Part shown: piece after piece, positions 1 through 64,000 of the stretch | Layout of the letters: each line of letters opens with the position of its first letter | Position numbering within the stretch: the stretch's first letter is position 1 | DNA from: Dehalococcoidales bacterium | Lineage (GTDB): Bacteria > Chloroflexota > Dehalococcoidia > Dehalococcoidales > UBA5627 | Length of the DNA: 64,000 nt | Assembly (NCBI GenBank): GCA_034429935.1 | Contig: DAOUFJ010000018.1 | Coordinates: forward strand, 19,862 to 83,861 | Direction: 5' to 3' | Translations under genes and position numbers: made by a program | The notes under the pieces: generated by a model | Seen by the model: only the letters and a program-made list of their open reading frames with translations | Told to the model about the DNA's origin: nothing | The model's database searches: none

Positions 1-683
1 GCCACTGTTCCTATAAAAGCCAGTGGAGTTCTCCAGTCTACTATACGCAGTATTATCAACAGGATGCCTCCTGCCAGCAGCAACAGGGCGGATGTTTCTC
101 CCAGCGAACCGCTGGTATTGCCTATCAACATGTTCCAGTACAGTTCCAGATTGCTGCCTATTTGCGTAAAGGCGTCGCTCAAGGGGCTGGCTGATGTGAC
201 GGCATCCGGTTCAAAACCGGAGGGGGCAATCCATGTAGACATCTCTCCCGTAAAACTGAGCTGCATAAAGGCGCGTCCGGCAAGAGCGGGATTGAAGATA
301 TTATGCCCCAATCCTCCGAAGGCTTCCTTTACGATGGCAATGGCGAAGATGCTGCCCAGAGCTGCCATCCATAACGGAATCGTCGGCGGCAGAGTGAGCG
401 CCAGCAGCAGTCCGGTGATGACTGCGCTGCCGTCCATGACGAATTTCTTCTTTCTCAAGAGCTTTATCAGATATTCGGTGGCGACGGCGGCAAGCACGCT
501 GGTCAGAATGACTAAAAGCGCATTAAACCCAAAGAAGTAAATACTGGCTCCGCTAGGCAGCATGAGGGCAAGAATAACCAGGTACATCGTCCGTTTTACG
601 GACGCTTTCCGGTGGATATGCGGAGCGGGAGAGGTTAATAAATCCCCTTTTAATGTGCCGTATTTGTTATTATCTGTCATCAT
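1..683 (-). CDS. rnfD: Rnf electron-transport complex subunit D (partial; C-terminus runs off the window start)
   Basis: Not in the ORF track because no stop lies in the window. My minus-strand translation from the ATG at 683-681 reads MMTDNNKYGTLKGDLLTSPAPHIHRKASVKRTMYLVILALMLPSG...GLLLALTLPPTIPLWMAALGSIFAIAIVKEAFGGLGHNIFNPALAGRAF...PDAVTSASPLS. This is an NqrB/RnfD-type polytopic membrane protein. It starts 7 nt after the rnfC stop. Confidence 0.85.
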   Translation of the reverse strand, partial: MMTDNNKYGTLKGDLLTSPAPHIHRKASVKRTMYLVILALMLPSGASIYFFGFNALLVILTSVLAAVATEYLIKLLRKKKFVMDGSAVITGLLLALTLPPTIPLWMAALGSIFAIAIVKEAFGGLGHNIFNPALAGRAFMQLSFTGEMSTWIAPSGFEPDAVTSASPLSDAFTQIGSNLELYWNMLIGNTSGSLGETSALLLLAGGILLIILRIVDWRTPLAFIGTV

Positions 684-689
684 CGTCGA

Positions 690-2018
690 TTATTCAATAA
701 AGGAGAGTTGTTGTTTTGCGGTTTTAATATACTGTGTTATCGGTATGTCAGCCGGGCAAACGTAAGTGCAAACACCGCACTCGATGCATGCATCGATATA
801 AGCCTCTCCGCAATCCTCGTATCTGCCGGCTTTCGAATATCTGGCCAGCAGCGACGGATTGAGCCGCATGGAACAGGCGGTGAGGCATTGTCCGCAGCTG
901 ATGCAGTCGTGTTCGACCCTTTCCGGTGTGTTATTGAGTAACAGGCATCTTATTCCTCTGGTAACCGGCGTGTCCAGGTCGGTTACGGATGTGCCCATCA
1001 TAGGCCCGCCGAGTATGATATCATTGACCTTGCCGGTTATACCGCCGCAGTATTCGATAAGATTTTTAATCGGCGTCCCCACTCGTATCAACAGGTTTTG
1101 AGGGTTTTTTAATCCTCCGGTAACGGTTATAACTTCTTCAATGAAAGGTTTGCCATCGATAACAGCGTCGTGTATGGCCTTGGCGGTACTGACATTGTGA
1201 ACGACCACGCCGATGTCGCGGCACCTGCCGTTGAAGGGAACTTCCTTGTCGATTATCGCCTTAACGAGCAACTCGCGGGCGCCGATGGGATATCTTAATT
1301 GTATCGGAACCATCTTTACTTGCTCGTCAAGCCCTGATTTCTCTAAGATTTCTGTCAGATGCTCTATTGCATCCGGTTTATTGTCTTCAATTGCAATGAA
1401 TATATCGTCAGGAGAGATGAGCTTCATCATTATTTTCAGCCCGGAGATAACTTTCTCCCCGTATTCGAGCATCACCCTGTGGTCTGCTGTCAGGTAGGGC
1501 TCGCATTCGCATCCGTTGAGAATGAGTGTTCCCAGCTTACCTGTTTTCGGCGGCGTTAACTTGAGGTGGGCGGGGTATATGGCTCCTCCCATGCCGACTA
1601 CACCGGCTTCCCTTATCCTGGAGATTATATCGTCGTTCGATAACGATTCAATATCATCTGTTGCTTTCAGGTTTACCCATTTATCCGTTCCGTCCGAATC
1701 GATGACAATAGCTTGCTGTTCTTTATTATGTACTGTATCCGTAAAGGCAATGATATCGGTTACTTTCCCTGATAACGTGGCGTGTACGGGCACTGATCTG
1801 AATTCATCGCTGTCACCGATTTTCTGCCCTGTTAAAACCGTGTCTCCGGTTTTAACGAGCGGATGCGAAGGGGGGCCTATTTGTTGATGCAGGGGAATGA
1901 CAACCCTGTCAGGTAGAGGCAGTGTTTGAATGGCATTTGCCGCAGTCAGTTTATTCTCCGGCATTTTAAACCACTGCGGAATCCCTTTGTACTTAGGCTT
2001 TATCACATTGCTGTTCAT
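690..2018 (-). CDS. rnfC: Rnf electron-transport complex subunit C
   Basis: 442 aa. N-terminal barrel (PLPDRVVIPLHQQIGPPSHPLVKTGDTVLTGQKIG), NuoF-like core (GVVGMGGAIYPAHLKL, LNGCECEPYLTADHR), and two ferredoxin motifs (CISCGQCLTAC and CIECGVCTYVCP). Immediately upstream of rnfD. Confidence 0.9.
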   Translation of the reverse strand: MNSNVIKPKYKGIPQWFKMPENKLTAANAIQTLPLPDRVVIPLHQQIGPPSHPLVKTGDTVLTGQKIGDSDEFRSVPVHATLSGKVTDIIAFTDTVHNKEQQAIVIDSDGTDKWVNLKATDDIESLSNDDIISRIREAGVVGMGGAIYPAHLKLTPPKTGKLGTLILNGCECEPYLTADHRVMLEYGEKVISGLKIMMKLISPDDIFIAIEDNKPDAIEHLTEILEKSGLDEQVKMVPIQLRYPIGARELLVKAIIDKEVPFNGRCRDIGVVVHNVSTAKAIHDAVIDGKPFIEEVITVTGGLKNPQNLLIRVGTPIKNLIEYCGGITGKVNDIILGGPMMGTSVTDLDTPVTRGIRCLLLNNTPERVEHDCISCGQCLTACSMRLNPSLLARYSKAGRYEDCGEAYIDACIECGVCTYVCPADIPITQYIKTAKQQLSFIE

Positions 2019-2167
2019 TCAATATATAGTTAAAGGAATTTCGTATAGCTTATCACAACTTTTGCTTTTAGACAATTATAATGGTCGCTGAAAGAACGGT
2101 GAAGGCAGGTTATCCTTGTCTGTCAGTCCAGGTAAAGGGCTGGAGGCGATATTTCCTCAGGTATATA

Positions 2168-2575
2168 TTACAGGGTATTTTTCCCGGTGGACAGAACCAT
2201 ATCGATGTTGTTTTTCAGTTTTTGGGTGTCTATCGGTTTAGGAACGCAAAAAATCTTATTTCTTTTTATAAAAATTTCCGTATCCTTTCCTGCAGCGTCA
2301 CCGGTAATGAAGATGATCCTGTCTGCGAGTTCCGGTTTTATTTCTTTTATGCGGGTGTATAATTCCAGTCCGTTCATACCGGGCATCCTGACGTCCAGCA
2401 ATATGAAGTCATAGTTTTTATTTTGAATAATTTTTATGACGTCATGCGGGTTGTTTGCGGTATCCGTATTGAATTGCCATTTGTTTAACAGACGGCTCAG
2501 AAAAACGAGGATGATATTTTCATCATCAACAACCAATCCGGTTTTCTTTGGCGGTTCAGGATTTATCTTATTCAT
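2168..2575 (-). CDS. Stand-alone CheY-like response-regulator receiver
   Basis: 135 aa. Acidic pocket VVDDENI, phospho-Asp context ILLDVRMPGMNG, conserved Lys in VPKP, no output domain. Lies 5 nt downstream of the kinase at 2581-4497. Confidence 0.9.
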   Translation of the reverse strand: MNKINPEPPKKTGLVVDDENIILVFLSRLLNKWQFNTDTANNPHDVIKIIQNKNYDFILLDVRMPGMNGLELYTRIKEIKPELADRIIFITGDAAGKDTEIFIKRNKIFCVPKPIDTQKLKNNIDMVLSTGKNTL

Positions 2576-2580
2576 TTTAT

Positions 2581-4497
2581 CTACCTCTCCGATGTTGTAA
2601 TTGCATCAGTAACAGGTAGTTCGATTATGAATTTAGTCCCGTGTCCTAATTCGCTCTCAGCAAAGATTTTGCCGTGATGCTGGGTGATTATATTGTGTGT
2701 CATGCTCAATCCCAATCCCATTCCATCACAGTCGTTTTTAATACTGAAGAACGGAGTGAATATTCTTTCCAGGTTATCCTTGCTTATGCCTGGCCCGTCA
2801 TCGATAAATGATATACGGATGGTATTGTTAATATACTCGGTTTTAACAGTGAAAACACCTTTCTTTTTAGAATTCTTGATAGCCTGCTCGGCATTGAGAA
2901 TTATATTCAAGAATGCCTGTTGCAACTGCACTTCGTCGACAGTAGCTTTTGGCAGATTATCGGCCAGATCGGTGACAATGTCGATGCCGTTCATTTCCAT
3001 CTCGTATGAACGCAGGTCGATAGTGTCCAGTATTATCCTGTTGATATCGGATACGGTTAACCCCGGCTCATCCTGATGTGCGAATGTCAAAAGGCCGGAT
3101 ACTATTTTAGCTGCGCGCTGGGCTTCGTAATTAATCACCTCTATATCTTCCTTGATGTCTTCCGGGAGGTCTTTGTCGATAAGTAATTGTGAAAATCCGA
3201 TGACTCCTGTCAGGGGGTTGTTTATTTCGTGAACCAGTCCTGAAGTTACTTCTCCGATGGATGCCAGACGGCTGGCAGTGTTGAGTTCCTGCTGAATCCG
3301 TTTTTCTCTCTCTTCCGCTTCTTTGATATCCGAAATATCCTGTATGGAGCCGAATTCCTTGGTTACCTTTCCCGAATTATTAAAAACCGAGCATGCTTTG
3401 GAATTGCCGTACCAGGCATCTCCGTTTTTACGGTACAGGCGGATGATGATATTACTGGATTCTTCGTGAAATTCTCCGCTTTCATGCGCATATATTGTGC
3501 TGTGTGCCAGCGACAGGTCTTCGGGGTGAACATGGTTCATAAACAGTTCTTTTGTAGGTGTTACTTCTCCGGGCTGGTATCCGAATAACCGGTACATCTC
3601 GTCACTCCAGATGAGCTCATCATTTTCTATATCGAGATACCAGCTGCCTAATTTGGCTATTCTCTGCGCTTCGGCCAGGCTGGCTTCGCTCTTGCGCAGT
3701 TTCTCTTCCATTTTCTTGCGTTCTGTAATGTCCGAAACTATTGCCAGATTGGCAATATGTTTATTGCTTTCGTCTTTGATTTTCTGTACGAAGGCTTCAA
3801 TCCATATTTGCTCTCTGCCTGTTTGAATGCGATGTTCCCAGAGGGCTTCTCCCCGACTGTCAAAATCCTCAAATTGCTTTCTTATATTGGAGGCTGTGGG
3901 TTCTATTATTTTAAGGGCATCGAGTATTTTTTTACCGATGGCTTCGGATGAGCTGATTTTGAATATATTTTCAGCGGTGCTGTTGAACTGGATTATCTTC
4001 ATACTGGTGTCGGTAATGACCATGCCCTTGCGAATAGCCCGGAAGGCGTAGGTAGAGAATTTACCCTGTTCCTGAATTAATTTGATTTCGGATTTGTCGG
4101 TGATATTGACGATAAAGCCGATAGCGTTTCCTGTTCCCTTCTCTTCTATTGGAATTATGGTTAACTCTACCCATTTGTGTTTGCCCTTTTTCCCCACGAG
4201 GTCAAATTCGTAAAGGAAAGGCTGGTCGTTCGGTTTGTTTGACAAATAGTCGATAGCAATATTACGTACGTCATCGGACGTGTAGAATGATAATTCGGTT
4301 ATTTTTTTACCGGCGATTTCATTTTGTGTATAGCCTGTAATTCTCTCGAAAGCTTTGTTGATATATACGATTACAGCGCCAGAATCGATAAGGCAGAATC
4401 CTGAAACCGATTTATTGAGGTATGTATCAAATATTCTGGTGAAATTACTTATTTCTTCATTATTATTTTGGTGCGAATTGTTTTTATTACTTTCCAC
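2581..4497 (-). CDS. Cytoplasmic multi-PAS sensor histidine kinase
   Basis: 638 aa. PAS/PAC units (ITGYTQNEIAGKK, WSDEMYRLFGYQPGE), H-box VHEINNPLTGVIGFSQLL, ATPase boxes NIILNAEQA, DDGPGI, GMGLGLS. No obvious TM helix. Confidence 0.9.
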   Translation of the reverse strand: MESNKNNSHQNNNEEISNFTRIFDTYLNKSVSGFCLIDSGAVIVYINKAFERITGYTQNEIAGKKITELSFYTSDDVRNIAIDYLSNKPNDQPFLYEFDLVGKKGKHKWVELTIIPIEEKGTGNAIGFIVNITDKSEIKLIQEQGKFSTYAFRAIRKGMVITDTSMKIIQFNSTAENIFKISSSEAIGKKILDALKIIEPTASNIRKQFEDFDSRGEALWEHRIQTGREQIWIEAFVQKIKDESNKHIANLAIVSDITERKKMEEKLRKSEASLAEAQRIAKLGSWYLDIENDELIWSDEMYRLFGYQPGEVTPTKELFMNHVHPEDLSLAHSTIYAHESGEFHEESSNIIIRLYRKNGDAWYGNSKACSVFNNSGKVTKEFGSIQDISDIKEAEEREKRIQQELNTASRLASIGEVTSGLVHEINNPLTGVIGFSQLLIDKDLPEDIKEDIEVINYEAQRAAKIVSGLLTFAHQDEPGLTVSDINRIILDTIDLRSYEMEMNGIDIVTDLADNLPKATVDEVQLQQAFLNIILNAEQAIKNSKKKGVFTVKTEYINNTIRISFIDDGPGISKDNLERIFTPFFSIKNDCDGMGLGLSMTHNIITQHHGKIFAESELGHGTKFIIELPVTDAITTSER

Positions 4498-4795
4498 AGT
4501 ATTATCTCTTAATACTTTTTATTTACAATTGCAATTATACTTATACCTCTTAGTCAGTAATGTTTAAAGGTATTTTTGGCTCATTTTTTTAATTATTCCA
4601 ATTATTATCTATACACGCCGTGACTTTTGTTACATCTATAAAACTTTGATGGAATTTCGGAATAACTATTCGTATAGATTTGAATGTGCGTAAAAACTTT
4701 AACAGTTATGCAGGGTATACAAACAAGATACCTATTAAATATCCAAGCTCTCCTGTAAATAGTTTTATACTCTGATTAATTTAGAATTGAGAGTT

Positions 4796-4969
4796 TTATT
4801 TTTGTGGCAGTAAATTGGGTATGGTATCGATGATAGGATAGGTAGTATTACAGTTCCGGCAGAACAGGGAACCGTCTGTAATTTCACTGTCGTTTTTTTT
4901 GCCCGCCTCGAGCTTTAGCTCTTTTTTACACAATGGGCACACAAGTATTTCTAATAAATCAGGCTTCAT
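4796..4969 (-). CDS. Trm112/UPF0434-family small zinc-ribbon protein (57 aa)
   Basis: Below the ORF-track size cutoff. My translation is MKPDLLEILVCPLCKKELKLEAGKKNDSEITDGSLFCRNCNTTYPIIDTIPNLLPQK. It shows the classic Trm112 pattern LLxILxCPxCK...CxxCxxxYPIxDxIPxLL, and the frame was checked codon by codon (174 nt). Confidence 0.8.
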   Translation of the reverse strand: MKPDLLEILVCPLCKKELKLEAGKKNDSEITDGSLFCRNCNTTYPIIDTIPNLLPQK

Positions 4970-5324
4970 GATTAAATTATATATGCTAGGATGTCGCCTA
5001 ACAAGGGGTATAGGGGCATAAATTTTTCATTTATTGGTTAAAATGTTTATAAATGTCCATTAAAGTCTATATTGTTAAAAAAATATATAAAATTTGGAAG
5101 AAAATTCTTTGATTTTTTCTCTTTGTCAAAAGATGTCATGGTTTGTTAAATATTTTGACTTAAAAGCACAGAGGGGGTATTTATGAGAAGATTTTAATCG
5201 TATCTTTTGAGTTGCTAGCAGTTTTTGTATCATAATCCCATCGGTCAATACATGTCGCAGAAAAGTGAGAATAGTTCCTTCATCAACTGTTTCCGTAAAC
5301 CTTACATTTCCCATTGCATGTAAA

Positions 5325-8036
5325 TCATTGCTTTTCCCGCTTTGCATTTCCTTTGCTAGCGACGGTTTTCTTTTTAACCGGAAGTTCTATGATTATCGAT
5401 GCGCCATGCCCGCTTTTACTTCTGGCGTAAATCTTGCCGCCGTGCTGGCTTATAATCCCATGACATATGCTTAAACCGAGACCTGTTCCCATTCCCACTT
5501 CTTTGGTTGTAAAGAACGGTTCGAATATTTTACCCAGGTTTTCCTTGCTGATGCCTGGTCCGTTGTCGGTAAAAGATATTTTGATAATTCCGTCGATATG
5601 TTCTGTTTTCACAAGAAATGTTCTGTTTTTTACCTGCTCCAGGGCATATTCGGCATTTAAAATTATGTTCATAAATACCTGCTGCATTTGCCCCCTGTCA
5701 CCGACGGTATTTGGCAGCGATGGCGATAGTTCGGTTTTAACTTTGATATTATTCATTTTCATCGTATACAAACGCAATTCCAATGTATCCGAAATAATCT
5801 CGTTAATATCGATAATAGACCACCCTTGCTTCTGCTGGCGGGCAAATGTAAGCAGTCCGGAGACTATTTTGGCAACACGTTGTGCTTCCTGATTGATAGT
5901 TTTCAGGTCTTTTTTTATCGAATCATGTGTGACTTTTATTTTATCTTCGGGGAGTTTTATTGTTTCAGGAGGTATTGTATTCATAAGTAGTTGAGAAAAG
6001 CCGATAATGCTGGTAAGCGGGTTATTGATTTCGTGAGCTATCCCTGAAGCCATCTCTCCGATGGATGCCAGACGGCTGGTGATATCGATCTCCTGCTGCA
6101 TCTGTTTTTCTTTTTCCTCGGCATTTTTCTGTTCTGTGATATCCTGTATTGAACCGAACAGCTCAATAGGCTTGCCGGTTTCACCTAATATTGCCCTGGA
6201 TTTAGAGTTGGCAAACCAGATTTCCCCGTCTTTGCGGTAAAAACGGGAAACTATATCAAAGGGCGTACCTTTATCAATGTTTGCATTCATTGCTTTATTT
6301 AATAATTCTCTGTCATCTGCATGAGCCAGGCTCAAATATAGTTCTTTTGATGGGGGTACCTCACCGGGTTGATATCCAAAAAGACGATACATTTCATTAC
6401 TCCAGAACAGCTCCCCGGTTTTAATATCACGATGCCAGTTCCCCAATTTGGCAATTTCCTGGGCTTCAGCTAAACGGGTTTCGCTCTCGCGTAACTTCCT
6501 TTCAGCTTGTTTACTATCGGTAATATCCTGCCAAACACATTGATAAACTTTCCCACTTGCGGTATTTACCAACTGTGCGATTACATGTATATTGCGAATT
6601 TTTCCGTGTTTAGTGCGATGTAGTGTTTCAAAATCTGCGCTGCCCTCTTTCTGAACCTTTAAAATAGAAGCCTTGGTTTCAGCAGCGGTTTCCTTGGCCT
6701 CAATATCCATTATAGTTAGAGTTGCGAATTCTTCACGGGAATAACCAAGCTGCCGGCAGGCAATTTCATTAAATTCCATTATATGTGCTGTTGTTGGGTC
6801 AATAATTACGATACCAACAGGAGTCTGCTCAAACAGTGTGTTCCGTCTGAATATTTCTTCAGCTAATGCTTCTTCCATTTTCTTGCGTTCATCGATGTTT
6901 GTAACGATCGACAATATCGCTATGTTTTCCTCATTTTCGTTTTTTATAGTTTGAGACGCGGCATCAATCCATAATTTTCTATTCCTGGTTTTTATCAGGT
7001 GTTCGGAATGTATATAACCAATAGTCTTTAGTTTCTTGAAATTTTTTTTGATTTCCGCTTGTGAAGGTTTTATTATATCCATTATATCGAATATCTTCTC
7101 GCCTATAGCTTCGGATGCGTTGACGCCGTAAATCATCTCGCTTGCTTCGTTCCAGTATGTTATATTGAATTCCGTATCGGTGATAATGACGCCCTCTTTG
7201 ATAGCTTTGAAAGCAGCATCCGAAAAGTGTAAAGCTTCTTCTATTTTTTTGCGTTTAGTAATGTCTGTAACAATTGCCAGAATGGCTACTTCATTGCCAT
7301 TGTCATCTTTTACTTTTTGTAAAACCACATCAGTCCACAGTTGAGTTGCTGGAGTCTTTACGAGATGTTCAAAATGGGCATATCCTTCTATCTCAAAATT
7401 TTGAAATTGTAGCTTGACCTCAGGTTCCAGCGGTTCTATTATCTTGATAACGTCAAATAAATTTTTACCGATCACTTCCGGGGCATTTACTCCGAAAATA
7501 CGTTCGACGGCATCGTTCAATTGTATTATTTCCCTGCTATTATTCAGAATAAGAGTTCCTTCTTGAATTGATTTAAAAGCGATGTCGGAAAGTTTCTGTT
7601 CTTCTTGAGTTTTCTTGAATTCGGAGCGATCGAAAACAAAAATAATATTACCGATAAGTGTGTGTGTGCCCTTTTGTTCGATCGGGATAATGGTTATAGA
7701 TATATATCCGTTTGACCCGTCTTTTTTTATCAGCTCGACATCACACATTAAAGTGGCTTCGCTGGATGCGCTTTTTTTATGAGGGAAATCGGTGAGTTTC
7801 TTCCTTTCTTCGGCAGGGATGAACTCCAGTTCGGATATATGTTTGCCAATAATTTCATTCTCTTTGTAGCCGGTAATTTCTTCTATTCTATTGTTGAGAT
7901 AAACAGTTACCCCGTTAAAATCTACAAAACAAAACCCGTATGTCGACTCACCCAGGTAGGTTTTCATGATATCGATAAAACTGCCGATTTCCTTGTATTT
8001 ATCTTTTGACGATAATGTTTCAATAAAACTTTTCAT
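5325..8036 (-). CDS. Cytoplasmic multi-PAS sensor histidine kinase (paralogue of 2581-4497)
   Basis: 903 aa. At least five PAS/PAC units, several ending in ...DIT(K/E)RKK(I/M)EE... H-box AHEINNPLTSIIGFSQLL, ATPase boxes DNGPGI and GTGLGLS. The N-terminus is collinear with that of the 638-aa kinase. Confidence 0.9.
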   Translation of the reverse strand: MKSFIETLSSKDKYKEIGSFIDIMKTYLGESTYGFCFVDFNGVTVYLNNRIEEITGYKENEIIGKHISELEFIPAEERKKLTDFPHKKSASSEATLMCDVELIKKDGSNGYISITIIPIEQKGTHTLIGNIIFVFDRSEFKKTQEEQKLSDIAFKSIQEGTLILNNSREIIQLNDAVERIFGVNAPEVIGKNLFDVIKIIEPLEPEVKLQFQNFEIEGYAHFEHLVKTPATQLWTDVVLQKVKDDNGNEVAILAIVTDITKRKKIEEALHFSDAAFKAIKEGVIITDTEFNITYWNEASEMIYGVNASEAIGEKIFDIMDIIKPSQAEIKKNFKKLKTIGYIHSEHLIKTRNRKLWIDAASQTIKNENEENIAILSIVTNIDERKKMEEALAEEIFRRNTLFEQTPVGIVIIDPTTAHIMEFNEIACRQLGYSREEFATLTIMDIEAKETAAETKASILKVQKEGSADFETLHRTKHGKIRNIHVIAQLVNTASGKVYQCVWQDITDSKQAERKLRESETRLAEAQEIAKLGNWHRDIKTGELFWSNEMYRLFGYQPGEVPPSKELYLSLAHADDRELLNKAMNANIDKGTPFDIVSRFYRKDGEIWFANSKSRAILGETGKPIELFGSIQDITEQKNAEEKEKQMQQEIDITSRLASIGEMASGIAHEINNPLTSIIGFSQLLMNTIPPETIKLPEDKIKVTHDSIKKDLKTINQEAQRVAKIVSGLLTFARQQKQGWSIIDINEIISDTLELRLYTMKMNNIKVKTELSPSLPNTVGDRGQMQQVFMNIILNAEYALEQVKNRTFLVKTEHIDGIIKISFTDNGPGISKENLGKIFEPFFTTKEVGMGTGLGLSICHGIISQHGGKIYARSKSGHGASIIIELPVKKKTVASKGNAKREKQ

Positions 8037-8281
8037 TGTTTTCTTCTTTTTACTGTTCAGTTTTTCAATTGTATTATATAGATTGTAAAATGCTATAAGT
8101 CAAGGGTTTTTTATCAATATATGAGAATTAATATTAAAATAGTCCGCAGGATTCTTATGCGGTCTGAATAATAAGGCTGGAATCGGTAAATTGTGTATTT
8201 GTGATATTGCCCGGGGAGATGCCTGTTTTTAGAAACTCGGTTGCCAGATAAGTACGTTACATTGAATACATAATTACGGCG

Positions 8282-8986
8282 TTATTTATCATGCTTATCG
8301 CATGATTTTTTCCACTCGTTTCCGATATCGAACCAAAGGTCATTGAAGATATAAGCCTGAACGGAATCCACATCGACCAGGTAACTTATAAAATTACCGA
8401 GATTATCTCTTTTGACCTGTTTGCAATATTCGTTGAGCAGGGGGATTATGCGTGACGGGAAGATGTAACAGGCGGTCGATACGAGGCTGGACTGGGGATT
8501 ACGTGGTTTTTCTGTCAGTTCGACAACCCTTGTATTATCCATCCTGACGACTCCGAACTGGCGCGCTTCGTTCCTGTCTCCGATGTCATATACAGCTATC
8601 AGTGTATTGAGTTTGTCAAAGGCGGACAGGAAGTCGGCAAGATTCATTTCGAAATAGTTATCGCCGGCAATAACCAGCAGGTCATCATCGATGTTGTTGC
8701 CTTTGACCCAGTAATCCAGCGAGCCGACGGCTCCCAGCATTTGCTCCTCGTTATCCACCGGTTCCACCCATATTTCGGCATGTCTGCCGAGCCTTTTTTG
8801 CCAATCATGATATTGCGAGGCAAATTTACGATTGGTGGTGACAAAAATATCGATACCATCCGGTATTTTTTCAACGATGTAGCTGACGACCGGTTTACCC
8901 TTATAAGGAAGTAACCCCTTGGCGGTCTTTTGCGTTACGGGATACAACCTGGTGCCGAACCCGCTGGCCAGAATTAAACACTTCAT
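8282..8986 (-). CDS. Sugar-1-phosphate nucleotidylyltransferase (NTP_transferase family)
   Basis: 234 aa. N-terminal signature LILASGFGTRLYPVTQKTAKGLLP (GxGTRL) and a Rossmann-like fold pattern. Substrate cannot be assigned. Confidence 0.8.
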   Translation of the reverse strand: MKCLILASGFGTRLYPVTQKTAKGLLPYKGKPVVSYIVEKIPDGIDIFVTTNRKFASQYHDWQKRLGRHAEIWVEPVDNEEQMLGAVGSLDYWVKGNNIDDDLLVIAGDNYFEMNLADFLSAFDKLNTLIAVYDIGDRNEARQFGVVRMDNTRVVELTEKPRNPQSSLVSTACYIFPSRIIPLLNEYCKQVKRDNLGNFISYLVDVDSVQAYIFNDLWFDIGNEWKKSCDKHDK

Positions 8987-9160
8987 ATTTCTGATATTCG
9001 ATGGTTCCTGTACTGGTTTAATGTAGCATAGTATATTTGCGGCTGCAAATATTGCATTAATTCTTACTTAAAGCTGCTAAGATGTTGAATTTACGGGTTG
9101 TTTTGAATAATATAAATGTCTGCCGGAAAAATGGGTGACAGACATGAAGGTTGTTTTTTA

Positions 9161-10516
9161 TTAGGAAGTAAGCACATTGGGTTCGGGGGTGAATATCTTC
9201 TCTTCTTGCGGTTTCCTTGCTACAAAAATCAATATGAATACTATTATCATCAGCAAGTTGCGGCGTGCCATTATAAAGACCGGGAAATTCTCGAAATACT
9301 CGAATTCAATATAGTTGAACGGGTATATATATATTGTAAAAGCTCCGGCTATGAGCAGAAGCACGCTGACAAGATTTTTATAGCGGATGTTAAGTATCGG
9401 TATCAGGGGGCAAATCCAGACCATATACTGGGCCGAAAATACCTTGTTAAAGAGCAGGAAGGCCAGTACGGCAATGGCAACATAACGTATGAGCAGCGTT
9501 TCCGTCTCTACCTGTAAAGGGGCTGCCCCGATAGCCTTTTTCCCGTTTCTGTGCAGCTGATAGGCGAACAGCCCGTATGTCGCCAGCAATACGGCAGCCA
9601 TAATATAGAAAGAGATGTTCGCAAGGTTATCTGCCAGGGCGGAAGTAATATTAAAGGAGCCGTAGTTAAAATCGTAATCCACCTGCGTCCATCCGAAAAG
9701 CTGCCCCATTATGACAAATGAGCCGTAGGTGCTTTCGGCATGGAGCCCCCTTTCCAGATGGTAGGAAAACATCGACCATAATGACTGTGGTTCTATAATC
9801 AGCCATGGGATAATCGTGGCGAGAATCACGCCTCCGAAAACAGCGACGCCTTTTGCCAGTTGGGAATACTGTTTTTTGATTAGCAGCCAGATTGCAAAGA
9901 GCGGGGCTATAACAATCGGGAAAATCTTTGCCATTACTCCGAGGGCAAGAACCCCCCAGGCCGTCTTGTTTTTACCGCCGATGAAGGCGGCTACGGCTGC
10001 CAGCGCCATTACTGCAGGCGCCAGGTCGTAACGCTGGGTTACAATAGGGCCGGCGGTTATTGCTATAAGCAGAGTATAGATGGCAAGTGCCTTGACCTTT
10101 GATATGTTGATGCGCTTGGATATATAGGCAATAAGAAATATCGCCAGTATATCGAAAAGCAGCATTTCTACGGTGAAGGCGATGTAGTAGGGCGGGAGTG
10201 TCCGGAACAGCAATCCCGGTATGAGGAAAAGGAGCAACGCTACAGGCGGATATTCGCAATCGAAATCGACATAGGGTATTTGCCCGCTTAGAATATTCTG
10301 GGCGATGATATTTTCTATAGCTCCCGGGGTGGGGGCATAATAATCGTAGAATCCATAAGTCCAGCCCAGGAAAACCCCCAGAAAGAGTATGGCGTGTATA
10401 ATAATCCAGAAAGGCATTTTTTGAGACAGCCTTTCCAGTCCGCTGCATGCTTTTCCGTATATGTTGCAGGAGCTTTTCAGTATCAGGGTACCTGTTTCCT
10501 TTCTCGTGCTGCTCAT
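9161..10516 (-). CDS. Polytopic membrane glycosyltransferase, DUF2029/GT87-like
   Basis: 451 aa, about 11 hydrophobic helices. The first-loop motif IPYVDFDCEYPPVA resembles DUF2029-type polyprenyl-phosphate-sugar-dependent transferases (from memory, not searched). Sits next to the nucleotidyltransferase. Confidence 0.55.
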   Translation of the reverse strand: MSSTRKETGTLILKSSCNIYGKACSGLERLSQKMPFWIIIHAILFLGVFLGWTYGFYDYYAPTPGAIENIIAQNILSGQIPYVDFDCEYPPVALLLFLIPGLLFRTLPPYYIAFTVEMLLFDILAIFLIAYISKRINISKVKALAIYTLLIAITAGPIVTQRYDLAPAVMALAAVAAFIGGKNKTAWGVLALGVMAKIFPIVIAPLFAIWLLIKKQYSQLAKGVAVFGGVILATIIPWLIIEPQSLWSMFSYHLERGLHAESTYGSFVIMGQLFGWTQVDYDFNYGSFNITSALADNLANISFYIMAAVLLATYGLFAYQLHRNGKKAIGAAPLQVETETLLIRYVAIAVLAFLLFNKVFSAQYMVWICPLIPILNIRYKNLVSVLLLIAGAFTIYIYPFNYIEFEYFENFPVFIMARRNLLMIIVFILIFVARKPQEEKIFTPEPNVLTS

Positions 10517-10844
10517 TTTCTTTTTAATATCATATCACATATGACAGGGTGTTCTAATATAGAAACGAAAAAGTAATCATTTGGTTAGGTTAAAAATCGA
10601 ATTATTTTTAACACTCCTTTTTACCGCGTTCGCATCTTGAACTTGAGGGACAGATATCTGCCCTTTGAAGATATTTAATTTTAAGAACCTGTTTTTATGA
10701 ATACCCCCTTTATAGTATAACGCAGATTCGGTTATTTGGTTGCATCCTTTATGTCGCAGTGCATGGCGGATGTAATTATTTACCGGGATGCTGCGCGAGT
10801 AAAATTCGCGGTTGAATATTGCTGCGTGATAACGACGCGGAATT

Positions 10845-11327
10845 TTATACCAGTTTTTTCTGGTAAAGAATTTTCCCGTCTCCGGGGGCATAGAAATCGG
10901 GGATATTGCAGATTTCCACGTAATTATTGGCGATATAAAAACGGCGAGTCTTATCATACTGTTCTTTTCCCGAGGTTTCGATAAACGCCATCTTGCCGCC
11001 GGCTTTAGCTATCTGCTCTTCGGCGGCCTTTAATAGAGTACCGCCTATCCCTTTTCCCTGTAGCCTGTGGTCGACTGCCAGCCAGTAAAGATCCCATGAA
11101 CTCTGTGTCAGGGGAATTTGCCCGTAACTGATAAAGCCGATAAGTTCTCCTGTTTCGGATTCCGCTGCCATGGAGAAATATCCGGAGGCTTGCGGATTAT
11201 CCAGCGAGCCGTCGACAACCTCTTCGGCGATGACGACTTCCTCCGGTGTAAACTCAGGTGTGTTTTTGAGGATTATCATCAATGAAGGCTTATCCTCTTT
11301 TTTCAGAGGGCGTATTTTAACAGCCAT
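10845..11327 (-). CDS. GNAT-family N-acetyltransferase (last gene of the kamA operon)
   Basis: 160 aa. Acetyl-CoA motif A in HRLQGKGIGGTLLKAAEEQIAKAGG. Overlaps the upstream ATP-grasp gene by 11 nt. Confidence 0.85.
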   Translation of the reverse strand: MAVKIRPLKKEDKPSLMIILKNTPEFTPEEVVIAEEVVDGSLDNPQASGYFSMAAESETGELIGFISYGQIPLTQSSWDLYWLAVDHRLQGKGIGGTLLKAAEEQIAKAGGKMAFIETSGKEQYDKTRRFYIANNYVEICNIPDFYAPGDGKILYQKKLV

Positions 11328-12324
11328 ATTTTCTCTCCCATCCCAGTTGCACTATTTTTTCTATAAAATCATTATATGTCATTCCGTAGGCTTTTGCCTG
11401 GCGGCTGGCACCTGCATCGGGGGAAATATCCGGATTGGGATTGACTTCTATAACATATACATGTCCGCCTTCATCCATCCTCATATCCACTCTGGCATAA
11501 CCGCTGCACCCTGTGATTGCATACGCTTGCAGTGCTGCCTCGGTTATATCCCTCTTCGTAACCAGATCTAAATCAGCCGGGCATTGCGGCTGCGTTCCCC
11601 TGTAATAGATGCTGCCGGTTTCCCATTTGGCTTCATAATTCAATATTTTGGGCATACCTGCAGGCAAGGAAAAACATATCTCCGAAACCGGCAGGGGAGT
11701 CAAAATGTTATTACCCATTATCGTCATATTGAACTCACGCCCGTCGATATATTCTTCTACCAGCGCTTTTTCTTTGTAAATCCGGTTGATGCCGGAAACC
11801 ATTTCTTTCAGCGAATCATAATCATTGACGACGCTTTTTGTTGTCAGACTGTGGCTGGCATCTTCCGCATTCGGTTTGACGATGCAGGGGAACTCGAGGT
11901 TGAAATCGGGCAGTGTGGCTTCGTCCAGCAATTGAAAAGGCGGGGTACTGATGCCTTCTTTTTGTAAAACGGTTTTGGTGGCGGCTTTATCCAGCGCCAG
12001 CCTCAATGCCGGTGCCGGAGAGCCGGTATAGCGTAATTTCAGAGATTCCAGTTTATCTGCCATCTCGGCTTCCGTTTCGGAGAAGCCGCTGAACCCCTCG
12101 AACAGGTTAAACACGAGGTCATCTTTTATATTGGATAAACTGTTGAAGGCCTGTTCTTTCGGCAGCGCAAGCGGGATTTTAGATGTCAGGTACCCCAGCG
12201 ACTGCAATGCCTTTTCCACTGCGGCTACCTCTACCAGAACGCCCTCTTCGGCAGCCTGTTCGTTCCTGGCGGAATACAAACTCCCATCAGGCTGATTATA
12301 TATTATTGCAATACTGACAGGCAT
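11317..12324 (-). CDS. ATP-grasp ligase, D-Ala-D-Ala-ligase-like (copy 2)
   Basis: 335 aa. Ddl-family layout: pre-ATP-grasp domain, FPCIVKPNAEDASHSL, EEYIDGREF, ARVDMRMDEGGHVYVIEVNPNPD. Overlaps the upstream gene by 22 nt. Confidence 0.8.
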   Translation of the reverse strand: MPVSIAIIYNQPDGSLYSARNEQAAEEGVLVEVAAVEKALQSLGYLTSKIPLALPKEQAFNSLSNIKDDLVFNLFEGFSGFSETEAEMADKLESLKLRYTGSPAPALRLALDKAATKTVLQKEGISTPPFQLLDEATLPDFNLEFPCIVKPNAEDASHSLTTKSVVNDYDSLKEMVSGINRIYKEKALVEEYIDGREFNMTIMGNNILTPLPVSEICFSLPAGMPKILNYEAKWETGSIYYRGTQPQCPADLDLVTKRDITEAALQAYAITGCSGYARVDMRMDEGGHVYVIEVNPNPDISPDAGASRQAKAYGMTYNDFIEKIVQLGWERKYGC

Positions 12325-13313
12325 GGCGAATACCTTTTTACCGCTGTGTCAAGTATCCTTTTTATCAGTTCTTTGTGGGGAATTCCGATCATTCCGGCCA
12401 TAATTACCAGGTCGCTGTGGTTCCCCAGTCCCGGCAGCGGATTTATCTCCAGAAAGTAAGGAGTTCCATTGCTATCAATTCTGAAATCGATGCGGGCAAA
12501 ATCGCGGCAGCCCAGTATTCCGAATATTTTGAGGCTGGCATCTTTCAGCCTTTTTATAACCGATACATCCAGTTTCGGGGGGCATTCGTAATCCACCAGC
12601 TTTAAATAATCCCTTTTTACCTCGATGGAATACACGAAGTGTTCCGTCTTTTTCCGGGGGAGGATGCGCATCATTGCCAATACCTGTGCCGGTTCATTTC
12701 CTGTAATGCCTATGGTAACCTCGTCCCCGCTGATAAATTCCTCTACCATGACTTCCTGATGATAACCCTCGAATTGCCTTTTAGCTTCGGTTTCCAGTTC
12801 CTTCATGTTCATCACCACTGATGACAGCCTGACCCCCTTGCTGGAACCTTCGTGCGCCGGTTTTATCATCAACGGAAATTTGAAAACGTTCCAGTCTATC
12901 GATTGCAGTTCTTTGAAATCCGTTAACATCTGCCATCTGGGAGTAATCACTCCCTCCATGGCAACTATCTTTTTGGTCAGTTCCTTATCCAGGCATATTC
13001 CAAGGCAAAGCGGGTCTGACCCCGAGTAGGGTATATCCAGCATCTCCAGGATGGAGGGAACCTGCGATTCACGGCTGCGGTAGTTGCCCTGTCCCTCGGC
13101 GATATTGAATACGAAATCCACTTTCTCCCTGCGTATATTGTCGAGGAAAGCTCTCCCTCCGCCGAATAACGTTACCTGATGCCCGTTGGCTTCGATGGAG
13201 GATTTTATCAGTTCAACGGTCTCCATGGAGTCGTATTCCTCCATGGAGTCGTCTATATATTCATTTACCGGAGGTTTATCCGGTTTGAGGTCAAACGATA
13301 ACCCTATCCGCAT
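12303..13313 (-). CDS. ATP-grasp ligase, D-Ala-D-Ala-ligase-like (copy 1)
   Basis: 336 aa. FPLMIKPAHEGSSKGV, EEFISGDEVT, ARIDFRIDSNGTPYFLEINPLPGL. Overlaps kamA by 23 nt. Confidence 0.8.
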   Translation of the reverse strand: MRIGLSFDLKPDKPPVNEYIDDSMEEYDSMETVELIKSSIEANGHQVTLFGGGRAFLDNIRREKVDFVFNIAEGQGNYRSRESQVPSILEMLDIPYSGSDPLCLGICLDKELTKKIVAMEGVITPRWQMLTDFKELQSIDWNVFKFPLMIKPAHEGSSKGVRLSSVVMNMKELETEAKRQFEGYHQEVMVEEFISGDEVTIGITGNEPAQVLAMMRILPRKKTEHFVYSIEVKRDYLKLVDYECPPKLDVSVIKRLKDASLKIFGILGCRDFARIDFRIDSNGTPYFLEINPLPGLGNHSDLVIMAGMIGIPHKELIKRILDTAVKRYSPCLSVLQ

Positions 13314-14625
13314 CCCTTACCTCTGAAAGATTAAAATCGAGATTCTTCACTGTTATTTCAGGTTCCGGGCGCGGTTTGACCTGTTTTTCTGCCGTCGGGT
13401 TGTGACAGGTGATGACACGGCCCTGATAGTTACTGAACAGAACTTCTTTTTCCGTCTTGGCTAACAGGTAGTTGGGTTGCAGAGTGACTTTACCTCCGCC
13501 CTGAGGCAGGTCTACCACGAAGTTGGGTATTGCCAGCCCTGAAGTAAAGCCGCGCATCCCTTCGATAATTTTAACCCCGACATCTATATTGGTACGCAAG
13601 TGGTCGGTTCCCTGTACCTCGTCGCACTGGAAGAGGTAATAGGGGCGGACTTTTATCTTTAACAATCCCTGGCATAACCTGGTCTGTTTTTCGACGGTAT
13701 CGTTAATACCGCGCATCAGGACGCTCTGGTTATTTACAGGGACACCGGCGCGGACAATGCGGTCGATAGCCGCTGCCGAATCCGGGGTTATCTCGTTAAC
13801 AGTGTTAAAATGGGTATTCATCCATATCGGCCCGTACTCCGATAACATATCACAGAATTCGCTGTCGATACGCTGCGGCAGAACTACCGGGAAACGGGTG
13901 CCGATACGTATAATCTCGACATGATTTATCTGCCTCAGCCTCGAGATGACGCTTTCAAGATGTTTGGTCGAGAGCGTCAGGCAGTCTCCGCCGGAGATAA
14001 TAACGTCTCTGACGTTTTTGTTATGGCGTATGTAGTTCAACATCGCCTCTATTTCTTCGGGGGTGCGTACCCAGTCACCGTTTTTCCACTCACGTTTGCG
14101 TGTACAGTGACGGCACAGCATCGGACAGATATCTGTGAGCACCATGAGCACCCTGTCCGGATATCTGTGTACCAGCCCGGGAACGACCGAATCCCTTTCC
14201 TCTTCAAGCGGGTCCTCGACGCCGGAAGTTCTGACGGTTATTTCCTCGATGGAAGGAATAGCCTGCCTGGCAACCGGGTCTTTGGGATTGTTTAAGTCCA
14301 TAAGTGAAAGATAATAAGGAGTAATTGCTAACGGATAAGTTTGGGTTACCGCGCTTATTTCAGCATATCTTTTGATAGATAAAGGGGCATACTTTGCCAG
14401 TTGCTCAACTGAGGTTATGCGGTTGCGGAACTGCCATTTCCAATCGTTCCAATCCGTGTCGGAGACTGCTCCGAAGAGTCTGAATCTATTAGATGCGGGG
14501 GTGCGTTGGGGGGGCTCTGATTCACTACAGCTACTGGGGGGTTCGTCATCACCTTCGCTGCTGTAGCTGTCTAAGAGGGTGTCCATGGAATTACTACTGC
14601 ACCTTGTTTTTAATTTTGTCTTCAC
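13291..14625 (-). CDS. kamA: Lysine 2,3-aminomutase (KamA-family radical-SAM/PLP enzyme)
   Basis: 444 aa. Collinear by eye with Clostridium subterminale LAM (sequence recalled from memory): DWNDWKWQFRNRI, AITPYYLSL, HRYPDRVL, radical-SAM CPMLCRHCTRKR, NQSVLMRGIND, RPYYLFQCDEVQG, NFVVDLPQGGGK. GTG start at 14625, with an alternative ATG at 14586. Carries a roughly 50-aa Ser/Asp/Glu/Pro-rich N-terminal extension. Confidence 0.88.
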   Translation of the reverse strand: MKTKLKTRCSSNSMDTLLDSYSSEGDDEPPSSCSESEPPQRTPASNRFRLFGAVSDTDWNDWKWQFRNRITSVEQLAKYAPLSIKRYAEISAVTQTYPLAITPYYLSLMDLNNPKDPVARQAIPSIEEITVRTSGVEDPLEEERDSVVPGLVHRYPDRVLMVLTDICPMLCRHCTRKREWKNGDWVRTPEEIEAMLNYIRHNKNVRDVIISGGDCLTLSTKHLESVISRLRQINHVEIIRIGTRFPVVLPQRIDSEFCDMLSEYGPIWMNTHFNTVNEITPDSAAAIDRIVRAGVPVNNQSVLMRGINDTVEKQTRLCQGLLKIKVRPYYLFQCDEVQGTDHLRTNIDVGVKIIEGMRGFTSGLAIPNFVVDLPQGGGKVTLQPNYLLAKTEKEVLFSNYQGRVITCHNPTAEKQVKPRPEPEITVKNLDFNLSEVRDADRVIV

Positions 14626-14886
14626 CTGTTTAATTATTTCTCCTTTATTATCCTGAAAGTATCTTCGACTTATTTTATATTTTCTGTTTGTACTTAGTTC
14701 TTTTAATACTCTATATATTCTATTATAAATATTTTTTTGTAAATGTAAATATACCTGTCCGCAAGCAGCATATGATTTAAATGGATGATATTCTAATCTT
14801 TCGGTAATAAGATTGCAAGTGGTATTTGTATTTGAGACTGTTATAGAATATAAAAATATTTTTAAAGGGATTTAGGAGGTGCGAAG

Positions 14887-15996
14887 ATGAAAGACATTCG
14901 AGTAGAAAAACTGGCTGACCTTCTGGTCAGGTATTCCGTATCCGTACAGAAAGGCGATAAGGTCAAGATACGGGGGGATTATGCCGCCGCTCCCATGGTA
15001 AAAGCTGTTTATGCCGAGGTATTGAAAGCGGGGGGGCATCCCATCGTATTCATGGAACCGGAAGGCCTGACCGAAGTATTCTATAAATACGCATCCGAAG
15101 AACAGCTTAAATTCATCCATCCGCCCGAGAAGCTAATGATGGATACATATGATGTTACGATAAGCCTGGGCGGTGAAAGTAATACCAAGGCATTGAGCAA
15201 AATCGATCCTTTACGCATGGTCACACGCCATCAGGCAAGGACTGAACTGATGAATACCCAGATGCGGCGTTCCGCCGATGGGGAATTCCGCTGGACTTAC
15301 GCCATCTTCCCGACCAATGCCTATGCGCAGGATGCCGAGATGAGCCTTTCGGAATACGAGGATTTTGTTTACAGTGCCTGTCTGCCGGATATGGACGACC
15401 CTGTGGGTTACTGGCAGCGTTTTTCAAAACGGCAGGAGAATATCATCCAGTGGCTGGAGGGAAAGAAAACGGTCTATATAAGAGGAGAGGAGACTGAAAT
15501 TACTCTCAGCATCGAAGGCCGCCCCTTTATAAACTGCGACGGGCGTTACAACATGCCTGACGGAGAGGTATTTACCAGCCCGGTTGAGAATAGTGTTAAC
15601 GGTCACGTTTATTTCTCCTATCCGGCTATCGAGGATGGCAAAGAGGTGACCGGTATCAGGTTGTGGTTCGAAAACGGCAAAGTGGTGAAAGCCAGCGCCG
15701 AGAAGAACGAGGATTTTCTGCTTAAAATGCTGGATACGGATGCCGGTTCACGCACGCTCGGCGAATTCGCCATCGGCACCAGCCCCAATATTAACAAGTT
15801 TACCCGTGAAATACTCTTCGACGAGAAAATCAACGGCAGTTTTCACATGGCGCTGGGGGCCGGTTACCCGGAAAGCGGCAGCAAGAACGAATCGGCGATT
15901 CATTGGGATATGATATGCGACCTGAGAAACGGCGGAGAAATCCGCGTCGACGGGGACGTGCTGCACAAGAACGGCAGGTTCGTTATCGATTTTTAG
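14887..15996 (+). CDS. Family M29 aminopeptidase (AmpS/PepS/aminopeptidase T type)
   Basis: 369 aa. EKLADLLVRYSVSVQKGDKV at the start and EFAIGTSPNI...FDEKINGSFHMALG...AIHWDMI at the end, typical of thermophilic-metalloprotease M29. SD GGAGGTG lies upstream of the ATG. Transcribed divergently from kamA. Confidence 0.85.
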   Translation: MKDIRVEKLADLLVRYSVSVQKGDKVKIRGDYAAAPMVKAVYAEVLKAGGHPIVFMEPEGLTEVFYKYASEEQLKFIHPPEKLMMDTYDVTISLGGESNTKALSKIDPLRMVTRHQARTELMNTQMRRSADGEFRWTYAIFPTNAYAQDAEMSLSEYEDFVYSACLPDMDDPVGYWQRFSKRQENIIQWLEGKKTVYIRGEETEITLSIEGRPFINCDGRYNMPDGEVFTSPVENSVNGHVYFSYPAIEDGKEVTGIRLWFENGKVVKASAEKNEDFLLKMLDTDAGSRTLGEFAIGTSPNINKFTREILFDEKINGSFHMALGAGYPESGSKNESAIHWDMICDLRNGGEIRVDGDVLHKNGRFVIDF

Positions 15997-16022
15997 CTGA
16001 ATAGTAATATAAATCCATCTGG

Positions 16023-16174
16023 TTTCCCCCCCCTGATCCTTCGTCCACCCGTTGTGGTCTCAGGATGACAGGCGTTGGGAATTGTCATGCTGAATTCGTG
16101 AGGGACGAATGAAGCATCCTGGGCAGAGTGGAAAAACGGCTTCCCTTGGGGGGAAAGTCCCGACTAGTCGTGAC
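16023..16174. repeat. Intergenic array of modular palindromic repeats (array R1)
   Basis: Three modules. (1) 16035-16071 GATCCTTCG...CTCAGGATGACAG. (2) 16084-16123 GTCATGCTGAATTCGTGAGGGACGAATGAAGCATCCTGGG, a hairpin that recurs at 25811, 32258(-), 48570, and in partial form (lacking the GTCATGCTGA head) at 49971 and 50513. (3) 16157-16174 GTCCCGACTAGTCGTGAC, compare 25597. Confidence 0.8.
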
Positions 16175-16356
16175 TGGGCATCTTATGTATGGCTTGTTAA
16201 TACGTTTTTGTTAAAAATCAGAATTGATTAAAACGGATGCATGAAATAATGCGCCTGTTAAAAATTGACTGCGGCTAAAAACTCTGTGCTAAAAAGGCGA
16301 AATTATTGCTTCATCAATGATATAATTATTCATCATAAATTTTAGAGGGTATAGAA

Positions 16357-16944
16357 ATGTATAACGGTCTCGAGGTTAAATTACTGGCGATTACTCCCGA
16401 CAGCGAGAATCTGGTGGAGAAAGCCGGCAGGCTGTGCTATTCCAGCGGCGATAAACAGGGAACCAACGAGAACTGGATATCGGCACGCATAAAACAGGGA
16501 CATGAAAGCCTGGTGGAGCACGCTTCGGCGACGTTTTATATAAAGGCTTCCCGCGCCCTGACGCATGAACTGGTAAGGCACCGTATCGCCAGCTATTCAC
16601 AGCGCAGCCAGCGATATGTCCGAGAGCTTCAGGCCGATTATATAACGCCTCCCGAATTCGAAGATAAGGATTCGGAGATAGCAAAAGTATTCCACGAGGC
16701 GATGAAGGCGGCATGGGACAGCTATAAGAAGCTGCTGGATGCCGGCATGAAACCGGAAATTGCCCGTTACGTTCTGCCGAATGCCTGCATGACGGAAATC
16801 ATCTGCACATGGAATTTCCGTGAAATCCGCCATATTTTAAAGCTGCGCACCAGCCCGGCGGCTCTGCCGGAAATCCGCGAGGTCGCCCAAAAAATTGCCG
16901 ATATAATGAAAGTTCAGGCTCCGAAGGTCTTCGGGGATTTGTAG
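16357..16944 (+). CDS. thyX: FAD-dependent thymidylate synthase
   Basis: 195 aa. The ThyX signature RHRxxSxxxxSxR is present as RHRIASYSQRSQR. Typical size and SLVEHAS motif. Confidence 0.93.
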   Translation: MYNGLEVKLLAITPDSENLVEKAGRLCYSSGDKQGTNENWISARIKQGHESLVEHASATFYIKASRALTHELVRHRIASYSQRSQRYVRELQADYITPPEFEDKDSEIAKVFHEAMKAAWDSYKKLLDAGMKPEIARYVLPNACMTEIICTWNFREIRHILKLRTSPAALPEIREVAQKIADIMKVQAPKVFGDL

Positions 16945-17294
16945 ATATAGAACTCATACTTTTGTAAAAATCTGTTGAAAGCACCTTTGCTGAAAACCTT
17001 GGCAGTAGATTCGAAAATGAATGCTTGAACACTAACTGGTTTAATAATCTGGGATGTGCTCGTGATTTAATTAGAGAATGGCTAAGGAATTATCATGGGG
17101 TGCTGTGTAACGCATTGAAAGGGATGCCCTTTAAGGATATACTGAAATGAAAGGTAGATCCTAAGCAGTGGTTGCATCGATTCCGGGATAAACCTACATT
17201 TATCTCGTATGTATTCTTGTGAAAAGCTCCCAATCTGGAATGATAGAATGAACAGTATTGAAATTATAAAAATAGGTGCTTATTTTTAAGAAAG

Positions 17295-18893
17295 ATGAGG
17301 TTTTCTTTCTACAATATGACCAACTCAAATACCAAAGGGAATGGTTATCTAATTAAAGATAAATGGTATAAGACTATTGTTCAAACTGCCACGGAAGGCT
17401 TTTCCTTGCTGGATAATATCGGGAAAATTGTAGACGTCAATGATTCCTATTGTAATATGATTGGCTACCATCGAGACGAGCTTCTCTCAATGAGTATACA
17501 GGAAATTGATATTAGATTCCTTGATCAAATCGAGGTATTTGAGGAAGAAATCCGGAAAGTCAAAAAACTCGGCGGTATTGCGAGTGAAGTACAACATAAG
17601 ACCAAGAATGGTCAAATTGTTGATCTTTGGGTTAGTCTTAGATATCTGAATACAAATCCTGGCTTTCTATTCTGCTTTCATAGAGATATTACAGAAAAGA
17701 AGAGATTGCAGCAACAAATTATTGAATCCGAAGAAAGATATCGTGCTCTGATAGAAGTAGGCGACAGAATCGGAGAAGCTATTGTCATGTTGCAGAATAT
17801 TAAAAACATGGAGGGAATGCAGACTTTTGTTAGTGATGAATGGTGTTGTATTACTGGTTATACAAGGGAAGAATTGTTAAAGATGTCTTTTTTTGAAATT
17901 CTGCACCCCAGCTACTGTAAAGATACTCTGGATTGTCACCTTGGTAAAATAAATGGAGAAGATATTCCACGAAAAATCGAAGCGTCTATTATTAGGAAAG
18001 ATGGAAAAGAAATTCCCATAGAATTTACCAGTGCCTTTACCAGTTTTCATGGAAAGAGAGCTATTGTTGCCTATATCAGGGAAATCACTGAACGTAAGAA
18101 GATGGAAACTGAGCTTAAGAAATATCAAGAGAACCTTGAATATCTTGTAAAAGAGCGCACCAACAAGCTGGAAGGGATTATCAAGCAGCGGGTTGAATTT
18201 AATAGAGCTCTGGTACATGAGTTAAAAACGCCTCTCACAGCCATTATAAATTCCAGCGAATTATTGACTCAGCAACGCCGGGAGGAAACGACTCAAAGAT
18301 TAGCCCAAAATATATTTAAGGGGGGCATTTTTCTTAATAATAGAATCGATGAACTTCTCGATGTGATAAGAAGTGAGGTCGGGTCACTATGTGTTAATTG
18401 TAAATCTATTGACCCGATTAAACAAATTCGCGAGGCAGTCGAGGAAATGTCTTCATTAGCCGCGAGAAAAGGGCAATCCATTATTTTGAACATTCCAGAT
18501 GAACTGCCCGAAATCTGGGCTGATAAACAGAGGATGCAGCAGGTTCTATTGAATCTGATTTCCAACGCTATAAAATTTAATTCCGATGAAGGCAGGGTAA
18601 TTATAAGAGCAAGAGAAAAAGATAATTATGTGATTTTCGAGATTGTGGATGAGGGTAAAGGAATAAGTAGCGCAGAAGCGCTGAGGTTGTTTGAACCTTA
18701 TTACCGGAAAGAGAGTGACCGTGATCATCTCAGTGGTTTAGGTCTAGGCTTGTCCCTGTCCAAGAAATTGGTAGAACTCCATAATGGAAAAATATGGTAT
18801 AAAAAACGAGATGGAATTAATGGAAGTATATTTGGTTTTTCGATACCTGTATCAAGTACGGTGGGAGTACAAACGGAGGCAGAAAATGAATGA
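17295..18893 (+). CDS. PAS-domain sensor histidine kinase
   Basis: 532 aa. Two PAS units, H-box VHELKTPLTAIINSSELL, ATPase boxes LISNAIKFN, DEGKGI, GLGLGLS. Visibly more AT-rich than the flanking genes (by eye). Confidence 0.9.
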   Translation: MRFSFYNMTNSNTKGNGYLIKDKWYKTIVQTATEGFSLLDNIGKIVDVNDSYCNMIGYHRDELLSMSIQEIDIRFLDQIEVFEEEIRKVKKLGGIASEVQHKTKNGQIVDLWVSLRYLNTNPGFLFCFHRDITEKKRLQQQIIESEERYRALIEVGDRIGEAIVMLQNIKNMEGMQTFVSDEWCCITGYTREELLKMSFFEILHPSYCKDTLDCHLGKINGEDIPRKIEASIIRKDGKEIPIEFTSAFTSFHGKRAIVAYIREITERKKMETELKKYQENLEYLVKERTNKLEGIIKQRVEFNRALVHELKTPLTAIINSSELLTQQRREETTQRLAQNIFKGGIFLNNRIDELLDVIRSEVGSLCVNCKSIDPIKQIREAVEEMSSLAARKGQSIILNIPDELPEIWADKQRMQQVLLNLISNAIKFNSDEGRVIIRAREKDNYVIFEIVDEGKGISSAEALRLFEPYYRKESDRDHLSGLGLGLSLSKKLVELHNGKIWYKKRDGINGSIFGFSIPVSSTVGVQTEAENE

Positions 18894-19581
18894 TTTGAGC
18901 AAAGTCATCATTATCGAAGATAGCGATGAAATTGTTGAGACCACCTCGCTTACTCTGCAAATACGCTGGCCGAATGTTGAGATCCATACTTCCGATAGCG
19001 GGAAGAAAGGATTGACCATGATAGAGAAACATCATCCATCTATTGTTATCCTTGATTTGGGGCTACCTGATATGAGCGGGTTTGATGTTTTAAAGGATAT
19101 TCGTAGCTTCTCTGATATTCCGGTTTTAATACTGACGGTAAGAGGGGACGAAGCGGACGTAGTGAAGGGGCTGGAGCTGGGTGCCGATGGATATGTTATT
19201 AAGCCCTTCCGGCAGATGGAACTGCTGTCAAGAATAAGAGCTATTCTGCGCAGGCAGGGTGCTATTTATGAGGATAATATAATTGCCGTTGACAACTTTA
19301 GGTTCAATCCCTCCGAGCAGATGGTAACAATTGATGGGAGGCAAATAACACTTACCCGCAGCGAAAATCTTATTCTTTTTAAATTGATTAAAAATCCCAA
19401 TATGGTGATGAGCTACTCACGATTAGCGGAAGCTGTATGGGGTAGCGATTATCCGTGTGCATCTGCCAGTTTAAAAGTACATATACGTCGTCTGCGTCAA
19501 AAAATTGAACGGAATCCGGCTCATCCAACATTCATCCTGACTAAAAGAGGGCTGGGTTACCTGTTTTCTAAAACGAGCTAG
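18886..19581 (+). CDS. OmpR/PhoB-family response regulator (receiver + winged-helix DNA-binding domain)
   Basis: The track ORF starts at 18784. I place the start at ATG 18886 (MNDLSKVIIIEDSDE), which overlaps the kinase stop by 8 nt. Receiver (ILDLGLPDMSG, VIKPF) plus Trans_reg_C (LTRSENLILFKL...VHIRRLRQKIE...LTKRGLGY). Confidence 0.88.
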   Translation: MNDLSKVIIIEDSDEIVETTSLTLQIRWPNVEIHTSDSGKKGLTMIEKHHPSIVILDLGLPDMSGFDVLKDIRSFSDIPVLILTVRGDEADVVKGLELGADGYVIKPFRQMELLSRIRAILRRQGAIYEDNIIAVDNFRFNPSEQMVTIDGRQITLTRSENLILFKLIKNPNMVMSYSRLAEAVWGSDYPCASASLKVHIRRLRQKIERNPAHPTFILTKRGLGYLFSKTS

Positions 19582-19695
19582 CTTCAATATTGATTCACTA
19601 TACACTGCTGCGGCTGTAAATAGTTTGAGCAGTCGTTTCTATTCTCCACTGAAAAATATCCCTGTATTTTTAACCTCCGTTCGGCGTTTTGTTAT

Positions 19696-19717
19696 CAAAC
19701 TGTAACCAAACTGTAAT
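19696..19717 (+). promoter_or_regulatory. Candidate OmpR-type regulator binding site (tandem 11-bp direct repeat)
   Basis: CAAACTGTAAC followed directly by CAAACTGTAAT (10/11 identical, one helical turn apart). Lies about 150 bp upstream of the receiver gene and molybdoenzyme operon, and just downstream of the OmpR-family regulator gene. Confidence 0.35.
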
Positions 19718-19865
19718 CAACAATTTACTCTATCACGTTCAAAATTAACCGACTCGTAACTATAGCATTATATTATTGTCCCCGACATCAGATGATATGG
19801 GCTCTGTAGTTAGAACCATCACAATTAAGTATACCCTCAAGAGAGCTACTGGTGGCAAAAATCAG

Positions 19866-20267
19866 ATGAAGATATTTATTGCCGATTCCAATAATGAAGC
19901 TATGGAAGGTATGGTATCGATTTTAAACCGACGCCAACCCGATTGGACGGTGGTTATCATGAATTCCGGCAAGCAATGTCTCGATACATTAAGAAACGGC
20001 AGTTGCCCGGATGCATTTATTTTGGGCATACAACTTACCGATATGTCCGGTTTAGAACTGGTCATTAAGATTCGCGATGATTCCGATATGCCTATCATCG
20101 TCTTATCCAGTGATGAAGATATTCATACGCTGGTAGAAACCTTTGATGCGGGGGCCAATGATTATATAGTCAAACCTTTCAATGAGGTTATATTCGTTGC
20201 CCGTTTAAAGGCACTGGTCAGGCGAAGAATATGGAATAGTCAGGCAATTTATAATCAATTGAAGTAA
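19866..20267 (+). CDS. Stand-alone response-regulator receiver
   Basis: The track ORF starts at a TTG at 19776. The likely start is ATG 19866 (MKIFIADSNNEAMEG...). Receiver motifs ILGIQLTDMSGLE and IVKPF, no output domain. Confidence 0.8.
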   Translation: MKIFIADSNNEAMEGMVSILNRRQPDWTVVIMNSGKQCLDTLRNGSCPDAFILGIQLTDMSGLELVIKIRDDSDMPIIVLSSDEDIHTLVETFDAGANDYIVKPFNEVIFVARLKALVRRRIWNSQAIYNQLK

Positions 20268-20381
20268 GTGTATCCCTGATATAGCCAGTATTAACGGCAG
20301 GAACTATGGGTTTAAAAAGTGGAGGTGATGCCTATTCAACAATTTATTATTAGTATCTATAACCAATGAAAGGAGAAAGAA

Positions 20382-23345
20382 TTGAAAGAAGAAAAAAGAA
20401 AACACACAGAGAATGAAGGGAAAAAGCAATCTAATGAAGTTTCGAGAAGAGACTTTCTGGTTGGTGCCAGCACTGTAGTCGTTGGTGGCGCTATCGGCGC
20501 TGGAATGTTTTCAAGCTGCGATGGAGAAACTGTTACCAAGACGATTGAGACCACTAAGACAGTTGAAAAGACAACGACGTTGGTTGGTAGTGGGGCGGTT
20601 ACCGTAACTGAGACCAAACAGGTGGGAGCTGATGAGACGATAACTTCAACAGTTACTTCCACTAAAATAGAAGGTGGCGTTGAGCCGGCATTTGAGGAAG
20701 AGACAACTGTAATAAAACAAATTAGTCCCGGTGGTATAACCGGAGAGCCTTGCTGCGTTGATGTCAAGAACGGCAAAATAGTCAGGATCAGACCGTTGCA
20801 TTATGACTGGAAGTATACTAAAGATGAACTTGCTGATGCCCTGTGGGCTTATGAGGCCAAAGGCAAGACTTTTGAAGCAGGCATAAAATCACTACCCAGT
20901 TACTTTGCCTTAGCCTATAAAAAGAGGATTTATTCCCCTATTAGAACCAAATATCCGCTACAGAGAGTCGATTGGGAGCCCGGTGGCGGCGACAATGTGA
21001 ATCCGCAGAATCGTGGTAAAAGCAAGTTCAAGAGAATTACTTGGGATGAGGCTACCAGTATAGTCGCCAGCGAAATAAAGAGGGTAAGAGAGACATATGG
21101 TAATTATGCCATATTATGTATAGGAGCAGACGGGCATCACGAGACCAAGAATGTTCATTCCGGCCAGGGTGCTCATATGATGCTTATGAATTTGTGTGGA
21201 GGTTATACCCTCGAGTTCAGGAATGCCGACAGCTGGGAAGGATGGTACTGGGGGGCGATGCATGTATGGGGAACCGGAGAAAACGGGCTTGCGGCTGGGA
21301 ATGCATCAGCAACCGTTACCGGAGACACCATAGAGGTAAACTCTATGCAGACTTCACTTTTCGATACTTCAGAGAACACTGAGATGATTGTGTATACGGG
21401 CTGTGATTATGAGACTACACCCCAGGGATTTGCCGGCCAGTATATGAGCAGAGTGGCGTCTTGGCTGGGAGAATTGGGAATAAAACAGGTATATGTATCG
21501 CCCGAACTGAATTATCAGGGCGCCGCACATCCGGACAAATGGATACCGGTACTGCCCAACACGGATATGTGCTGGCAAATGGCTGTGATATATATCTGGA
21601 TAGTGGAGGATACCTACGACAAAGATTTTGTTGAGACTCATACAATAGGTTTTGATAAGATAAGGGCCTATATCTTGGGAGAAGATGATGGTATTCCCAA
21701 GACGCCAGCGTGGGCGGCACCGAGGTGTGGCATGAAAGAGTGGACGATTAAGGCTCTGGCTAGGCAATGGGCGGCCAAAAAAACGTCAACAGGCCATTAC
21801 TTTGGAAGTCCTATGGCCAGGGGCCCGTATTCGACTGAACCGGCCAGGTGGGAAGCAGTACAGCTAGGAATGCAGGGGATAGGTAAACCGGGTGTCATGC
21901 AACTCTACGGCTCGACGCTGGCTGCACCTCCCCATGTCGGGCCGGCGGTCGGGATGACAATGGCGTTAGGCAGGTATCTGCCATTCTCGGCTACGCCACA
22001 GGTTATCGCCAGGACTCTGGTTCACCGGGCTATTATAGACGGACATTCCGAGCAATGGGGTCTTACCGGATTCATGCCGGTTGACGACCAGTTTATTAAA
22101 TATATCTACCCAATAGCCTCCGATGAGGGAGGTACCGAGATCCATATGGCATGGAGTGAAAAGCCCTGTAATACTGCTTGTTGGAACCATAGTAACAAGT
22201 TCATAGATGCCTTCAGAACCTCTAAGATAGAATGCTATGTCGTTAATCATCAATGGCTTCAGAACGATGCTATATTTGCCGATATAGTATTTCCTGTTAG
22301 CTGCCAGTGTGAGGAAGACGATATATATTCTATCTCGACCCCTTGCTCTGTAGAACTGGCGGGCGTTTGCGTATCGAAAAAGGCTGTAAAACCCATAGGG
22401 GAGTCTAAGAGCGACTACGAGATAGCTGCTGCGGTGTCCAAAAAGTTGGAGGAGTATGGTGGCCAGTATGAAGGTCTGTACGACGCATATACCGAAGACA
22501 TGACTATTGAAGAGAGGATAGAATCGGGCTTTGCGCAGTTTGAACTGGATGACATAATCAGTTGGGAGGATATGCAGGAAAAGCAGTACTGTTTAACTCC
22601 GCTGGTGCCCGGTTGGGAACAAATAAAGCCTACTATGAAATCGTTTTATGACGACCCCGAGTCAAACCCGCTGGATCTGCCATCAGGCAAAATGGAGTTT
22701 TATTCTGATAGATTGGCTACAAGCTTCCCTGATGACAAAGAAAGAGGGCCAATGCCTAAATATGTAATAGGCGGCCCTGAATCTGAAGGTTGGATACATG
22801 ATGAAAGTCTATATGGTGAGAGGGTAAAAAAGTATCCTCTGCTTCTGGAAGCGAACCATCCAAGGTGGAGACATCATCCGCAATGTGATGATATAGCCTG
22901 GTTCAGGGAAATCCCGACTATGAAGATCAAAGGTTACGATGGCTATATGTACGAGCCGGTCTGGATACATCCCACAACTGCTGCAGAGAGGGGCATAGAG
23001 CATGGTGATATCGTTAAAGTATATAACGATAGAGGAATCGAGCTCGGTGGAGCCTATGTAACTGAAAGGATGATCCCCGGAGCAGCACATATGGATCACG
23101 GCGCTGCAGTTGACATGATAACGGATAGAATTAATAGAGGAGGAACTGTCAATCCAATAACACCTGAGATGGGAAGTTCTAAATATTGTTGGGGAATGGC
23201 TGTATCCGGTTTTCTGGTTCAAGTTGAAAAGCTTGATCCGGCGCAGATGGAGGAATGGCGAAAGACTTATCCTGAAGCATTTGCCAGAGATTATGATCCG
23301 GCCTATGGAATTAAATATGATGGTTGGGTTGAAAAGGAGGTATAG
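20382..23345 (+). CDS. Exported molybdopterin (DMSO-reductase-superfamily) oxidoreductase catalytic subunit; TAT signal + lipobox + Thr-rich stalk; pyrogallol-transhydroxylase-like (no FS0 Cys motif)
   Basis: 987 aa. Twin-arginine SRRDFLVG (RR at 20445-20450), hydrophobic region, then MFSSC (Cys46 at 20517-20519). About 65 aa of T/V/E/K-rich linker follows. The molybdopterin fold then starts at CCVDVKNGKIVRIRP without a CxxCxxxC...C cluster motif. C-terminal MopB_CT-like barrel (GDIVKVYNDRGIELGGAYVTERMIPGAAHMDHG). Confidence 0.8.
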   Translation: MKEEKRKHTENEGKKQSNEVSRRDFLVGASTVVVGGAIGAGMFSSCDGETVTKTIETTKTVEKTTTLVGSGAVTVTETKQVGADETITSTVTSTKIEGGVEPAFEEETTVIKQISPGGITGEPCCVDVKNGKIVRIRPLHYDWKYTKDELADALWAYEAKGKTFEAGIKSLPSYFALAYKKRIYSPIRTKYPLQRVDWEPGGGDNVNPQNRGKSKFKRITWDEATSIVASEIKRVRETYGNYAILCIGADGHHETKNVHSGQGAHMMLMNLCGGYTLEFRNADSWEGWYWGAMHVWGTGENGLAAGNASATVTGDTIEVNSMQTSLFDTSENTEMIVYTGCDYETTPQGFAGQYMSRVASWLGELGIKQVYVSPELNYQGAAHPDKWIPVLPNTDMCWQMAVIYIWIVEDTYDKDFVETHTIGFDKIRAYILGEDDGIPKTPAWAAPRCGMKEWTIKALARQWAAKKTSTGHYFGSPMARGPYSTEPARWEAVQLGMQGIGKPGVMQLYGSTLAAPPHVGPAVGMTMALGRYLPFSATPQVIARTLVHRAIIDGHSEQWGLTGFMPVDDQFIKYIYPIASDEGGTEIHMAWSEKPCNTACWNHSNKFIDAFRTSKIECYVVNHQWLQNDAIFADIVFPVSCQCEEDDIYSISTPCSVELAGVCVSKKAVKPIGESKSDYEIAAAVSKKLEEYGGQYEGLYDAYTEDMTIEERIESGFAQFELDDIISWEDMQEKQYCLTPLVPGWEQIKPTMKSFYDDPESNPLDLPSGKMEFYSDRLATSFPDDKERGPMPKYVIGGPESEGWIHDESLYGERVKKYPLLLEANHPRWRHHPQCDDIAWFREIPTMKIKGYDGYMYEPVWIHPTTAAERGIEHGDIVKVYNDRGIELGGAYVTERMIPGAAHMDHGAAVDMITDRINRGGTVNPITPEMGSSKYCWGMAVSGFLVQVEKLDPAQMEEWRKTYPEAFARDYDPAYGIKYDGWVEKEV

Positions 23346-23350
23346 ATTAA

Positions 23351-24163
23351 ATGAAGGCTTTTGTCATAAATGTCAATAAGTGTACAGGGTGTTATTGCTG
23401 CCAGATTGGATGTAAGGATGAGCATTGTGGTAACGATTGGACGCCTTATGCTAAGCCTCAACCGGAGTGGGGGCAGTTCTGGATCAAGTTAAATGAGATT
23501 GAGAGAGGACAAATACCGCAAGTCAAGGTAAGCTATATCCCAATCCTTTGTCAGCACTGTGTAGACGCGCCGTGTATTCAGGCATGTCCTATAGAAGGGG
23601 CTTTGTACACTAGGGATGATGGACTGGTTATTATCGATCCCAAGAAATGCACCGGGTGCCGGAACTGTATTGATGTTTGTCCTTACGATGCTATCTTCTA
23701 TAATGATGCTCTTGCTCTTGCGCAGAAGTGCACTGGCTGTGCGCATATTCTGGACAGGGGATGGCCAATTACGGAACCCAGATGTGTTGATAATTGCCCG
23801 CATGGAGCCATTGTTATAGGTGAAGAGTCTGCTCTGTCCAATTCAATGGTCGGGTCGGAAACACTGCATTCTGAATACGATCTTACCACCAAGGTCCATT
23901 ATATAGGGCTGCCCAAGAGGTTTGTTGCCGGTACTGTTTATGATTCGACTAACAATGAAGTAGTTATCGGTGCTACCTGTACCCTGACTGGAATTGCAGG
24001 ATCTGCGGAAACTACAACAGATGTTTTTGGTGATTTTTGGATTGAAGATTTGAAAGAGGGTGACTTTACGTTAACGATAGCCAGTGGGAGTACGAGTAAA
24101 ACGATAACCGGGAGCACTGTTGATGGAGATATAGGCTTGGGTGATGTAGATATCAACGGGTAG
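23351..24163 (+). CDS. Fe-S electron-transfer (beta) subunit with C-terminal Ig-like/carboxypeptidase-regulatory-like domain
   Basis: 270 aa. Four Cys groups: CTGCYCCQIGC, CQHCVDAPCIQACP, CTGCRNCIDVCP, CTGCAH...CVDNCP. The C-terminal ~80 aa (VAGTVYDSTNNEVVIGATCTLTG...TDVFGDFWIEDLKEGDFTLTI) looks like a CarboxypepD_reg beta-sandwich. Starts 5 nt after the alpha-subunit stop. Confidence 0.85.
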   Translation: MKAFVINVNKCTGCYCCQIGCKDEHCGNDWTPYAKPQPEWGQFWIKLNEIERGQIPQVKVSYIPILCQHCVDAPCIQACPIEGALYTRDDGLVIIDPKKCTGCRNCIDVCPYDAIFYNDALALAQKCTGCAHILDRGWPITEPRCVDNCPHGAIVIGEESALSNSMVGSETLHSEYDLTTKVHYIGLPKRFVAGTVYDSTNNEVVIGATCTLTGIAGSAETTTDVFGDFWIEDLKEGDFTLTIASGSTSKTITGSTVDGDIGLGDVDING

Positions 24164-24171
24164 TTAAGTTA

Positions 24172-24212
24172 TATAAAGGGGGGGAGCGTTTAGGCCCTTC
24201 CCCCCCTTTATA
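24172..24212. other. Intercistronic perfect 14-bp-stem hairpin flanked by 8-bp direct repeats
   Basis: TATAAAGGGGGGGA (24172-24185), a 13-nt loop, then TCCCCCCCTTTATA (24199-24212). TAGTTAAG occurs at 24161-24168 and again at 24211-24218. Confidence 0.7.
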
Positions 24213-24243
24213 GTTAAGAAAATAAGAAAGGATTAAGGTAGCT

Positions 24244-24798
24244 ATGAGCAGTTTTAGAGAATGGATATTTCGAGGCTTGGTTATAATAGCTATTGGTTTA
24301 CTGTTTTTATCGTGGTTTACACCGTGGTGGAATGCTGATGTCCTGTCGATAGGTGGCTCTATTACAATACATCCATGGGGGCTCGAAAGTAACTTGGGGT
24401 ACTTCGCCACGTATATGACCGGTGCCGATATGCCGGTCTGGTTTGCTCCAATGATGTGGATTTATCTGGGATTATGTGTCGCCATGTTATTAGCCAGCTT
24501 CTTTGTAAAAGAAAGAGTGTTTAGCCTTGGCAGGTTCAAGCTTCCATGGAATCGATTACTTATTGGAGTTGCCGGTTTTTCATATATAATCGTTGTTGTT
24601 ACGGCTTTTATTTATGCCTCGATAAGCACTGGTAAGTATGGTATTCAGTTCGTAGGACGCTCGTTTGTCAAGGTCGGGCCAGAGGGGACATATGTGGAGT
24701 CGGGTCTGTTGTGGGGATATTGGCTGGCTTGTGCAGTGGGGCTTTTTCTTGTCCTTCTCGCTTTGGCACGTAACAAGATAGTGGGTAAGCCCAAATAG
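24244..24798 (+). CDS. Uncharacterised 4-5-TM membrane protein (putative anchor subunit of the molybdoenzyme)
   Basis: 184 aa, hydrophobic helices, no family recognised (not NrfD/DmsC-like by eye). Assignment is by operon position only. Confidence 0.5.
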   Translation: MSSFREWIFRGLVIIAIGLLFLSWFTPWWNADVLSIGGSITIHPWGLESNLGYFATYMTGADMPVWFAPMMWIYLGLCVAMLLASFFVKERVFSLGRFKLPWNRLLIGVAGFSYIIVVVTAFIYASISTGKYGIQFVGRSFVKVGPEGTYVESGLLWGYWLACAVGLFLVLLALARNKIVGKPK

Positions 24799-24912
24799 AC
24801 TGATTTGTGAAAATATTCTAGCCAGTAAAAGTCACGAAAATAAGCAGGAGGTTTTTCCAATCCAGTGAATGAAGTGTATTGTATAGTCACACATGTTTAA
24901 GAGGAAGATTAA

Positions 24913-25455
24913 GTGATGGTTGCCCTGTTGAGAAAATTTCACGCGGTGTTTTTCATCACTATACTTATTTTTATAACAGCCTTCCTGCTTGTTATTACGG
25001 ATGATGTTACAAGGGAAAAGTTGAAAGCCAAGCAGGATAAACAAATAGTGGAGATGCTCGAGGGAATATTCCCAGAAGCTAGTTTTTATACAGTTGAGAA
25101 TGATATATATACAATATACAACGACGGTAGGAATGAGATAGGCTATGCCTTTTATGCAGCAGGGAAGGGATGTGGTGGGGAGATTGTTGTTTTTGTCGGT
25201 CTCAAGAACATGGAGACGATACAGGGGATAGTTGTTATCTCACACAAAGAGAGACGATTAAGCGGTTTGGAATCTACTGTAGGACTGGATTTCACTCCGC
25301 TTGTCGCTCAATTTGTTGGTTTAAGAATTGATGATTGTTATCTGGTAAAAAAAGGGGGGCAGGTGGATGGAGTAAGCGGAGCGACTATAAGCTCTACAGC
25401 TCTGGTTGATATTGTTCGTAATGCAGCACTGGAAAAGGTCGCATTGATAGGTTAG
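24913..25455 (+). CDS. Membrane-anchored FMN_bind-domain protein (covalent-flavinylation motif)
   Basis: 180 aa. One N-terminal TM helix, then an RnfG/NosR-type FMN-binding domain ending in DGVSGATISS. The predicted flavinylated Thr158 is encoded at 25384-25386. Confidence 0.8.
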   Translation: MMVALLRKFHAVFFITILIFITAFLLVITDDVTREKLKAKQDKQIVEMLEGIFPEASFYTVENDIYTIYNDGRNEIGYAFYAAGKGCGGEIVVFVGLKNMETIQGIVVISHKERRLSGLESTVGLDFTPLVAQFVGLRIDDCYLVKKGGQVDGVSGATISSTALVDIVRNAALEKVALIG

Positions 25456-25472
25456 ATTGTAAAACTGTGCAA

Positions 25473-25536
25473 GGTCGCCCAGAAAATCTGGGATATAATG
25501 AAAGAACAGGCTCCCAAGGTTTTCGGGGATTTGTAA
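25473..25536 (+). pseudogene. thyX: Orphan 3'-terminal fragment of a thyX gene (last 20 codons + stop)
   Basis: 64 nt align without gaps to thyX 16881-16944, with 54/64 identical by my count. The fragment encodes VAQKIWDIMKEQAPKVFGDL*; thyX encodes VAQKIADIMKVQAPKVFGDL*. Homology stops at a TAG at 25454-25456 upstream, and no upstream thyX body is present. Confidence 0.8.
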
Positions 25537-25564
25537 ATTTGAAAGGCAGTATTAAATAACATTC

Positions 25565-25923
25565 ATCATCCTTCATCCAATTGCAACTGGATGACATCCC
25601 GACTAGTCGAGACTTATGATAAAGCTTCCTTCGGGGGAGGCCTTTAAACGTTGTAATTGCGAGATGTTATAATTTCCGTTCGTCCTGAGTCCCGATTCAT
25701 CGGGAAAGGATTTTAGCTGAAATCTGCCCAACGTTACCGCCGCTATGGTTCGACAGGCTCACCACGAACGGCTCTCGTTGTGTCATTTCCGTAAAGAAAA
25801 AAATGTCATTGTCATGCTGAGTTCGTGAGGGACGAACTCAACATCTGGGGTGGGGGATATTTATAATAATACTTTTTCCACCCCCAAGATTCTTCGGTCG
25901 TTACACTCCCTCCAGAATGACAG
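25565..25923. repeat. Intergenic array of modular palindromic repeats (array R2)
   Basis: Contains ...GGATGACA, TCCCGACTAGTCGAGAC (25597-25613), GTCCTGAGTCCCGATTCATCGGGAAAGG, CGCCGCTATGGTTCGACAGGCTCACCACGAACGG, GTCATGCTGAGTTCGTGAGGGACGAACTCAACATCTGGGGTGGGGGA (25811-25857) and GATTCTTCGGTCGTTACACTCCCTCCAGAATGACAG (25888-25923). Confidence 0.8.
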
Positions 25924-25958
25924 TAAGTTTGGATTTTTTTAAAAACAGTATAAATCCC

Positions 25959-27116
25959 TTACTCGTACCCCGTCATCTCTAAATATCCTGTGCCGATAAC
26001 TTCATCGGGATTTTGTTCATCGTAGATATTCACCGCACCCTCCCAGTAGCGCGTGCTCAGGTCTAATTCCTGTCCGTTGAAAGCGGCTTCGATTATGAAT
26101 GTCTTTCCGAGGGGCATCACCTGCGCCTGCCATTTTACCGAATAAACTACTCCCGTGGTGCTCTTCCACGTTTCTAGAACCGTCAGTACAATGTCTCCGG
26201 TTTCCAGTTTTTCGGTAGTGCCGTCGCCGTTGACTATCAGGCCTTCGTTATAAGGGTAAACGCTGCCGTCCTTGTATCTCAACTGGAAGTAGACGATTTC
26301 GGTATTATCGTTCAACTGCATTGAGAACCAGTCCCAGCCGCCCTGGTCTTCACTGAGGGTGCTGGTGCTCCATTCACGGTCGAGCCAGCTGTTGCCGCTG
26401 ACTTCATATCTCGTGCCATCTATCTCGATATAACCGTCGGTCGCCAGCCTGGTAATCGAGTAGTAGTATGAGGCGCTGGCTTTATCGACGCTCTTGTAGC
26501 TGAGGCCGTTATCCCCCTCGAAGACGATATTCTTCAAGGGCGTTACGTCTAATGACAGCGTTACGCCGTCTTTCGAGGCGTAAAGCTGCCAGGGGAAGTC
26601 TCCGTCACCCGTGCCCAGTATATACCAGTCCTCCACATTGATTTTGAATGGTTCTTCCTGATAACCGGCAAGCCCCAGCGCATCGCGGTTGAACTTTTCG
26701 AAACAGTAGAATTCCTCATTCTCTATGTCCGATATCGTGAAGTGAGCCATGTAGATCTGGCTGGTTCCCCAGTCAGAAACCCTGGTTATGTCCATCGGGC
26801 TTAAAGAAATTCGGAAGAAGGTCAACTGGTAACCGAAACGGTTGCCTTCCTCATCGTAAAGATTCCCTGTAAAATACCACCACTCATTGCGGAAATCCTC
26901 GTGGGGCGCGTGATCGGCAGGAAAGCTGAAGTCTATTACCTTATCTGCGATGCTGTATCCCTCCGTATCGCTGTTGCTCAACGCTTCGATGATATTGATT
27001 TTTGCTCCGCCTGTGCTGGCTTTTTCGCAGCTACAGCCGCTGAAAGTAGCGGATGCCGTTATCAGGATTAAAACCAGCAGGGGGCAGATTAATTTCAGGC
27101 TCGAACTTTTCAGCAT
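25959..27116 (-). CDS. AttH/CrtC-like lipocalin-domain lipoprotein
   Basis: 385 aa. Signal peptide with lipobox (ATFSGC). HAPHEDFRNEWWYFTGNLYDEEGNRFGYQLTFFR is typical of the AttH/hydroxyneurosporene-synthase-like family. Lies 1 nt downstream of the FtsX permease. Confidence 0.75.
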   Translation of the reverse strand: MLKSSSLKLICPLLVLILITASATFSGCSCEKASTGGAKINIIEALSNSDTEGYSIADKVIDFSFPADHAPHEDFRNEWWYFTGNLYDEEGNRFGYQLTFFRISLSPMDITRVSDWGTSQIYMAHFTISDIENEEFYCFEKFNRDALGLAGYQEEPFKINVEDWYILGTGDGDFPWQLYASKDGVTLSLDVTPLKNIVFEGDNGLSYKSVDKASASYYYSITRLATDGYIEIDGTRYEVSGNSWLDREWSTSTLSEDQGGWDWFSMQLNDNTEIVYFQLRYKDGSVYPYNEGLIVNGDGTTEKLETGDIVLTVLETWKSTTGVVYSVKWQAQVMPLGKTFIIEAAFNGQELDLSTRYWEGAVNIYDEQNPDEVIGTGYLEMTGYE

Positions 27117-27117
27117 T

Positions 27118-29652
27118 CTATTCCTCCCTCAGGGCTTCGGCAGGTGAGGTTTTCGACATTTTCCATGCCGGGTAAACGCTGGCGAGCAAAGACGCTCCTA
27201 TAGCAATTGCCAGTGCTTCCAGTATTGTTCCGGCCCCGATGGTCATCTGGATGCTCCACCCGAAAGAGCGGATATTGATTGTCTGGATAAGAATGACAGA
27301 CATGGCTATTCCCAGCGGAATCGCCAGCAACCCGGAAATCGTTCCCATTGTTCCTGTTTGCAGGCTGGTCATGCCCCATATCTGCCTGGGGGTAACCCCG
27401 GCAGCCCGCAGGATGCCGATTTCCTTGATTTTTTCGAGCTGGTAAGCCATCAGTGCGCTCAGTATGCCGATGAAGGCTACGATAATCGCCAGAAACTCCA
27501 GCACCCTGGTAATCAGGAAGGTGCGGTCGAAAAGGTCTAACACGTCAGCCCTGATGGTATAGCTGTCGGTTACCGTAATCCCGGTTTTTCCCGAGACGAT
27601 GGCTTTTACTTCGGTCATAATAGCGTCTTTGTCGCCTATATTTTCGAGATATAACCCGAGAGAAGCGATAGTGTCATCGTGCCAGTAAGCCGTATATATT
27701 TTTTGCGCCATGATAATCTTGCCGGAATCCGTGCTGTAGTCATAATAGATGCCGCTGATTTCGTACTCACGTTGCCCTTCACCGGTAGTAAAAACGACGG
27801 TATCCCCGACGGCCAGGTCGTGCTTGTAGGCATAGGGTTCCGATATATAGATAGCTTCTCCGTCAGTTAAACTCTCCCAGGCTGCCAGGTCGTTCCCCGA
27901 TTTCAACTGGTATTCGGTGCGGCACTGTTCAACAGGTGTAATGATATCTACTTCCGCCCGTCCGTAATCGGTTTCCAGGAATACCGTTTTCAGTCCCTTG
28001 GTAGCCTCGATGCCGTCCAGCGCCGTTATCTGTGCCACAACATCTTCGGGTAAGGGCGTTTCGGCAGTGCTGGAGACGTTTTCCATAGTGTTGACATAAA
28101 TATCTCCCTGTATCGCCTGCTGCATCCAGAGCTCCACCGTCGTGCGGAAGCTCTCTATCATGATTCCCATGCCGATAACCACCGAAATTGCCACCACCAT
28201 GGCGGCTATGGCCGTTCCGGTGCGGCTGATGGAACCGGCGATGCCGGTAACCGCCATCTTGTAGAGAACACTGGTTTTACTGCCCACCCTGTTCATAAAA
28301 ATACCGAGATATTTAGATATAAATTCGGCGATGACAGGCACGCACAATGCAAATCCGATTACCAGCAGGAATAACGAGGCGAATCCGGCAATCAGGCTGC
28401 TCTCCGACAGATACAGGATAATCACCGATAAGGCTATCATACCCAATCCTGTGAGTGTAATTTTAGGTAAAAGCTTCTGTGCAAGGCTTTCGATTACCGA
28501 GCGGAACCTGACGATTTGCGGTCTGGATGCGGCGGCTTCAAAAGCCGGGATAAAAGCGGCAACCAGGGAAGTGATGATACCGAGCAGCACTCCCTTTACG
28601 AATATCCCCGAGGAGAGTTCGAAAGTGGTTACCGTCAGCGTAAAATAGAGGCTGTCTATGGTGCCGGCGACCAGTTTTACCATTCCCTGTCCGAGTGCGA
28701 TTCCCAGAAGCACGCCGATTCCGGTGCCGATTATCGATATGACGGCTGCCTCGATTAAAACCTCGGTAAATATTTCCCTGCGGGTGGCGCCCAGCACGCG
28801 CAACGAACCCAGCAGCCCCCGGCGCTGCAGTACCGAGAATGTCATGGTGTTGTATATCAGGAACATGCCGACAAGTAATGCCAGCATGCTCATGGCCGTC
28901 AGATTTGTCCTGAAGGCATCTGTCATATTGAGAGTGGACTCGTTGCTGGCGGTTGTGGAAGAAAGCGTCATTCCTTCCGGCAGCCACGCTTCGATTTCTG
29001 CAATTGTGTCCTTATCGTCTTCGGGAATTACCAGGCTGATGTTGTCGATAGAGCCGGTTTTCCCTAAAAGTTCCTGCCCTGTCGAGATATCGGCAACAAG
29101 TATTCCGTCGAGTTTTGAATCTTCTTCGGTTCCCGCATAGCCGATGACTTTTATCTCAGTTTCTACTCCGCCGACCGAAATGGTTACCGTATCGCCGGTA
29201 GCGATATTCATCCTTTGCGCCATGACGTATGGAATGAGAACGGTGTCCGGTTCTACAAGTAAAGCGAGTGCCGATGTATCGAATGTGCCGCTCATTTCAT
29301 CGGTCATGTATGAACTGGAGAAGATATCCAGCCCCATAAGTTGAACAGCTTCTCCCTTTAGTTTTACATACCCTTCGACGACCGGGGAGGCTTCTATCCG
29401 GGGGAATTCCATTGTCAGTTCCACATAGAAATTTTCATCCATCCCCAGCGGACCGCCGGTGATCTGGTGAGTGGCCGTCCCGGTAACGTTCTCAACCGAG
29501 AGTTCGAAGGCTTTTTGTGCACTGGTATTGGCGATATCTATGGATACGACGACGGCGACGCCGATGGAGACGCCGATAATGGAAAGCAGAATCACCCAGG
29601 GGTGCTTGAAAAAATACTTCCAGATGGAACGTGAAAGTATCGGGGTTACCAT
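27118..29652 (-). CDS. ABC transporter permease with two FtsX/MacB-type domains
   Basis: 844 aa. Two repeats of (TM, large extracytoplasmic loop, 3 TM) with FtsX-type motifs (RRGLLGSLRVLGATRREI; EIGILRAAGVTPRQI). Overlaps the ATPase gene by 7 nt. Confidence 0.85.
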   Translation of the reverse strand: MVTPILSRSIWKYFFKHPWVILLSIIGVSIGVAVVVSIDIANTSAQKAFELSVENVTGTATHQITGGPLGMDENFYVELTMEFPRIEASPVVEGYVKLKGEAVQLMGLDIFSSSYMTDEMSGTFDTSALALLVEPDTVLIPYVMAQRMNIATGDTVTISVGGVETEIKVIGYAGTEEDSKLDGILVADISTGQELLGKTGSIDNISLVIPEDDKDTIAEIEAWLPEGMTLSSTTASNESTLNMTDAFRTNLTAMSMLALLVGMFLIYNTMTFSVLQRRGLLGSLRVLGATRREIFTEVLIEAAVISIIGTGIGVLLGIALGQGMVKLVAGTIDSLYFTLTVTTFELSSGIFVKGVLLGIITSLVAAFIPAFEAAASRPQIVRFRSVIESLAQKLLPKITLTGLGMIALSVIILYLSESSLIAGFASLFLLVIGFALCVPVIAEFISKYLGIFMNRVGSKTSVLYKMAVTGIAGSISRTGTAIAAMVVAISVVIGMGIMIESFRTTVELWMQQAIQGDIYVNTMENVSSTAETPLPEDVVAQITALDGIEATKGLKTVFLETDYGRAEVDIITPVEQCRTEYQLKSGNDLAAWESLTDGEAIYISEPYAYKHDLAVGDTVVFTTGEGQREYEISGIYYDYSTDSGKIIMAQKIYTAYWHDDTIASLGLYLENIGDKDAIMTEVKAIVSGKTGITVTDSYTIRADVLDLFDRTFLITRVLEFLAIIVAFIGILSALMAYQLEKIKEIGILRAAGVTPRQIWGMTSLQTGTMGTISGLLAIPLGIAMSVILIQTINIRSFGWSIQMTIGAGTILEALAIAIGASLLASVYPAWKMSKTSPAEALREE

Positions 29653-30350
29653 GCGATTTCCTTGCTGTGCTTTTTGAGCGTGCCTTCCTCCAGCAGCAAC
29701 AGCCTGTCGGCGAATTTGGCTACCTCCTTACTGTGGGTAACCATTATCAGGTTTTTATTCCTCTGCCGTATCAATCTGTCCATTATATTCAGAATGTTAT
29801 GCCCCGTATCTTTATCGACGTTCCCGGTAGGTTCGTCCGCCAGAATGATGAGCGGGTCGTGTACCAGAGCACGGATGATGGCGATGCGCTGCTGTTCGCC
29901 GCCGGAGAGTTTATCCGGATAATCGTTCTTCCGGTCGAAAAGGCCGACCTCGTTCAGCAATTCCATCGCGGATTCTTTATTATTCAAACCGTTGAGTTCG
30001 AGGGGCAGCAGGATGTTCTCCATCACCGTCAGCGTCGGAATCAGGTTGAAAAACTGGAAGACGAAACCGATATTCTTGCGGCGGAACAGGGTTCTTTTCT
30101 GCTCGCTGAGGTTGGTGATATCCACCCCGTTGATGATTATCTGCCCGCTATCGAGCTTGTCGATTCCGCTGATGACATTCAGCATGGTCGATTTTCCCGA
30201 ACCGCTGCGTCCCAGCAGGGCAACGCATTCGCCCCTTGCAAAATCGGCATCTATATCTTTGAGTACCGTATGTATTACACTGCCTTCGACATAGCTTTTA
30301 GTAGCTTTTTGCAGGGAAATCAGGGGCGAGTTTTCATTTTCTTTATTCAT
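29646..30350 (-). CDS. ABC transporter ATP-binding protein (MacB/LolD-like)
   Basis: Walker A GRSGSGKST, signature LSGGEQQRIAIIRAL, Walker B LIILADEPTGNVD. The track ORF extends to 30458; I prefer ATG 30350 (MNKENENSPLISLQK). Confidence 0.9.
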   Translation of the reverse strand: MNKENENSPLISLQKATKSYVEGSVIHTVLKDIDADFARGECVALLGRSGSGKSTMLNVISGIDKLDSGQIIINGVDITNLSEQKRTLFRRKNIGFVFQFFNLIPTLTVMENILLPLELNGLNNKESAMELLNEVGLFDRKNDYPDKLSGGEQQRIAIIRALVHDPLIILADEPTGNVDKDTGHNILNIMDRLIRQRNKNLIMVTHSKEVAKFADRLLLLEEGTLKKHSKEIAW

Positions 30351-30496
30351 ATTCTTTTCCTGTGTTGTCTGTTTGGAAGCAGGTATCGATATGACTATTG
30401 TAATTTGTATAGGTTTTTCTTTCAACAATGAAGACAGATAATGTATAATCAAAGCCAACGATATATCTCATCGGCATTTCTTGTGGAGAGTGAATT

Positions 30497-32254
30497 TTGC
30501 TGCTAGAGTTGAGAGTAAAAGATTTCGGTATCATCGAAGATATAAACTGGAATCTGAGTGAAGGGCTTAACGTCATCACCGGCGAAACCGGCGCCGGTAA
30601 ATCGCTGGTTATCGATGCGGTGGAGGTCTTGCTCTCCGGGAAAATCGAAGAGGAGAATATCCGCTATGGCTCCGATGGCACTTATATCGAGGGTTTATTC
30701 GCTCTTCCCGATAGGAAAAGTTCTCTGGACGGGCTTAAGTCGTTGATGGACGAAAACGGCTTATCAGCCGATGACGGAACGCTGGTGATAAGCTGTGAAC
30801 TAAAGAGGCAGGGGCGCAGCGTGATTCGCATCAACCGGCGGGCGGTTCCCCGCAGTCTTCTGTCGCAGGTCGGGGCATATCTAATCGATATTCATGGGCA
30901 GAGCGACCATTTGTCTTTGCTCAATACGGATTATCATATAGATTTCCTCGATTCCTATGCGCATACGCTCGATTTACGTCAGAAGTTCGCTTCACTTTAC
31001 TCGGAGCTTTCGAAGGCGGAGTCCGAGCTGGAATCACTGGCTAAAGCAGATAAAGATACATCCGCACAGGAAGAGTTGCTGCGTTTTCAGGCAGATGAGA
31101 TAAAAAAGGCAAAGCTGGTGGATGGCGAAGATACTGAACTGGAGCGGGAACTCAAGATAATATCGTCCAGCGAGCAGTTGAAGTCATCTTCATTCGAAGT
31201 TTACAGCATGTTAAACGGAGAAGATTCATCCTCGTCCTCGATATCTGCCCTGGAGGCACTGAACCGCGCAGTCCGCATTATTGCAAGATTGTCCGAACTT
31301 GACCCTGCTTTGAAGCCGGAACTGGCGATGCTGGAAGGGGTTGTTCCCGATGTCGAAGAAACAGCGCGCAGTATCCGCAACTATTCGGAGAACATGGAAT
31401 TCGATGCGGGGCGTCTGGCGGAAATCGAAGACCGCCTCGAGCTTATCAGGAATCTCAAGAGAAAATACGGGCAGTCCATTCCGGATATCATCTCTTATCT
31501 GGAAGGAATTGAAAGCAAGCTGGGTAAATTCTCCAATTCCGTTGAACGCATCGAAGAACTCAAGAAACAGTCGGCTTTACTCAGACAGGAACTGGGGAAA
31601 CTGGCCTGCGAACTGTCATCTTTACGCAATCAGGCGGCCAAAAAACTGATATCGCAAGTGAACAGCGAGCTTGCCGATTTGAAGATGGAGCAGGTGAAGT
31701 TCGGTGTCTCTATGGTCCAAAAAAAATCCGTTAGCGGGATACCCTCTCCAGATGGTGAGAATTACGAGTTTGCGAAGCGGGGTATAGATACCGTGGAGTT
31801 CATGGCTTCCACCAATCCCGGGGAACCCTTCAAGCCGCTGGCAAAAATAGCCTCGACCGGCGAAATCTCACGCTTCATGCTGGCTCTCAAGGGAGCATTT
31901 TCGAAGACGGATAACATTCCCATACTGGTTTTCGATGAAATCGATATCGGGGTGGGGGGCAGGTGTGGGGAGGTTATCGGTGAAAAGCTGTGGGCGCTGG
32001 CAAAAGACAGGCAGGTTTTGTGTATAACGCACCTGCCGCAAATAGCTGTTTTTGCCGATGCGCACCACGCCATTCGCAAGAATACGGACGGTTCGCGAGC
32101 CTCGACCACTCTTGAAAGTCTCAAGGGAGAGGCTTTAATCGAGGAACTTACCATGATGCTGGTAGGTTCGCAGTGTACGGAAGCCTCCGTTAAAAGCGTC
32201 AAGGAACTGATGCAGAAGGCACAGGACTGGAAGAAGGGGAATAAGACGAATTAA
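30497..32254 (+). CDS. recN: DNA repair protein RecN
   Basis: 585 aa. N-terminal MLLELRVKDFGIIEDINWNLSEGLNVITGETGAGKS, long coiled coil, C-terminal ...ISRFMLALK...PILVFDEIDIGVGG...CITHLPQIA. TTG start. Confidence 0.93.
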   Translation: MLLELRVKDFGIIEDINWNLSEGLNVITGETGAGKSLVIDAVEVLLSGKIEEENIRYGSDGTYIEGLFALPDRKSSLDGLKSLMDENGLSADDGTLVISCELKRQGRSVIRINRRAVPRSLLSQVGAYLIDIHGQSDHLSLLNTDYHIDFLDSYAHTLDLRQKFASLYSELSKAESELESLAKADKDTSAQEELLRFQADEIKKAKLVDGEDTELERELKIISSSEQLKSSSFEVYSMLNGEDSSSSSISALEALNRAVRIIARLSELDPALKPELAMLEGVVPDVEETARSIRNYSENMEFDAGRLAEIEDRLELIRNLKRKYGQSIPDIISYLEGIESKLGKFSNSVERIEELKKQSALLRQELGKLACELSSLRNQAAKKLISQVNSELADLKMEQVKFGVSMVQKKSVSGIPSPDGENYEFAKRGIDTVEFMASTNPGEPFKPLAKIASTGEISRFMLALKGAFSKTDNIPILVFDEIDIGVGGRCGEVIGEKLWALAKDRQVLCITHLPQIAVFADAHHAIRKNTDGSRASTTLESLKGEALIEELTMMLVGSQCTEASVKSVKELMQKAQDWKKGNKTN

Positions 32255-32257
32255 TAA

Positions 32258-32446
32258 CCCCTCCCCGGATGCTTTGTTCGACCACCACGAACTCAGCATG
32301 ACAGTTATTTTTACCCTCTTTTCCAGTGGAAGGATACCTCCCTTTTAAAAGGGTACCCTGTCGCTCTGAGCGAAGCGAAGAGCCTGGATGCCATTCGACA
32401 ACTGTATAATTCTTCGGTCTGATTTATCAGGCCTCAAGGATGGCAG
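32258..32446. repeat. Intergenic array of modular palindromic repeats (array R3)
   Basis: 32258-32302 is the reverse complement of the GTCATGCTGAGTTCGTG...GCATCCGGGGAGGGG module. 32340-32353 is the perfect palindrome CCCTTTTAAAAGGG. 32358-32446 is CTGTCGCTCTGAGCGAAGCGAAGAGCC...ATTCTTCGGTC...CAAGGATGGCAG, an imperfect long inverted repeat. Confidence 0.8.
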
Positions 32447-32719
32447 AAATATTACTTATGTCTTTTATCGGGGCGGGTATCTAAATTACACAAAATATGC
32501 AACGAAAAAGTGTTGCTGCAATACACTTTTTACGACGAAAAAATGTATTGAAATCGCCCTTTTTGCAATGAACTTTGCTTAATTAGCCATAAAAAATTTT
32601 GCATGAGGTGGCTTTGAAAAACACTGGAAACTATAAAATTATTCCGGCAGGAATTGTTTTGCTTCTCCTTTGGTAAAGCTCAGAATACCGGGATTTCCCT
32701 TCTGTTGAAAATTACTCAT

Positions 32720-32750
32720 AAAGAAAAACCCCCTCGTTATTTCGAGGGGG
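32720..32750 (-). terminator. Rho-independent terminator of the ect operon
   Basis: Stem CCCCCTCG (32729-32736), loop TTATTT, stem CGAGGGGG (32743-32750). On the minus strand it is followed by a TTTTTCTTT run (plus-strand A-run 32720-32728). Lies 19 nt downstream of the ectC stop. Confidence 0.75.
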
Positions 32751-32768
32751 TTGCAGTCAGTTCGTTAT

Positions 32769-33164
32769 CTATTTATCGTCTGCCGGGTACGAGCCGTCTT
32801 CGTCGTGCACTTCATCGCCTCTCAAGGCCGGATAGAAAGTACATACCATGTGCATATCCTCGGTTCCTCCGCGCAGGATATGCCTGTCATGGTTGTTGAG
32901 AGCATACAAAGTCCCGGCAGTAATGCTATGGGTAATCCCGGTAGCCAGGTCCTCGATACTGCCGTTGCCGGATACGCAGTACACTGCCTCGAGGTGGTTT
33001 TTATACCATATCTTCGATTCGGTGCCGGCTTTTATGATGGTATCGTTTACCGAAAAACCCATGCCGTCTTTTTTGTTTATCAGCCTGCGGCTTTTCCAGT
33101 TGCCGTGCGGGTCTGCGACATCGTTGTCCGTATTTATAATCTCGTCAAGCTTGCGAATTATCAA
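32769..33164 (-). CDS. ectC: L-ectoine synthase
   Basis: 131 aa cupin. MIIRKLDEI...NWKSRRL...GMGFSVNDTIIKAGTE...WYKNHLEAVYCVSG is typical EctC. Last gene of the ectABC order. Confidence 0.92.
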   Translation of the reverse strand: MIIRKLDEIINTDNDVADPHGNWKSRRLINKKDGMGFSVNDTIIKAGTESKIWYKNHLEAVYCVSGNGSIEDLATGITHSITAGTLYALNNHDRHILRGGTEDMHMVCTFYPALRGDEVHDEDGSYPADDK

Positions 33165-34440
33165 TTATTCCCAGTCCTCCGTCATCGTTATTTTTAGCTT
33201 CCATCAAAGCAACTATGGATTCCTCTATAATATCCAGTCCTTTTACGAGTAGATTCTCTTCGATTATCAGCGGCGGCAGGAATTTCAGTACGCTGTGTTC
33301 GGCTCCGGCCAGCTCTATCATAAGTCCCCTGCAGAAACTTTCCCTGGATACCTGGCGCGCCATTCCCTTGGGCGCTATATCAAGACCGTATATCATGCCG
33401 CGTCCGCGCACCTTGCAATTGAGTTCGGGATATTTATCGGCGATAATTTTCAACCTGTCCCGCATAATCTTTTCCTTGGTTTTTATCAGTTCGGCGAGTT
33501 CGTCGGTCTTCCAGTATTCGAAGAGCTTTGTGGCGGCTATAAAAGCAAGGTTGTTGCCGCGGAAGGTGCCGGTATGCTCGCCCGGCTTCCACTGGTCGAG
33601 TTCGGGGCGTACCAGTACCAGGGCGAGGGGCAGCCCGCCGCCGATTGATTTAGACATGGTGATGATATCAGGTGATATACCTGCTTCTTCGAAGCTGAAA
33701 AAGGTTCCGGTGCGCCCGTTTCCTACCTGTATATCGTCGACGATAAGCAGAATATCGAATTCGCGGCAGATATGTTCTATTTCAACCAGCCATTCCTTGC
33801 TGGCTACGTTGACTCCGCCTTCGGCCTGTACCGTTTCCAGGATAATGGCGGCCGGCAGGTCGATGCCGCTGCTTCCGTCTTCTAAGAACCGGCGCAGGTA
33901 TTGAGCGGTGTCGACTCCTTCGCCGAAATAGCCGTCGAACGGCATGAATGAAACGTTGGAGCGGTTGATGAACGATTCGTCGCGGTAGAAGGCGTTGCCG
34001 GTTACCGCCATCGACCCCATGGTCAGCCCGTGAAAACCGTTGGTGAAAGAGATAACATTGGAACGGCCTTTTACCATGCGCGCCAGTTTGAGCGCCGTTT
34101 CAACCGCATTGGTTCCCGTCGGTCCTGTAAACTGCACTTTGTAATCCATGTGCCTCGGCTGCAGAATATCGTAGTAAAATCTTTCCAGGAAGTGTTTCTT
34201 GGCAGTGGTAGCCTGGTCTAAACTGTGTACTATTCCGTCCTGTTGCAGGTATTCTATGAGTGCCTGGTTTACGGTCGGGTTGTTATGCCCGTAGTTAAGC
34301 ACGCCTGCCCCGGCGAAGAAATCGATGTATTCTTTTTCCTGTTCGTCGTAGAGCAGGGCACCTTTCGCTCTGGTAAAAATGGTCGGGAACGACCTGACAT
34401 AGCTTCTGACCTGTGATTCCACCTGATCGAAAATTCTCAT
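33145..34440 (-). CDS. ectB: Diaminobutyrate--2-oxoglutarate transaminase
   Basis: 431 aa class-III aminotransferase. MRIFDQVESQVRSYVRSFP..., DDIQVGNGRTGTFFSFE, and the PLP-Lys context MSKSIGGGLP. Sits between ectA and ectC. Confidence 0.92.
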   Translation of the reverse strand: MRIFDQVESQVRSYVRSFPTIFTRAKGALLYDEQEKEYIDFFAGAGVLNYGHNNPTVNQALIEYLQQDGIVHSLDQATTAKKHFLERFYYDILQPRHMDYKVQFTGPTGTNAVETALKLARMVKGRSNVISFTNGFHGLTMGSMAVTGNAFYRDESFINRSNVSFMPFDGYFGEGVDTAQYLRRFLEDGSSGIDLPAAIILETVQAEGGVNVASKEWLVEIEHICREFDILLIVDDIQVGNGRTGTFFSFEEAGISPDIITMSKSIGGGLPLALVLVRPELDQWKPGEHTGTFRGNNLAFIAATKLFEYWKTDELAELIKTKEKIMRDRLKIIADKYPELNCKVRGRGMIYGLDIAPKGMARQVSRESFCRGLMIELAGAEHSVLKFLPPLIIEENLLVKGLDIIEESIVALMEAKNNDDGGLGIIDNSQA

Positions 34441-34442
34441 TT

Positions 34443-34955
34443 TTATTTATCTCCTTTTAATTTGAATGGTCCGATTCTGAGCAACCTCTCTTCTTCATGC
34501 CCATTTCCTAAAAGGTCACTTGAGAAGCATTCGCTCTCTTTACAGTCGGCTTCGTTTTTTTCAATTATCCTTTGAAATAATGCGCGTGACTCCTTGTTTG
34601 AGGGGGTAATTGTCGTTTCCAGATAACTGAAGCCGTTTTCAGCAGCCAGCAGTATAAGACTATCGAGTAAGCCGGTACCAACCCCGAGTTTGTGAAAATC
34701 TGGGTCAACACCTATCTGCCATATAAAGAGGGTATCGGTGAAATGTGGGTGAGGATATGCCGATACAAAACCGATTGTTTTCTTGTCGGCCTCTGCTACC
34801 AGGCAATATTTATTAAAATGTGAACAAAGTAGCAGGTAGCAATAGCGGGAGTTGAGGTCTAGCGGGGGACAGCTTTTAGCAATTTCGTATACTGCCGGGC
34901 CGTCTGTTTTTACAGCGTTTCGTATGCTGAAATTTATTTTCTTTTTATTATTCAT
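34443..34955 (-). CDS. ectA: L-2,4-diaminobutyrate N-gamma-acetyltransferase
   Basis: 170 aa GNAT (VDPDFHKLGVGTGLL). First gene of an ectA-ectB-ectC arrangement. Confidence 0.85.
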   Translation of the reverse strand: MNNKKKINFSIRNAVKTDGPAVYEIAKSCPPLDLNSRYCYLLLCSHFNKYCLVAEADKKTIGFVSAYPHPHFTDTLFIWQIGVDPDFHKLGVGTGLLDSLILLAAENGFSYLETTITPSNKESRALFQRIIEKNEADCKESECFSSDLLGNGHEEERLLRIGPFKLKGDK

Positions 34956-35523
34956 AATATGGCAATAAAGGACTTATTTTATATTAAATCTGCATACTCG
35001 AATTTAAACCGGCATCCGTTTAATGAAACGGGGCAGGGTTATTAATCTTTTACTCTCCGGGCATAATATCTTTTACGATATGATTTAACGGTATATGCCT
35101 GGAAATGAGTAAAAGATTCAGCGGTAAGGGATTTACGGGTTGGAGAGTTATGCAGGGAAGGTCAACACATGATATTACTTATCTTGGAATTTCAACAGGA
35201 GTCAGATTTATTTCCCCCGGATTATTTTGGGGCTATAGGGTTATCACACATTGATTTTAATATTAAATTTTAAGTCTTTTATCGAACTTATATTAACTCC
35301 TTATAATATGGAAAAACCTTGCTTTTCGGGAGCGCCGTACAAATCTGTTTTATTTAGCTTTAATTGATGGTTTTCCGCTTCTTTTACGGGGGCATTGTAG
35401 CATGTATCCCCTGAAAAACACAAATATTCAATGTATTTTTACTGCCTGATAATGATATATCGGGTGGAATCAAGTATAATGGACTTGTACAGGAGTTAAT
35501 ACTTTACAGGGTTAACAACAGAA

Positions 35524-36123
35524 ATGTCAGGTATATTATGTATCGGCGGCAGTCCCAGGGCAGGCGGCAATTCGGATATTTTGATGGAGCAGTTCATCAA
35601 GGGAGTAACGTGCCGGGATTTTGCCGCAGAAGCCATTCAGCTTCGAGACTATCGGTTCCAATCGTGCAAGGGTTGTGAGAAATGCCGCAAAGACGGGAGT
35701 TGCACCGGAATTCAGGATGACATGCAGCTTGTTTATCCTAAAATCATTGCAAGCAGTGGTTTGATACTGGTTTCCCCGGTGCATAACTATAATATTACGG
35801 CTATTATGAAATCATTTATAGACAGGCTGTATTGCTTCTATAATTTCGATGGTGAACGTCCCGGCGAATGGTCCAGCCGCCTGGCGAATCAGGGTAGGAA
35901 AGCGGTAATCGCTGCAATCGGGGAGCAGGTCAGTTATGAAGATAGCGGGGTATTGCTGGCATTACAGGCGATGAGGCTTCCGCTGGAAGCCCTGGGTTAT
36001 CAGGTCATCGGGGAATTGCCGGTTACCGGTGTTTTTCATAAGGGAAAGATATTGCAGTATCCGGAAATACTTAATCAAGCAGAGCGTATGGGGAGGCAAT
36101 TAAAGGATGATATGACCGGCTGA
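35524..36123 (+). CDS. Iron-sulfur flavoprotein (Isf-like NADPH-dependent FMN reductase family)
   Basis: 199 aa flavodoxin-like protein (ILCIGGSPRAGGNSD) with the compact Isf-type Cys motif CKGCEKCRKDGSC. Confidence 0.75.
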   Translation: MSGILCIGGSPRAGGNSDILMEQFIKGVTCRDFAAEAIQLRDYRFQSCKGCEKCRKDGSCTGIQDDMQLVYPKIIASSGLILVSPVHNYNITAIMKSFIDRLYCFYNFDGERPGEWSSRLANQGRKAVIAAIGEQVSYEDSGVLLALQAMRLPLEALGYQVIGELPVTGVFHKGKILQYPEILNQAERMGRQLKDDMTG

Positions 36124-36480
36124 TATATCTCTAATCACTGTCAATTTATAATTGATAGGACGCTTGTAATTGTTCACAATATATACACTATTTATCTTCT
36201 TTTATATAAAAAAACAGGTTATTAATATTGACTGGTCCTATAGAACTATGTTAAGGTAGGTTAAGATGATTAACACAAATCAATATAAATTCCAATATTA
36301 TTTCCCGTAACCGGAAATAATAACTGAATAATAAAACCTCTGATTATTTCAATTATCCATTTCATAATTTACTAATACATTAATCTCTTTTTCAATGCCC
36401 TTATTATTATTCTATCCCGATTAGTTTTTACCTGTTGTCATATTATGCCTATTCTATTTCTCACTATTTTTATAAAAATT

Positions 36481-37686
36481 ATGAATATTAAAATTAAAGC
36501 AGAAAATCTTGTAAAAATTTATGGCGATAAAACCGATAAAGCTCTTGAGCTTTTTAATCAGGGGCTTTCGCGGGCTGAAATCCAAAAAGAAACAGGCCTT
36601 ACAGTAGGTGTAGCCGGAGTCAATTTCGAGATTACCGAAGGGGAAATCTTCGTCGTTATCGGTCTTTCCGGCAGTGGTAAGTCTACCCTGTTACGCTGTA
36701 TCAACGGGCTGCTTATGCCCACCAGCGGTTCACTTTTAGTGGATGGTAAGGCTGTAGAAAAGTTAAATGATAAGGAATTACGCAAACTCCGCGGTGAAAA
36801 GATCAGTATGGTATTTCAGCATTTTGCTTTGCTGCCTAACCGTTCTATTGTCGATAATGTCGCTTTCGGGCTTGAACTGAGAGGTGCTCCGCTGGAAGAA
36901 AGGAGAGAAAAAGCACGGGAAGCGCTGATTAAAGTAGGGCTGGAGGAATGGAACGACAAATTTCCCAATGAACTCAGCGGCGGGATGAAACAGAGGGTGG
37001 GGTTGGCACGTGCCCTGGTTATGGATTCGGATATTATGCTGATGGATGAACCCTTCAGCGCGCTCGATGCACTGATACGCGCGGAAATGCAGGAGGAGTT
37101 GATAACCCTGCAGCGTGAAATTAAAAAGACGGTGGTTTTTGTGACCCATGACCTCGATGAAGCGCTGCGTCTCGGCGATAGGATTGCTATCATGCGTGAC
37201 GGCGCTATCGAACAAATCGGCACTGCCGATGAAATCCTTTCGAATCCGGCAAACGAATATGTCGAGAAATTCCTGCAGGGCATCGATGTGTCCAAGATAC
37301 TGGATGCCAACAGTATTTCAAAGTGGCCGAGGGAAGTCATCCGGGAAACGGAGGGAGTATCCGTTGCATTGCATCGTATGAAAAAGGTGGATACGGATTA
37401 TCTTTTTGTGTTGGGTGCCAGGAATAAACTGGTTGGAATGATACTGCAAGAAGACGTTTTAAGACTGGCTAAGGATAAACAGACAAGTATCAAAGATATT
37501 ATAAAAGAAACGAGTACCGTCCAGTCCGGCACAATTATGAGAGACGTATATCCCGAACTGCGTAATGCCGAGAAAGACCTGGCGGTTGTCGATGATAGCG
37601 GACGTTTCCTGGGAGTGATAACCCACAGTATCCTGCTGATGACACTGGATGAGAGGAAAGGAGGTGACGGGGTTGCCAAATCTTGA
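36481..37686 (+). CDS. opuAA: Glycine betaine/proline betaine ABC transporter ATPase with tandem CBS domains
   Basis: Walker A GLSGSGKST, signature LSGGMKQRVGLARAL, Walker B IMLMDEPFSALD, C-terminal CBS pair. The track ORF starts at 36445; I prefer ATG 36481 (MNIKIKAENLVKIYG). Confidence 0.9.
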   Translation: MNIKIKAENLVKIYGDKTDKALELFNQGLSRAEIQKETGLTVGVAGVNFEITEGEIFVVIGLSGSGKSTLLRCINGLLMPTSGSLLVDGKAVEKLNDKELRKLRGEKISMVFQHFALLPNRSIVDNVAFGLELRGAPLEERREKAREALIKVGLEEWNDKFPNELSGGMKQRVGLARALVMDSDIMLMDEPFSALDALIRAEMQEELITLQREIKKTVVFVTHDLDEALRLGDRIAIMRDGAIEQIGTADEILSNPANEYVEKFLQGIDVSKILDANSISKWPREVIRETEGVSVALHRMKKVDTDYLFVLGARNKLVGMILQEDVLRLAKDKQTSIKDIIKETSTVQSGTIMRDVYPELRNAEKDLAVVDDSGRFLGVITHSILLMTLDERKGGDGVAKS

Positions 37687-38584
37687 AATACCCAAACTGC
37701 CTATAGGCGATGCCATCGAATGGTTTGTCAGGTGGTTGATTGATAATCTTTCGGTGATATTCGATTTCATCAGCGATGTTCTGAAGGCGGTAACAGGGGC
37801 ATTCGGCGATGCATTGTTGGCGATTCCCATTTTAATTTTCATAGTTATCACCGGTTTATTGATATGGTTAGTGACAAGTAAAACCACGGCTGTTTTAAGC
37901 GCTATCGGATTAGCTCTGATATGGAATATCGGTTTATGGCCAGAACTTATAGATACATTCGTTCTTGTCGTTATAGCTGTTGCGATTGCCATTGTAATCG
38001 GTATTCCTACCGGTATCTTGATGACCCGCAGTAAAAAATTCGAAGCAATAATGAGGCCGATTCTGGACTTTATGCAGACAATGCCTCCTTTTGTTTATCT
38101 TATTCCGGCAATACTGCTCTTCGGCACAGGGGTTGTGCCGGCGCTTTTCGCTACTATTATCTTTGCTGCTCCTCCTCCTATACGTCTTACATATCTTGGT
38201 ATTACCCAGGTTCCGTTTGAAATGAAGGAGATGGCTGTAGCTTTCGGAGCGAATGACCGGCAAGTTCTCACCAAAGTCGAGTTGCCGCTTTCTCTTCCCA
38301 GTATAATGGCGGGAGTGAATCAGTGCATTATGCTTGGTATATCGATGGTGGTTATTGCCTCGATGATTGGGTTTGGCGGTCTTGGTTCTGTAGTAGTACG
38401 GGCGCTTAATATGGTTAACTTGTCTCTCGGTTTTGAAAGCGGTTTGGCTATAGTTATACTGGCAATGATTTTGGATAGGGTTAGCCGGAATATCGGTTCC
38501 GGTAAGGAAATTCCTGCCGGCAGAATAACCAGGTATTTAAGAGTGCGACATGAAAAAAGGTCGCTTGATAAACAAAAAACATGA
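37673..38584 (+). CDS. opuAB: Glycine betaine ABC transporter permease
   Basis: BPD_transp_1 permease of ProW/OpuAB type (PIGDAIEWFVRWL..., EMKEMAVAFGANDRQVLTKVELP). The start is uncertain: TTG 37673, 7 nt after GGAGG, is preferred over the track start at 37649. Confidence 0.85.
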   Translation: MPNLEIPKLPIGDAIEWFVRWLIDNLSVIFDFISDVLKAVTGAFGDALLAIPILIFIVITGLLIWLVTSKTTAVLSAIGLALIWNIGLWPELIDTFVLVVIAVAIAIVIGIPTGILMTRSKKFEAIMRPILDFMQTMPPFVYLIPAILLFGTGVVPALFATIIFAAPPPIRLTYLGITQVPFEMKEMAVAFGANDRQVLTKVELPLSLPSIMAGVNQCIMLGISMVVIASMIGFGGLGSVVVRALNMVNLSLGFESGLAIVILAMILDRVSRNIGSGKEIPAGRITRYLRVRHEKRSLDKQKT

Positions 38585-38654
38585 GAAAGGGGGTGGTGCT
38601 TAATAGCACAATTGCCATACAGGCAACAAATACTATTAAACATGGAGGATATAA

Positions 38655-39521
38655 ATGTTAAAGAAAATTCATTATTTTATTTTAGCAATGATAATGATGG
38701 TTGTCATGCTTGCCGGTTCGGCAAGCGGTTGTGCCACGGAAGATAAAACTATTAAGCTTGTCTATGTTCAGTGGTCTTGTGCCGAAGCCGAGACGCATCT
38801 GGCTGAAGTTATACTGAAAGATATGGGCTACGAAGTGGAGAAAAGCATGGTCGGGGCAGGTGTTATGTGGGCTGCTGTAGCCGATGGTGATGAGGATGCT
38901 TTTACTACTGCATGGTTGCCATATACCCATCAATCTTATTGGGAAGAGTATGGCGACGATGTCGTTAAGCTTGGCACTCTTTACGAAGGAGCCAAGATAG
39001 GGCTTGTTGTCCCCAGTTATGTGACCATCAATTCCATAGCTGAAATGAAAGATTATGAAGAAGAATTCGATGGCCGTATTGTAGGTATCGATTCAGGTGC
39101 AGGTATTATGCAAGCTACACTTGAACAAGCTATGCCTGACTATGGTTTGGAAGATTGGGATCTTGTCGAATCCAGTGAAGCTGCAATGATGGCAGAACTT
39201 GAAAGAGCTATCCATGCAGGTGAATGGATTGCTATAACCGGATGGGCTCCGCATTGGATGTTCTTCAATTATGATCTTAAATTCCTTGAAGATCCCGAAG
39301 AAAGTTATGGCGGGAGTGAACAGATCGTTATTATAGGCAGAGAGGGTTTCGAGGAGGATTTTCCCGATGCGGCGGAATTCTTCGCAAACTTCAAGCTTAC
39401 CAGTGCTCAGCTCGGCGAAGTAATGTACATGATAAATGTCGATAAAATGGACCCGTCCGAAGCGGCTCAGAAGTGGATAGATGATAATCCGGATGTCGTT
39501 GCTACCTGGAGAACCGTATAA
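38655..39521 (+). CDS. opuAC: Glycine betaine-binding lipoprotein
   Basis: 288 aa. Signal peptide with lipobox LAGSASGC. OpuAC/ProX-type fold motifs (WSCAEAETH..., TTAWLPYTH). Confidence 0.85.
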   Translation: MLKKIHYFILAMIMMVVMLAGSASGCATEDKTIKLVYVQWSCAEAETHLAEVILKDMGYEVEKSMVGAGVMWAAVADGDEDAFTTAWLPYTHQSYWEEYGDDVVKLGTLYEGAKIGLVVPSYVTINSIAEMKDYEEEFDGRIVGIDSGAGIMQATLEQAMPDYGLEDWDLVESSEAAMMAELERAIHAGEWIAITGWAPHWMFFNYDLKFLEDPEESYGGSEQIVIIGREGFEEDFPDAAEFFANFKLTSAQLGEVMYMINVDKMDPSEAAQKWIDDNPDVVATWRTV

Positions 39522-39548
39522 CCATATAGCTTACAACGAATAATTTGA

Positions 39549-39589
39549 AAGAGGGGGGCACATCACTTCGGGTTGCCCCCTCTTTTTGT
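39549..39589 (+). terminator. Rho-independent terminator after opuAC (possibly bidirectional)
   Basis: Stem AGAGGGGGGCA, a 13-nt loop, stem TGCCCCCTCT (about 39550-39582), followed by TTTTTG. Sits between the convergent opuAC and the small-subunit gene. Confidence 0.7.
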
Positions 39590-39597
39590 TGCCGTTA

Positions 39598-40125
39598 TTA
39601 TCTGGTTTTATGTTGCCTGATATTTGTCATCAATGCCAGTAATCCCTTCATGATTTCCAGCGGGGTGGGGGGATTGCCGGGGATTTTAATATCCACCGGC
39701 AGTATCTTATCTGCGCCGCCGAGCACGGCATAACTGTCTCTCAGGATTCCGCCGTTGCAGGCATCATCGCCGACGGCAATCACGAAGCCGGGCTGCGGCA
39801 TCGCCTCGAAGGTCTTTTTAACAGCCAGAGCCATGTTATGAGTCACGGCTCCGGTAATCACGATAATATCGGCGTGTCTCGGCGACGCTACGAAGGATAT
39901 CCCGTAGCGTTCGATATCATAATACGGGGTGGATAAATTATTCAGTTCTATTTCGGCGGCGTTATCGCTACCCGAATCCAGCTCGCGTATGGCCAGGCTC
40001 CTGCCGAAAACGGAATCGATATTTTGCTTAAGCTCCATCCCCAGCTTCTGGAACTCTGTCTGCTCGGGTTTGAGGTCAGAAGCCAGTTTGTGTCCGAAGA
40101 AATTATGCAGCATTTCAGTTATCAT
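39598..40125 (-). CDS. NuoB/HycG-like 'small subunit' lacking three of the four [4Fe-4S] Cys ligands
   Basis: Start moved to ATG 40125, with GAGGA 6 nt upstream (the track ORF extends to 40245 inside the upstream gene). Conserved SPRHADIIVITGAVT. GSCNGCE is replaced by GSDNAAE (39955-39975) and PGCPP by PGNPP. Only GDDACNGG keeps a Cys. Confidence 0.8.
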   Translation of the reverse strand: MITEMLHNFFGHKLASDLKPEQTEFQKLGMELKQNIDSVFGRSLAIRELDSGSDNAAEIELNNLSTPYYDIERYGISFVASPRHADIIVITGAVTHNMALAVKKTFEAMPQPGFVIAVGDDACNGGILRDSYAVLGGADKILPVDIKIPGNPPTPLEIMKGLLALMTNIRQHKTR

Positions 40126-40139
40126 ATAATCCTCATAAG

Positions 40140-41699
40140 CTATAAGTCGTTCCCGGCATAGGACAGATTCATGCTCTTGTTGATGACAGGGAAATCGGGG
40201 ACAATATTTCCCGGTACGGCATGTTCGATTGCCCACCAGTTGCAAAAGGAAGCCGTGCGAATCTTGTAGCGCTCGATAACTCCGTTTTTCACATATACCC
40301 AGTGCAGGTTTTGTCCCCTGGGTGCTTCCAGCATTGCCAGTGCATAGCCGTCCTTATTCGGACAGTCAGTGCATACTATACCTTCCTGCATCCTGTCTAT
40401 CACGGCTCCGATTATTTCGAGCGAACCGTATATTTCTTCAGTCTTGATGCGGAAACGCGCCAGAACGTCGCCCTCGTGTTTTACGGGTACTGAGAACTTC
40501 AATTTACTGTATATCCCATAGGGATGGTCATGACGCGTATCTATATTCGCTCCCGATGCGCGGGCGATCGGCCCCGTCAGATTCAGCGGTGCGATAAGTT
40601 CGTTTTTTACAATTCCCGTAGTCTCGAAACGGTCTATGACCCAGGAAGAGTTATCGGCTATTTTTACTGCTTCGGCAAGCCTCTTTTTGAAATCGTTCAT
40701 ATATTCTTTCAGTGCTTTCAGTTTGCCGGTCGAAATATCCTGTTTCAAGCCACCCGGTACGATAATCCCTTTTAAAAAGCGTGAGCCTGTAAGCGTGGCG
40801 TTGTAACGCAGTATTTCCTCCCTGAGGATGAATAGGGGACTGGCACCCATGGGGAAAGCGACGTCTACCTGCATTCCCGCCAGGTCTCCCAGGTGAGAAT
40901 AGATGCGCTCCATTTCTAAAAGAACCGTGCGTATCTGCCATGCCCGTTTGGGGATAATGCATTCACTTATCTGTTCGATAGCCATGGCATAGGCGGTGGC
41001 GTTGGCAGCGCTTTCGTCTCCGCTGATGCTTTCAGCTATGGCCACACAATCTGCGGTTTTTTTATTCTCGGCCAGTTTTTCCAGTCCGCGGTGCTTGTAG
41101 AAGTGGCGGATTTCCAGGTTGAAAATGGTTTCCCCCATCACTCCGAAGCGGAAGTGTCCCGGCTCGATAATTCCGGCATGCACCGGCCCGACCGGTATCT
41201 GGTAAACACCTTCTCCATCCACTGCTTTAAATATATATTCCGTACCTTTTTGTTTTTCCGGCCTCAGGTCGAGATGCCTGTTCTTGAACGATTTCAGAAG
41301 TGGGTGAAAGTCATCGGGATAGGCTTCATGCAGTAACAACCGGCGCCTGTCGAAAGCTCCTGCGAACTCGATGCCGAAACCGTCCCTTATCTCGCGTTCG
41401 AAGTAACAGGCGATTGGGAAGATACGGGCAACCGAAACGGCCTGCCTGTCTTTTAACGACAGGTTGAAAGCCAGCAGCTTTGCCGAGTGTTTTTTCTCGA
41501 AGATGTACATCAGGCTGAACCCGCGTTTCCCGAAATCCTCGGCAGCGAACAGGCTTATAAGAATCAGTCCCTTGTTCTTCAAAAAATCGATAATTTCCAT
41601 AAACGAATCGGCACAATCATCTACATAAAAGACGTTTTCTGAATCTTTTAATCTTTTTATATTGAAATGTTTTTCTAAATCTTTTACTAAAGTTTCCAT
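40140..41699 (-). CDS. Fused NuoC-NuoD/HycE-like 'large subunit' lacking all four NiFe-binding Cys
   Basis: 519 aa. NuoC-like N-terminus and NuoD/HycE-like body (GPVHAGIIEPGHFRF, ELERIxSHL-like LEMERIYSHLGDL). The L1 motif position reads ESISGDESAAN (41001-41033). The C-terminal L2 position reads NLSYAGNDL* (40143-40169). Confidence 0.85.
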   Translation of the reverse strand: METLVKDLEKHFNIKRLKDSENVFYVDDCADSFMEIIDFLKNKGLILISLFAAEDFGKRGFSLMYIFEKKHSAKLLAFNLSLKDRQAVSVARIFPIACYFEREIRDGFGIEFAGAFDRRRLLLHEAYPDDFHPLLKSFKNRHLDLRPEKQKGTEYIFKAVDGEGVYQIPVGPVHAGIIEPGHFRFGVMGETIFNLEIRHFYKHRGLEKLAENKKTADCVAIAESISGDESAANATAYAMAIEQISECIIPKRAWQIRTVLLEMERIYSHLGDLAGMQVDVAFPMGASPLFILREEILRYNATLTGSRFLKGIIVPGGLKQDISTGKLKALKEYMNDFKKRLAEAVKIADNSSWVIDRFETTGIVKNELIAPLNLTGPIARASGANIDTRHDHPYGIYSKLKFSVPVKHEGDVLARFRIKTEEIYGSLEIIGAVIDRMQEGIVCTDCPNKDGYALAMLEAPRGQNLHWVYVKNGVIERYKIRTASFCNWWAIEHAVPGNIVPDFPVINKSMNLSYAGNDL

Positions 41700-41713
41700 A
41701 GTATTATCTTAAA

Positions 41714-43189
41714 TCATAATCCGAGATTGACGACTATTTCCCCGAGTGTGCTGTCCAGCCAGGAAGGCATGTATACTCCCAGTACGATTATAACTCCCAG
41801 TGCCAGCAGGATGGACACTTTCATATTTACGGGGGTAACAAAAGGCTGTATCTCCTCATCAGTTTTCTGGCTGAACGTTTTTACCAGAAAAACGGCAAAT
41901 CCGGTTGCTACGAGTAAAATGCAGACCAGCAGTATGATAAATGCCGGAATCGATTCTGAAACGAGAACGCTGAGTACGTTCCACTTGGCTAAAAAGACGG
42001 GGAATAACGGAACACCTATAGCGGCGGCGCTTCCCAGTATAAAACCCCAGCTGGCCAGCGGTTGCAGATTGAAGGCATTTTTAACCGTAAAGTATTTATT
42101 GCTGTGATACTGGCGGTGGAAAATACCGGCACAGAAAAACAGCAGGGATTTTATGAACGAATATGCCATCTGGTGGAAAAGCCCCCAGAACAGGGCAACC
42201 GGAGACCCCAATCCTATCGCTAAAATCAAGAATCCCATGTTTTCGACGCCTGAAAACGCCAGCAGCTTCTTCGTATTCGTTCTGGAAAGGATGCTGAAGG
42301 CGGCGATTATGATGCTGAGCAGCCCGAAAACCAGAAGAAATGTTTGCAGAAAATCCCCGGCACCTGTTTTATGGCCGATGGCGTAAAGCCGGAGTATGGC
42401 ATAGATACCCATGTTCAATACCGTCCCGGAAACGACAGCCACCACCGAAGGCGCACGGACATAGGCCGTCGGTACCCACGTGTGGAAGGGGGCGATGCCG
42501 GCTTTGGCGGCAAAGCCGATGAACAAAAAGATAAAGGCAAAGTTGAACAGCGTGGGGTCTAACGAGGCGGCGGCATTCATCAGTGTCGTCCAGTTGAGGC
42601 TGCCGCCTTCTATGGTTCCCTGGCTCATCGTAAAAAGAATTATGATTCCGATAAACCCGAAAAGCATGGCCGTCGATGCGATAAAGATATACTTCAGGGC
42701 GGCAATGATATTTTCCCTGGCGTTCAGCGTTACTATGAGTACGGCCGTCAGGATGGTGCTCAGTTCGAGGAATATCCAGAGCAGGGCGATGTTGTTGGCG
42801 GACAGTCCCAGGACTATCAGCATCTCCAGCAGGCAGAAGGCCCCGTAAAAAAACTTGTGAACGGAAGTGTCCAGGTCACCGGTTTTTAAAAGGCTGGAGA
42901 CATAACCGCGCGCATATATGGAAGCGAGCAGAAATACGGCCGAAGTAATCAGTATCTCGTACATGGAAAGACGGTCGATGTAGAAGTATTCGTTTTCCAG
43001 GAAATAGACCGGCAGTTCTACCCAGCCGGCCAGCCAGATGCTTATGCCGATGTAGATAAACGCCTGTATGATAACCAGGTTGTTCAGAAAAAAGTTATCC
43101 GGACTCGCAGCGCGTTTGCCGACAATCAGCAGCAGGCAGATTATTATAAACGAAGGAATCGCATATAGAGCTAGAATGCAGTTTTCCAT
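41714..43189 (-). CDS. NuoM/N/HyfF-like antiporter-type membrane subunit
   Basis: 491 aa, about 14 TM. Proton-antiporter family motif region FIGFAAKAGIAPFHTWVPTAYVRAPSVVAVVSGTVLNMGIYA. Confidence 0.85.
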   Translation of the reverse strand: MENCILALYAIPSFIIICLLLIVGKRAASPDNFFLNNLVIIQAFIYIGISIWLAGWVELPVYFLENEYFYIDRLSMYEILITSAVFLLASIYARGYVSSLLKTGDLDTSVHKFFYGAFCLLEMLIVLGLSANNIALLWIFLELSTILTAVLIVTLNARENIIAALKYIFIASTAMLFGFIGIIILFTMSQGTIEGGSLNWTTLMNAAASLDPTLFNFAFIFLFIGFAAKAGIAPFHTWVPTAYVRAPSVVAVVSGTVLNMGIYAILRLYAIGHKTGAGDFLQTFLLVFGLLSIIIAAFSILSRTNTKKLLAFSGVENMGFLILAIGLGSPVALFWGLFHQMAYSFIKSLLFFCAGIFHRQYHSNKYFTVKNAFNLQPLASWGFILGSAAAIGVPLFPVFLAKWNVLSVLVSESIPAFIILLVCILLVATGFAVFLVKTFSQKTDEEIQPFVTPVNMKVSILLALGVIIVLGVYMPSWLDSTLGEIVVNLGL

Positions 43190-43867
43190 CTAATCCTCGA
43201 ATTTCAACCCGAATTTCACCAGCCTGCGGTGGAAGGATTCGATGCTCGAATCGATACCGAAAGCCATGACCGTAGATATAAGTATCAATATCAAGAGGTC
43301 GATAACTATCAGAACTTCTATGATAAAAGGCATCTCTGCCATAAACAGGCTGAAGAGCAATACACCGTTTTCCATGGTCAGGTATCCGATAATCTTCGTA
43401 ATAACCTTCTTGCGGCTGAATATGGCCGTCATCCCCATGAGTACCAGCGAAACCCCGATAACCCCTCCCAGCAGGAAAAGCCGGTCTTCGAAAAGAGAAC
43501 TGGCAAACCTGGTAAAGAAGAAGTAGACGATAAATATCAGTACGGCGCTGATTATAATAGAGCTGACCGGGGACAGGTAATAGAACTGGATATCCCTTTT
43601 TACCGGCATATTTTTCAATATTTTATTCAGCAGGAACGGGATAAGCACTACTTTGACGGCTATCGTTAACAGTGCTATCCACAGCAGGTTCAGTGTGCCG
43701 TGTCCGATAAAAAGGACGATAGCCATGACTGCCAGTATCAGCGATTGGACGGCATAGATATTGAAAAGGGAAACAAGCGATCGCTGGGTCATAATCAGAG
43801 CTGCCGTTCCCAGAATAAGAACGAATAATGCCTGGATGATATCGTTTAAAGCAATCATATTTATCAT
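43190..43867 (-). CDS. HyfE-like small membrane subunit
   Basis: 225 aa, about 7 TM. Position and size match HyfE/EhrC-type subunits. Overlaps the upstream gene by 4 nt. Confidence 0.65.
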   Translation of the reverse strand: MINMIALNDIIQALFVLILGTAALIMTQRSLVSLFNIYAVQSLILAVMAIVLFIGHGTLNLLWIALLTIAVKVVLIPFLLNKILKNMPVKRDIQFYYLSPVSSIIISAVLIFIVYFFFTRFASSLFEDRLFLLGGVIGVSLVLMGMTAIFSRKKVITKIIGYLTMENGVLLFSLFMAEMPFIIEVLIVIDLLILILISTVMAFGIDSSIESFHRRLVKFGLKFED

Positions 43868-44814
43868 GACAGTAACTCAAATACTATAGTAACGAAGGAT
43901 AAAAATAAGGCCATCATAAAGAAATCCGGCAGTCGGAAGAAGCGTATCTTGGCAAAGAAGGATTCGAATATGCCGACTGCTATTGCCAGTATGATGGCTT
44001 TAAGCATGAAAGAGCCTATCGATATGAGAATTCCCGTGAGCGTCATTTCGGTTGCCAGTCCCCATGGGAAAAGGATGTTGATAAGCAGCGCCATCAATAT
44101 TAACTGCTTGACGCCGTAAGATAATTCCATCAAAGCCAGCTTCGGCCCCGTTTGTTCCAGTATCATGGTTTCGTGAATCATGGTAAGCTCGAGATGGGTT
44201 TCCGGGTTGTCTACCGGAATCCTTGCAGTTTCCACGATGAGGATAATGAACAGGGAACAGGCGACCATGAAGAGCGTCGGATATTGCAGGACGGAGCCGC
44301 CGAGCACTGTCCCGAACATCTCCGGGATACTGGTGGTCTTCAAGATAAAAGCCATGGCGGCGCATGCCATCAGCGTAGTCGGTTCTATAATCGAGGCAAT
44401 CGTCATCTCACGCGAACTGCCCATGCCGCCGAAGGTGCTGCCGGCATCCAGCCCTGAAAGCGCCATAAAGAAGCGGGCGCATACCATCAGGTAAAGGAAC
44501 AGGATGATATTGCCGAAGCCGCTTTCAGGCAGCGGAATAAAAACAACCGGAACGAATATAGATGCAGCCAGCAAAAAGGAGATATTCAGATAGGGGCTGA
44601 TGCGCATTATAAAAGAGGAATTGTCGGAATATACAATCTCTTTTTTGCAGAGTTTATAAAGCTGCAGGTAGCTCTGGAATAACGGTGTTCCGATGCGTCC
44701 CTGGCACATTGCCTTCACCTTCTTTATCAGGCTGACGAGCAGCGGCGCAAATAAAAACACGAAAACCGTGTTCAGGATGGTATACAGTATTATATTCCAG
44801 TTCATAGCCACCAC
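43864..44814 (-). CDS. NuoH/HycD/HyfC-like membrane subunit
   Basis: 316 aa, about 8 TM. ETARIPVDNPETHLELTMIHE matches the NuoH/HycD conserved acidic loop. Confidence 0.8.
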   Translation of the reverse strand: MVAMNWNIILYTILNTVFVFLFAPLLVSLIKKVKAMCQGRIGTPLFQSYLQLYKLCKKEIVYSDNSSFIMRISPYLNISFLLAASIFVPVVFIPLPESGFGNIILFLYLMVCARFFMALSGLDAGSTFGGMGSSREMTIASIIEPTTLMACAAMAFILKTTSIPEMFGTVLGGSVLQYPTLFMVACSLFIILIVETARIPVDNPETHLELTMIHETMILEQTGPKLALMELSYGVKQLILMALLINILFPWGLATEMTLTGILISIGSFMLKAIILAIAVGIFESFFAKIRFFRLPDFFMMALFLSFVTIVFELLS

Positions 44815-46739
44815 CCTGCAGTTACCAGCAGAATCACGATGGTAGCGAAGGCATACAGGATAAAGGTTTCCAGGTCCTTGTTGTGCTTTTGTGAAATGAA
44901 TCCGGCGATTGCCATAAAGAAGTGAGCGATTGGCATATAGATACGTTCCTCGAAAAACCTGAAGGTGGTAATCTTGGCCTCGGTACGCATGGTGATGCTG
45001 TTTTCCTTATCGAAGTACTCTTTGCGGTTGTTTTTTTTGGTGCGGAAAATAAACGAGAATATGGTAACAATCGGTTCCGAGAAGCCGGTAGCTGTATATT
45101 CCATGTTCCCGGTTTGCCTGCCGATGCCGCAGCCCCATGTTTCACTGATTCTGACAGGCACATGGCTCAATTTCAGCAATCCGGCAAACAGCAGGATTAT
45201 AAACAGCAAAACAATGCTCAGCGGGAGCATGTTGGGTATCGGCAAATCGAACCCGATGCCTTTTATTATCTGGAATGAGAATACCCCCAGCACAACACAC
45301 AGAATAGCCAGTACCGACGGCCCTGCCAGCATTCCGAATGGTGCTTCTTTTGCCCTTTCCGCCTCTTCGGAACGCGGTCTGGCCAAAAATACGATGCCGA
45401 ATGCTTTTACAAAGCAGGCGGCAGCAAGGGCGCTCATGAAGGCGAATGCCGCCAGTCCGATAACCATTATTATTTCAATTAAAGCGTTATTCAATGCGAA
45501 CGATTGCAGGTATGCCTGGAAAATCATTATTTCGCTGGCAAAGCCGTTCAAAGGCGGCAGGGCAGAGATGGCGCAGGAGCCGATAAGAAACAGGTAAGCC
45601 GTTACGGGCATGGTTTTCACCAGACCGCCCATCTCTTCGATATTGCGTGTTCCGGTAGCCTGTACCACCGAACCGGCGGTCATAAACAGCAGGCTCTTGA
45701 AGATCGCGTGGTTCAATGTATGGAACAGGGCGCCTACCAGGCTTAAATTTGCCTGTGTTTCCAGCCCGTAATGGGCAAAGATGACGTATAGACCCAGTCC
45801 GGTAACGATAATGCCTATATTTTCTATGCTGTGATAGGCCAGCAGTTTCTTGAAATCATGCTCTTTGAGGGCGTATATTACACCCAGGACGGCCGAAACG
45901 GTTCCGAAAGCTAAGAGTACGAAACCCCACCATAATTCGGGTTCGAGCACATCGAAAGCGAAACGGCAAAGTCCATATATGGCGACTTTGAGCATTACTC
46001 CCGACATCAAAGCAGATACGTTGGACGGCGCTGCCGAGTGGGCATACGGCAGCCATTTATGAAAGGGGATGACACCCGCCTTGGTTCCGAACCCGACAAA
46101 AAATGCCAGGAAAACGAAGCTCTTGGCGACTTGCGGCAGAGTGTCCGCAGCCTGCATATCGAAAGTCCCCGTATATTTGTATATCAATAAGAAAGCGATG
46201 AAAAGGAATAAAGTGCTGAACTGCGTCATCACGAAGTAAAAGATGCCCGCTTTTTGAGTCTCCGGTTTTTCTCTTTCATACATTACCAGAAGGAATGAAG
46301 ATATCGACATTATCTCCCAGAAAAACAGGAAACAGAACATATTGGCTGAGGCGACAACCATCAGCATCGACAGGATGAAAAGAGGCAGCAAGGCAGTCGA
46401 TATCTGGCGTCTTTTCTCGCTGCCGCTGTGTTCGATATAGCTGAAGGAGTAGATGGTGCAACAGAAGCCGACAATGCCGACCAGGGCGATGAAGAAGCTG
46501 GATAACCTGTCCATGTAAATGTTGAATACGATGTCAGTGGTAAGTGAATAGATAGTCTGGCTGTAGTCTGCGCCGGTGAAAAAACAGATGAGCGCGGCTG
46601 TGGTTATGCAGGCTAATCCCGATAGCAGTATTAATAAAGCGGTACGGCGGCTGGTTTTGCCGGGCTTAACTATGGTAACCAGCGGCATGATAAAAGCCAG
46701 CAGCAGGAGCATAGCTCCCGCTTCAAAAAGTGTTTCCAT
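44802..46739 (-). CDS. NuoL/HyfB-like antiporter-type membrane subunit
   Basis: 645 aa. FGTKAGVIPFHKWLPYAHSAAPSNVSALMSGVMLKVAIYG is a typical NuoL/M/N motif. First gene of the operon. Confidence 0.85.
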   Translation of the reverse strand: METLFEAGAMLLLLAFIMPLVTIVKPGKTSRRTALLILLSGLACITTAALICFFTGADYSQTIYSLTTDIVFNIYMDRLSSFFIALVGIVGFCCTIYSFSYIEHSGSEKRRQISTALLPLFILSMLMVVASANMFCFLFFWEIMSISSFLLVMYEREKPETQKAGIFYFVMTQFSTLFLFIAFLLIYKYTGTFDMQAADTLPQVAKSFVFLAFFVGFGTKAGVIPFHKWLPYAHSAAPSNVSALMSGVMLKVAIYGLCRFAFDVLEPELWWGFVLLAFGTVSAVLGVIYALKEHDFKKLLAYHSIENIGIIVTGLGLYVIFAHYGLETQANLSLVGALFHTLNHAIFKSLLFMTAGSVVQATGTRNIEEMGGLVKTMPVTAYLFLIGSCAISALPPLNGFASEIMIFQAYLQSFALNNALIEIIMVIGLAAFAFMSALAAACFVKAFGIVFLARPRSEEAERAKEAPFGMLAGPSVLAILCVVLGVFSFQIIKGIGFDLPIPNMLPLSIVLLFIILLFAGLLKLSHVPVRISETWGCGIGRQTGNMEYTATGFSEPIVTIFSFIFRTKKNNRKEYFDKENSITMRTEAKITTFRFFEERIYMPIAHFFMAIAGFISQKHNKDLETFILYAFATIVILLVTAGWWL

Positions 46740-47024
46740 ATCAGGATTGGTATATCTTTAAGCCTTAGAAGGGAAAAAAATAAGGAAACCCCTTCTTAAG
46801 GTCTCCTTCTAAATTAATATATAAATGTTTTATTTAAACGACTGGGATTAATTCTATTCCAAGTTTGTTTTGTTGTCAAACAGGCTATATATGATTTCTT
46901 TAAAAGAGTGTTAAAACCTCTTTACAGAGACTTAACATGCCATCTGTTATATTAGGATATATTGAACGGATTATTCTCGAGAATAAGTCAATAATTAATA
47001 TTTCGGGTTACCGGTGTATATCAA

Positions 47025-47819
47025 ATGACTAAAATAAGAAGTAATAGAAATATCGTTGTCCATCAAATAGATAACAGCAGGGTGGAAGAGACAAGGCGTA
47101 TAGAACGCAAGTTCTTCATATCTCCCGATAAAATCGATTATGCCCTGGCTATATTGAAGCAAACCTGTCTCCCCGACAGTGAAAATTCCGATGAATGGAT
47201 AAACAGCCTCTATTTCGATAGCGATGACCTGGAACAGCATGAAAAGTCTTCTTCCGGGGACAGCCGTAAGGATAAGGTGCGCATCCGCTGGTATTATAAA
47301 CTTGGCGATTACCAGTATTCCGTTCCCGTATATATCGAGCACAAAACGCGTGAAGGATTCGTCGGAACCAAGCAGCGCAAAAAGGTAGTTGCTCCGCTTG
47401 AAAATCTGGAAATGCAGAATCTCGTGAAAGGTATCGTTCCTGAGTCCCAGCTTATAGATACACTATCCGCTTTTGGTTATTTCCCTTCAAGACGCATCAG
47501 TCCGGTTATCGTCATATCGTATTACCGCCATCATTTTACGGATTTAATGAGCGGCATGCGGGTCAGCCTGGATTACAATATCGCCTCCACCATGATCGAC
47601 CGGTCATTCGGCTACGGCGATAAGGATTTGAAGCTGCCGGGCGGCATTATCGAAATCAAGGGAACAAAAATGGAACTGCCGGAGACGCTGTGCCGGTTGA
47701 AACAGCTGGATATAGACTGGACGCGTTTTTCCAAGTATTCGTCATGCCTGGAGGCTCACATGGCGGAACCTCATTCGCTTTTGAGGCTCTGGCCCTCGGG
47801 AAGAAATCCATTAAGTTAA
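47025..47819 (+). CDS. VTC-domain protein (CYTH-like, polyphosphate-polymerase-type tunnel domain)
   Basis: 264 aa. Starts its fold with RIERKFFIS and continues INSLYFDSDDL...KVRIRWY...VYIEHKTRE...GIIEIKG, as in bacterial VTC (PF09359-type) proteins. Recognition is from memory, not searched. Confidence 0.7.
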   Translation: MTKIRSNRNIVVHQIDNSRVEETRRIERKFFISPDKIDYALAILKQTCLPDSENSDEWINSLYFDSDDLEQHEKSSSGDSRKDKVRIRWYYKLGDYQYSVPVYIEHKTREGFVGTKQRKKVVAPLENLEMQNLVKGIVPESQLIDTLSAFGYFPSRRISPVIVISYYRHHFTDLMSGMRVSLDYNIASTMIDRSFGYGDKDLKLPGGIIEIKGTKMELPETLCRLKQLDIDWTRFSKYSSCLEAHMAEPHSLLRLWPSGRNPLS

Positions 47820-47846
47820 TATTTTAAAAGGAAAGGGATTAATATT

Positions 47847-48500
47847 ATGTTCGACTGGTTATTTTCATCTTCGATAGATATAACCGAAGCGCTTATTTCT
47901 ATCGGTTTTTCGCTGGCCGCTTCAATTGTTGCCTATCTCATGTATCAGTTATTTTACGGTTCGAAGAACATCGGGGCGGGGGTGCACCGCACTTTCCTTA
48001 TCGGCGGACCGGCCATCACCACCCTGTTCCTGGGGATTCAGACTTCGATTCCGCTGTCTCTGGGTTTGCTAGGTGCGCTCTCTTTCGTGCGTTTCAGGAC
48101 GCCCGTCAAGGACCCGGCCGAAATAGGCTTTCTGCTGCTGCTTATCGCATCCTCAATCGGTGCGGCAACCAGCAACTACCTGATTACCATTCTGCTTTTT
48201 GTCGTTGTCTTCATCGCTCTGGGTGCGCAGATGCTGCTGCGCAAAAAGTTCTCCGGGTTCGGCAGGGGGCAGTTGATGATATCCCTCGATAAGGCTGCTT
48301 ATCCCTCCCTGGATAAGAATTTGAATGAGTTTTTAAGCAAGAAGCTGGGGGGCGTCAAGCTGGAGAACATGTCTGCAATAGAAGGTAGGGTCAACCTGCA
48401 CTATATATACAGGAAGCAGGACGATTATAACTGGGGGGCTTTTACCGGCGAGCTCGACCGTCTGGCCGGTTCCGCAAAGCTGGAGCTATATATCAACTAG
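47847..48500 (+). CDS. DUF4956-family membrane protein (usual partner of bacterial VTC proteins)
   Basis: 217 aa, 4 TM. LSFVRFRTPVKDPAEIGFLLLLIASSIGAA matches my memory of the DUF4956 core motif. Confidence 0.65.
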   Translation: MFDWLFSSSIDITEALISIGFSLAASIVAYLMYQLFYGSKNIGAGVHRTFLIGGPAITTLFLGIQTSIPLSLGLLGALSFVRFRTPVKDPAEIGFLLLLIASSIGAATSNYLITILLFVVVFIALGAQMLLRKKFSGFGRGQLMISLDKAAYPSLDKNLNEFLSKKLGGVKLENMSAIEGRVNLHYIYRKQDDYNWGAFTGELDRLAGSAKLELYIN

Positions 48501-48550
48501 AACTTGTTATTTCTTATCCCTCTATTGGGAAGGGGAGAGTGCTGGAAACA

Positions 48551-48632
48551 CCCTCCCCTTCGTTATTTTGTCATGCTGGAGTCCCGACTTGTTGGGACTC
48601 CAGCATCTGGGGAGGGGATTAATCATTCCCCC
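48551..48632. repeat. Palindromic repeat array R4
   Basis: CCCTCCCC..., then GTCATGCTGGAGTCCCGACTTGTTGGGACTCCAGCATCTGGGGAGGGGA (48570-48618; an 11-bp perfect stem GCTGGAGTCCC/GGGACTCCAGC), then a GGGGAGGGGATTAATCATTCCCCC hairpin. Confidence 0.8.
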
Positions 48633-48637
48633 GGTCA

Positions 48638-48925
48638 TTATTTTATTATTTTTGTAATTATGACTGTCCCTATTATTATGAAAATGCCTATCGAAATGGC
48701 TATGAGCCATGCCATGCAGATGTCTGTAATACTAAAAAAAAGACTATCCAATGCTAAAAGTGCTATAACTAGACTAAGTATACTTGTTACTCTACTTGAT
48801 ATTATATTTCTTTTATTTGTGCTGTTTTTTAGTGCTACATCAAATCCTTTAGATGTAATTAAAATTAATTGATTATTGTCATACTCTATTAGTTTTTGTT
48901 CTTCCAAAAAAGAGGTTATTACCAT
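48638..48925 (-). CDS. Hypothetical small membrane protein (soluble ~45-aa N-domain + 2 TM)
   Basis: 95 aa in a very AT-rich region. The N-terminus FLEEQKLIEYDNNQLILITSKGFDVAL resembles the wing of a winged-helix domain. No family recognised. Confidence 0.5.
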   Translation of the reverse strand: MVITSFLEEQKLIEYDNNQLILITSKGFDVALKNSTNKRNIISSRVTSILSLVIALLALDSLFFSITDICMAWLIAISIGIFIIIGTVIITKIIK

Positions 48926-49033
48926 GAGTTTATTCCCACTTATTTTAAGCTTTTGGGCTAAAGGATTAGAATTATTGTTATCCTTATTATATTTATGAGG
49001 GGCATGTTACCAAATCTCATCTAAAACATTAAT

Positions 49034-49675
49034 TCAATTCTTTTTTGAAGAATTATTCCTGTCTAATCCATTTACCATGTTTTTCCCCTGAATTTCCTTT
49101 TTCTTCCTAGTTTTATTAAACACATAAATAGTCGCTATAAGTGTAATTATACCCAGTACTGCATACTGTATTACTTGTAATATATGTCCATTTTTAAAAT
49201 AAAAATATATCGCAATTCCTTCAAATAACAGTGTTAAACAAAACAATAAAGTAGCAATATTGTTTGATATTTTTCCTTCTTTAATCGTATTTGATATTAT
49301 ACTAAATTCAGCAGCCCCTATTAATAGTAAATAAATAATACTAATAATAACTAATTCTATATGTTGCTCTTTATACAAAAATGCAATATTAATTGCTATC
49401 TGTGCTATTGAGAATAGATAAAGTGTTCCTAATATATTCGACACAAGCTTTTTTATAAATTTTTTGTAAATATTGTTAGATTTGAAAGCTGCTATTGTAA
49501 TAATAAAGCCAAGAAATATGAATAAATAACCTAATAAATTAAATATATATTTCGTAAACCCTACATCTATGTTATAAGCTTGTAAATTGAATACTGTAAA
49601 TATAAAAAATAACCCAGAAATGAAACTTAATACACCTTGATTCAAGATATTTAATGCTTCACTATCTTTACTCAT
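49034..49675 (-). CDS. Hypothetical 6-TM membrane protein
   Basis: 213 aa, Ile/Phe/Leu/Asn/Lys-rich (AT-rich codons), basic C-terminal tail. No family recognised. Confidence 0.55.
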   Translation of the reverse strand: MSKDSEALNILNQGVLSFISGLFFIFTVFNLQAYNIDVGFTKYIFNLLGYLFIFLGFIITIAAFKSNNIYKKFIKKLVSNILGTLYLFSIAQIAINIAFLYKEQHIELVIISIIYLLLIGAAEFSIISNTIKEGKISNNIATLLFCLTLLFEGIAIYFYFKNGHILQVIQYAVLGIITLIATIYVFNKTRKKKEIQGKNMVNGLDRNNSSKKN

Positions 49676-49802
49676 CTATTTCTTACTCCCTTTCCCTTTT
49701 GGCTTATTCCAAACGGGAATTTATATTACAGCTACCATTTTATTCCTGTAAGATATATACAAACAAGGCTTTTTACATATATTTTTCTTTTGGATTATAA
49801 CC

Positions 49803-50108
49803 GTAGGGACGGGCATTGCCCGTCCGCAATGTGCGTATAAAGGGCGGACGACCACTGGTCGTCCCTACGAGATAATGAATGTTATCGATTGCTGCGTCGG
49901 GAAAGCATTACAGTCCTATCATGTCGTTACAAGGACGATTCAGGAAGACGAAGTCTCGATTAATCGGTATTTCGTTCCGGCAAGCCGGAATTCAACATCC
50001 GGGGTGGGGGGCTCTGTCACTCTGAGTGTAACGAAGAGTCTAGATACCATTCGATAAGCCTTATCCCGATACATCGGGATTCGGTCACTTTGCTCCATCA
50101 GAATGACA
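49803..50108. repeat. Palindromic repeat array R5
   Basis: 49803-49869 is a double hairpin, GTAGGGACGGGCATTGCCCGTCC...GGGCGGACGACCACTGGTCGTCCCTAC. 49971-50011 is TTCGTTCCGGCAAGCCGGAATTCAACATCCGGGGTGGGGGG. 50015-50108 is CTGTCACTCTGAGTGTAACGAAGAGTC...ATCCCGATACATCGGGAT...CATCAGAATGACAT. Confidence 0.8.
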
Positions 50109-50242
50109 TTTATTTGTTATCCCCTTCTTTGTTTATAGAGAAGGAGGATGAGGCTTACCCCGTCCTTTATATCTGGGAAATCCTGTTATAGTCTGTAAAT
50201 AATAAGCGCAATCCTTGTCCACAGTCAAAAAGATAGTGCCTA

Positions 50243-50305
50243 TTGCTGCCGTTATGGATTCGACAGGCTTCCTTCGAGAGACTCAGGACAGGCTCTACGA
50301 ATGGC
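50243..50305. repeat. Palindromic repeat module R6
   Basis: TTGCTGCCGTTATGGATTCGACAGGCTTCCTTCGAGAGACTCAGGACAGGCTCTACGAATGGC is related to 25738-25775 and 50476-50495 (the CGCCGCTATGGnTTCGACAGGCTC type). Confidence 0.7.
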
Positions 50306-50475
50306 ATATTATTAAAAACAAAAGAGGAGGCGATGAACCCCCTCTCTTGTTACGCTAGCTTTCAGCTCTGGTGTTATATAGTGTATGTTGTAAATGGTAA
50401 TTTTTTAATAATCCGTGGCAACGATAAAATCTTATAATAACGGGAATATTTTAATATGAGTTCTCCTGGTTTCTA

Positions 50476-50601
50476 ATCGCCGCCGCTATGGATTTGATCC
50501 CGACAAGTCGGGATTTCGTTCCGAACTGCGGAACTCAACATCCTTTGGAACGGCTCTGTTAATATCCGTGCATCCTGAGTTTATCGAAGGACACGAGCGG
50601 C
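50476..50601. repeat. Palindromic repeat array R7
   Basis: ATCGCCGCCGCTATGGATTTGATCCCGACAAGTCGGGATTTCGTTCCGAACTGCGGAACTCAACATCCTTTGG...GCATCCTGAGTTTATCGAAGGACACGAGCGGC. The same modules occur in R2 and R5. Confidence 0.8.
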
Positions 50602-50672
50602 TTTTCATAAAACGGTTTTATCAATTGCTTCGGATTAGCATCACCTCCTCTTTTTAAAATTTCAGAATATGT

Positions 50673-51584
50673 TTAAGCAGCTGCCATTTCTGCAATCAAT
50701 TCTTCGATAACGGTCATTGCATCGTTGATGTTTATAGCGTAACCCATTCCCTCCACGCCGACATCGGATACCTTGGCGTTGGTGATTCCGATGACTTCCC
50801 CGTTCATGTTTATCAGTATGCCGCCGCTATTGCCGGCGTTTATAGCGGCGCTGGTTTCGATTAACCCGCTCAGCGTTTGATTTTCGACATCTATAGAAAC
50901 GTTCATCTGGCTGATAATCCCTTCCTTGGCGCTTACTCCCATGTCCAGTGAGTTACCCAGGGTTACCACCCAGTCGCCGATTCGCAACTGGGTGGAATCG
51001 CCGGTTGCCGCCGCTTGCAGGTTATCGGCATCGATTTTAAAAATGGCTAGATCGGCTTCTTCATCATAATATACAGTGCTGGTATCGACGTCGCAGACCC
51101 TGCCGTCGTCTAGCGTGACGCTGATACTGTCGGCACCGTCGACGACATGATAGTTGGTAACGATGATTCCGCTGTCGTCGATAATCCACCCGGAACCGGC
51201 GCCTTCTTCCGTATAGTAATATCTGCCCCATAGAGTATATGTATAGGTCGTGTTTATGGCGACTACGGATGATTTGACTTCGGCTACAACATCGGCAATA
51301 TTTACAGATTCGGTTACGGTCGAAGTCTGCCCACCTAAATTCTGTACGGTAGCTTCCAGAGAAGCCACACTGTTTGCCAGTGAATTAACTTCCGATATCT
51401 CGTTTTGCAGAGAAGAAATCTGTTCCACGGCTGTCGATAGTTGAGCTTCGAGAGAACTTATCTGTGCATCGGCTTCTTCGAGCTGTTCGCTTTGCGTCGA
51501 GAGCATTGATACCCCGATAAGTGTGATAACTATCAGGATGATAGTGACCGGTAAAAATACCCATTTGGCAATAGAATTATTCAT
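50673..51584 (-). CDS. Membrane-anchored trypsin-like serine protease (HtrA/DegP S1C family) without PDZ domain
   Basis: 303 aa. N-terminal TM, a coiled-coil-like heptad region (QLEEADAQISSLEAQLSTAVEQISSLQNEISE), then the protease core with His (VTNYHVV), Asp (DLAIFKI) and Ser (GNSGGILIN). The ORF ends about 60 aa after the Ser, so there is no room for a PDZ domain. Confidence 0.85.
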   Translation of the reverse strand: MNNSIAKWVFLPVTIILIVITLIGVSMLSTQSEQLEEADAQISSLEAQLSTAVEQISSLQNEISEVNSLANSVASLEATVQNLGGQTSTVTESVNIADVVAEVKSSVVAINTTYTYTLWGRYYYTEEGAGSGWIIDDSGIIVTNYHVVDGADSISVTLDDGRVCDVDTSTVYYDEEADLAIFKIDADNLQAAATGDSTQLRIGDWVVTLGNSLDMGVSAKEGIISQMNVSIDVENQTLSGLIETSAAINAGNSGGILINMNGEVIGITNAKVSDVGVEGMGYAININDAMTVIEELIAEMAAA

Positions 51585-51705
51585 TTTTGTTAAGCCTCCT
51601 GTTTGTAGATAAGGTGTGTACAGGTTTCATTTACAATATAAACATACCATATTGATGATAAAGCCTGTGTAAAGAAATAGGTGTTACGTTATGAAAATAA
51701 ATGGT

Positions 51706-52827
51706 TTAAATTGAATTATAAAGCGGCAGATGTACTGTAAAAGTACTGCCTGCATCGGGTTTGCTTTTAACGTTTATCGTTCCTTTATGCGACTCAATTA
51801 TCTCTTTGACGATGGCCAGCCCCAGTCCTGTTCCCCCCTGTGCGCGCGACCTGGATTTATCAACGCGGAAGAAGCGGTCGAAGATATGTTTCTGGTCTTC
51901 TTCGGAAATTCCGATGCCGTTATCCTCGACTGTAATAACGGCGTTTTGCCCGTCTTTACATGTGGATATCTTCACGCTGCCGCCCGGGCGGTTGTATTTA
52001 ATGGCGTTGTCGATAAGGTTGGTGAAAGCCTGTTTAAAGGCAAAATTATCGCCTTCGACCGGCAGTTCTTCCGCTGAGGCATCGAAAGTCAGGGTTATGT
52101 TGCTGTTTTGGGCATATGTATTTATTTCTTTCAGGATGTCATCGATGAGAGCGTTCATATCAATTACCGTGTATTCGGCAATCTGCTGCTGATTCTTGGA
52201 TAATACCAATAATTTTTCGCTTAACTGGCTCATGCGTTCGGTGTTCATTTTCAAAACCTCGACCAGTTTCCGGTAATCTTCGGCGGACGGATTTTCATCC
52301 ATCTCTATTACTTCTATGTTCGTTTTGGCGATGGCTATAGGGGTTTTCAACTCGTGCGAGGCATCCTGGACAAACTGGTTTTGTGCATTGAAAGATTCCT
52401 CCAGCCGGTTTAACATGTTGTCGAAGGTATCGGCCAGCCGTTTCATTTCGTCGTCGGGCCCCTGGTAGTTGATGCGCTCTTTTAAGTTGCTGGTGGATAT
52501 GCGTGTCGCCAGTGCTGAAACATTATCGATTGGTTTGAGCATTCTTTTGGAAAGGAAATACCCGCCCAGAGCGCAGAGTATAAGCAGTACTCCGAAGCTG
52601 ACCCACGAGTAGATTGTCAGGTAATCCCCGTATTTCTCTCCTGCCATTTGAGCTATTTCAAACGCTTCCCTAGGGTCGCCCGCAAAGCGCGGCGGAATAT
52701 CGTTTTGAGCTATTTCCATCGTCAGGTTGTAGCCGACTATCAGCAGGGCGCCGATAAGTAAGAAAAAAATAAGGTACCAGAGTGTGAGCTTGAAGCCGAT
52801 GGTTCTGGTAAAAACCGGGGCTTTCAT
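51706..52827 (-). CDS. Membrane sensor histidine kinase (2 TM + HAMP)
   Basis: 373 aa. H-box SHELKTPIAIAKTNIEVI, ATPase boxes LIDNAIKYN, DNGIGI, GTGLGLAIV. Overlaps the regulator gene by 4 nt. Confidence 0.9.
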   Translation of the reverse strand: MKAPVFTRTIGFKLTLWYLIFFLLIGALLIVGYNLTMEIAQNDIPPRFAGDPREAFEIAQMAGEKYGDYLTIYSWVSFGVLLILCALGGYFLSKRMLKPIDNVSALATRISTSNLKERINYQGPDDEMKRLADTFDNMLNRLEESFNAQNQFVQDASHELKTPIAIAKTNIEVIEMDENPSAEDYRKLVEVLKMNTERMSQLSEKLLVLSKNQQQIAEYTVIDMNALIDDILKEINTYAQNSNITLTFDASAEELPVEGDNFAFKQAFTNLIDNAIKYNRPGGSVKISTCKDGQNAVITVEDNGIGISEEDQKHIFDRFFRVDKSRSRAQGGTGLGLAIVKEIIESHKGTINVKSKPDAGSTFTVHLPLYNSI

Positions 52828-53486
52828 ATCATGTATCCTCTTCCTTTTACGGTCTTAATCAAATCACCTGCTCCGATGTCGCTCATTTTCTTGCGGATAT
52901 TGCTGACGTGTACCTTGATAGCCTGTGTAAACATATTCGATTCCTCATCCCAGATATGTTCCAGCAGTTCTTCCTGGCTGACGATTCTGCCGCTGTTCTG
53001 CATCAGGTACTCCAGGATGGCAAACTCCTTGACCGTAAAAATAGTTTCCTTATCTTTATTATATCCCTTGATGGTATTCGGGTCGATTACGAAGTCCCCG
53101 TTTCTGAGTATGACATTTCGCTGTCCGCCCTTGCGCCTGAGAATGGCGCGTACTCTGGCCAGCAGTTCCGGAAAATGAAATGGTTTTACCAGGTAGTCAT
53201 CGGCTCCTGTTTCCAGTCCCCTGGTGCGGTCTTCTACTCCCGAACGTGCGGTCAGCATCAGTATGCCGACGGGGGAATCGGCGGCTCTCAGTCTTTTGCA
53301 GACTTCCATCCCGTCCACTTTAGGAAGCATGATGTCCAGAATTATCAGGTCGTAGCTGTTCAGCTCCGCTTTGTAGAGGGCTTCCTCCCCGTCGTAAGCG
53401 GTGTCGCTGGCATAACCCTGCTTGTTTAAACCCCTGGCTATGGCATCGGCCAGTTCTTTTTCGTCTTCGACTACCAGTATTCTCAT
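52824..53486 (-). CDS. OmpR/PhoB-family response regulator
   Basis: Receiver (MRILVVEDE, ILDIMLPKVDG, LVKPF) plus winged helix (FTVKEFAILEYL, VHVSNIRKK, TVKGRGY). The start is set at ATG 53486; the track uses GTG 53501. Confidence 0.88.
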   Translation of the reverse strand: MRILVVEDEKELADAIARGLNKQGYASDTAYDGEEALYKAELNSYDLIILDIMLPKVDGMEVCKRLRAADSPVGILMLTARSGVEDRTRGLETGADDYLVKPFHFPELLARVRAILRRKGGQRNVILRNGDFVIDPNTIKGYNKDKETIFTVKEFAILEYLMQNSGRIVSQEELLEHIWDEESNMFTQAIKVHVSNIRKKMSDIGAGDLIKTVKGRGYMI

Positions 53487-53630
53487 AACAGTGAATTTCA
53501 CTCCATCTTTACTTGGTATTTATATCAATTATATAACTTGTTCAGTAAAGGATGAGTAAAGAATGGGGGGGTAACTTTCAATTCTTTTTATTCGGTAGTT
53601 GTCTCCCGAATTGAAAATCAGGGTATGCCG

Positions 53631-54683
53631 TTAGATTACCAGTAAAAGGCCGACCAGGGATAAAACCGCAATGGGAGGCAGCGCAGGCATCGGTTTGCCT
53701 TTCAGTATGTATGATTGAATCAGATATGCGCAAATAAGTCCGGCAAGGGAGAATATGGCAACCAGCACGGCGGAGTTCAATCCCAGTGCAAAATAAACCG
53801 CCGAGGTCAGAAGCAGAGGGAATCCGATGTCGCCGCCGCCCAGAATCGAGTGGCTGAAACGTTCGGATTTCTTTCCTGTTTCTGCGGGGGTTGTATTTTG
53901 GGTGGCAGGGCTTTTCAGGCTGCCTGTCCATTCATTGATGCTGGATGGGATTACGAAGGCCGGCAGGCTGTCCGATGATTCCATTTTCTTTGCCATCCAT
54001 GTCATGAACCCGAAGCGCACGGCAAGGAAGTCGTAAACCGCAATTACCAGCAGTAGTATCATGGCCGTCCACGGTGACACCAGTCGTCCGAAGACCGCAC
54101 CCAGGCTGACCATGGTCAGTATCATGATGATGTTATGCAGCCATATCCTGGGCATGAAGAACCACAGTATGCCCGTAGCCAGCGCAATAACGATGGATGG
54201 AATGAACGGCATCCAGAAAACGAGAACGATAAATATTCCCCATGAAAACAGGAAAGCGAACAATGCCCGGAATAACAGTTTCAATGCCGATAGAGGTATG
54301 GCAAACAGCACTATTCCCAGCACAATTACGACACCGAAAAAGTAGAGCAGGATGGCTCCCAGCGATGAGAATATCGGCGTTTTCGAGATCAGTTCGGTTA
54401 CCACTTCCGTAACCTGGGTTTGCGTTTCAGTCGTGGTGATGACCAAGTTGGAGACGGTGGTGGTTCTAATCTCCGTGGTCGTGTTGGTTGTCGTTCCGGT
54501 AGTTGTTGCCGTGGTGGTTGTCGGCCACAATATCACTTCTTCCGGCTGGGTGGGAATAACTATCTCATGTTCCTCAAAATAAGCATCTTCACGTATAATG
54601 ACGCCGAATGTGATTGCCTGAGCAACGATAAATATCAAAATGCCCCAGTATAAGGGCTTGATTTTGAAGTTCTTCCAGTTCAT
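53631..54683 (-). CDS. Presenilin/signal-peptide-peptidase-type (A22 family) intramembrane aspartyl protease homologue
   Basis: 350 aa polytopic protein. Catalytic signatures in the canonical order: YD (IAVYDFLAV, D218 at 54030-54032), GxGD (ILGGGDIGFP, D285 at 53829-53831) and PAL (PMPALPP, 53679-53687). A Thr-rich extracytoplasmic insert follows TM1. Confidence 0.75.
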   Translation of the reverse strand: MNWKNFKIKPLYWGILIFIVAQAITFGVIIREDAYFEEHEIVIPTQPEEVILWPTTTTATTTGTTTNTTTEIRTTTVSNLVITTTETQTQVTEVVTELISKTPIFSSLGAILLYFFGVVIVLGIVLFAIPLSALKLLFRALFAFLFSWGIFIVLVFWMPFIPSIVIALATGILWFFMPRIWLHNIIMILTMVSLGAVFGRLVSPWTAMILLLVIAVYDFLAVRFGFMTWMAKKMESSDSLPAFVIPSSINEWTGSLKSPATQNTTPAETGKKSERFSHSILGGGDIGFPLLLTSAVYFALGLNSAVLVAIFSLAGLICAYLIQSYILKGKPMPALPPIAVLSLVGLLLVI

Positions 54684-54800
54684 TGTCCGTCCATTCTAAA
54701 CTACAGATATTTAAATGTCTAATTTTGCTTTTGTTTTTTCTGTATTGTATAGTCCCTTTATGCCGATATTTATGTGGCAGGGTAATTAAAGTGAATCAAG

Positions 54801-54873
54801 TCTGTCATTCTGGAATCCCGACCTGCCGTGATGAAGAATACGGGGAGTGGTAATAATATTTCTTCTCTCCCCC
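54801..54873. repeat. Palindromic repeat module R8
   Basis: TCTGTCATTCTGGAATCCCGACCTGCCGTGATGAAGAATACGGGGAGTGGTAATAATATTTCTTCTCTCCCCC. It combines the GTCATTCTG...GAAGAAT type with a GGGGAG...CTCCCC hairpin. Confidence 0.7.
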
Positions 54874-55021
54874 AAAAATACTAATGATAAAAATAGCCAT
54901 AATTAATACCTTTGAACTATAAAACCATTGTGTTTTGTAGAAGAACCGCTATAATAAAAACGCACGGTTTGTGAAAAGGATACTTGATATTTGATAAAAT
55001 TAAGGTAAAATGTGGTGAATT

Positions 55022-55810
55022 ATGATAGAAGTACTGCGCAATAAAAATCAAACCACGAAGTTCCAGATTCTTGTCGAAATCGCCGATAAAGGCCCCGATA
55101 TACAGCAGCGCGAAATTGCCAGGGAGCTGGATATCACCCCGCAGGCGGTATCCGATTATATCGCACAGCTCATCAATGAGGGCATGCTGGTTGCGCTGGG
55201 CCGTTCCAGTTACCGTGTAACCAACGAGGGCGTCAACTGGGTAATCAAGTCTCTCAGGGAATTAAACAGCTACAATAACTTTATCCAGAGGGCTGTAAAT
55301 AATATATCCGTCTGTGCGGCTTTGGCGGAAGATGATTTGAAGCAGAACCAGCCGGTGTCTCTGGTTATGAAGGACGGATTGCTTTATGCTTCTTCCAAAG
55401 TCGATAACGGGGCGACCGGTTTTACCGTCTCGAGTGCCGGAGCAGGGGATGACGTCGGCATCTCGGGAGTCAAAGGCATAGTCGCTCTGAGGACAGGCAA
55501 CGTCACGATATTGAAAATTCCCGATATTTCGAGGGGCGGTTCCCGCAGGGTCAATTATAATGCGCTTAAAAAATATGCGGCTGCCGGCGATATAATAGTG
55601 GGTTTGGGGCTGGAAGCCTATGCCGCACTGCGTAAAGCGGGTGCCGATTTTTACAGGTACGGGGCTGTCGAGGTTACGGTTGAGGCTGCCAGGACAGGGC
55701 TCAACCCGTTCGTTGTCTGTGTCGAAGGGGCGCTCAACGAATTGATTATCCGGCTGGAAAAGGAGAAAATCCACTACGAACTCGTTGCGGAGTCGAGCTT
55801 ACCGGGATGA
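55022..55810 (+). CDS. Winged-helix transcriptional regulator with uncharacterised C-terminal domain
   Basis: 262 aa. The N-terminal wHTH (QREIARELDITPQAVSDYIAQLINEGMLV...YRVTNEGVNWV) is MarR/ArsR-like. The C-terminal ~170 aa were not recognised. Confidence 0.65.
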   Translation: MIEVLRNKNQTTKFQILVEIADKGPDIQQREIARELDITPQAVSDYIAQLINEGMLVALGRSSYRVTNEGVNWVIKSLRELNSYNNFIQRAVNNISVCAALAEDDLKQNQPVSLVMKDGLLYASSKVDNGATGFTVSSAGAGDDVGISGVKGIVALRTGNVTILKIPDISRGGSRRVNYNALKKYAAAGDIIVGLGLEAYAALRKAGADFYRYGAVEVTVEAARTGLNPFVVCVEGALNELIIRLEKEKIHYELVAESSLPG

Positions 55811-55828
55811 TATTTGAAATCCGTCCAT

Positions 55829-55895
55829 GTCCGTCATTCTTGAGCCCTCAGAGTTTATAATGAGTGAATCTAATATACTTTCCATGGAATGACAT
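55829..55895. repeat. Palindromic repeat module R9
   Basis: GTCCGTCATTCTTGAGCCCTCAGAG...CCATGGAATGACAT, with GTCATTC/GAATGAC terminal inverted repeats. Confidence 0.65.
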
Positions 55896-55956
55896 TGAGT
55901 GATAGTACATTCTGCCCAGCCTCTGGAAAAAATCCATTGTTAACACTGAAAAACTA

Positions 55957-55985
55957 TTGACAATGCCTCTGTTTCTTATTATAAT
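55957..55985 (+). promoter_or_regulatory. Consensus sigma-70-type promoter of the btuF-cob operon
   Basis: TTGACA (55957-55962), a 17-nt spacer, then TATAAT (55980-55985). Both hexamers match the consensus perfectly. Lies about 50 nt upstream of the btuF-like start. Confidence 0.65.
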
Positions 55986-55993
55986 CAAGTAAA

Positions 55994-56007
55994 ATTGATA
56001 ATTATCA
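55994..56007. promoter_or_regulatory. Perfect 14-bp palindrome (candidate operator) just downstream of the -10 box
   Basis: TTGATAATTATCAA. The half-site TGATAAT resembles Fur-box half-sites. The position overlaps the predicted transcription start. Confidence 0.4.
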
Positions 56008-56035
56008 AGAAAAGTTTAGTTAGTGAGGCGTTAAT

Positions 56036-57118
56036 TTGAAGAAATTTACAAGGATTATTTCTATTATAGGTTTAATTGCAATTATGGCTCTGTCGGTTCC
56101 GTTCGTTACCGGTTGCGAACCGGAGGTGGAAACGGTAACGGCGACCACCACGAAAACGACAACATCGACATCTGCCACAACTGTAACTTCCACAGCTACC
56201 GAAACCATCAATAACACCGTTACTTCTACATCGACTACAACCGAGACTTCGGTATCCACGGTAACCGAAACCGTCCAGTTGATTTCCGTTACCGATGATG
56301 CGGGTATAACTTATACCTTCGAAGGGCCGGTCGATTCTATCGTTTCCCTGGCTCCGAGCATTACGGAAATGGTCTATTTCGTAAATGCCGGAGATAAATT
56401 AATCGGCAGAACCGATTACTGTAATTATCCGGAAGAAGTAAGCGAAGTCGCCAGTATCGGCGGTTATTACAGCCCCGATGTCGAATTAATCGTATCGCTC
56501 GACCCGGATGTGGTGCTGGCGGACAGCATCCAGGTTGACACCGGGGATGTGGAATATTTGCAGTCGCTGGGCATGACGGTTATCGTTATCGACTCCAAGA
56601 ATATCGATGATATCCTGGATAATATCCTTCTCGTCGGCGAGATAACCGGCAATCTGGATACCGCCACCGAAGGCGTTGCCGGGTTACAGGCAAGAATCGA
56701 TGCCGTTGTCGAAACGATTGCAGCAGCCAATATAAGTGATGAGGATAAACCGGGTGTTTTGCATGTTACCTGGTATGACCCACTGTGGACTATCGGTCAG
56801 GGGTCGTTCTTGAACATAGTTATCGAGATGGCGGGCGGCGTCAATATTTTTAATGATATTACAGACAGCGATTTTCAGGCTGACCTTGAGCAGGCTATCT
56901 CTCGTAATCCCGATGTGATTACGGTGGTATCCGACCATGGCTCCGAGACGTCTTATTATTATGTTCTTGACGAAGGTTCGCCGTTTATCGAGACCAATGC
57001 CTATATTAACGGCGATGTCTATATCGTAGATTCCGATATCGTTTGCCGCCCCGGACCGCGCATAGTCGATGCCCTGGAGTTGTACGCGAAATTGCTGTAT
57101 CCTGAGTTGTTCTCTTAG
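56036..57118 (+). CDS. btuF: Cobalamin/siderophore-type periplasmic-binding lipoprotein (BtuF-like) with Thr-rich stalk
   Basis: 360 aa. TTG start with a GAGG SD. Lipobox FVTGC (Cys27 at 56114-56116), about 55 aa of T/S/V-rich linker, then a Peripla_BP_2 fold (IVSLAPSITEMVYFVNAGDKLIGRTDYCNYPEE). Confidence 0.8.
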   Translation: MKKFTRIISIIGLIAIMALSVPFVTGCEPEVETVTATTTKTTTSTSATTVTSTATETINNTVTSTSTTTETSVSTVTETVQLISVTDDAGITYTFEGPVDSIVSLAPSITEMVYFVNAGDKLIGRTDYCNYPEEVSEVASIGGYYSPDVELIVSLDPDVVLADSIQVDTGDVEYLQSLGMTVIVIDSKNIDDILDNILLVGEITGNLDTATEGVAGLQARIDAVVETIAAANISDEDKPGVLHVTWYDPLWTIGQGSFLNIVIEMAGGVNIFNDITDSDFQADLEQAISRNPDVITVVSDHGSETSYYYVLDEGSPFIETNAYINGDVYIVDSDIVCRPGPRIVDALELYAKLLYPELFS

Positions 57119-57219
57119 GTAATGATGGATTAATCGAATAAGCTGTCCAGCCTGGAAAAGGCAAAATCCTTTCCGGGCTGGTGCTGTTTACCTATCTTTT
57201 TGGGAATTTAATTAGAATT

Positions 57220-58296
57220 ATGGTTGAAGAACAAAAAACAGAATATATAATGCCGGCTGCTCCCCTCAAATGGAAAAGCCGGCTGATTGCCGTTGCCTGC
57301 CTGATTATCGTTCTGCTGGCTGTTGTTGTCATAGCGGTCAGCACGGGCAGCAGCCAGGTTCCTTTCTTGACTACCATAAGCGTTATTCTTTCCAGAATTC
57401 CCTTTCTGAATATACCGGAAACGTGGCCGGGCACCGTCGAGACGATTGTCATGAACATACGCATGCCGCGGGTTATTCTGGCCGGTGTTTCCGGGGCGGC
57501 TCTGGCTGTTGCCGGAGCGACATACCAGGGGCTTTTCCGTAACCCTCTGGCAGACCCTTATCTTGTGGGTGTTTCACAGGGTGCGGCGCTGGGCGCCGTC
57601 ATCGGCTTCCTTATTCCCGTAAGCAGTGAATTCTGGAGCCTGAACATAGTATCCGTATTTGCCTTTATCGGCGGTCTGGGAGCGGTATTCGTGGTATATT
57701 CGCTGGGCAAGGTGGGGAAAAGCCTGCCGATGACCACGCTGATACTTGCCGGAGTTGCCCTGGGCGCTTTCTTATCGGCCATAACGTCTTATTTGTTGAT
57801 TACCAGCGATGAATCCCTGCACGGCATATCCTCGTGGCTGATGGGCGGATTCTCGGCTCCCGAGTGGAGCCATGTATGGGTTGCAGCCCCGATTATCACT
57901 CTGGGGACGCTTTTCATCTGTCTTTTCGGCCGTCCGCTGAATGTGATGCAGCTCGATGAAGACCAGGCGCAGCAGCTCGGCATCAACGTTGAACTGACCA
58001 AGCGTATTTTGCTGGTTGTCGCTACTTTGATTACGGCGGCGGCGGTTTGTTTCGGCGGCATCATCGGTTTTGTCGGAATCATCATTCCTCATGCCGTTCG
58101 CCTGATATGGGGGCCGGATTTCCGTTTCCTGCTGCCCCTTTCCATCGTGTGTGGCAGCATCTTTCTTATTCTGGCAGACTTATTATCCAGGACGCTGTTA
58201 TCACCCACCGAGATACCTCTGGGTATAGTTACCGCTTTCTTCGGTGCTCCGTTCTTCCTGTATCTCTTGAGGAGAAAGAAGAGAGCCGTTTTTTAA
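57220..58296 (+). CDS. btuC: FecCD-family ABC permease (BtuC-like)
   Basis: Motifs RMPRVILAGVSGAALAVAGATYQGLFRNPLADPYLVGVSQGAALGA and IPLGIVTAFFGAPFFLYLL. The start is uncertain (track GTG 57181; ATG 57220 or 57250). Confidence 0.88.
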   Translation: MVEEQKTEYIMPAAPLKWKSRLIAVACLIIVLLAVVVIAVSTGSSQVPFLTTISVILSRIPFLNIPETWPGTVETIVMNIRMPRVILAGVSGAALAVAGATYQGLFRNPLADPYLVGVSQGAALGAVIGFLIPVSSEFWSLNIVSVFAFIGGLGAVFVVYSLGKVGKSLPMTTLILAGVALGAFLSAITSYLLITSDESLHGISSWLMGGFSAPEWSHVWVAAPIITLGTLFICLFGRPLNVMQLDEDQAQQLGINVELTKRILLVVATLITAAAVCFGGIIGFVGIIIPHAVRLIWGPDFRFLLPLSIVCGSIFLILADLLSRTLLSPTEIPLGIVTAFFGAPFFLYLLRRKKRAVF

Positions 58297-58311
58297 AAGG
58301 GGGTAAAGTAC

Positions 58312-59115
58312 ATGCATCGATTATCGTTAAAAAATGTAACGCTGGGATACGACGGCAGGATGGTTTTATCGGGCGTAAGCCTTGAAGTCGTTCCGGGTGA
58401 AGTGCTTGGCATCGTTGGCCCCAATGGGTGCGGCAAGTCCACCCTGATAAAGGGCGTCACGAAGGTTATTCCGCTGGCGGACGGTGACATCCTGCTCGAT
58501 GATAAATCGCTGCTTAAGCTGCCTCAGAATGAAATCGCACGCTATATCGCTGTGGTTCCGCAATCTGCTTCGCTGCCGGAGGCATTTACGGCTTTCGAAA
58601 TAGTCCTGATGGGGCGTACTCCTCATATGGGGTTTCTTCAGTACGAGGGACAGAACGATGTCGATATTGCCGTTAAAGCAATGAAATTGACGGATACTTT
58701 TCACCTGGCGGGGCGTCGTGCCGGAGAACTATCGGGCGGCGAGAAACAGCGTTTGACGATTGCCCGCGCACTGGCGCAGCAGCCGGAAATAATCCTTCTT
58801 GACGAACCGACTTCGCATCTTGATATAAACTACCAGATAGAAACGCTGGGGCTCATTTCCGAACTCTGTAAAAGAGATGGTCTGGCGGTGCTGGCAGCCC
58901 TGCACGACCTCAATCTGGCTGCCCAGTATTGCGACCGTATCATAATGCTGGATAAAGGCTGCATCTTTGCGGAAGGCAGTCCCTGCGAGGTGGTTACGGC
59001 GTTCAACGTAAAGCAGGTTTACGGCGCCGATGTTTGCATATCTTCACATCCGGTCAACAAACTCCCGGTGACGCTGGTCACGGGCAACCGGAATCATAAC
59101 GGGGACAGCAATTAA
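58312..59115 (+). CDS. btuD: ABC transporter ATP-binding protein (BtuD/FepC-like)
   Basis: 267 aa. Walker A GPNGCGKST, signature LSGGEKQRLTIARAL, Walker B IILLDEPTSHLD. Confidence 0.9.
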   Translation: MHRLSLKNVTLGYDGRMVLSGVSLEVVPGEVLGIVGPNGCGKSTLIKGVTKVIPLADGDILLDDKSLLKLPQNEIARYIAVVPQSASLPEAFTAFEIVLMGRTPHMGFLQYEGQNDVDIAVKAMKLTDTFHLAGRRAGELSGGEKQRLTIARALAQQPEIILLDEPTSHLDINYQIETLGLISELCKRDGLAVLAALHDLNLAAQYCDRIIMLDKGCIFAEGSPCEVVTAFNVKQVYGADVCISSHPVNKLPVTLVTGNRNHNGDSN

Positions 59116-59136
59116 TTCGGACAAAGTGGAGGCAAT

Positions 59137-59685
59137 ATGCCGCAGGACGCGCAGGATTCGATAGGCATGGGATATATTCAAATCTATACCGGGAACTGCA
59201 AGGGCAAAACGACGGCTGCCCTCGGATTGGCGTTTCGCGCCATGGGGCACGGTTTTAAAACCTACATCGGGCAGTTTATTAAAAAACATCCGTACGGAGA
59301 GATTCAATCGGCACAAATGGTATCTCAATATATTACCATCGAGCAGTACGGCAGGGGCGCCTTCATCCACGTTTCGGAAACAATCTCTCAGGAAGATATC
59401 GAGTTTGCCCGAAAGGGTCTTGCGAGGGCAACCGGTGTCATGCTATCCGGGGAGTATAATATAATTGTCCTGGATGAGATTCTCACCGCCTGTCACTTCA
59501 ACCTCATATCTCAAGCAGATATTTTGAGAATAATGTCAGAGAAACCGTTCGGCGTGGAATTGGTGCTTACCGGAAGGTATGCCACTGCTGATATAATAGA
59601 AGCTGCCGACCTGGTGACCGAGATGACGGAGGTTAAGCATTATTATCAAAAAGGAGTCGCTGCCAGGCCGGGTATAGAACGCTGA
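59137..59685 (+). CDS. cobO: Cob(I)yrinic acid a,c-diamide / cob(I)alamin adenosyltransferase (CobA/CobO/BtuR type)
   Basis: 182 aa. GYIQIYTGNCKGKTTAALGLAFRAMGHG P-loop, LDEILTA, ELVLTGR, MTEVKH. Confidence 0.88.
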   Translation: MPQDAQDSIGMGYIQIYTGNCKGKTTAALGLAFRAMGHGFKTYIGQFIKKHPYGEIQSAQMVSQYITIEQYGRGAFIHVSETISQEDIEFARKGLARATGVMLSGEYNIIVLDEILTACHFNLISQADILRIMSEKPFGVELVLTGRYATADIIEAADLVTEMTEVKHYYQKGVAARPGIER

Positions 59686-59704
59686 ATAGTCGAGGGTTGG
59701 ATGT

Positions 59705-60643
59705 TTGGAGAATCTGCTTGTTTTGCCGCTGGCGCTGCTTATCGACCTTGTTATTGGTGAATATCCCGCCCGCCTGCATCCGGTGGTGTGGATGGGTGGG
59801 GTGATTTCCCTGTTTTTGAAAGTAGCTCCGAAAAGGAATAATGCAGCCGGATTTGTTTATGGCATATTGATAGTGCTGTTTACAATCGTATTATTCGGAT
59901 TGCCCGTTTATTTCCTGCTCGTTTACCTTAAAGAGGTATCGCTGATATTATACGTGCTGGCGGCAGCCGTATTGCTCAAGTCGTCCTTTTCCGCAAAGGC
60001 GCTGGATGTTGCCGTCCGCAAGGTAAGAGACTTTCTTTTTAAAGACAGAATCGAAGCGGCGAGGAAAGAAATAAGTTACCTTGTAAGCAGGAATATAAAT
60101 AGTTTGAACAAGAAGCAGATAACATCGGCGGCGGTGGAGGTTACTGCCGAGAGCGTTACCGATAGTATCGTGGCGCCGCTGTTTTACTGGCTGCTCCTGG
60201 GTGTTCCGGGGGCTGTCGCCTATCGCGTGGTGAATACCTTCGACGCCAGGATAGGGTATCACGGCGAATACGAATACCTGGGTAAGTTTGCCGCCCGCCT
60301 GGACGATGTTTTGAACTATATACCGGCGCGTCTTGCAGGTTTGTTGCTGGTCGTATCGTCTTGCCTTGCTAAAATGAATGTTCGCAAGTCGTGGTCGGTC
60401 ATGTTGCGTGACCATGCGAAAACGGAAAGCCCCAATGCCGGCTGGACGATGTCGGCTGCGGCGGGGGCGCTGGGGGTTCGACTGGAAAAGCCGGGATATT
60501 ATAAATTGGGGGATGATGTCAATCCGCTTTCTTTAACCTCGATATCCGGCGGTTTGAAGTTGATGTGGCTCTCTGTTTCTATCTGGTTCGTGCTCTGCAT
60601 GGTTGTTACGGGGGTTTGTTATGCCGTTATTGCCTGGAGATAA
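59705..60643 (+). CDS. cbiB: Adenosylcobinamide-phosphate synthase
   Basis: 312 aa membrane protein. LALLIDLVIGEYPARLHPVVWMG, ESVTDSIVAPLFYW, SPNAGWTMSAAAGALGVRL are typical CbiB/CobD. TTG start. Confidence 0.9.
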   Translation: MENLLVLPLALLIDLVIGEYPARLHPVVWMGGVISLFLKVAPKRNNAAGFVYGILIVLFTIVLFGLPVYFLLVYLKEVSLILYVLAAAVLLKSSFSAKALDVAVRKVRDFLFKDRIEAARKEISYLVSRNINSLNKKQITSAAVEVTAESVTDSIVAPLFYWLLLGVPGAVAYRVVNTFDARIGYHGEYEYLGKFAARLDDVLNYIPARLAGLLLVVSSCLAKMNVRKSWSVMLRDHAKTESPNAGWTMSAAAGALGVRLEKPGYYKLGDDVNPLSLTSISGGLKLMWLSVSIWFVLCMVVTGVCYAVIAWR

Positions 60644-61712
60644 TATTAATCGTATCGGCAGGGTCTGTCACGGAGGCTTGGACTATACGGAACTGGAGAA
60701 TCTCGGCATAGTTCCCGATGAAGTCATCGATTTCAGTTCCAATCTTAATCCCTTTATTCCTCTCATCGAAATGAGAGATATAGAAGACAGGATTGCCATA
60801 AACAGGTATCCCGACCCCGAATCCGTCGCTCTCAGGCAAATGATAGCTGCAAAATTGGGTTTATCGATAGAAAACATAATAGCCGGAAACGGTTCCACCG
60901 AGCTCATCCGGCTGGCGGCAACCGCTTATCTGGGGGCAGGTGACAGAGCGCTTATCGTCGAGCCTACCTATGGCGAATACCGTATCGCCTGCGGAATTGC
61001 CGGCGCCCGTATTGTCAGTCAAACGCTTTCGGAAACAATCGGATTCGAAATGGATGTGTATAATACTGTCAGGCTGATTAAAGGAAATAAGCCTAAAGTA
61101 ATATTTCTCTGCAATCCCAATAATCCGACCGGTTATTACCTCGACCGTGAACGGTTTAAGCAGATATTGAAGGCAGCGCCTGATTCCCTGATAGTCCTCG
61201 ACGAAGCCTATATATCGTTTGTCGATCACGCATGGTCTTCATTTGACTTTATCGGCGCAGGCAATCTGCTGGTGGTACGTTCGATGACAAAGGACTATGC
61301 GCTGGCTGGATTGCGTCTGGGATATTCCGTTGCCGGCAGCGAAATTATCGAAGTACTGAGTCGCATCTGCCCGCCCTGGAATGTAAATGCGGCGGCGCAG
61401 GCGGCAGGTATCGTGGCACTGGAAAATGAAGAGGCGCTGCAGGGAAGTCTTAAAGTCGTACTGGCAGGCAAATCTTATCTTGTAGAAGAACTGGATAAAT
61501 CGGGTTTCCGCTGTTTACCTTCCAAAACCAATTTCTTTCTTGTCAGAGTGGGGGATGCGGCGGAATTCAGGAGAAAACTGCTGAAAAAATCCATTCTTAT
61601 ACGGGATTGCACTTCTTTCGGGCTGCCTGGATATATCCGTATCGCTGCGGGGACTATGGAAAATAATCGTAAATTGGTTGCTGTATTGAAAGAAATGGCA
61701 GGGGAAAGATAA
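60621..61712 (+). CDS. cobD: Threonine-phosphate decarboxylase (class I/II aminotransferase fold)
   Basis: HGG near the N-terminus (VCHGGLDY), NPNNPTG, PLP-Lys context RSMTKDYALAGLRLGY. Context between cbiB and cobQ. The start is set at ATG 60621 (track TTG 60603). Confidence 0.8.
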   Translation: MPLLPGDNINRIGRVCHGGLDYTELENLGIVPDEVIDFSSNLNPFIPLIEMRDIEDRIAINRYPDPESVALRQMIAAKLGLSIENIIAGNGSTELIRLAATAYLGAGDRALIVEPTYGEYRIACGIAGARIVSQTLSETIGFEMDVYNTVRLIKGNKPKVIFLCNPNNPTGYYLDRERFKQILKAAPDSLIVLDEAYISFVDHAWSSFDFIGAGNLLVVRSMTKDYALAGLRLGYSVAGSEIIEVLSRICPPWNVNAAAQAAGIVALENEEALQGSLKVVLAGKSYLVEELDKSGFRCLPSKTNFFLVRVGDAAEFRRKLLKKSILIRDCTSFGLPGYIRIAAGTMENNRKLVAVLKEMAGER

Positions 61713-61716
61713 AGCT

Positions 61717-63234
61717 ATGCAGGGGAAAGTATTGATGGTTCAGGGAACGGCATCTTCGGTGGGCAAGAGCATACTGGTTACCGCTCTCTGCCGCATCCTG
61801 AAACAGGACGGTTATAAAGTAGCCCCTTTCAAGGCGCAGAATATGTCGCTTAATTCCTTCGTTACACCTGACGGCGGGGAAATCGGGAGGGCGCAGGCGG
61901 TGCAGGCGGAAGCGGCGGGCGTTGCACCCCATGTAGATATGAATCCGGTCTTATTGAAACCGGAAGCCGATAGCTGTTCGCAGGTAATAGTAATGGGAAA
62001 AGTGATGGATACTATATCCGCAGCGGATTATTACAATCATACCGGGAAATTACTGGAGGTCGTCTCGGCTTCTCTGGAGAGGCTCAGGTCTGTTTACGAT
62101 ATAGTCGTCATCGAGGGAGCCGGCAGCCCGGTCGAGGTCAACCTGAAAGACAGGGAAATTGTCAATATGCGGATTGCCAAACTGGCGAAATCGCCGGTTC
62201 TGCTTGCCGGGGATATCGACCGGGGCGGTGTTTTCGCATCTCTCGTCGGCACTCTCCATCTGCTGGAAGACGACGAAAGAGCTCTGGTAAAGGGGCTTAT
62301 TGTAAACAAGTTTCGCGGGGATATCGGTCTTTTCAAGTCCGGTATCGATTTTCTGGAAAATAAAACGGGTAAGCCGGTACTGGGCGTAATCCCGTATATG
62401 AAAGATATGAGTATTGCCCAGGAGGATTCGGTCTGTCTGGATGAAAGGTGTGATAGGGGAGTGTCAGGCGGTCTCGATGTGGTTGTAATAAGGTTGCCTC
62501 ATATTTCCAACTTCGATGACTTCGAGCCTCTGGAAAGTGACGGATGCAGCTTGCGCTATGTCGATAATCTTTTAGAATTGGGACACCCGCATCTTATTGT
62601 AATCCCGGGTAGCAAGAATACCGTAAACGACCTCGAATTTCTTAAAAATACCGGGCTGGCTTATTCTATTGTCGCTCTTGCAAACGAAGGAGTTCCGGTA
62701 TTCGCCATCTGCGGCGGCTACCAGATACTTGGACGTACGGTAGACGATACCGAGGGGGTGGAATCCGGCAATTGTGTGGCAAATGGTCTGGGATTGCTGG
62801 AAATGACAACCGTCTTCGAGCGCTGCAAGAGAACCGCTCAGGTCAGAGCCAGGGTAACGGCGGATACGGGGATACTGCACGGTTTGAAAGGATGCGAAGT
62901 TGCCGGTTATGAAATTCACATGGGGAAGAGTACGGTTATTAATAATAAATCTGCATTTCACGTCTATCAATCTTTACAGGGAGAGCAAGGGTACGATGAC
63001 GGAGCGATAAACAGGAAAGGTAATGTCGTCGGGACATATATTCACGGTATCTTCAATAACGATGATTTCAGAAACGGTTTTTTGAGGTCTTTACGCAGAT
63101 ATCACAGGTTAGCGGAGTGTAATTATGAAGGCATTATGAACAAAGAAGAGAGCTACGACAGGCTGGCGGAAACGGTGCGGCGCCATTTGGATATGAATAA
63201 AATATATGAAATAATAGAGGCGGGTATAAAATGA
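61717..63234 (+). CDS. cobQ: Cobyric acid synthase
   Basis: 505 aa. MVQGTASSVGKSILVTALCRIL..., FKAQNMSLNS, and a C-terminal GATase-3 domain (ICGGYQILG, GYEIHMG). Confidence 0.92.
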   Translation: MQGKVLMVQGTASSVGKSILVTALCRILKQDGYKVAPFKAQNMSLNSFVTPDGGEIGRAQAVQAEAAGVAPHVDMNPVLLKPEADSCSQVIVMGKVMDTISAADYYNHTGKLLEVVSASLERLRSVYDIVVIEGAGSPVEVNLKDREIVNMRIAKLAKSPVLLAGDIDRGGVFASLVGTLHLLEDDERALVKGLIVNKFRGDIGLFKSGIDFLENKTGKPVLGVIPYMKDMSIAQEDSVCLDERCDRGVSGGLDVVVIRLPHISNFDDFEPLESDGCSLRYVDNLLELGHPHLIVIPGSKNTVNDLEFLKNTGLAYSIVALANEGVPVFAICGGYQILGRTVDDTEGVESGNCVANGLGLLEMTTVFERCKRTAQVRARVTADTGILHGLKGCEVAGYEIHMGKSTVINNKSAFHVYQSLQGEQGYDDGAINRKGNVVGTYIHGIFNNDDFRNGFLRSLRRYHRLAECNYEGIMNKEESYDRLAETVRRHLDMNKIYEIIEAGIK

Positions 63235-64000
63235 GCAGTTCGCTATCGCAGATATTAAAAAGAATAGAGTCGCCGGATAAAAGCATGATGGATCTTGCTC
63301 GCAAGCGGCAGGATGCACTTACGAAGCCCAGGGGAAGCCTTGGGAAGCTGGAAGATGTATCGGTCAGGGTGGCCGGTATGCGCCGTCGTATTACCTCTGC
63401 GTTCGATGACAAAGCCATTATAGTTATGGCAGCCGACCACGGTGTGGTAGCGGAAGGGGTCAGTGCCTATCCGCAGTCAGTTACGCGGCAGATGGTGGCA
63501 CCGTTCCTGAACGGCTGTGCGGCTGTAAATGTCTTTGCACGGCATATCGGGGCGCGTGTAATCGTTGTCGATATGGGAGTTATCGGCGGATTCGACGGGA
63601 ATCCTTTGCTTGAAAATCAATCTATAGCTTTTGGCACGGATAATATGGCGAAAGGACCGGCTATGACTCGTAAGCAGGCAAGCGATGCCATCGAGTCCGG
63701 CATTGCCGTAATAGAGTCTCAGGTAGAGAAGGGTCTGGATATTGTCGGCACCGGTGAAATGGGTATAGGCAATACTACCGCTGCCAGTGCTATCTGTGCT
63801 ACGGTTAGCGGCAGGTCTGCAGCGGATGTAACCGGCAGGGGGACGGGTATCGACGATAGCCAGCTTCTTCATAAAATCGAGGTCATAAATCGTGCTCTGG
63901 AAGTCAATCGGCCTGATAATAATGACGGCATTGATATCCTTTCGAAGGTGGGCGGTTTCGAAATCGGGGGGCTGGCCGGTGTTATACTGGGAGCAGCAGC
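63231..64000 (+). CDS. cobT: Nicotinate-nucleotide--dimethylbenzimidazole phosphoribosyltransferase (partial; runs off the window end)
   Basis: Not in the track because no stop lies in the window. My translation from ATG 63231, which overlaps the cobQ stop by 4 nt: MSSSLSQILKRIESPD...LTKPRGSLGKLEDV...MAADHGV...GEMGIGNTTAASAI...GTGIDD... Confidence 0.88.
   Translation, partial: MSSSLSQILKRIESPDKSMMDLARKRQDALTKPRGSLGKLEDVSVRVAGMRRRITSAFDDKAIIVMAADHGVVAEGVSAYPQSVTRQMVAPFLNGCAAVNVFARHIGARVIVVDMGVIGGFDGNPLLENQSIAFGTDNMAKGPAMTRKQASDAIESGIAVIESQVEKGLDIVGTGEMGIGNTTAASAICATVSGRSAADVTGRGTGIDDSQLLHKIEVINRALEVNRPDNNDGIDILSKVGGFEIGGLAGVILGAA

What the first reader, a model, noticed from the sequence alone, without database searches (positions are those of the whole stretch)
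39598..46739. Hyf/Ech-type six-gene membrane complex with every NiFe ligand and three of four small-subunit Fe-S ligands substituted (Ehr-like, apparently cofactor-less)
The gene order is that of a group-4 energy-converting hydrogenase: NuoL/HyfB-like 645 aa, NuoH/HycD-like 316 aa, HyfE-like 225 aa, NuoM/N/HyfF-like 491 aa, fused NuoC-NuoD/HycE-like 519 aa, and NuoB/HycG-like about 175 aa.

In the 'large subunit', the N-terminal Ni-Fe motif C[GS][ILV]C[AGNS]xxH reads S-G-D-E-S-A-A-N (ESISGDESAAN, nt 41001-41033). The C-terminal motif [DE][PL]Cx[AGST]Cx[DE][RL] reads N-L-S-Y-A-G-N-D-L (the last nine codons, nt 40143-40169). It aligns position for position, but both Cys are replaced, so all four NiFe Cys are gone.

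In the 'small subunit', the [4Fe-4S] ligands GSCNGC(D/E) become GSDNAAE (nt 39955-39975) and PGCPP becomes PGNPP. One Cys remains (GDDACNGG).

The operon has no NuoI/HycF-type 2x[4Fe-4S] subunit, no formate dehydrogenase and no ferredoxin-like partner.

Cys-less large subunits are the hallmark of the functionally uncharacterised 'Ehr' (energy-converting-hydrogenase-related) complexes known from comparative genomics. Additional loss of the small-subunit cluster would leave an antiporter-type ion-translocating module whose peripheral arm cannot transfer electrons by any known route. What drives it, or what it couples, is open.
Basis: partly seen in the sequence, partly recalled or inferred. Interest (0 to 1): 0.75.

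Follow-up and report, generated by a model that had tools for sequence, protein, structure and literature searches.

The report
Hydrogenase-like membrane complex lacking all cofactors
This six-gene operon encodes a membrane complex built like an energy-converting hydrogenase or mini complex I, but with every metal-cluster ligand replaced, and it belongs to a conserved, strongly selected clade in Dehalococcoidia and methanogens, so genes routinely annotated as "Hyc/Ni,Fe-hydrogenase III" here cannot make hydrogen or carry electrons and most likely move ions by another drive.

Summary
Six tightly packed minus-strand genes (39598-46739) encode HyfB-like, NuoH/HycD-like, HyfE-like, HyfF-like, fused NuoC-NuoD/HycE-like and NuoB/HycG-like subunits. 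Against E. coli HycE, all four NiFe cysteines are replaced (S226, E229, S513, G516). In the small subunit all four canonical [4Fe-4S] ligand columns are replaced (D54, A57, D121, N151), not three. The surviving Cys123 matches a non-ligand Cys of the "CAC" motif.

This is not decay. The substitutions recur in the 120 closest homologues of each subunit, and dN/dS is 0.06-0.10.

The operon belongs to the known Ehr family. It sits in a monophyletic sub-clade (Dehalococcoidia, Methanosarcina, Methanoregula, Methanospirillum, Bathyarchaeia, Altiarchaeales) nested among Ehr complexes that keep the small-subunit cluster, often with a fused 2x[4Fe-4S] domain.

The ion-channel residues of the membrane arm are intact, and no partner gene is conserved across genera.

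Best reading: a redox-independent ion-translocating complex (Mrp-like cation/proton exchange, or ion-gradient-coupled non-redox chemistry at the remodelled pocket). The mechanism is inferred, not shown. It is a new variant of a known kind, of moderate-to-high interest.

The parts
44802..46739 (-). Subunit A: HyfB/HycC/NuoL/MrpA-like antiporter-type membrane subunit, 645 aa
   Evidence: Pfam Proton_antipo_M 9e-61. NCBIfam NF006418 at 851 bits, above the cutoff of 794. Best solved relatives are HycC 7z0s_C (7e-77), MbhH 6cfw_H (5e-67) and MrpA 7qru_A (2e-53). Channel residues E142, K220, H227, K251, H340, H344, K348 and E403 are invariant or nearly so in all tiers.
43864..44805 (-). Subunit B: NuoH/HycD-like membrane subunit, 313 aa (the ORF can be extended to the GTG at 44814)
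   Evidence: Pfam NADHdh 3e-30. HycD 7z0s_D 2e-39, MbhM 7e-22. The start at 44805 matches the gene calls on identical contigs. Acidic residues E144, E195, D202, E209, E215 and E284 are invariant in the cofactor-less clade, in other Ehr and in true hydrogenases.
43190..43867 (-). Subunit C: HyfE-like (NuoK-type) small membrane subunit, 225 aa
   Evidence: NCBIfam NF008556 'hydrogenase 4 membrane subunit' at 5e-17, below its cutoff. No Pfam hit and no solved relative. A homologue in L089 has a weak Oxidored_q2 (NuoK) hit. K72, E166, E184 and D190 are conserved across tiers.
41714..43189 (-). Subunit D: HyfF/NuoM-N/MrpD-like antiporter-type membrane subunit, 491 aa
   Evidence: Pfam Proton_antipo_M 8e-44. 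NF006427 at 534 bits, above the cutoff of 511. MbsH 6u8y_H 3e-28, MbhH 1e-26. E142, K229, H236, E316 and K347 are conserved. The TM12 position is Lys402 in 14 of 15 clade members but Glu in 52 of 53 other Ehr.
40140..41699 (-). Subunit L: fused NuoC-NuoD / HycE-like 'large subunit', 519 aa, with no NiFe ligands
   Evidence: Pfam Complex1_30kDa + Complex1_49kDa + a NiFeSe_Hases fragment. HycE 7z0s_E 1e-64. dN/dS is 0.066 against an 81%-identical relative.
41001..41033 (-). Former N-terminal NiFe motif, now ESISGDESAAN (S226 = Cys1, E229 = Cys2; D228 is Ehr-specific)
   Evidence: Aligned under HycE DRVCGICGFAH. S226, G227, D228, E229 and N233 are invariant in the clade. D228 and D279 are invariant in all 59 other Ehr sequences but are A/V and G in true hydrogenases.
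40143..40169 (-). Former C-terminal NiFe motif, now NLSYAGNDL at the protein's end (S513 = Cys3, G516 = Cys4)
   Evidence: Aligned under HycE DPCYSC. An NLSYAG[TN]D[LM]-type C-terminus with no Cys at the two ligand columns is present in all 120 closest homologues, with six single-residue variants.
39598..40125 (-). Subunit S: NuoB/HycG-like 'small subunit', 175 aa, with no [4Fe-4S] ligands (GAGGA ribosome-binding site 6 nt upstream of the ATG)
   Evidence: Pfam Oxidored_q6 2e-25. NF005012 NuoB subfamily at 128 bits, above the cutoff of 116. The start site was read and matches the gene calls on identical contigs. dN/dS is 0.062.
39955..39966 (-). Small-subunit ligand columns 1 and 2: D54 and A57 (GSDNAAE in place of GSCNGCE)
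   Evidence: D54 is invariant in the clade. Position 57 varies (A/T/V/P).
39757..39765 (-). Small-subunit ligand column 3: D121, followed by A122 and the retained non-ligand Cys123 (GDDAC in place of GxCAC)
   Evidence: C123 is present in 100% of the clade and 63% of the other sequences (Ehr and the five true hydrogenases) at the same column.
39673..39675 (-). Small-subunit ligand column 4: N151 (PGNPP in place of PGCPP)
46851..46879 (-). Likely promoter of the operon (TTGACA-17-TAGAAT), about 110 nt upstream of the first start codon
   Evidence: 11 of 12 consensus matches. Both hexamers are invariant in the orthologous intergenic regions of two relatives at 81% and 66% protein identity. Function is not shown.

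Best explanation
The operon encodes a six-subunit Ehr (energy-converting-hydrogenase-related) complex. It belongs to a distinct, monophyletic sub-clade that has lost every redox cofactor site of the ancestral group-4 hydrogenase: the NiFe centre, the proximal [4Fe-4S] cluster and the NuoI-type 2x[4Fe-4S] domain.

Shown:
- The architecture is that of Hyf/FHL: two antiporter-like subunits, a NuoH-like and a HyfE/NuoK-like subunit, and a NuoC-D plus NuoB cap.
- All ligand columns are substituted.
- The charged channel residues of the membrane arm and the acidic residues of the NuoH-like subunit are conserved as in true hydrogenases.
- All subunits, including the cap, are under strong purifying selection.

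Inferred:
- With no electron path, the complex works without redox chemistry, as an ion translocator.
- It most likely exchanges protons for another cation across the membrane, Mrp-like.
- The retained cap, with its conserved polar and acidic pocket (L: S226, D228, E229, D279, E179; S: D54, D120, D121, N151, K147), would serve as the cytoplasmic entry or gate to the NuoH-type channel rather than as a catalytic redox site.

My confidence by step: an Ehr member of a cluster-less sub-clade, about 0.9; no canonical electron transfer, about 0.8; ion translocation as the function, about 0.5; specifically secondary cation/proton antiport, about 0.3. The overall figure of 0.5 refers to 'redox-independent ion-translocating Ehr variant'.
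For: Conservation of the substitutions: all 120 closest large subunits and the 120 closest small subunits, where 88 of 121 have one Cys.

Gene order A-B-C-D-L-S is conserved in nearly all of the 80 species-level loci (two have S upstream of A; others are cut by contig ends), and more than 598 genomes hit.

The clade is monophyletic at 100/100 in a neighbour-joining tree. It is nested among Ehr that keep the cluster, and a sister lineage has also lost it, with different residues.

Strict clade-specific switches are concentrated at the three ligand columns of S, while the rest of the complex matches cluster-bearing Ehr.

No conserved Cys motif exists in any of the six subunits.

Channel residues are conserved in A, B, C and D.

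dN/dS is 0.055-0.10 for A, C, D, L and S.

The genes overlap or abut, and a promoter is conserved in relatives.

No partner gene is shared across genera.

A and D are homologous to MrpA and MrpD (7qru_A 2e-53).
Against: - There is no functional, expression or structural evidence. Ion translocation and antiport are inferred from homology alone.
- A plain antiporter would not obviously need a roughly 700-residue cap under selection as strong as that on the membrane subunits.
- The pocket residues of L are invariant across all Ehr, which suggests a ligand or a reaction rather than a passive lid.
- The acidic replacements D54 and D121 are not shared by the sister cluster-less lineage, which has S/P and G there. 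They may be mere packing substitutes.
- The genomic association with osmolyte genes holds only within this Dehalococcoidales lineage and not in Dehalogenimonas or the archaea.
- Sequence alone cannot exclude a non-canonical cofactor or an unlinked partner.
- The AF2 single-chain models were too poor to examine the pocket.
Confidence: 0.5

Rival explanations
1. Ion-gradient-coupled non-redox chemistry. The remodelled pocket between L and S binds a substrate or metal ion, and an acid-base reaction or binding event there is coupled to ion flow through the membrane arm. Candidates are CO2/bicarbonate interconversion, a decarboxylation, or cation binding and sensing. The analogies are NDH-1 Cup modules and DabAB, where antiporter-like subunits power CO2 hydration (my own knowledge, not tested here).
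For: - Pocket residues are invariant: S226, G227, D228, E229 and N233 in L, and the proton-relay Glu179 of IEPGHFRF is conserved in all tiers.
- D228 and D279 are Ehr-specific (A/V and G in true hydrogenases).
- The cap is under selection as strong as the membrane arm.
- A beta-carbonic-anhydrase-like ORF lies just upstream in three Methanoregula/Methanospirillum loci.
Against: - No catalytic motif was identified.
- The carbonic-anhydrase neighbour is confined to one archaeal order.
- The sister cluster-less clade lacks the acidic small-subunit residues.
- There is no structure or ligand prediction.
Confidence: 0.2
2. The complex is still a redox enzyme. Electrons would enter through a non-canonical cofactor (an Asp/Asn/Cys-ligated metal site, or a flavin in the flavodoxin-like NuoB fold) or through a partner protein encoded elsewhere, such as a formate dehydrogenase as proposed for other Ehr.
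For: - One Cys (C123 in S) and C486 in L are invariant in the clade.
- Asp-ligated clusters exist in other proteins (my own knowledge).
- FDH-Ehr pairing has been proposed for Margulisbacteria and Saganbacteria (PMC6349859).
- All Ehr subunits rise on formate in Geobacter (PMC7894505).
Against: - All four ligand columns are replaced, Cys2 by a variable residue.
- The sister lineage has S/P, V, G and N at these columns, which cannot ligate a cluster.
- The NuoI-type domain present in other Ehr is absent.
- No dehydrogenase or ferredoxin is a conserved neighbour in 17 clade loci.
- The Geobacter and Margulisbacteria proposals concern other Ehr. The Margulisbacteria small subunit is a NuoI-NuoB fusion; the cluster status of Geobacter EhrS was not examined here.
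Confidence: 0.12
3. A catalytically dead paralogue kept for a structural or regulatory role, for example a scaffold or modulator of another respiratory complex, or a sensor of membrane potential or pH, without net ion transport of its own.
For: - The strong conservation has no identifiable chemistry behind it.
- Organisms with this clade (methanogens; Dehalococcoides per PMC8516407) are described as having bona fide Ech/Fpo/Nuo complexes (my own knowledge and that paper; not tested here).
Against: - Every canonical channel residue in A, B and D is retained, which is hard to explain if no ions move.
- The operon is self-contained and moves between bacteria and archaea as a six-gene unit.
Confidence: 0.08
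4. A decaying pseudogene set left over from a hydrogenase operon.
For: All cofactor ligands are lost. One relative (L085) has a frameshifted B gene.
Against: - The window has six intact ORFs with coupled starts.
- dN/dS is 0.055-0.10.
- Identical substitutions recur in more than 120 homologues from different phyla and domains.
- The L085 frameshift is in a single contig whose name suggests a long-read assembly (my inference), and its other five genes are intact.
Confidence: 0.02

Closest known systems
Ehr (energy-converting / Ech-hydrogenase-related) complexes, e.g. Geobacter sulfurreducens EhrA-S (GSU0739-45) and the Ehr of Nitrospira, ammonia-oxidising archaea, Sulfobacillus and Margulisbacteria
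   Same: - The large subunit is homologous to group-4 hydrogenases but lacks the NiFe cysteines.
- The gene set is the same: HyfB, NuoH, HyfE, HyfF, NuoC-D, NuoB.
- The SGD-x and NLSY-x-G-x-D motifs are shared.
- The window's clade nests inside these sequences in the tree (PMC4378227, PMC10284858, PMC10432482, PMC6349859).
- Function is unknown in all of them.
   Different: Typical Ehr keep the four small-subunit Cys, and many carry a fused NuoI-like 2x[4Fe-4S] domain (Supplementary Note 4 of PMC6349859). The window's clade has neither. It also has Lys instead of Glu at the TM12 position of subunit D.
E. coli formate hydrogenlyase complexes (Hyc, solved as 7Z0S; Hyf/hydrogenase-4)
   Same: They are the best solved relatives of L, A and B (HycE 1e-64, HycC 7e-77, HycD 2e-39); for S, HycG (4e-29) ranks just behind complex I PSST (5e-31). 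The HyfB/HyfE/HyfF-type membrane subunits match, and the NuoC-NuoD fusion is as in HycE.
   Different: There are no NiFe site, no small-subunit cluster, no HycF/HycB Fe-S subunits and no FdhF. L ends at the motif, with no C-terminal extension for a maturation protease. Subunit A keeps the TM7 Lys that HycC lacks.
Pyrococcus furiosus Mbh and Mbs/Mbx (6CFW, 6U8Y)
   Same: Mbh and Mbs are homologous to A, D, L and S, and Mbh also to B. Mbs/Mbx is the precedent for a hydrogenase-derived complex that no longer makes H2.
   Different: Mbh and Mbs retain three [4Fe-4S] clusters and are ferredoxin-driven. They carry a full Mrp-type sodium module, which is absent here.
Mrp multisubunit cation/proton antiporter (7QRU, 6Z16, 7D3U)
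   Same: A and D are homologous to MrpA and MrpD and keep the TM5 Glu, TM7 Lys, TM8 Lys (Asn in D), TM11 His/Lys and TM12 Lys/Glu. Mrp is the known example of this machinery running without redox chemistry, so it is the closest functional analogy.
   Different: There are no MrpB, E, F or G subunits. Instead there is a NuoH-like subunit and a complex-I-type cytoplasmic cap, which Mrp lacks.
Respiratory complex I (Nuo/Nqo)
   Same: The NuoB, C, D, H and L/M/N homologues and the L-shaped modular logic are shared.
   Different: There is no N2 cluster. The quinone-site Tyr87 and His38 columns of T. thermophilus Nqo4 are Gly227 and Ile178. NuoA, I and J and the NuoE/F/G input module are absent.

Membership tests
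Group 4 membrane-bound [NiFe]-hydrogenase (Hyc/Hyf/Ech/Mbh) | N-terminal large-subunit motif RxCGxCxxxH with two NiFe-ligating Cys | tested here: not met
   The window reads ESISGDESAAN; the Cys columns are S226 and E229. The same holds in the 120 closest homologues.
Group 4 membrane-bound [NiFe]-hydrogenase (Hyc/Hyf/Ech/Mbh) | C-terminal large-subunit motif [DE][PL]CxxCxx[HR] with two NiFe-ligating Cys | tested here: not met
   The window reads NLSYAGNDL; the Cys columns are S513 and G516.
Group 4 membrane-bound [NiFe]-hydrogenase (Hyc/Hyf/Ech/Mbh) | Small subunit with four Cys ligating the proximal [4Fe-4S] cluster | tested here: not met
   The columns are D54, A57, D121 and N151.
Group 4 membrane-bound [NiFe]-hydrogenase (Hyc/Hyf/Ech/Mbh) | Homologous subunit set (large, small, NuoH-like, antiporter-like) in one operon | tested here: met
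   True hydrogenases with the same six-gene order exist (L051, L056, L064, L066, L083).
Ehr (energy-converting hydrogenase-related complex) | Large subunit homologous to group 4 hydrogenases but lacking the NiFe-binding Cys | tested here: met
   The definition is as used in PMC6349859, PMC10284858 and PMC4378227.
Ehr (energy-converting hydrogenase-related complex) | Synteny with HyfB-, NuoH-, HyfE-, HyfF- and NuoB-like genes | tested here: met
   The gene set is described in PMC4378227 and in Supplementary Note 4 of PMC6349859.
Ehr (energy-converting hydrogenase-related complex) | Groups phylogenetically with Cys-less large subunits of taxa whose complexes are called Ehr in the literature (Nitrospira, ammonia-oxidising archaea, Firmicutes) | tested here: met
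   In the neighbour-joining tree the window's clade is nested inside these, with true hydrogenases basal. This is distance-based only; no maximum-likelihood tree was made.
Ehr (energy-converting hydrogenase-related complex) | NuoB-like (often NuoI-NuoB fused) small subunit that carries Fe-S clusters. This is typical rather than formally defining. | tested here: not met
   No ligands and no NuoI domain are present. This is what sets the sub-clade apart.
Respiratory complex I | NuoD quinone-site Tyr and His, and the NuoB N2 cluster | tested here: not met
   The Nqo4 Tyr87 column is G227, the His38 column is I178, and there are no N2 ligands.
Respiratory complex I | At least eleven core subunits, including NuoA, I, J and K | tested here: not met
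   The operon has only six genes, and no NuoA, I or J is present in it.
Mrp cation/proton antiporter | MrpA- and MrpD-type antiporter-like subunits with conserved Glu/Lys channel residues | tested here: met
Mrp cation/proton antiporter | Small subunits MrpB, C, E, F and G | tested here: not met
   No such genes are in the operon, and subunit C has only a HyfE/NuoK-type resemblance.
Mrp cation/proton antiporter | Measured cation/proton exchange | not testable with these tools
   This needs transport assays.
Formate hydrogenlyase | Associated formate dehydrogenase (FdhF) and Fe-S subunits HycB/HycF | tested here: not met
   They are absent from the operon and its flanks in the window and in clade relatives. 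The only molybdopterin oxidoreductase in the window lies 16 kb away on the other strand, in a separate cluster.

The most novel reading that the evidence does not exclude
The cofactor-free cap is not a relic but a repurposed active site. The conserved carboxylate-rich pocket where NiFe and the proximal cluster used to sit would bind an ion or small substrate. A non-redox event there (proton or cation binding, CO2/bicarbonate chemistry or similar) would be mechanically coupled to the antiporter-like subunits. That would make this a new class of complex-I-type energy converter that runs entirely without electrons. It would also imply that the long-range coupling machinery of complex I and hydrogenases can be driven by charge or binding changes alone.
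Probability: 0.2. Interest if true: 0.85.

Novelty: new variant of a known kind. Interest (0 to 1): 0.6.

Why it matters
1. Annotation. These genes are labelled "formate hydrogenlyase subunit 5", "Ni,Fe-hydrogenase III large/small subunit" or "HycE" in public records. "Hyc" is still counted among the [NiFe]-hydrogenases of Dehalococcoides in recent papers (PMC8516407, PMC4771760). Members of this clade can neither bind NiFe nor pass electrons, so H2-metabolism inferences drawn from them in Dehalococcoidia, methanogens and Bathyarchaeia are wrong.

2. Mechanism. This is a natural, strongly selected complex-I/hydrogenase-type machine with an intact membrane arm and an intact but cofactor-less cap. 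It offers a clean system for asking what the cap contributes to ion translocation apart from redox chemistry.

3. Evolution. The loci form a graded series: a true hydrogenase with three clusters; Ehr with three clusters; Ehr with a degenerate ferredoxin domain; Ehr with one cluster; and Ehr with none. This suggests that the still-unknown Ehr function became progressively independent of electron transfer. That constrains hypotheses for the whole Ehr family.

Tried and rejected
- **Pseudogene decay.** Rejected by dN/dS of 0.055-0.10 and family-wide conservation.
- **A shifted alignment hiding the ligands.** Rejected. HMMER alignments to HycE, MbhL, Nqo4 and PSST, and MAFFT alignments to true hydrogenases of the same architecture, all give the same columns.
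- **A conserved partner gene.** All-against-all comparison of flanking ORFs in 17 clade loci found only genus-level synteny. Synteny with OpuA/FMN-reductase holds only in the window's own lineage.
- **A riboswitch in the 5' leader that might reveal the ligand or ion.** There was no Rfam match above noise, and the leader fold is no better than shuffles.
- **AlphaFold2 single-chain models.** S gave mean pLDDT 44. L gave 68, with the interface loops and C-terminus below 50. Both were too poor to use and no coordinates are returned, so no fold search was run.
- **Literature.** Coppi 2005 and Marreiros et al. 2013, the primary Ehr descriptions, are not held. I therefore could not check whether they already noted cluster-less small subunits. 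Two searches were swamped by "electronic health record" hits. Searches on Dehalococcoides/Dehalogenimonas Hyc and on DET1570-1575 found no discussion of the missing ligands and no expression data.
- **Dehalococcoides mccartyi Hyc.** Its membership of this clade was not tested directly. It is only suggested by matching NCBI product names in PMC8516407, which are the names of the models the window's A and D pass, and by my recollection that DET1570-1575 have the same gene order.

Full report
**What is in the window.** Six ORFs on the minus strand run from 46739 down to 39598. Their junctions are tight. A and B overlap by 4 nt if B starts at the ATG at 44805, as called on identical contigs. B and C overlap by 4 nt, C and D abut, and 14-nt spacers separate D from L and L from S. 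S is preceded by a GAGGA ribosome-binding site.

Pfam and NCBIfam assign the products as follows:
- A: an antiporter-like subunit (Proton_antipo_M; NF006418 at 851 bits, cutoff 794).
- B: NuoH/HycD-like (NADHdh).
- C: HyfE-like (NF008556, below cutoff).
- D: a second antiporter-like subunit (NF006427 at 534 bits, cutoff 511).
- L: a NuoC-NuoD fusion with a residual NiFeSe_Hases match.
- S: NuoB-like (Oxidored_q6).

The best solved relatives are the E. coli formate hydrogenlyase subunits: HycE 1e-64, HycC 7e-77, HycD 2e-39 and HycG 4e-29. Pyrococcus Mbh, Mrp and complex I follow.

**The ligand columns.** In the HMMER alignment to HycE, ESISGDESAAN lies under DRVCGICGFAH, and the C-terminal NLSYAG lies under DPCYSC. 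All four NiFe cysteines are therefore replaced, by S226, E229, S513 and G516. The protein stops where complex I NuoD stops, with no protease-cleaved extension.

The small subunit was aligned to complex I PSST and to genuine hydrogenase small subunits from loci with the same gene order. The columns are:
- GSCNxCE becomes GSDNAAE (D54, A57).
- GxCACSGG becomes GDDACNGG (D121).
- PGCPP becomes PGNPP (N151).

The one remaining cysteine, C123, aligns with the second Cys of the CAC motif. That Cys is present in 63% of the other sequences (Ehr and the five true hydrogenases) and is not the canonical ligand. So four of four ligand columns are replaced, not three of four. No conserved Cys motif exists in any of the six subunits of the clade.

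**Not an accident of this genome.**
- The 120 closest large subunits (56-97% identity) come from Dehalococcoidales, Dehalogenimonas, Bathyarchaeia and others. All carry E-x-[ILV]-S-G-D-E-[ST]-x-x-N and an NLSYAG[TN]D[LM]-type C-terminus with no Cys at the ligand columns, with six single-residue variants.
- The 120 closest small subunits carry GSDN, GDDAC and (118 of 121) GNPP at 90% or more, and 88 of 121 have exactly one Cys.
- Against an 81%-identical relative, dN/dS is 0.10 (A), 0.07 (C), 0.055 (D), 0.066 (L) and 0.062 (S). The cofactor-less cap is thus as constrained as the membrane arm.
- A near-consensus promoter (TTGACA-17-TAGAAT, 46879-46851) is invariant in the orthologous intergenic region of relatives at 81% and 66% protein identity.

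**Where it sits among relatives.** A scan of one genome per species found at least 598 genomes with a relative. The best 80 loci nearly all show the order A-B-C-D-L-S. Three groups appear.
- *The window's clade.* These are loci L004-L019, at 51-58% identity, from Dehalogenimonas, Dehalococcoidales, Altiarchaeales, Bathyarchaeia, Methanosarcina, Methanoregula, Methanospirillum and Moduliflexus. They lack both the NiFe and the Fe-S ligands.
- *Other Cys-less large subunits.* These are at 38-47% identity, from Methanoperedens, Methanomassiliicoccus, Thaumarchaeota, Nitrospira, Bacillota and Acidobacteria, the taxa whose complexes the literature calls Ehr. Their small subunits keep all four Cys.
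- *Five true hydrogenases.* They have the same gene order and intact RxCGxC and ELCYSC motifs.

Among 78 small subunits, 20 carry an N-terminal 2x[4Fe-4S] ferredoxin domain, at least 7 carry a degenerate one, about 34 have only the core cluster, and 17 have none. The NuoI-NuoB fusion in Ehr is also described in Supplementary Note 4 of PMC6349859.

In a neighbour-joining tree the window's clade is monophyletic at 100/100. Its sister lineage (67/100) has also lost the ligands, but with non-acidic residues: GSPNDVE or GSSNDVE, GDGAC and PGNPP. The next outgroups keep the cluster or the Fer4 fusion. The loss is therefore a single derived event inside Ehr. This rests on a distance tree only.

Strict clade-specific residue switches are most concentrated in S (0.023 per residue against 0.003-0.012 elsewhere), at C->D54, C->D121, C->N151 and A->N63; D has six scattered switches. 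The rest of the complex matches cluster-bearing Ehr closely, with 98 shared conserved positions in L and 58 in B.

**The membrane arm looks functional.**
- Subunit A keeps the TM5 Glu (E142), the TM7 Lys (K220, which HycC lacks), H227, K251, H340, H344, K348 and the TM12 Glu (E403).
- Subunit D keeps E142, K229, H236, E316 and K347.
- Subunit B keeps E144, E195, D202, H207, E209, E215 and E284.
- Subunit C keeps K72, E166, E184 and D190.

All of these are equally conserved in the cofactor-less clade, in other Ehr and in the true hydrogenases. In L, the Glu of IEPGHFRF (E179) is universal; from my own knowledge this is the proton-relay Glu of group 4 hydrogenases. D228 and D279 are Ehr-specific, being A/V and G in hydrogenases. 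One clade-specific change affects the ion path: the TM12 residue of D is Lys in 14 of 15 members but Glu in 52 of 53 other Ehr and in the sister lineage.

**Context.** No gene is shared next to the operon across genera. Within the window's Dehalococcoidales lineage the operon is flanked by an OpuA-type betaine transporter and an FMN reductase on one side and a trypsin-like protease on the other. The window is rich in osmoadaptation genes: ectA, ectB, a lysine-2,3-aminomutase, and VTC/DUF4956. This fits a role in ion homeostasis but is lineage-specific. The Pfam-scanned ORFs of the window include no Hyp/HycI maturation gene, no NuoI and no FdhF. An RnfC-like gene and an unrelated molybdopterin oxidoreductase cluster lie far away.

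**How it most likely works.** The following is shown: an FHL/Hyf-type six-subunit architecture, no canonical redox ligand anywhere, an intact set of channel residues, and strong selection on all subunits. The following is inferred. With no electron path the complex cannot be a hydrogenase or an oxidoreductase of any known type. The conserved antiporter-type machinery implies that ions still move. The simplest drive is the ion gradient itself, meaning Mrp-like cation/proton exchange. The cap would then form the cytoplasmic vestibule or gate of the NuoH-type channel.

The main weakness is that a passive lid should not need such strict conservation of the former active-site pocket. A rival reading, in which a non-redox binding or acid-base event in that pocket is coupled to ion flow, therefore remains open. 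A beta-carbonic-anhydrase-like ORF upstream in three Methanomicrobiales loci is a weak hint in that direction. A non-canonical cofactor or an unlinked partner cannot be excluded from sequence. It is disfavoured, however, by the sister lineage, whose replacement residues cannot ligate metal.

**Comparison with what is known.** Ehr complexes are described as group-4-like complexes that lack the NiFe cysteines and have unknown function (PMC6349859, PMC10284858, PMC10432482, PMC4378227, PMC7304191, PMC4758237). In Geobacter all Ehr subunits rise on formate (PMC7894505). None of the papers I could read mentions loss of the small-subunit cluster. The two primary papers (Coppi 2005; Marreiros et al. 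2013) are not held, so prior description cannot be ruled out.

The organohalide-respiration literature still lists "Hyc" among the [NiFe]-hydrogenases of Dehalococcoides (PMC8516407, PMC4771760). The Dehalogenimonas "HycE" proteins belong to the window's clade. D. mccartyi Hyc was not tested directly.

**Verdict.** It is a new variant of a known kind: an Ehr sub-clade that has shed its last redox cofactor while keeping the whole machine under selection. It is widespread in anaerobic archaea and Dehalococcoidia. Interest is 0.6.

Noticed in passing
L005:4865-12031 and L005:15799-20825 (Altiarchaeales MAG): There are two tandem copies of the cofactor-less six-gene operon on one contig. The second copy is cut by the end of the locus.
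   Followed up: no
L012:3038-3619, L016:3132-3713, L018:3813-4463: A beta-carbonic-anhydrase-like ORF (CxDxR signature) lies 0.5-1.2 kb upstream of subunit A on the opposite strand in Methanoregula, Methanoregulaceae and Methanospirillum loci. It could be order-level synteny or a functional hint.
   Followed up: partly
window 46739-46850 (minus strand), hairpin 46782-46808: The 5' leader between the conserved promoter and the first start codon contains a hairpin followed by a T-run. The hairpin is nearly identical in a relative at 81% protein identity. It has no Rfam match, and its folding energy is no better than shuffles.
   Followed up: yes
window 33145-34955, 36445-39521, 11317-14625, 47025-48500: The neighbourhood is dense in osmoadaptation and ion-related genes: ectA and ectB (with ectC on the identical contig), an OpuA-type betaine ABC transporter, a lysine-2,3-aminomutase with two ATP-grasp ligases, and a VTC-domain/DUF4956 pair. 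This suggests a salt-adapted Dehalococcoidales organism.
   Followed up: partly
window 20382-25455 (+) and 690-2018 (-): There is a 987-aa molybdopterin oxidoreductase with an AhtL-like N-terminal domain, followed by a 4Fe-4S dicluster subunit and an FMN_bind protein. An RnfC-like gene sits at the window edge. These are unlinked to the operon and were not examined as partners.
   Followed up: no
L085:6894-7836: The NuoH-like gene of the 81%-identical relative is frameshifted (4 in-frame stops on the expected frame; the gene caller gives 194 aa). The other five genes are intact. The contig name suggests a long-read assembly, so an indel error is likely.
   Followed up: partly
L088:1-10114 (NCBI GCA_053535595.1): In the sister cluster-less lineage the NuoH-like and HyfE-like subunits are fused into one 545-aa protein. 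The operon lies next to a V-type ATPase subunit I gene.
   Followed up: no
L051, L056, L064, L066, L083: These loci (Thermincola, Peptococcaceae, Clostridiales, Planctomycetota, Bacillota) hold true [NiFe]-hydrogenases with intact RxCGxC and ELCYSC motifs. They share the exact six-gene Ehr order. In at least four of the five, excluding L066, the small subunit is a NuoI-NuoB fusion. They branch at the base of the Ehr radiation in the tree.
   Followed up: partly
L023:12762-17403, L027:9140-13772, L042:13846-18497 (Methanomassiliicoccales): A second, much more distant antiporter-like, small-subunit and large-subunit set lies a few kb downstream of the Ehr operon. Its identity was not examined.
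   Followed up: no
window subunit D residue K402 (nt 41984-41986) and homologues: The TM12 key residue of the distal antiporter-like subunit is Lys in the window's clade but Glu in other Ehr, in the sister cluster-less lineage and in four of the five true hydrogenases. This is a charge reversal in the ion path that is specific to this clade.
   Followed up: yes

Follow-up and report, generated by a model that had tools for sequence, protein, structure and literature searches.

At the catalytic core of gamma-secretase stands presenilin, a protease whose mechanism has been investigated in one archaeal model enzyme, PSH, still without a known physiological role. This enzyme, also named MCMJR1, comes from Methanoculleus marisnigri (PDB 4HYC, 4HYG and 4Y6K; NCBIfam model NF041679); it works without cofactors in vitro (PMC2947513) and its physiological substrates are unknown (PMC9263693). 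Our literature searches returned no experimental or comparative study of the bacterial proteins in this family, hence no report of activity, which is consistent with the first-pass annotation of the present DNA, where these proteases were described as unstudied in bacteria.

Here we describe a gene for a presenilin-family (MEROPS A22, Pfam PF06550) protease with nine transmembrane helices (TM1 to TM9), located at 53631..54683 on the minus strand of a 64,000-nucleotide stretch of Dehalococcoidales DNA, which we refer to as the window. The open reading frame has an ATG start and encodes 350 aa, and the assignment draws on the reading frame itself, Pfam, NCBIfam, profile searches, AF2 and Foldseek. 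The host is taken to be bacterial because RecN, a bacterial-type RnfC, EctB and a LolCE-like permease are all encoded in the window, and because the loci most similar to the protease locus come, every one, from Dehalococcoidales/Dehalococcoidia MAGs. A tRNA scan and an Rfam scan of the window gave no matches.

The protease has PF06550 in common with PSH, together with nine TM helices, a YD motif in TM6, a GxGD motif in TM7 and P-x-L before TM9, and its predicted structure matches PSH with a Foldseek probability of 1.00 and a target-normalised TM-score (TMt) of up to 0.69. Both are single polypeptides, and a partner gene is not evident for the protease described here. The two proteins are, however, only ~24% identical over 195 residues (BLASTP), and they differ in several details: the residues following YD are FLAVRFGFM, whereas PSH and the Patescibacteria group have A(I/V)xVY(K/R)TKHM; the second motif is GGGD here and GMGD in PSH; loop 1 carries a 47-residue Thr-rich insertion; and the host is bacterial.

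Presenilin-1 and presenilin-2 of human gamma-secretase (MEROPS A22A) share with the protease both the fold (Foldseek probability 1.00, TMt 0.51-0.54) and the arrangement of YD, GxGD and PAL at the active site, as well as the N-in/C-out orientation predicted for it (PMC7768045). The human complex also contains nicastrin, APH-1 and PEN-2, of which there is no sign here; moreover, the protease has a far shorter TM6-TM7 loop, autoproteolytic maturation is not suggested, and the variable residue of GxGD is a small Gly in place of Leu. Eukaryotic SPP and SPPL2a (MEROPS A22B, PF04258) are cofactor-independent GxGD proteases of the same fold, and SPPL2a is the best Foldseek match (E 2.5e-5), but the membrane orientation predicted for the protease is the inverse of theirs (PMC7768045) and a different substrate orientation is therefore expected.

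Family assignment, active-site motifs and fold

By family, motifs, fold and orientation, the protein is shown in silico to be a presenilin-family (A22) intramembrane aspartyl protease, and within this known family the gene product is unremarkable. PF06550 was matched at 34.5 bits (gathering score 23.9, E 2e-8), the alignment covering residues 110-348 of the protein and positions 41-276 of the 283 in the profile. The NCBIfam model of archaeal PSH, NF041679, was matched at E 1.2e-12, with 47.9 bits against an equivalog cutoff of 125 bits; the protein is thus homologous below the equivalog level, and functional equivalence to PSH is therefore not established. The eukaryotic SPP/SPPL model PF04258 (Peptidase_A22B) remained below its gathering cutoff (19.3 vs 23.3 bits, E 9e-4) and no match to the Pfam Presenilin model PF01080 was listed at E<=1.

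In searches of the PDB, the single sequence reached PSH only at E 0.83, a profile of the clade returned PSH as the sole significant match (E 1.7e-5), and a wide-family profile matched PSH at 9.8e-36 over TM1-TM9, presenilin-1 at 5e-10 and presenilin-2 at 1.3e-9. The AF2 model, for which a 57-sequence alignment with Patescibacteria relatives was used as input, consists of nine long helices and has a pLDDT of 86.0 and a pTM of 0.82; a shallow alignment of 26 sequences gave a pLDDT of 59.7 and was left unused. When the model was compared with the PDB using Foldseek, the best 22 matches were all SPPL2a, presenilin-1 or PSH, with probabilities of 0.98-1.00 and TMt of 0.49-0.69, and beyond them the probability was <0.2.

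The first catalytic Asp, D218, belongs to the YD motif (codons Y217-D218; 54030..54035, minus strand), which is contained in IAVYDFLAV, lies in TM6 (helix 204-223) and aligns to the YD of PSH. The second, D285, closes the GxGD motif (codons G282-G283-G284-D285; 53829..53840, minus strand), which is contained in ILGGGDIGFPLLL, stands at the cytoplasmic start of TM7 (helix 283-300) and aligns to the GMGD of PSH. The PAL motif (codons P333-A334-L335; 53679..53687, minus strand), within PMPALPP, is placed directly before TM9 (helix 335-349). Hydropathy and the AF2 helices both give nine membrane helices and both set D218 and D285 in the neighbouring helices TM6 and TM7.

Conservation follows the same residues. 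Across 111 relatives, down to ~22% identity, Y217, D218, V222, G282, G284 and D285 are invariant columns, and A334, L335 and P336 are conserved in at least 90% of the sequences. YD is invariant in each of the 26-, 57- and 111-sequence alignments, and PAL is without variation in the alignment of the Dehalococcoidia clade.

These results bear out the core of the first-pass annotation, which had proposed an A22 presenilin/SPP-type GxGD protease in a bacterium: PF06550, the fold and the topology of the two Asp residues all agree with it. The three A22 motifs of the 350-aa polytopic protein are exactly where it had placed them, and the topology prediction it had recommended does put both Asp in adjacent TM helices.

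Distribution in bacteria and the Thr-rich insertion

In Dehalococcoidia/Chloroflexota, cultured Dehalogenimonas included, the family amounts to at least 1430 clusters when its proteins are grouped at 90% identity, and a profile search found it to be abundant in Patescibacteria too. The earlier statement that such proteases are uncommon in bacteria holds phyletically, but not within Dehalococcoidia/Chloroflexota and Patescibacteria, where they are abundant. A public protein of 99% identity is already titled 'presenilin-like A22 family membrane protease', proteins of Dehalogenimonas (WP_076004813.1) and Patescibacteria already carry the name 'presenilin family intramembrane aspartyl protease', and GenBank, RefSeq and JGI label family members as presenilin family. 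The presenilin family in these bacteria is already known to annotation pipelines, and no new mechanism or system is indicated.

The best representative match is the protein of Dehalogenimonas formicexedens (E 2.2e-120); the proteins of Dehalogenimonas and most other Dehalococcoidia are ~312-319 aa long and are without the long insert. Patescibacteria proteins (e.g., from Candidatus Nealsonbacteria) belong to the same family; hhalign aligned them to the Dehalococcoidia clade with a probability of 100% and E 2.7e-48 over TM1-TM9. They are ~280 aa long, share 23-33% identity over the whole alignment and 27-39% in the best local alignments, and have no Thr-rich insert; their genes usually follow a NIF3-like gene. 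In BLAST scores, the proteins of Dehalococcoidia come closer to the Patescibacteria group than to PSH, the archaeal comparison sequence being a partial PSH rebuilt from the HMMER alignment.

Loop 1, the extracytoplasmic stretch linking TM1 to TM2, carries the Thr-rich insertion (residues 54-100, 46% Thr by composition; 54384..54524, minus strand). The segment has no counterpart in other Dehalococcoidia or in Patescibacteria, against which it aligns purely as an insertion, and it is confined to the closest clade (at least 74% identity). AF2 draws a beta-hairpin in it with moderate confidence only (pLDDT ~65-76), and two further exported proteins encoded in the window have comparable Thr-rich linkers. 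The insert to which the first-pass annotation drew attention is indeed present between TM1 and TM2, but it represents a general linker trait, spread across the lineage, of exported proteins in this genome.

Upstream region and gene neighbourhood

A consensus scan located a promoter-like element, TAGACA-17 nt-TAGAAT (54693..54721, minus strand), which ends 10 nt 5' of the ATG. It falls within a ~40-bp block that is kept in 9/9 related loci, the middle of the intergenic region being variable, and suggests that transcription of the protease gene starts from a separate promoter and yields a very short leader. The divergently transcribed neighbour (55022..55810, plus strand) encodes a winged-helix regulator with a DUF7839 domain (Pfam PF25211, HTH families). 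This gene adjoins the protease gene in all close-clade loci, though not in distant members, and has a separate conserved upstream block of ~95 bp. An operator common to the two divergent genes was considered and rejected, as each conserved block hugs one gene start and the sequence between them is variable; comparison of the divergent intergenic region likewise gave no sign of regulation of the protease gene by the HTH-DUF7839 protein.

On the other side of the protease gene lie an OmpR-type response regulator (52824..53501, minus strand) and a HAMP/HisKA/HATPase sensor kinase (51706..52827, minus strand), both recognised by Pfam. This two-component pair (51706..53501) is placed between the protease gene and that of a membrane-anchored, PDZ-less HtrA-like serine protease (50673..51584, minus strand), which is composed of an N-terminal TM, a coiled coil and a Pfam Trypsin_2 domain with the triad H146/D178/S253.

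Wherever a close-clade locus extends far enough, the HtrA-like gene lies downstream of that for the protease. By comparison, the two-component pair is present in four of the nine close-clade genomes with downstream sequence (the window and L001-L003) and missing in the other five (L004 and L006-L009), and it is therefore best seen as an indel, for which the HtrA-like gene is the more plausible partner. Adjacency of the protease and HtrA-like genes is absent in eight loci at 45-55% identity (L010-L017, in seven distinct places), distant members having unrelated neighbours, and in the Patescibacteria loci examined, so that, across the family, the two proteases are found side by side only at 75% identity or more and their coupling is not conserved. 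The neighbours had been listed as such in the first-pass annotation, and Pfam agrees with that list; the functional link that it drew to the HtrA-like and two-component set is weak and restricted to close relatives (at least 75% identity).

Predicted orientation, candidate role and rival explanations

The positive-inside rule predicts an N-in/C-out, presenilin-type orientation in which the long TM6-TM7 loop is cytoplasmic, with K+R counts inside/outside of 13/4 in the protease and a mean of 15.5/3.0 over 26 sequences. The Thr-rich linkers in exported proteins of this genome fit a loop 1 that lies outside. In a rule that derives from eukaryotic enzymes, presenilin-type versus SPP-type orientation is linked to substrate class, with type II substrates cleaved exclusively by SPP/SPPL enzymes, whose topology is the inverse (PMC7768045).

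Taking the evidence together, we consider it likely that the gene encodes a stand-alone presenilin-type protease, inserted N-in, which cuts type I stubs and is expressed from its own promoter. From these comparisons we infer a putative catalytic activity, substrate class and physiological role. The active site would lie close to the cytoplasmic leaflet and comprise D218 (YD, TM6) and D285 (GGGD, TM7), completed by PAL at the start of TM9, giving a stand-alone, catalytically competent enzyme whose nearest characterised relative is archaeal PSH/MCMJR1. Judging from presenilin and PSH, the predicted substrates are most likely TM helices of type I (N-out) single-pass proteins with short or already shed ectodomains, and the protease may serve in membrane-stub clearance or in regulated intramembrane proteolysis, with no cofactors needed. 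Transcription would proceed from its own conserved promoter, and the gene would be of a housekeeping type in Dehalococcoidia, a pattern suggested because gene context differs across the family.

Other identities and roles were weighed against this reading. A type IV prepilin or preflagellin peptidase (A24, PilD/FlaK-like) likewise combines a GxGD-like motif with a polytopic membrane architecture, which would make the A22 call a motif coincidence, and one distant relative (L016) does adjoin T2SSE/T2SSF genes. This T2SS neighbourhood is, however, not conserved among the other distant relatives; the HMM search proposed in the first-pass annotation assigned PF06550 and found nothing for Pfam Peptidase_A24 even at E<=1; Foldseek returned no prepilin-peptidase or FlaK structure, its significant matches being A22 throughout; the PAL motif is present and conserved in the protease family; and the profile alignment to PSH spans all nine TMs. 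An A24 identity is refuted by the profile and fold searches, and we give it next to no credence. Alternatively, the protein could be the cell's signal-peptide peptidase, clearing signal-peptide remnants, including those of lipoproteins, after signal peptidase I/II as eukaryotic SPP does. Bacteria normally use SppA and RseP for signal-peptide clearance, which counts against this role. It gains from the Pfam family title ('Signal-peptide peptidase, presenilin aspartyl protease'), from the naming of archaeal homologues as candidate signal peptide peptidases (PMC8305020, PMC9263693), and from a gene that appears stand-alone and housekeeping in a variable context. Yet signal peptides are N-in, type II, and eukaryotic type II substrates need the inverse SPP/SPPL enzymes (PMC7768045), so the predicted N-in, presenilin-type orientation argues against it; the sub-cutoff score of the eukaryotic SPP model PF04258 does likewise. 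We regard this role as unlikely, and the first-pass suggestion of signal-peptide or lipoprotein-remnant clearance conflicts with the same predicted orientation.

The neighbourhood offers a further role, that of a site-2 protease in an envelope-stress cascade, in which the HtrA-like enzyme sheds the ectodomain of a single-pass regulator, the presenilin-type enzyme cuts the remaining stub and the two-component system exerts control. The protease, regulator, kinase and HtrA-like genes share one strand, terminator-like sites are lacking between the protease and response regulator genes, and the HtrA-like gene follows in all sufficiently sequenced close-clade loci; moreover, the HtrA-like protein has an N-terminal anchor and an external catalytic domain, in the manner of a sheddase, and a presenilin-type orientation is compatible with stubs remaining after shedding. 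Against this, the adjacency is limited to relatives of at least 75% identity, where common descent alone predicts synteny, and does not extend to L010-L017 or Patescibacteria; the two-component pair is lacking in 5/9 close-clade genomes; the intergenic gaps measure 121-354 bp; and a conserved promoter of its own is predicted for the protease gene. A two-component system beside an HtrA gene is also a common self-contained stress module (MprAB-PepD, CssRS-HtrA). We find such a cascade improbable. Slimmer still is the prospect that the presenilin-type and PDZ-less HtrA-like proteases together constitute a bacterial two-step pathway resembling gamma-secretase processing, in which the former would cut, inside the membrane, the type I stub left once the latter had shed an ectodomain, with tuning by the two-component system in some genomes; if true, presenilin-dependent regulated intramembrane proteolysis would thereby be known from a bacterium for the first time. 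A related, milder and equally improbable version is that presenilin-family proteases would be ancient in bacteria (Dehalococcoidia and Patescibacteria), as opposed to an innovation confined to archaea and eukaryotes.

The discovery value of the stand-alone presenilin-type protease that we favour is small, since the family is already recognised in Dehalococcoidia and Patescibacteria. The bacterial homologues, widespread in these two groups and present in Dehalogenimonas, which is both cultured and genome-sequenced, could provide further simple, cofactor-free model enzymes, and through them the native function of presenilins in prokaryotes may become accessible.

Family assignment of the protease

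The protease gene (53631..54683, minus strand) starts with ATG and encodes 350 aa. Its YD motif (Y217-D218, in IAVYDFLAV) lies in TM6, the GxGD motif (GGGD; G282-D285, in ILGGGDIGFPLLL) at the cytoplasmic start of TM7, and the PAL motif (P333-L335, in PMPALPP) just ahead of TM9, so that the open reading frame and all three motif positions claimed in the first-pass annotation were confirmed from the sequence coordinates. Hydropathy and the helices of a confident AF2 model gave nine membrane helices (10-38, 108-128, 131-155, 160-176, 180-201, 204-223, 283-300, 302-326 and 335-349), and, in keeping with that annotation, the predicted layout does not place the aspartates outside the membrane.

Its assignment to MEROPS family A22 also withstood the profile searches, which pointed to no unrelated family. 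PF06550 ('Signal-peptide peptidase, presenilin aspartyl protease') matched with 34.5 bits (E 2e-8; gathering score 23.9), PF04258 (eukaryotic SPP) fell slightly under its cutoff of 23.3 with 19.3 bits, and the NCBIfam equivalog for the archaeal presenilin homologue (PSH) matched with E 1.2e-12 and 47.9 bits, far under its 125-bit cutoff. A profile built from the Dehalococcoidia clade only found one significant match among solved structures, the PSH of Methanoculleus marisnigri (E 1.7e-5), with the YD, GxGD and PAL regions all lining up. Widening the profile to 111 family members raised this match to 9.8e-36, covering TM1-TM9, followed by human presenilin-1 (5e-10) and presenilin-2 (1.3e-9). 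Across these 111 sequences, which reach down to ~22% identity, only Y217, D218, V222, G282, G284 and D285 were invariant, therefore the catalytic signature represents the conserved core of the family and not a chance motif; A334, L335 and P336 were at least 90% conserved.

Structure prediction gave a pLDDT of 59.7 on a shallow alignment, and 86.0 (pTM 0.82) on a 57-sequence alignment. All 22 Foldseek matches in the PDB with a probability of at least 0.98 were SPPL2a, presenilin-1 or PSH (target-normalised TM-score 0.49-0.69), beyond which the probability fell sharply to <0.2; no prepilin-peptidase fold was among the PDB matches. Type IV prepilin peptidases (Peptidase_A24) were considered as the family of this protein and were ruled out by the profile and fold searches, no Pfam Peptidase_A24 model matching even at E<=1. 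Overall, the presenilin-family assignment is well supported.

Orientation, substrates and the threonine-rich loop

Under an N-in model the N-terminus, the TM4-5 loop, the long TM6-7 loop and the TM8-9 loop are inside, and the loops of the protein carry 13 Lys and Arg residues inside against 4 outside. The means over 26 clade members are 15.5 and 3.0, with a minimum difference of 8 for a single sequence. The predicted N-in/C-out orientation is that of presenilin and the inverse of that of SPP/SPPL. Eukaryotic presenilins cleave type I substrates, whereas the inversely oriented SPP/SPPLs cleave type II substrates, signal peptides included (PMC7768045). By analogy with this eukaryotic relation, the predicted orientation would place the enzyme better for N-out single-pass stubs than for N-in signal-peptide remnants. 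The earlier idea of a role in signal-peptide clearance is thus weakened and disfavoured.

The Thr-rich insert noted after TM1 is present (Thr accounts for 46% of residues 54-100, in the TM1-TM2 loop), and in its long form is confined to the closest clade. It is not special to the protease, however, since two other exported proteins of the window, a DMSO-reductase-family molybdopterin oxidoreductase (20382..23345, plus strand) and a lipoprotein-type Peripla_BP_2 binding protein (56036..57118, plus strand), have equivalent linkers directly after the N-terminal anchor or lipobox Cys, with 40-53% Thr over 30 residues. These linkers therefore support placing loop 1 outside, and show the insert to be a lineage trait rather than a protease-specific device. 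They look like a lineage-wide feature of tethers outside the cytoplasm and may be glycosylated spacers, the bacterium reportedly having no peptidoglycan wall.

Gene neighbourhood and promoter regions

Pfam bore out the neighbours named previously, namely an OmpR-type response regulator (52824..53501), a HAMP/HisKA/HATPase kinase (51706..52827) and a Trypsin_2 protease (HtrA-like; 50673..51584), the last being N-terminally anchored, with a coiled coil and with its H146/D178/S253 triad intact; no PDZ domain was found in it by Pfam. A cascade of sheddase (the HtrA-like protein) and intramembrane protease would be an attractive analogy, and the order of a divergent HTH-DUF7839 gene, the protease gene and the HtrA-like gene is kept in nine related loci (75-87% identity), but such adjacency is what common descent in a narrow clade would yield. 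None of the HTH-DUF7839, HtrA-like or two-component neighbours occurred in the eight loci L010-L017 (seven distinct places), where identity is 45-55%. Furthermore, the two-component pair (51706-53501) occurs in the window and L001-L003 only, as an indel separating the presenilin-like gene from the HtrA-like gene: in five related genomes (L004, L006-L009) it is absent and the HtrA-like gene directly follows the presenilin-like gene. The proposed functional link to an envelope-quality-control set is therefore weak, and the HtrA-like gene is the more plausible partner of the two-component pair.

Gaps in the window are 129 bp between protease and regulator genes and 121 bp between kinase and HtrA-like genes; where the HtrA-like gene directly follows the protease gene, the gap is 141-354 bp. 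A ~40-bp block immediately 5' of the protease start codon shows conservation across the nine related loci. It contains TAGACA-17-TAGAAT, ending 10 nt ahead of the ATG, and suggests that the protease gene is transcribed from a promoter of its own; midway between the two divergent genes the sequence varies. The divergent winged-helix and DUF7839 regulator (55022-55810, plus strand), with weak NCBIfam matches to archaeal-type regulators (ArnR, Lrs14, Sta1), is preceded by a ~95-bp block (54927-55021), almost invariant in the nine related genomes, which probably serves as the regulator gene's own promoter/operator.

The presenilin-family genes of Patescibacteria have a NIF3-like gene as their conserved neighbour. 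On three Candidatus Nealsonbacteria-like contigs (L018, 7729-10849; L019, 8841-10744; L020, 7765-10849) this NIF3-like (DUF34) gene precedes the presenilin-family gene, with a DUF763 gene and a 73-aa ORF overlapping the protease start between them in two; L020 also has an intein-interrupted RtcB gene adjoining an archease gene. One distant Dehalococcoidia-type presenilin-like gene (L016/L017, 558-4103) lies closely downstream of T2SSE/T2SSF genes, for the ATPase and platform of a type IV pilus or type II secretion system, and of two unannotated ORFs, an arrangement not conserved elsewhere.

Host and distribution in bacteria

The window is bacterial, given its RecN, bacterial-type RnfC, EctB, LolCE-like permease and Cbi genes and its closest genomic loci, all from Dehalococcoidales/Dehalococcoidia MAGs. 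Other systems at 39598-46739 (-), 690-2018 (-), 33145-34955 (-) and 36445-39521 (+) comprise a membrane-bound Ech/Mbh/Hyf-type hydrogenase cluster with antiporter-like subunits, RnfC, EctB ectoine synthesis and a ProV-type compatible-solute ABC transporter, a set in keeping with an anaerobic Dehalococcoidales lifestyle in a saline or marine setting. Three sizeable ORFs, of 451 aa (9161-10516, -), 385 aa (25959-27116, -) and 264 aa (47025-47819, +), gave no NCBIfam match at E<=1e-5.

Searched exhaustively by HMM, a set of 1.84 billion representatives, each standing for one 50%-identity cluster, yielded matches in 873 clusters at E<=1e-3, of which 403 reached E<=1e-10. A second group of ~280 aa supplied 93 of the 110 best full-length representatives; its GenBank names are '[Candidatus Nealsonbacteria bacterium]' and '[Patescibacteria group bacterium]', and its contigs are plainly bacterial (UvrB, RuvA, GreA, SmpB, IF3, L20/L35, S20, DNA polymerase III delta, Mur ligase). 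The Dehalococcoidia and Patescibacteria groups aligned by hhalign with 100% probability (E 2.7e-48; 277 columns, TM1-TM9). A ~287-aa subgroup labelled 'Chloroflexota bacterium' (P0300-P0355, e.g. P0310, P0320 and P0355) shares 50-56% identity with the window protein over a match spanning only the C-terminal 68-79%; TM1 and loop 1 differ, or the start is miscalled. The family is phyletically patchy in bacteria, and only in that sense uncommon, as the first-pass annotation had it; within Dehalococcoidia/Chloroflexota and Patescibacteria it is abundant.

The window protein is an ordinary, previously annotated family member, and our assignment agrees with public annotation: a 99% identical protein (P0001) bears the JGI name 'presenilin-like A22 family membrane protease', and an 85%-identical one the NCBI name 'presenilin family intramembrane aspartyl protease [Dehalococcoidales bacterium]'. 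Orthologues under an identical RefSeq name (e.g. WP_076004813.1) occur in the cultured Dehalogenimonas formicexedens, D. etheniformans and D. lykanthroporepellens. No papers on bacterial members were found in the literature searched, and to that extent the family's description as unstudied in bacteria holds. The finding has mild value in recalling that cultivable organisms carry bacterial presenilin homologues still untouched by experiment.
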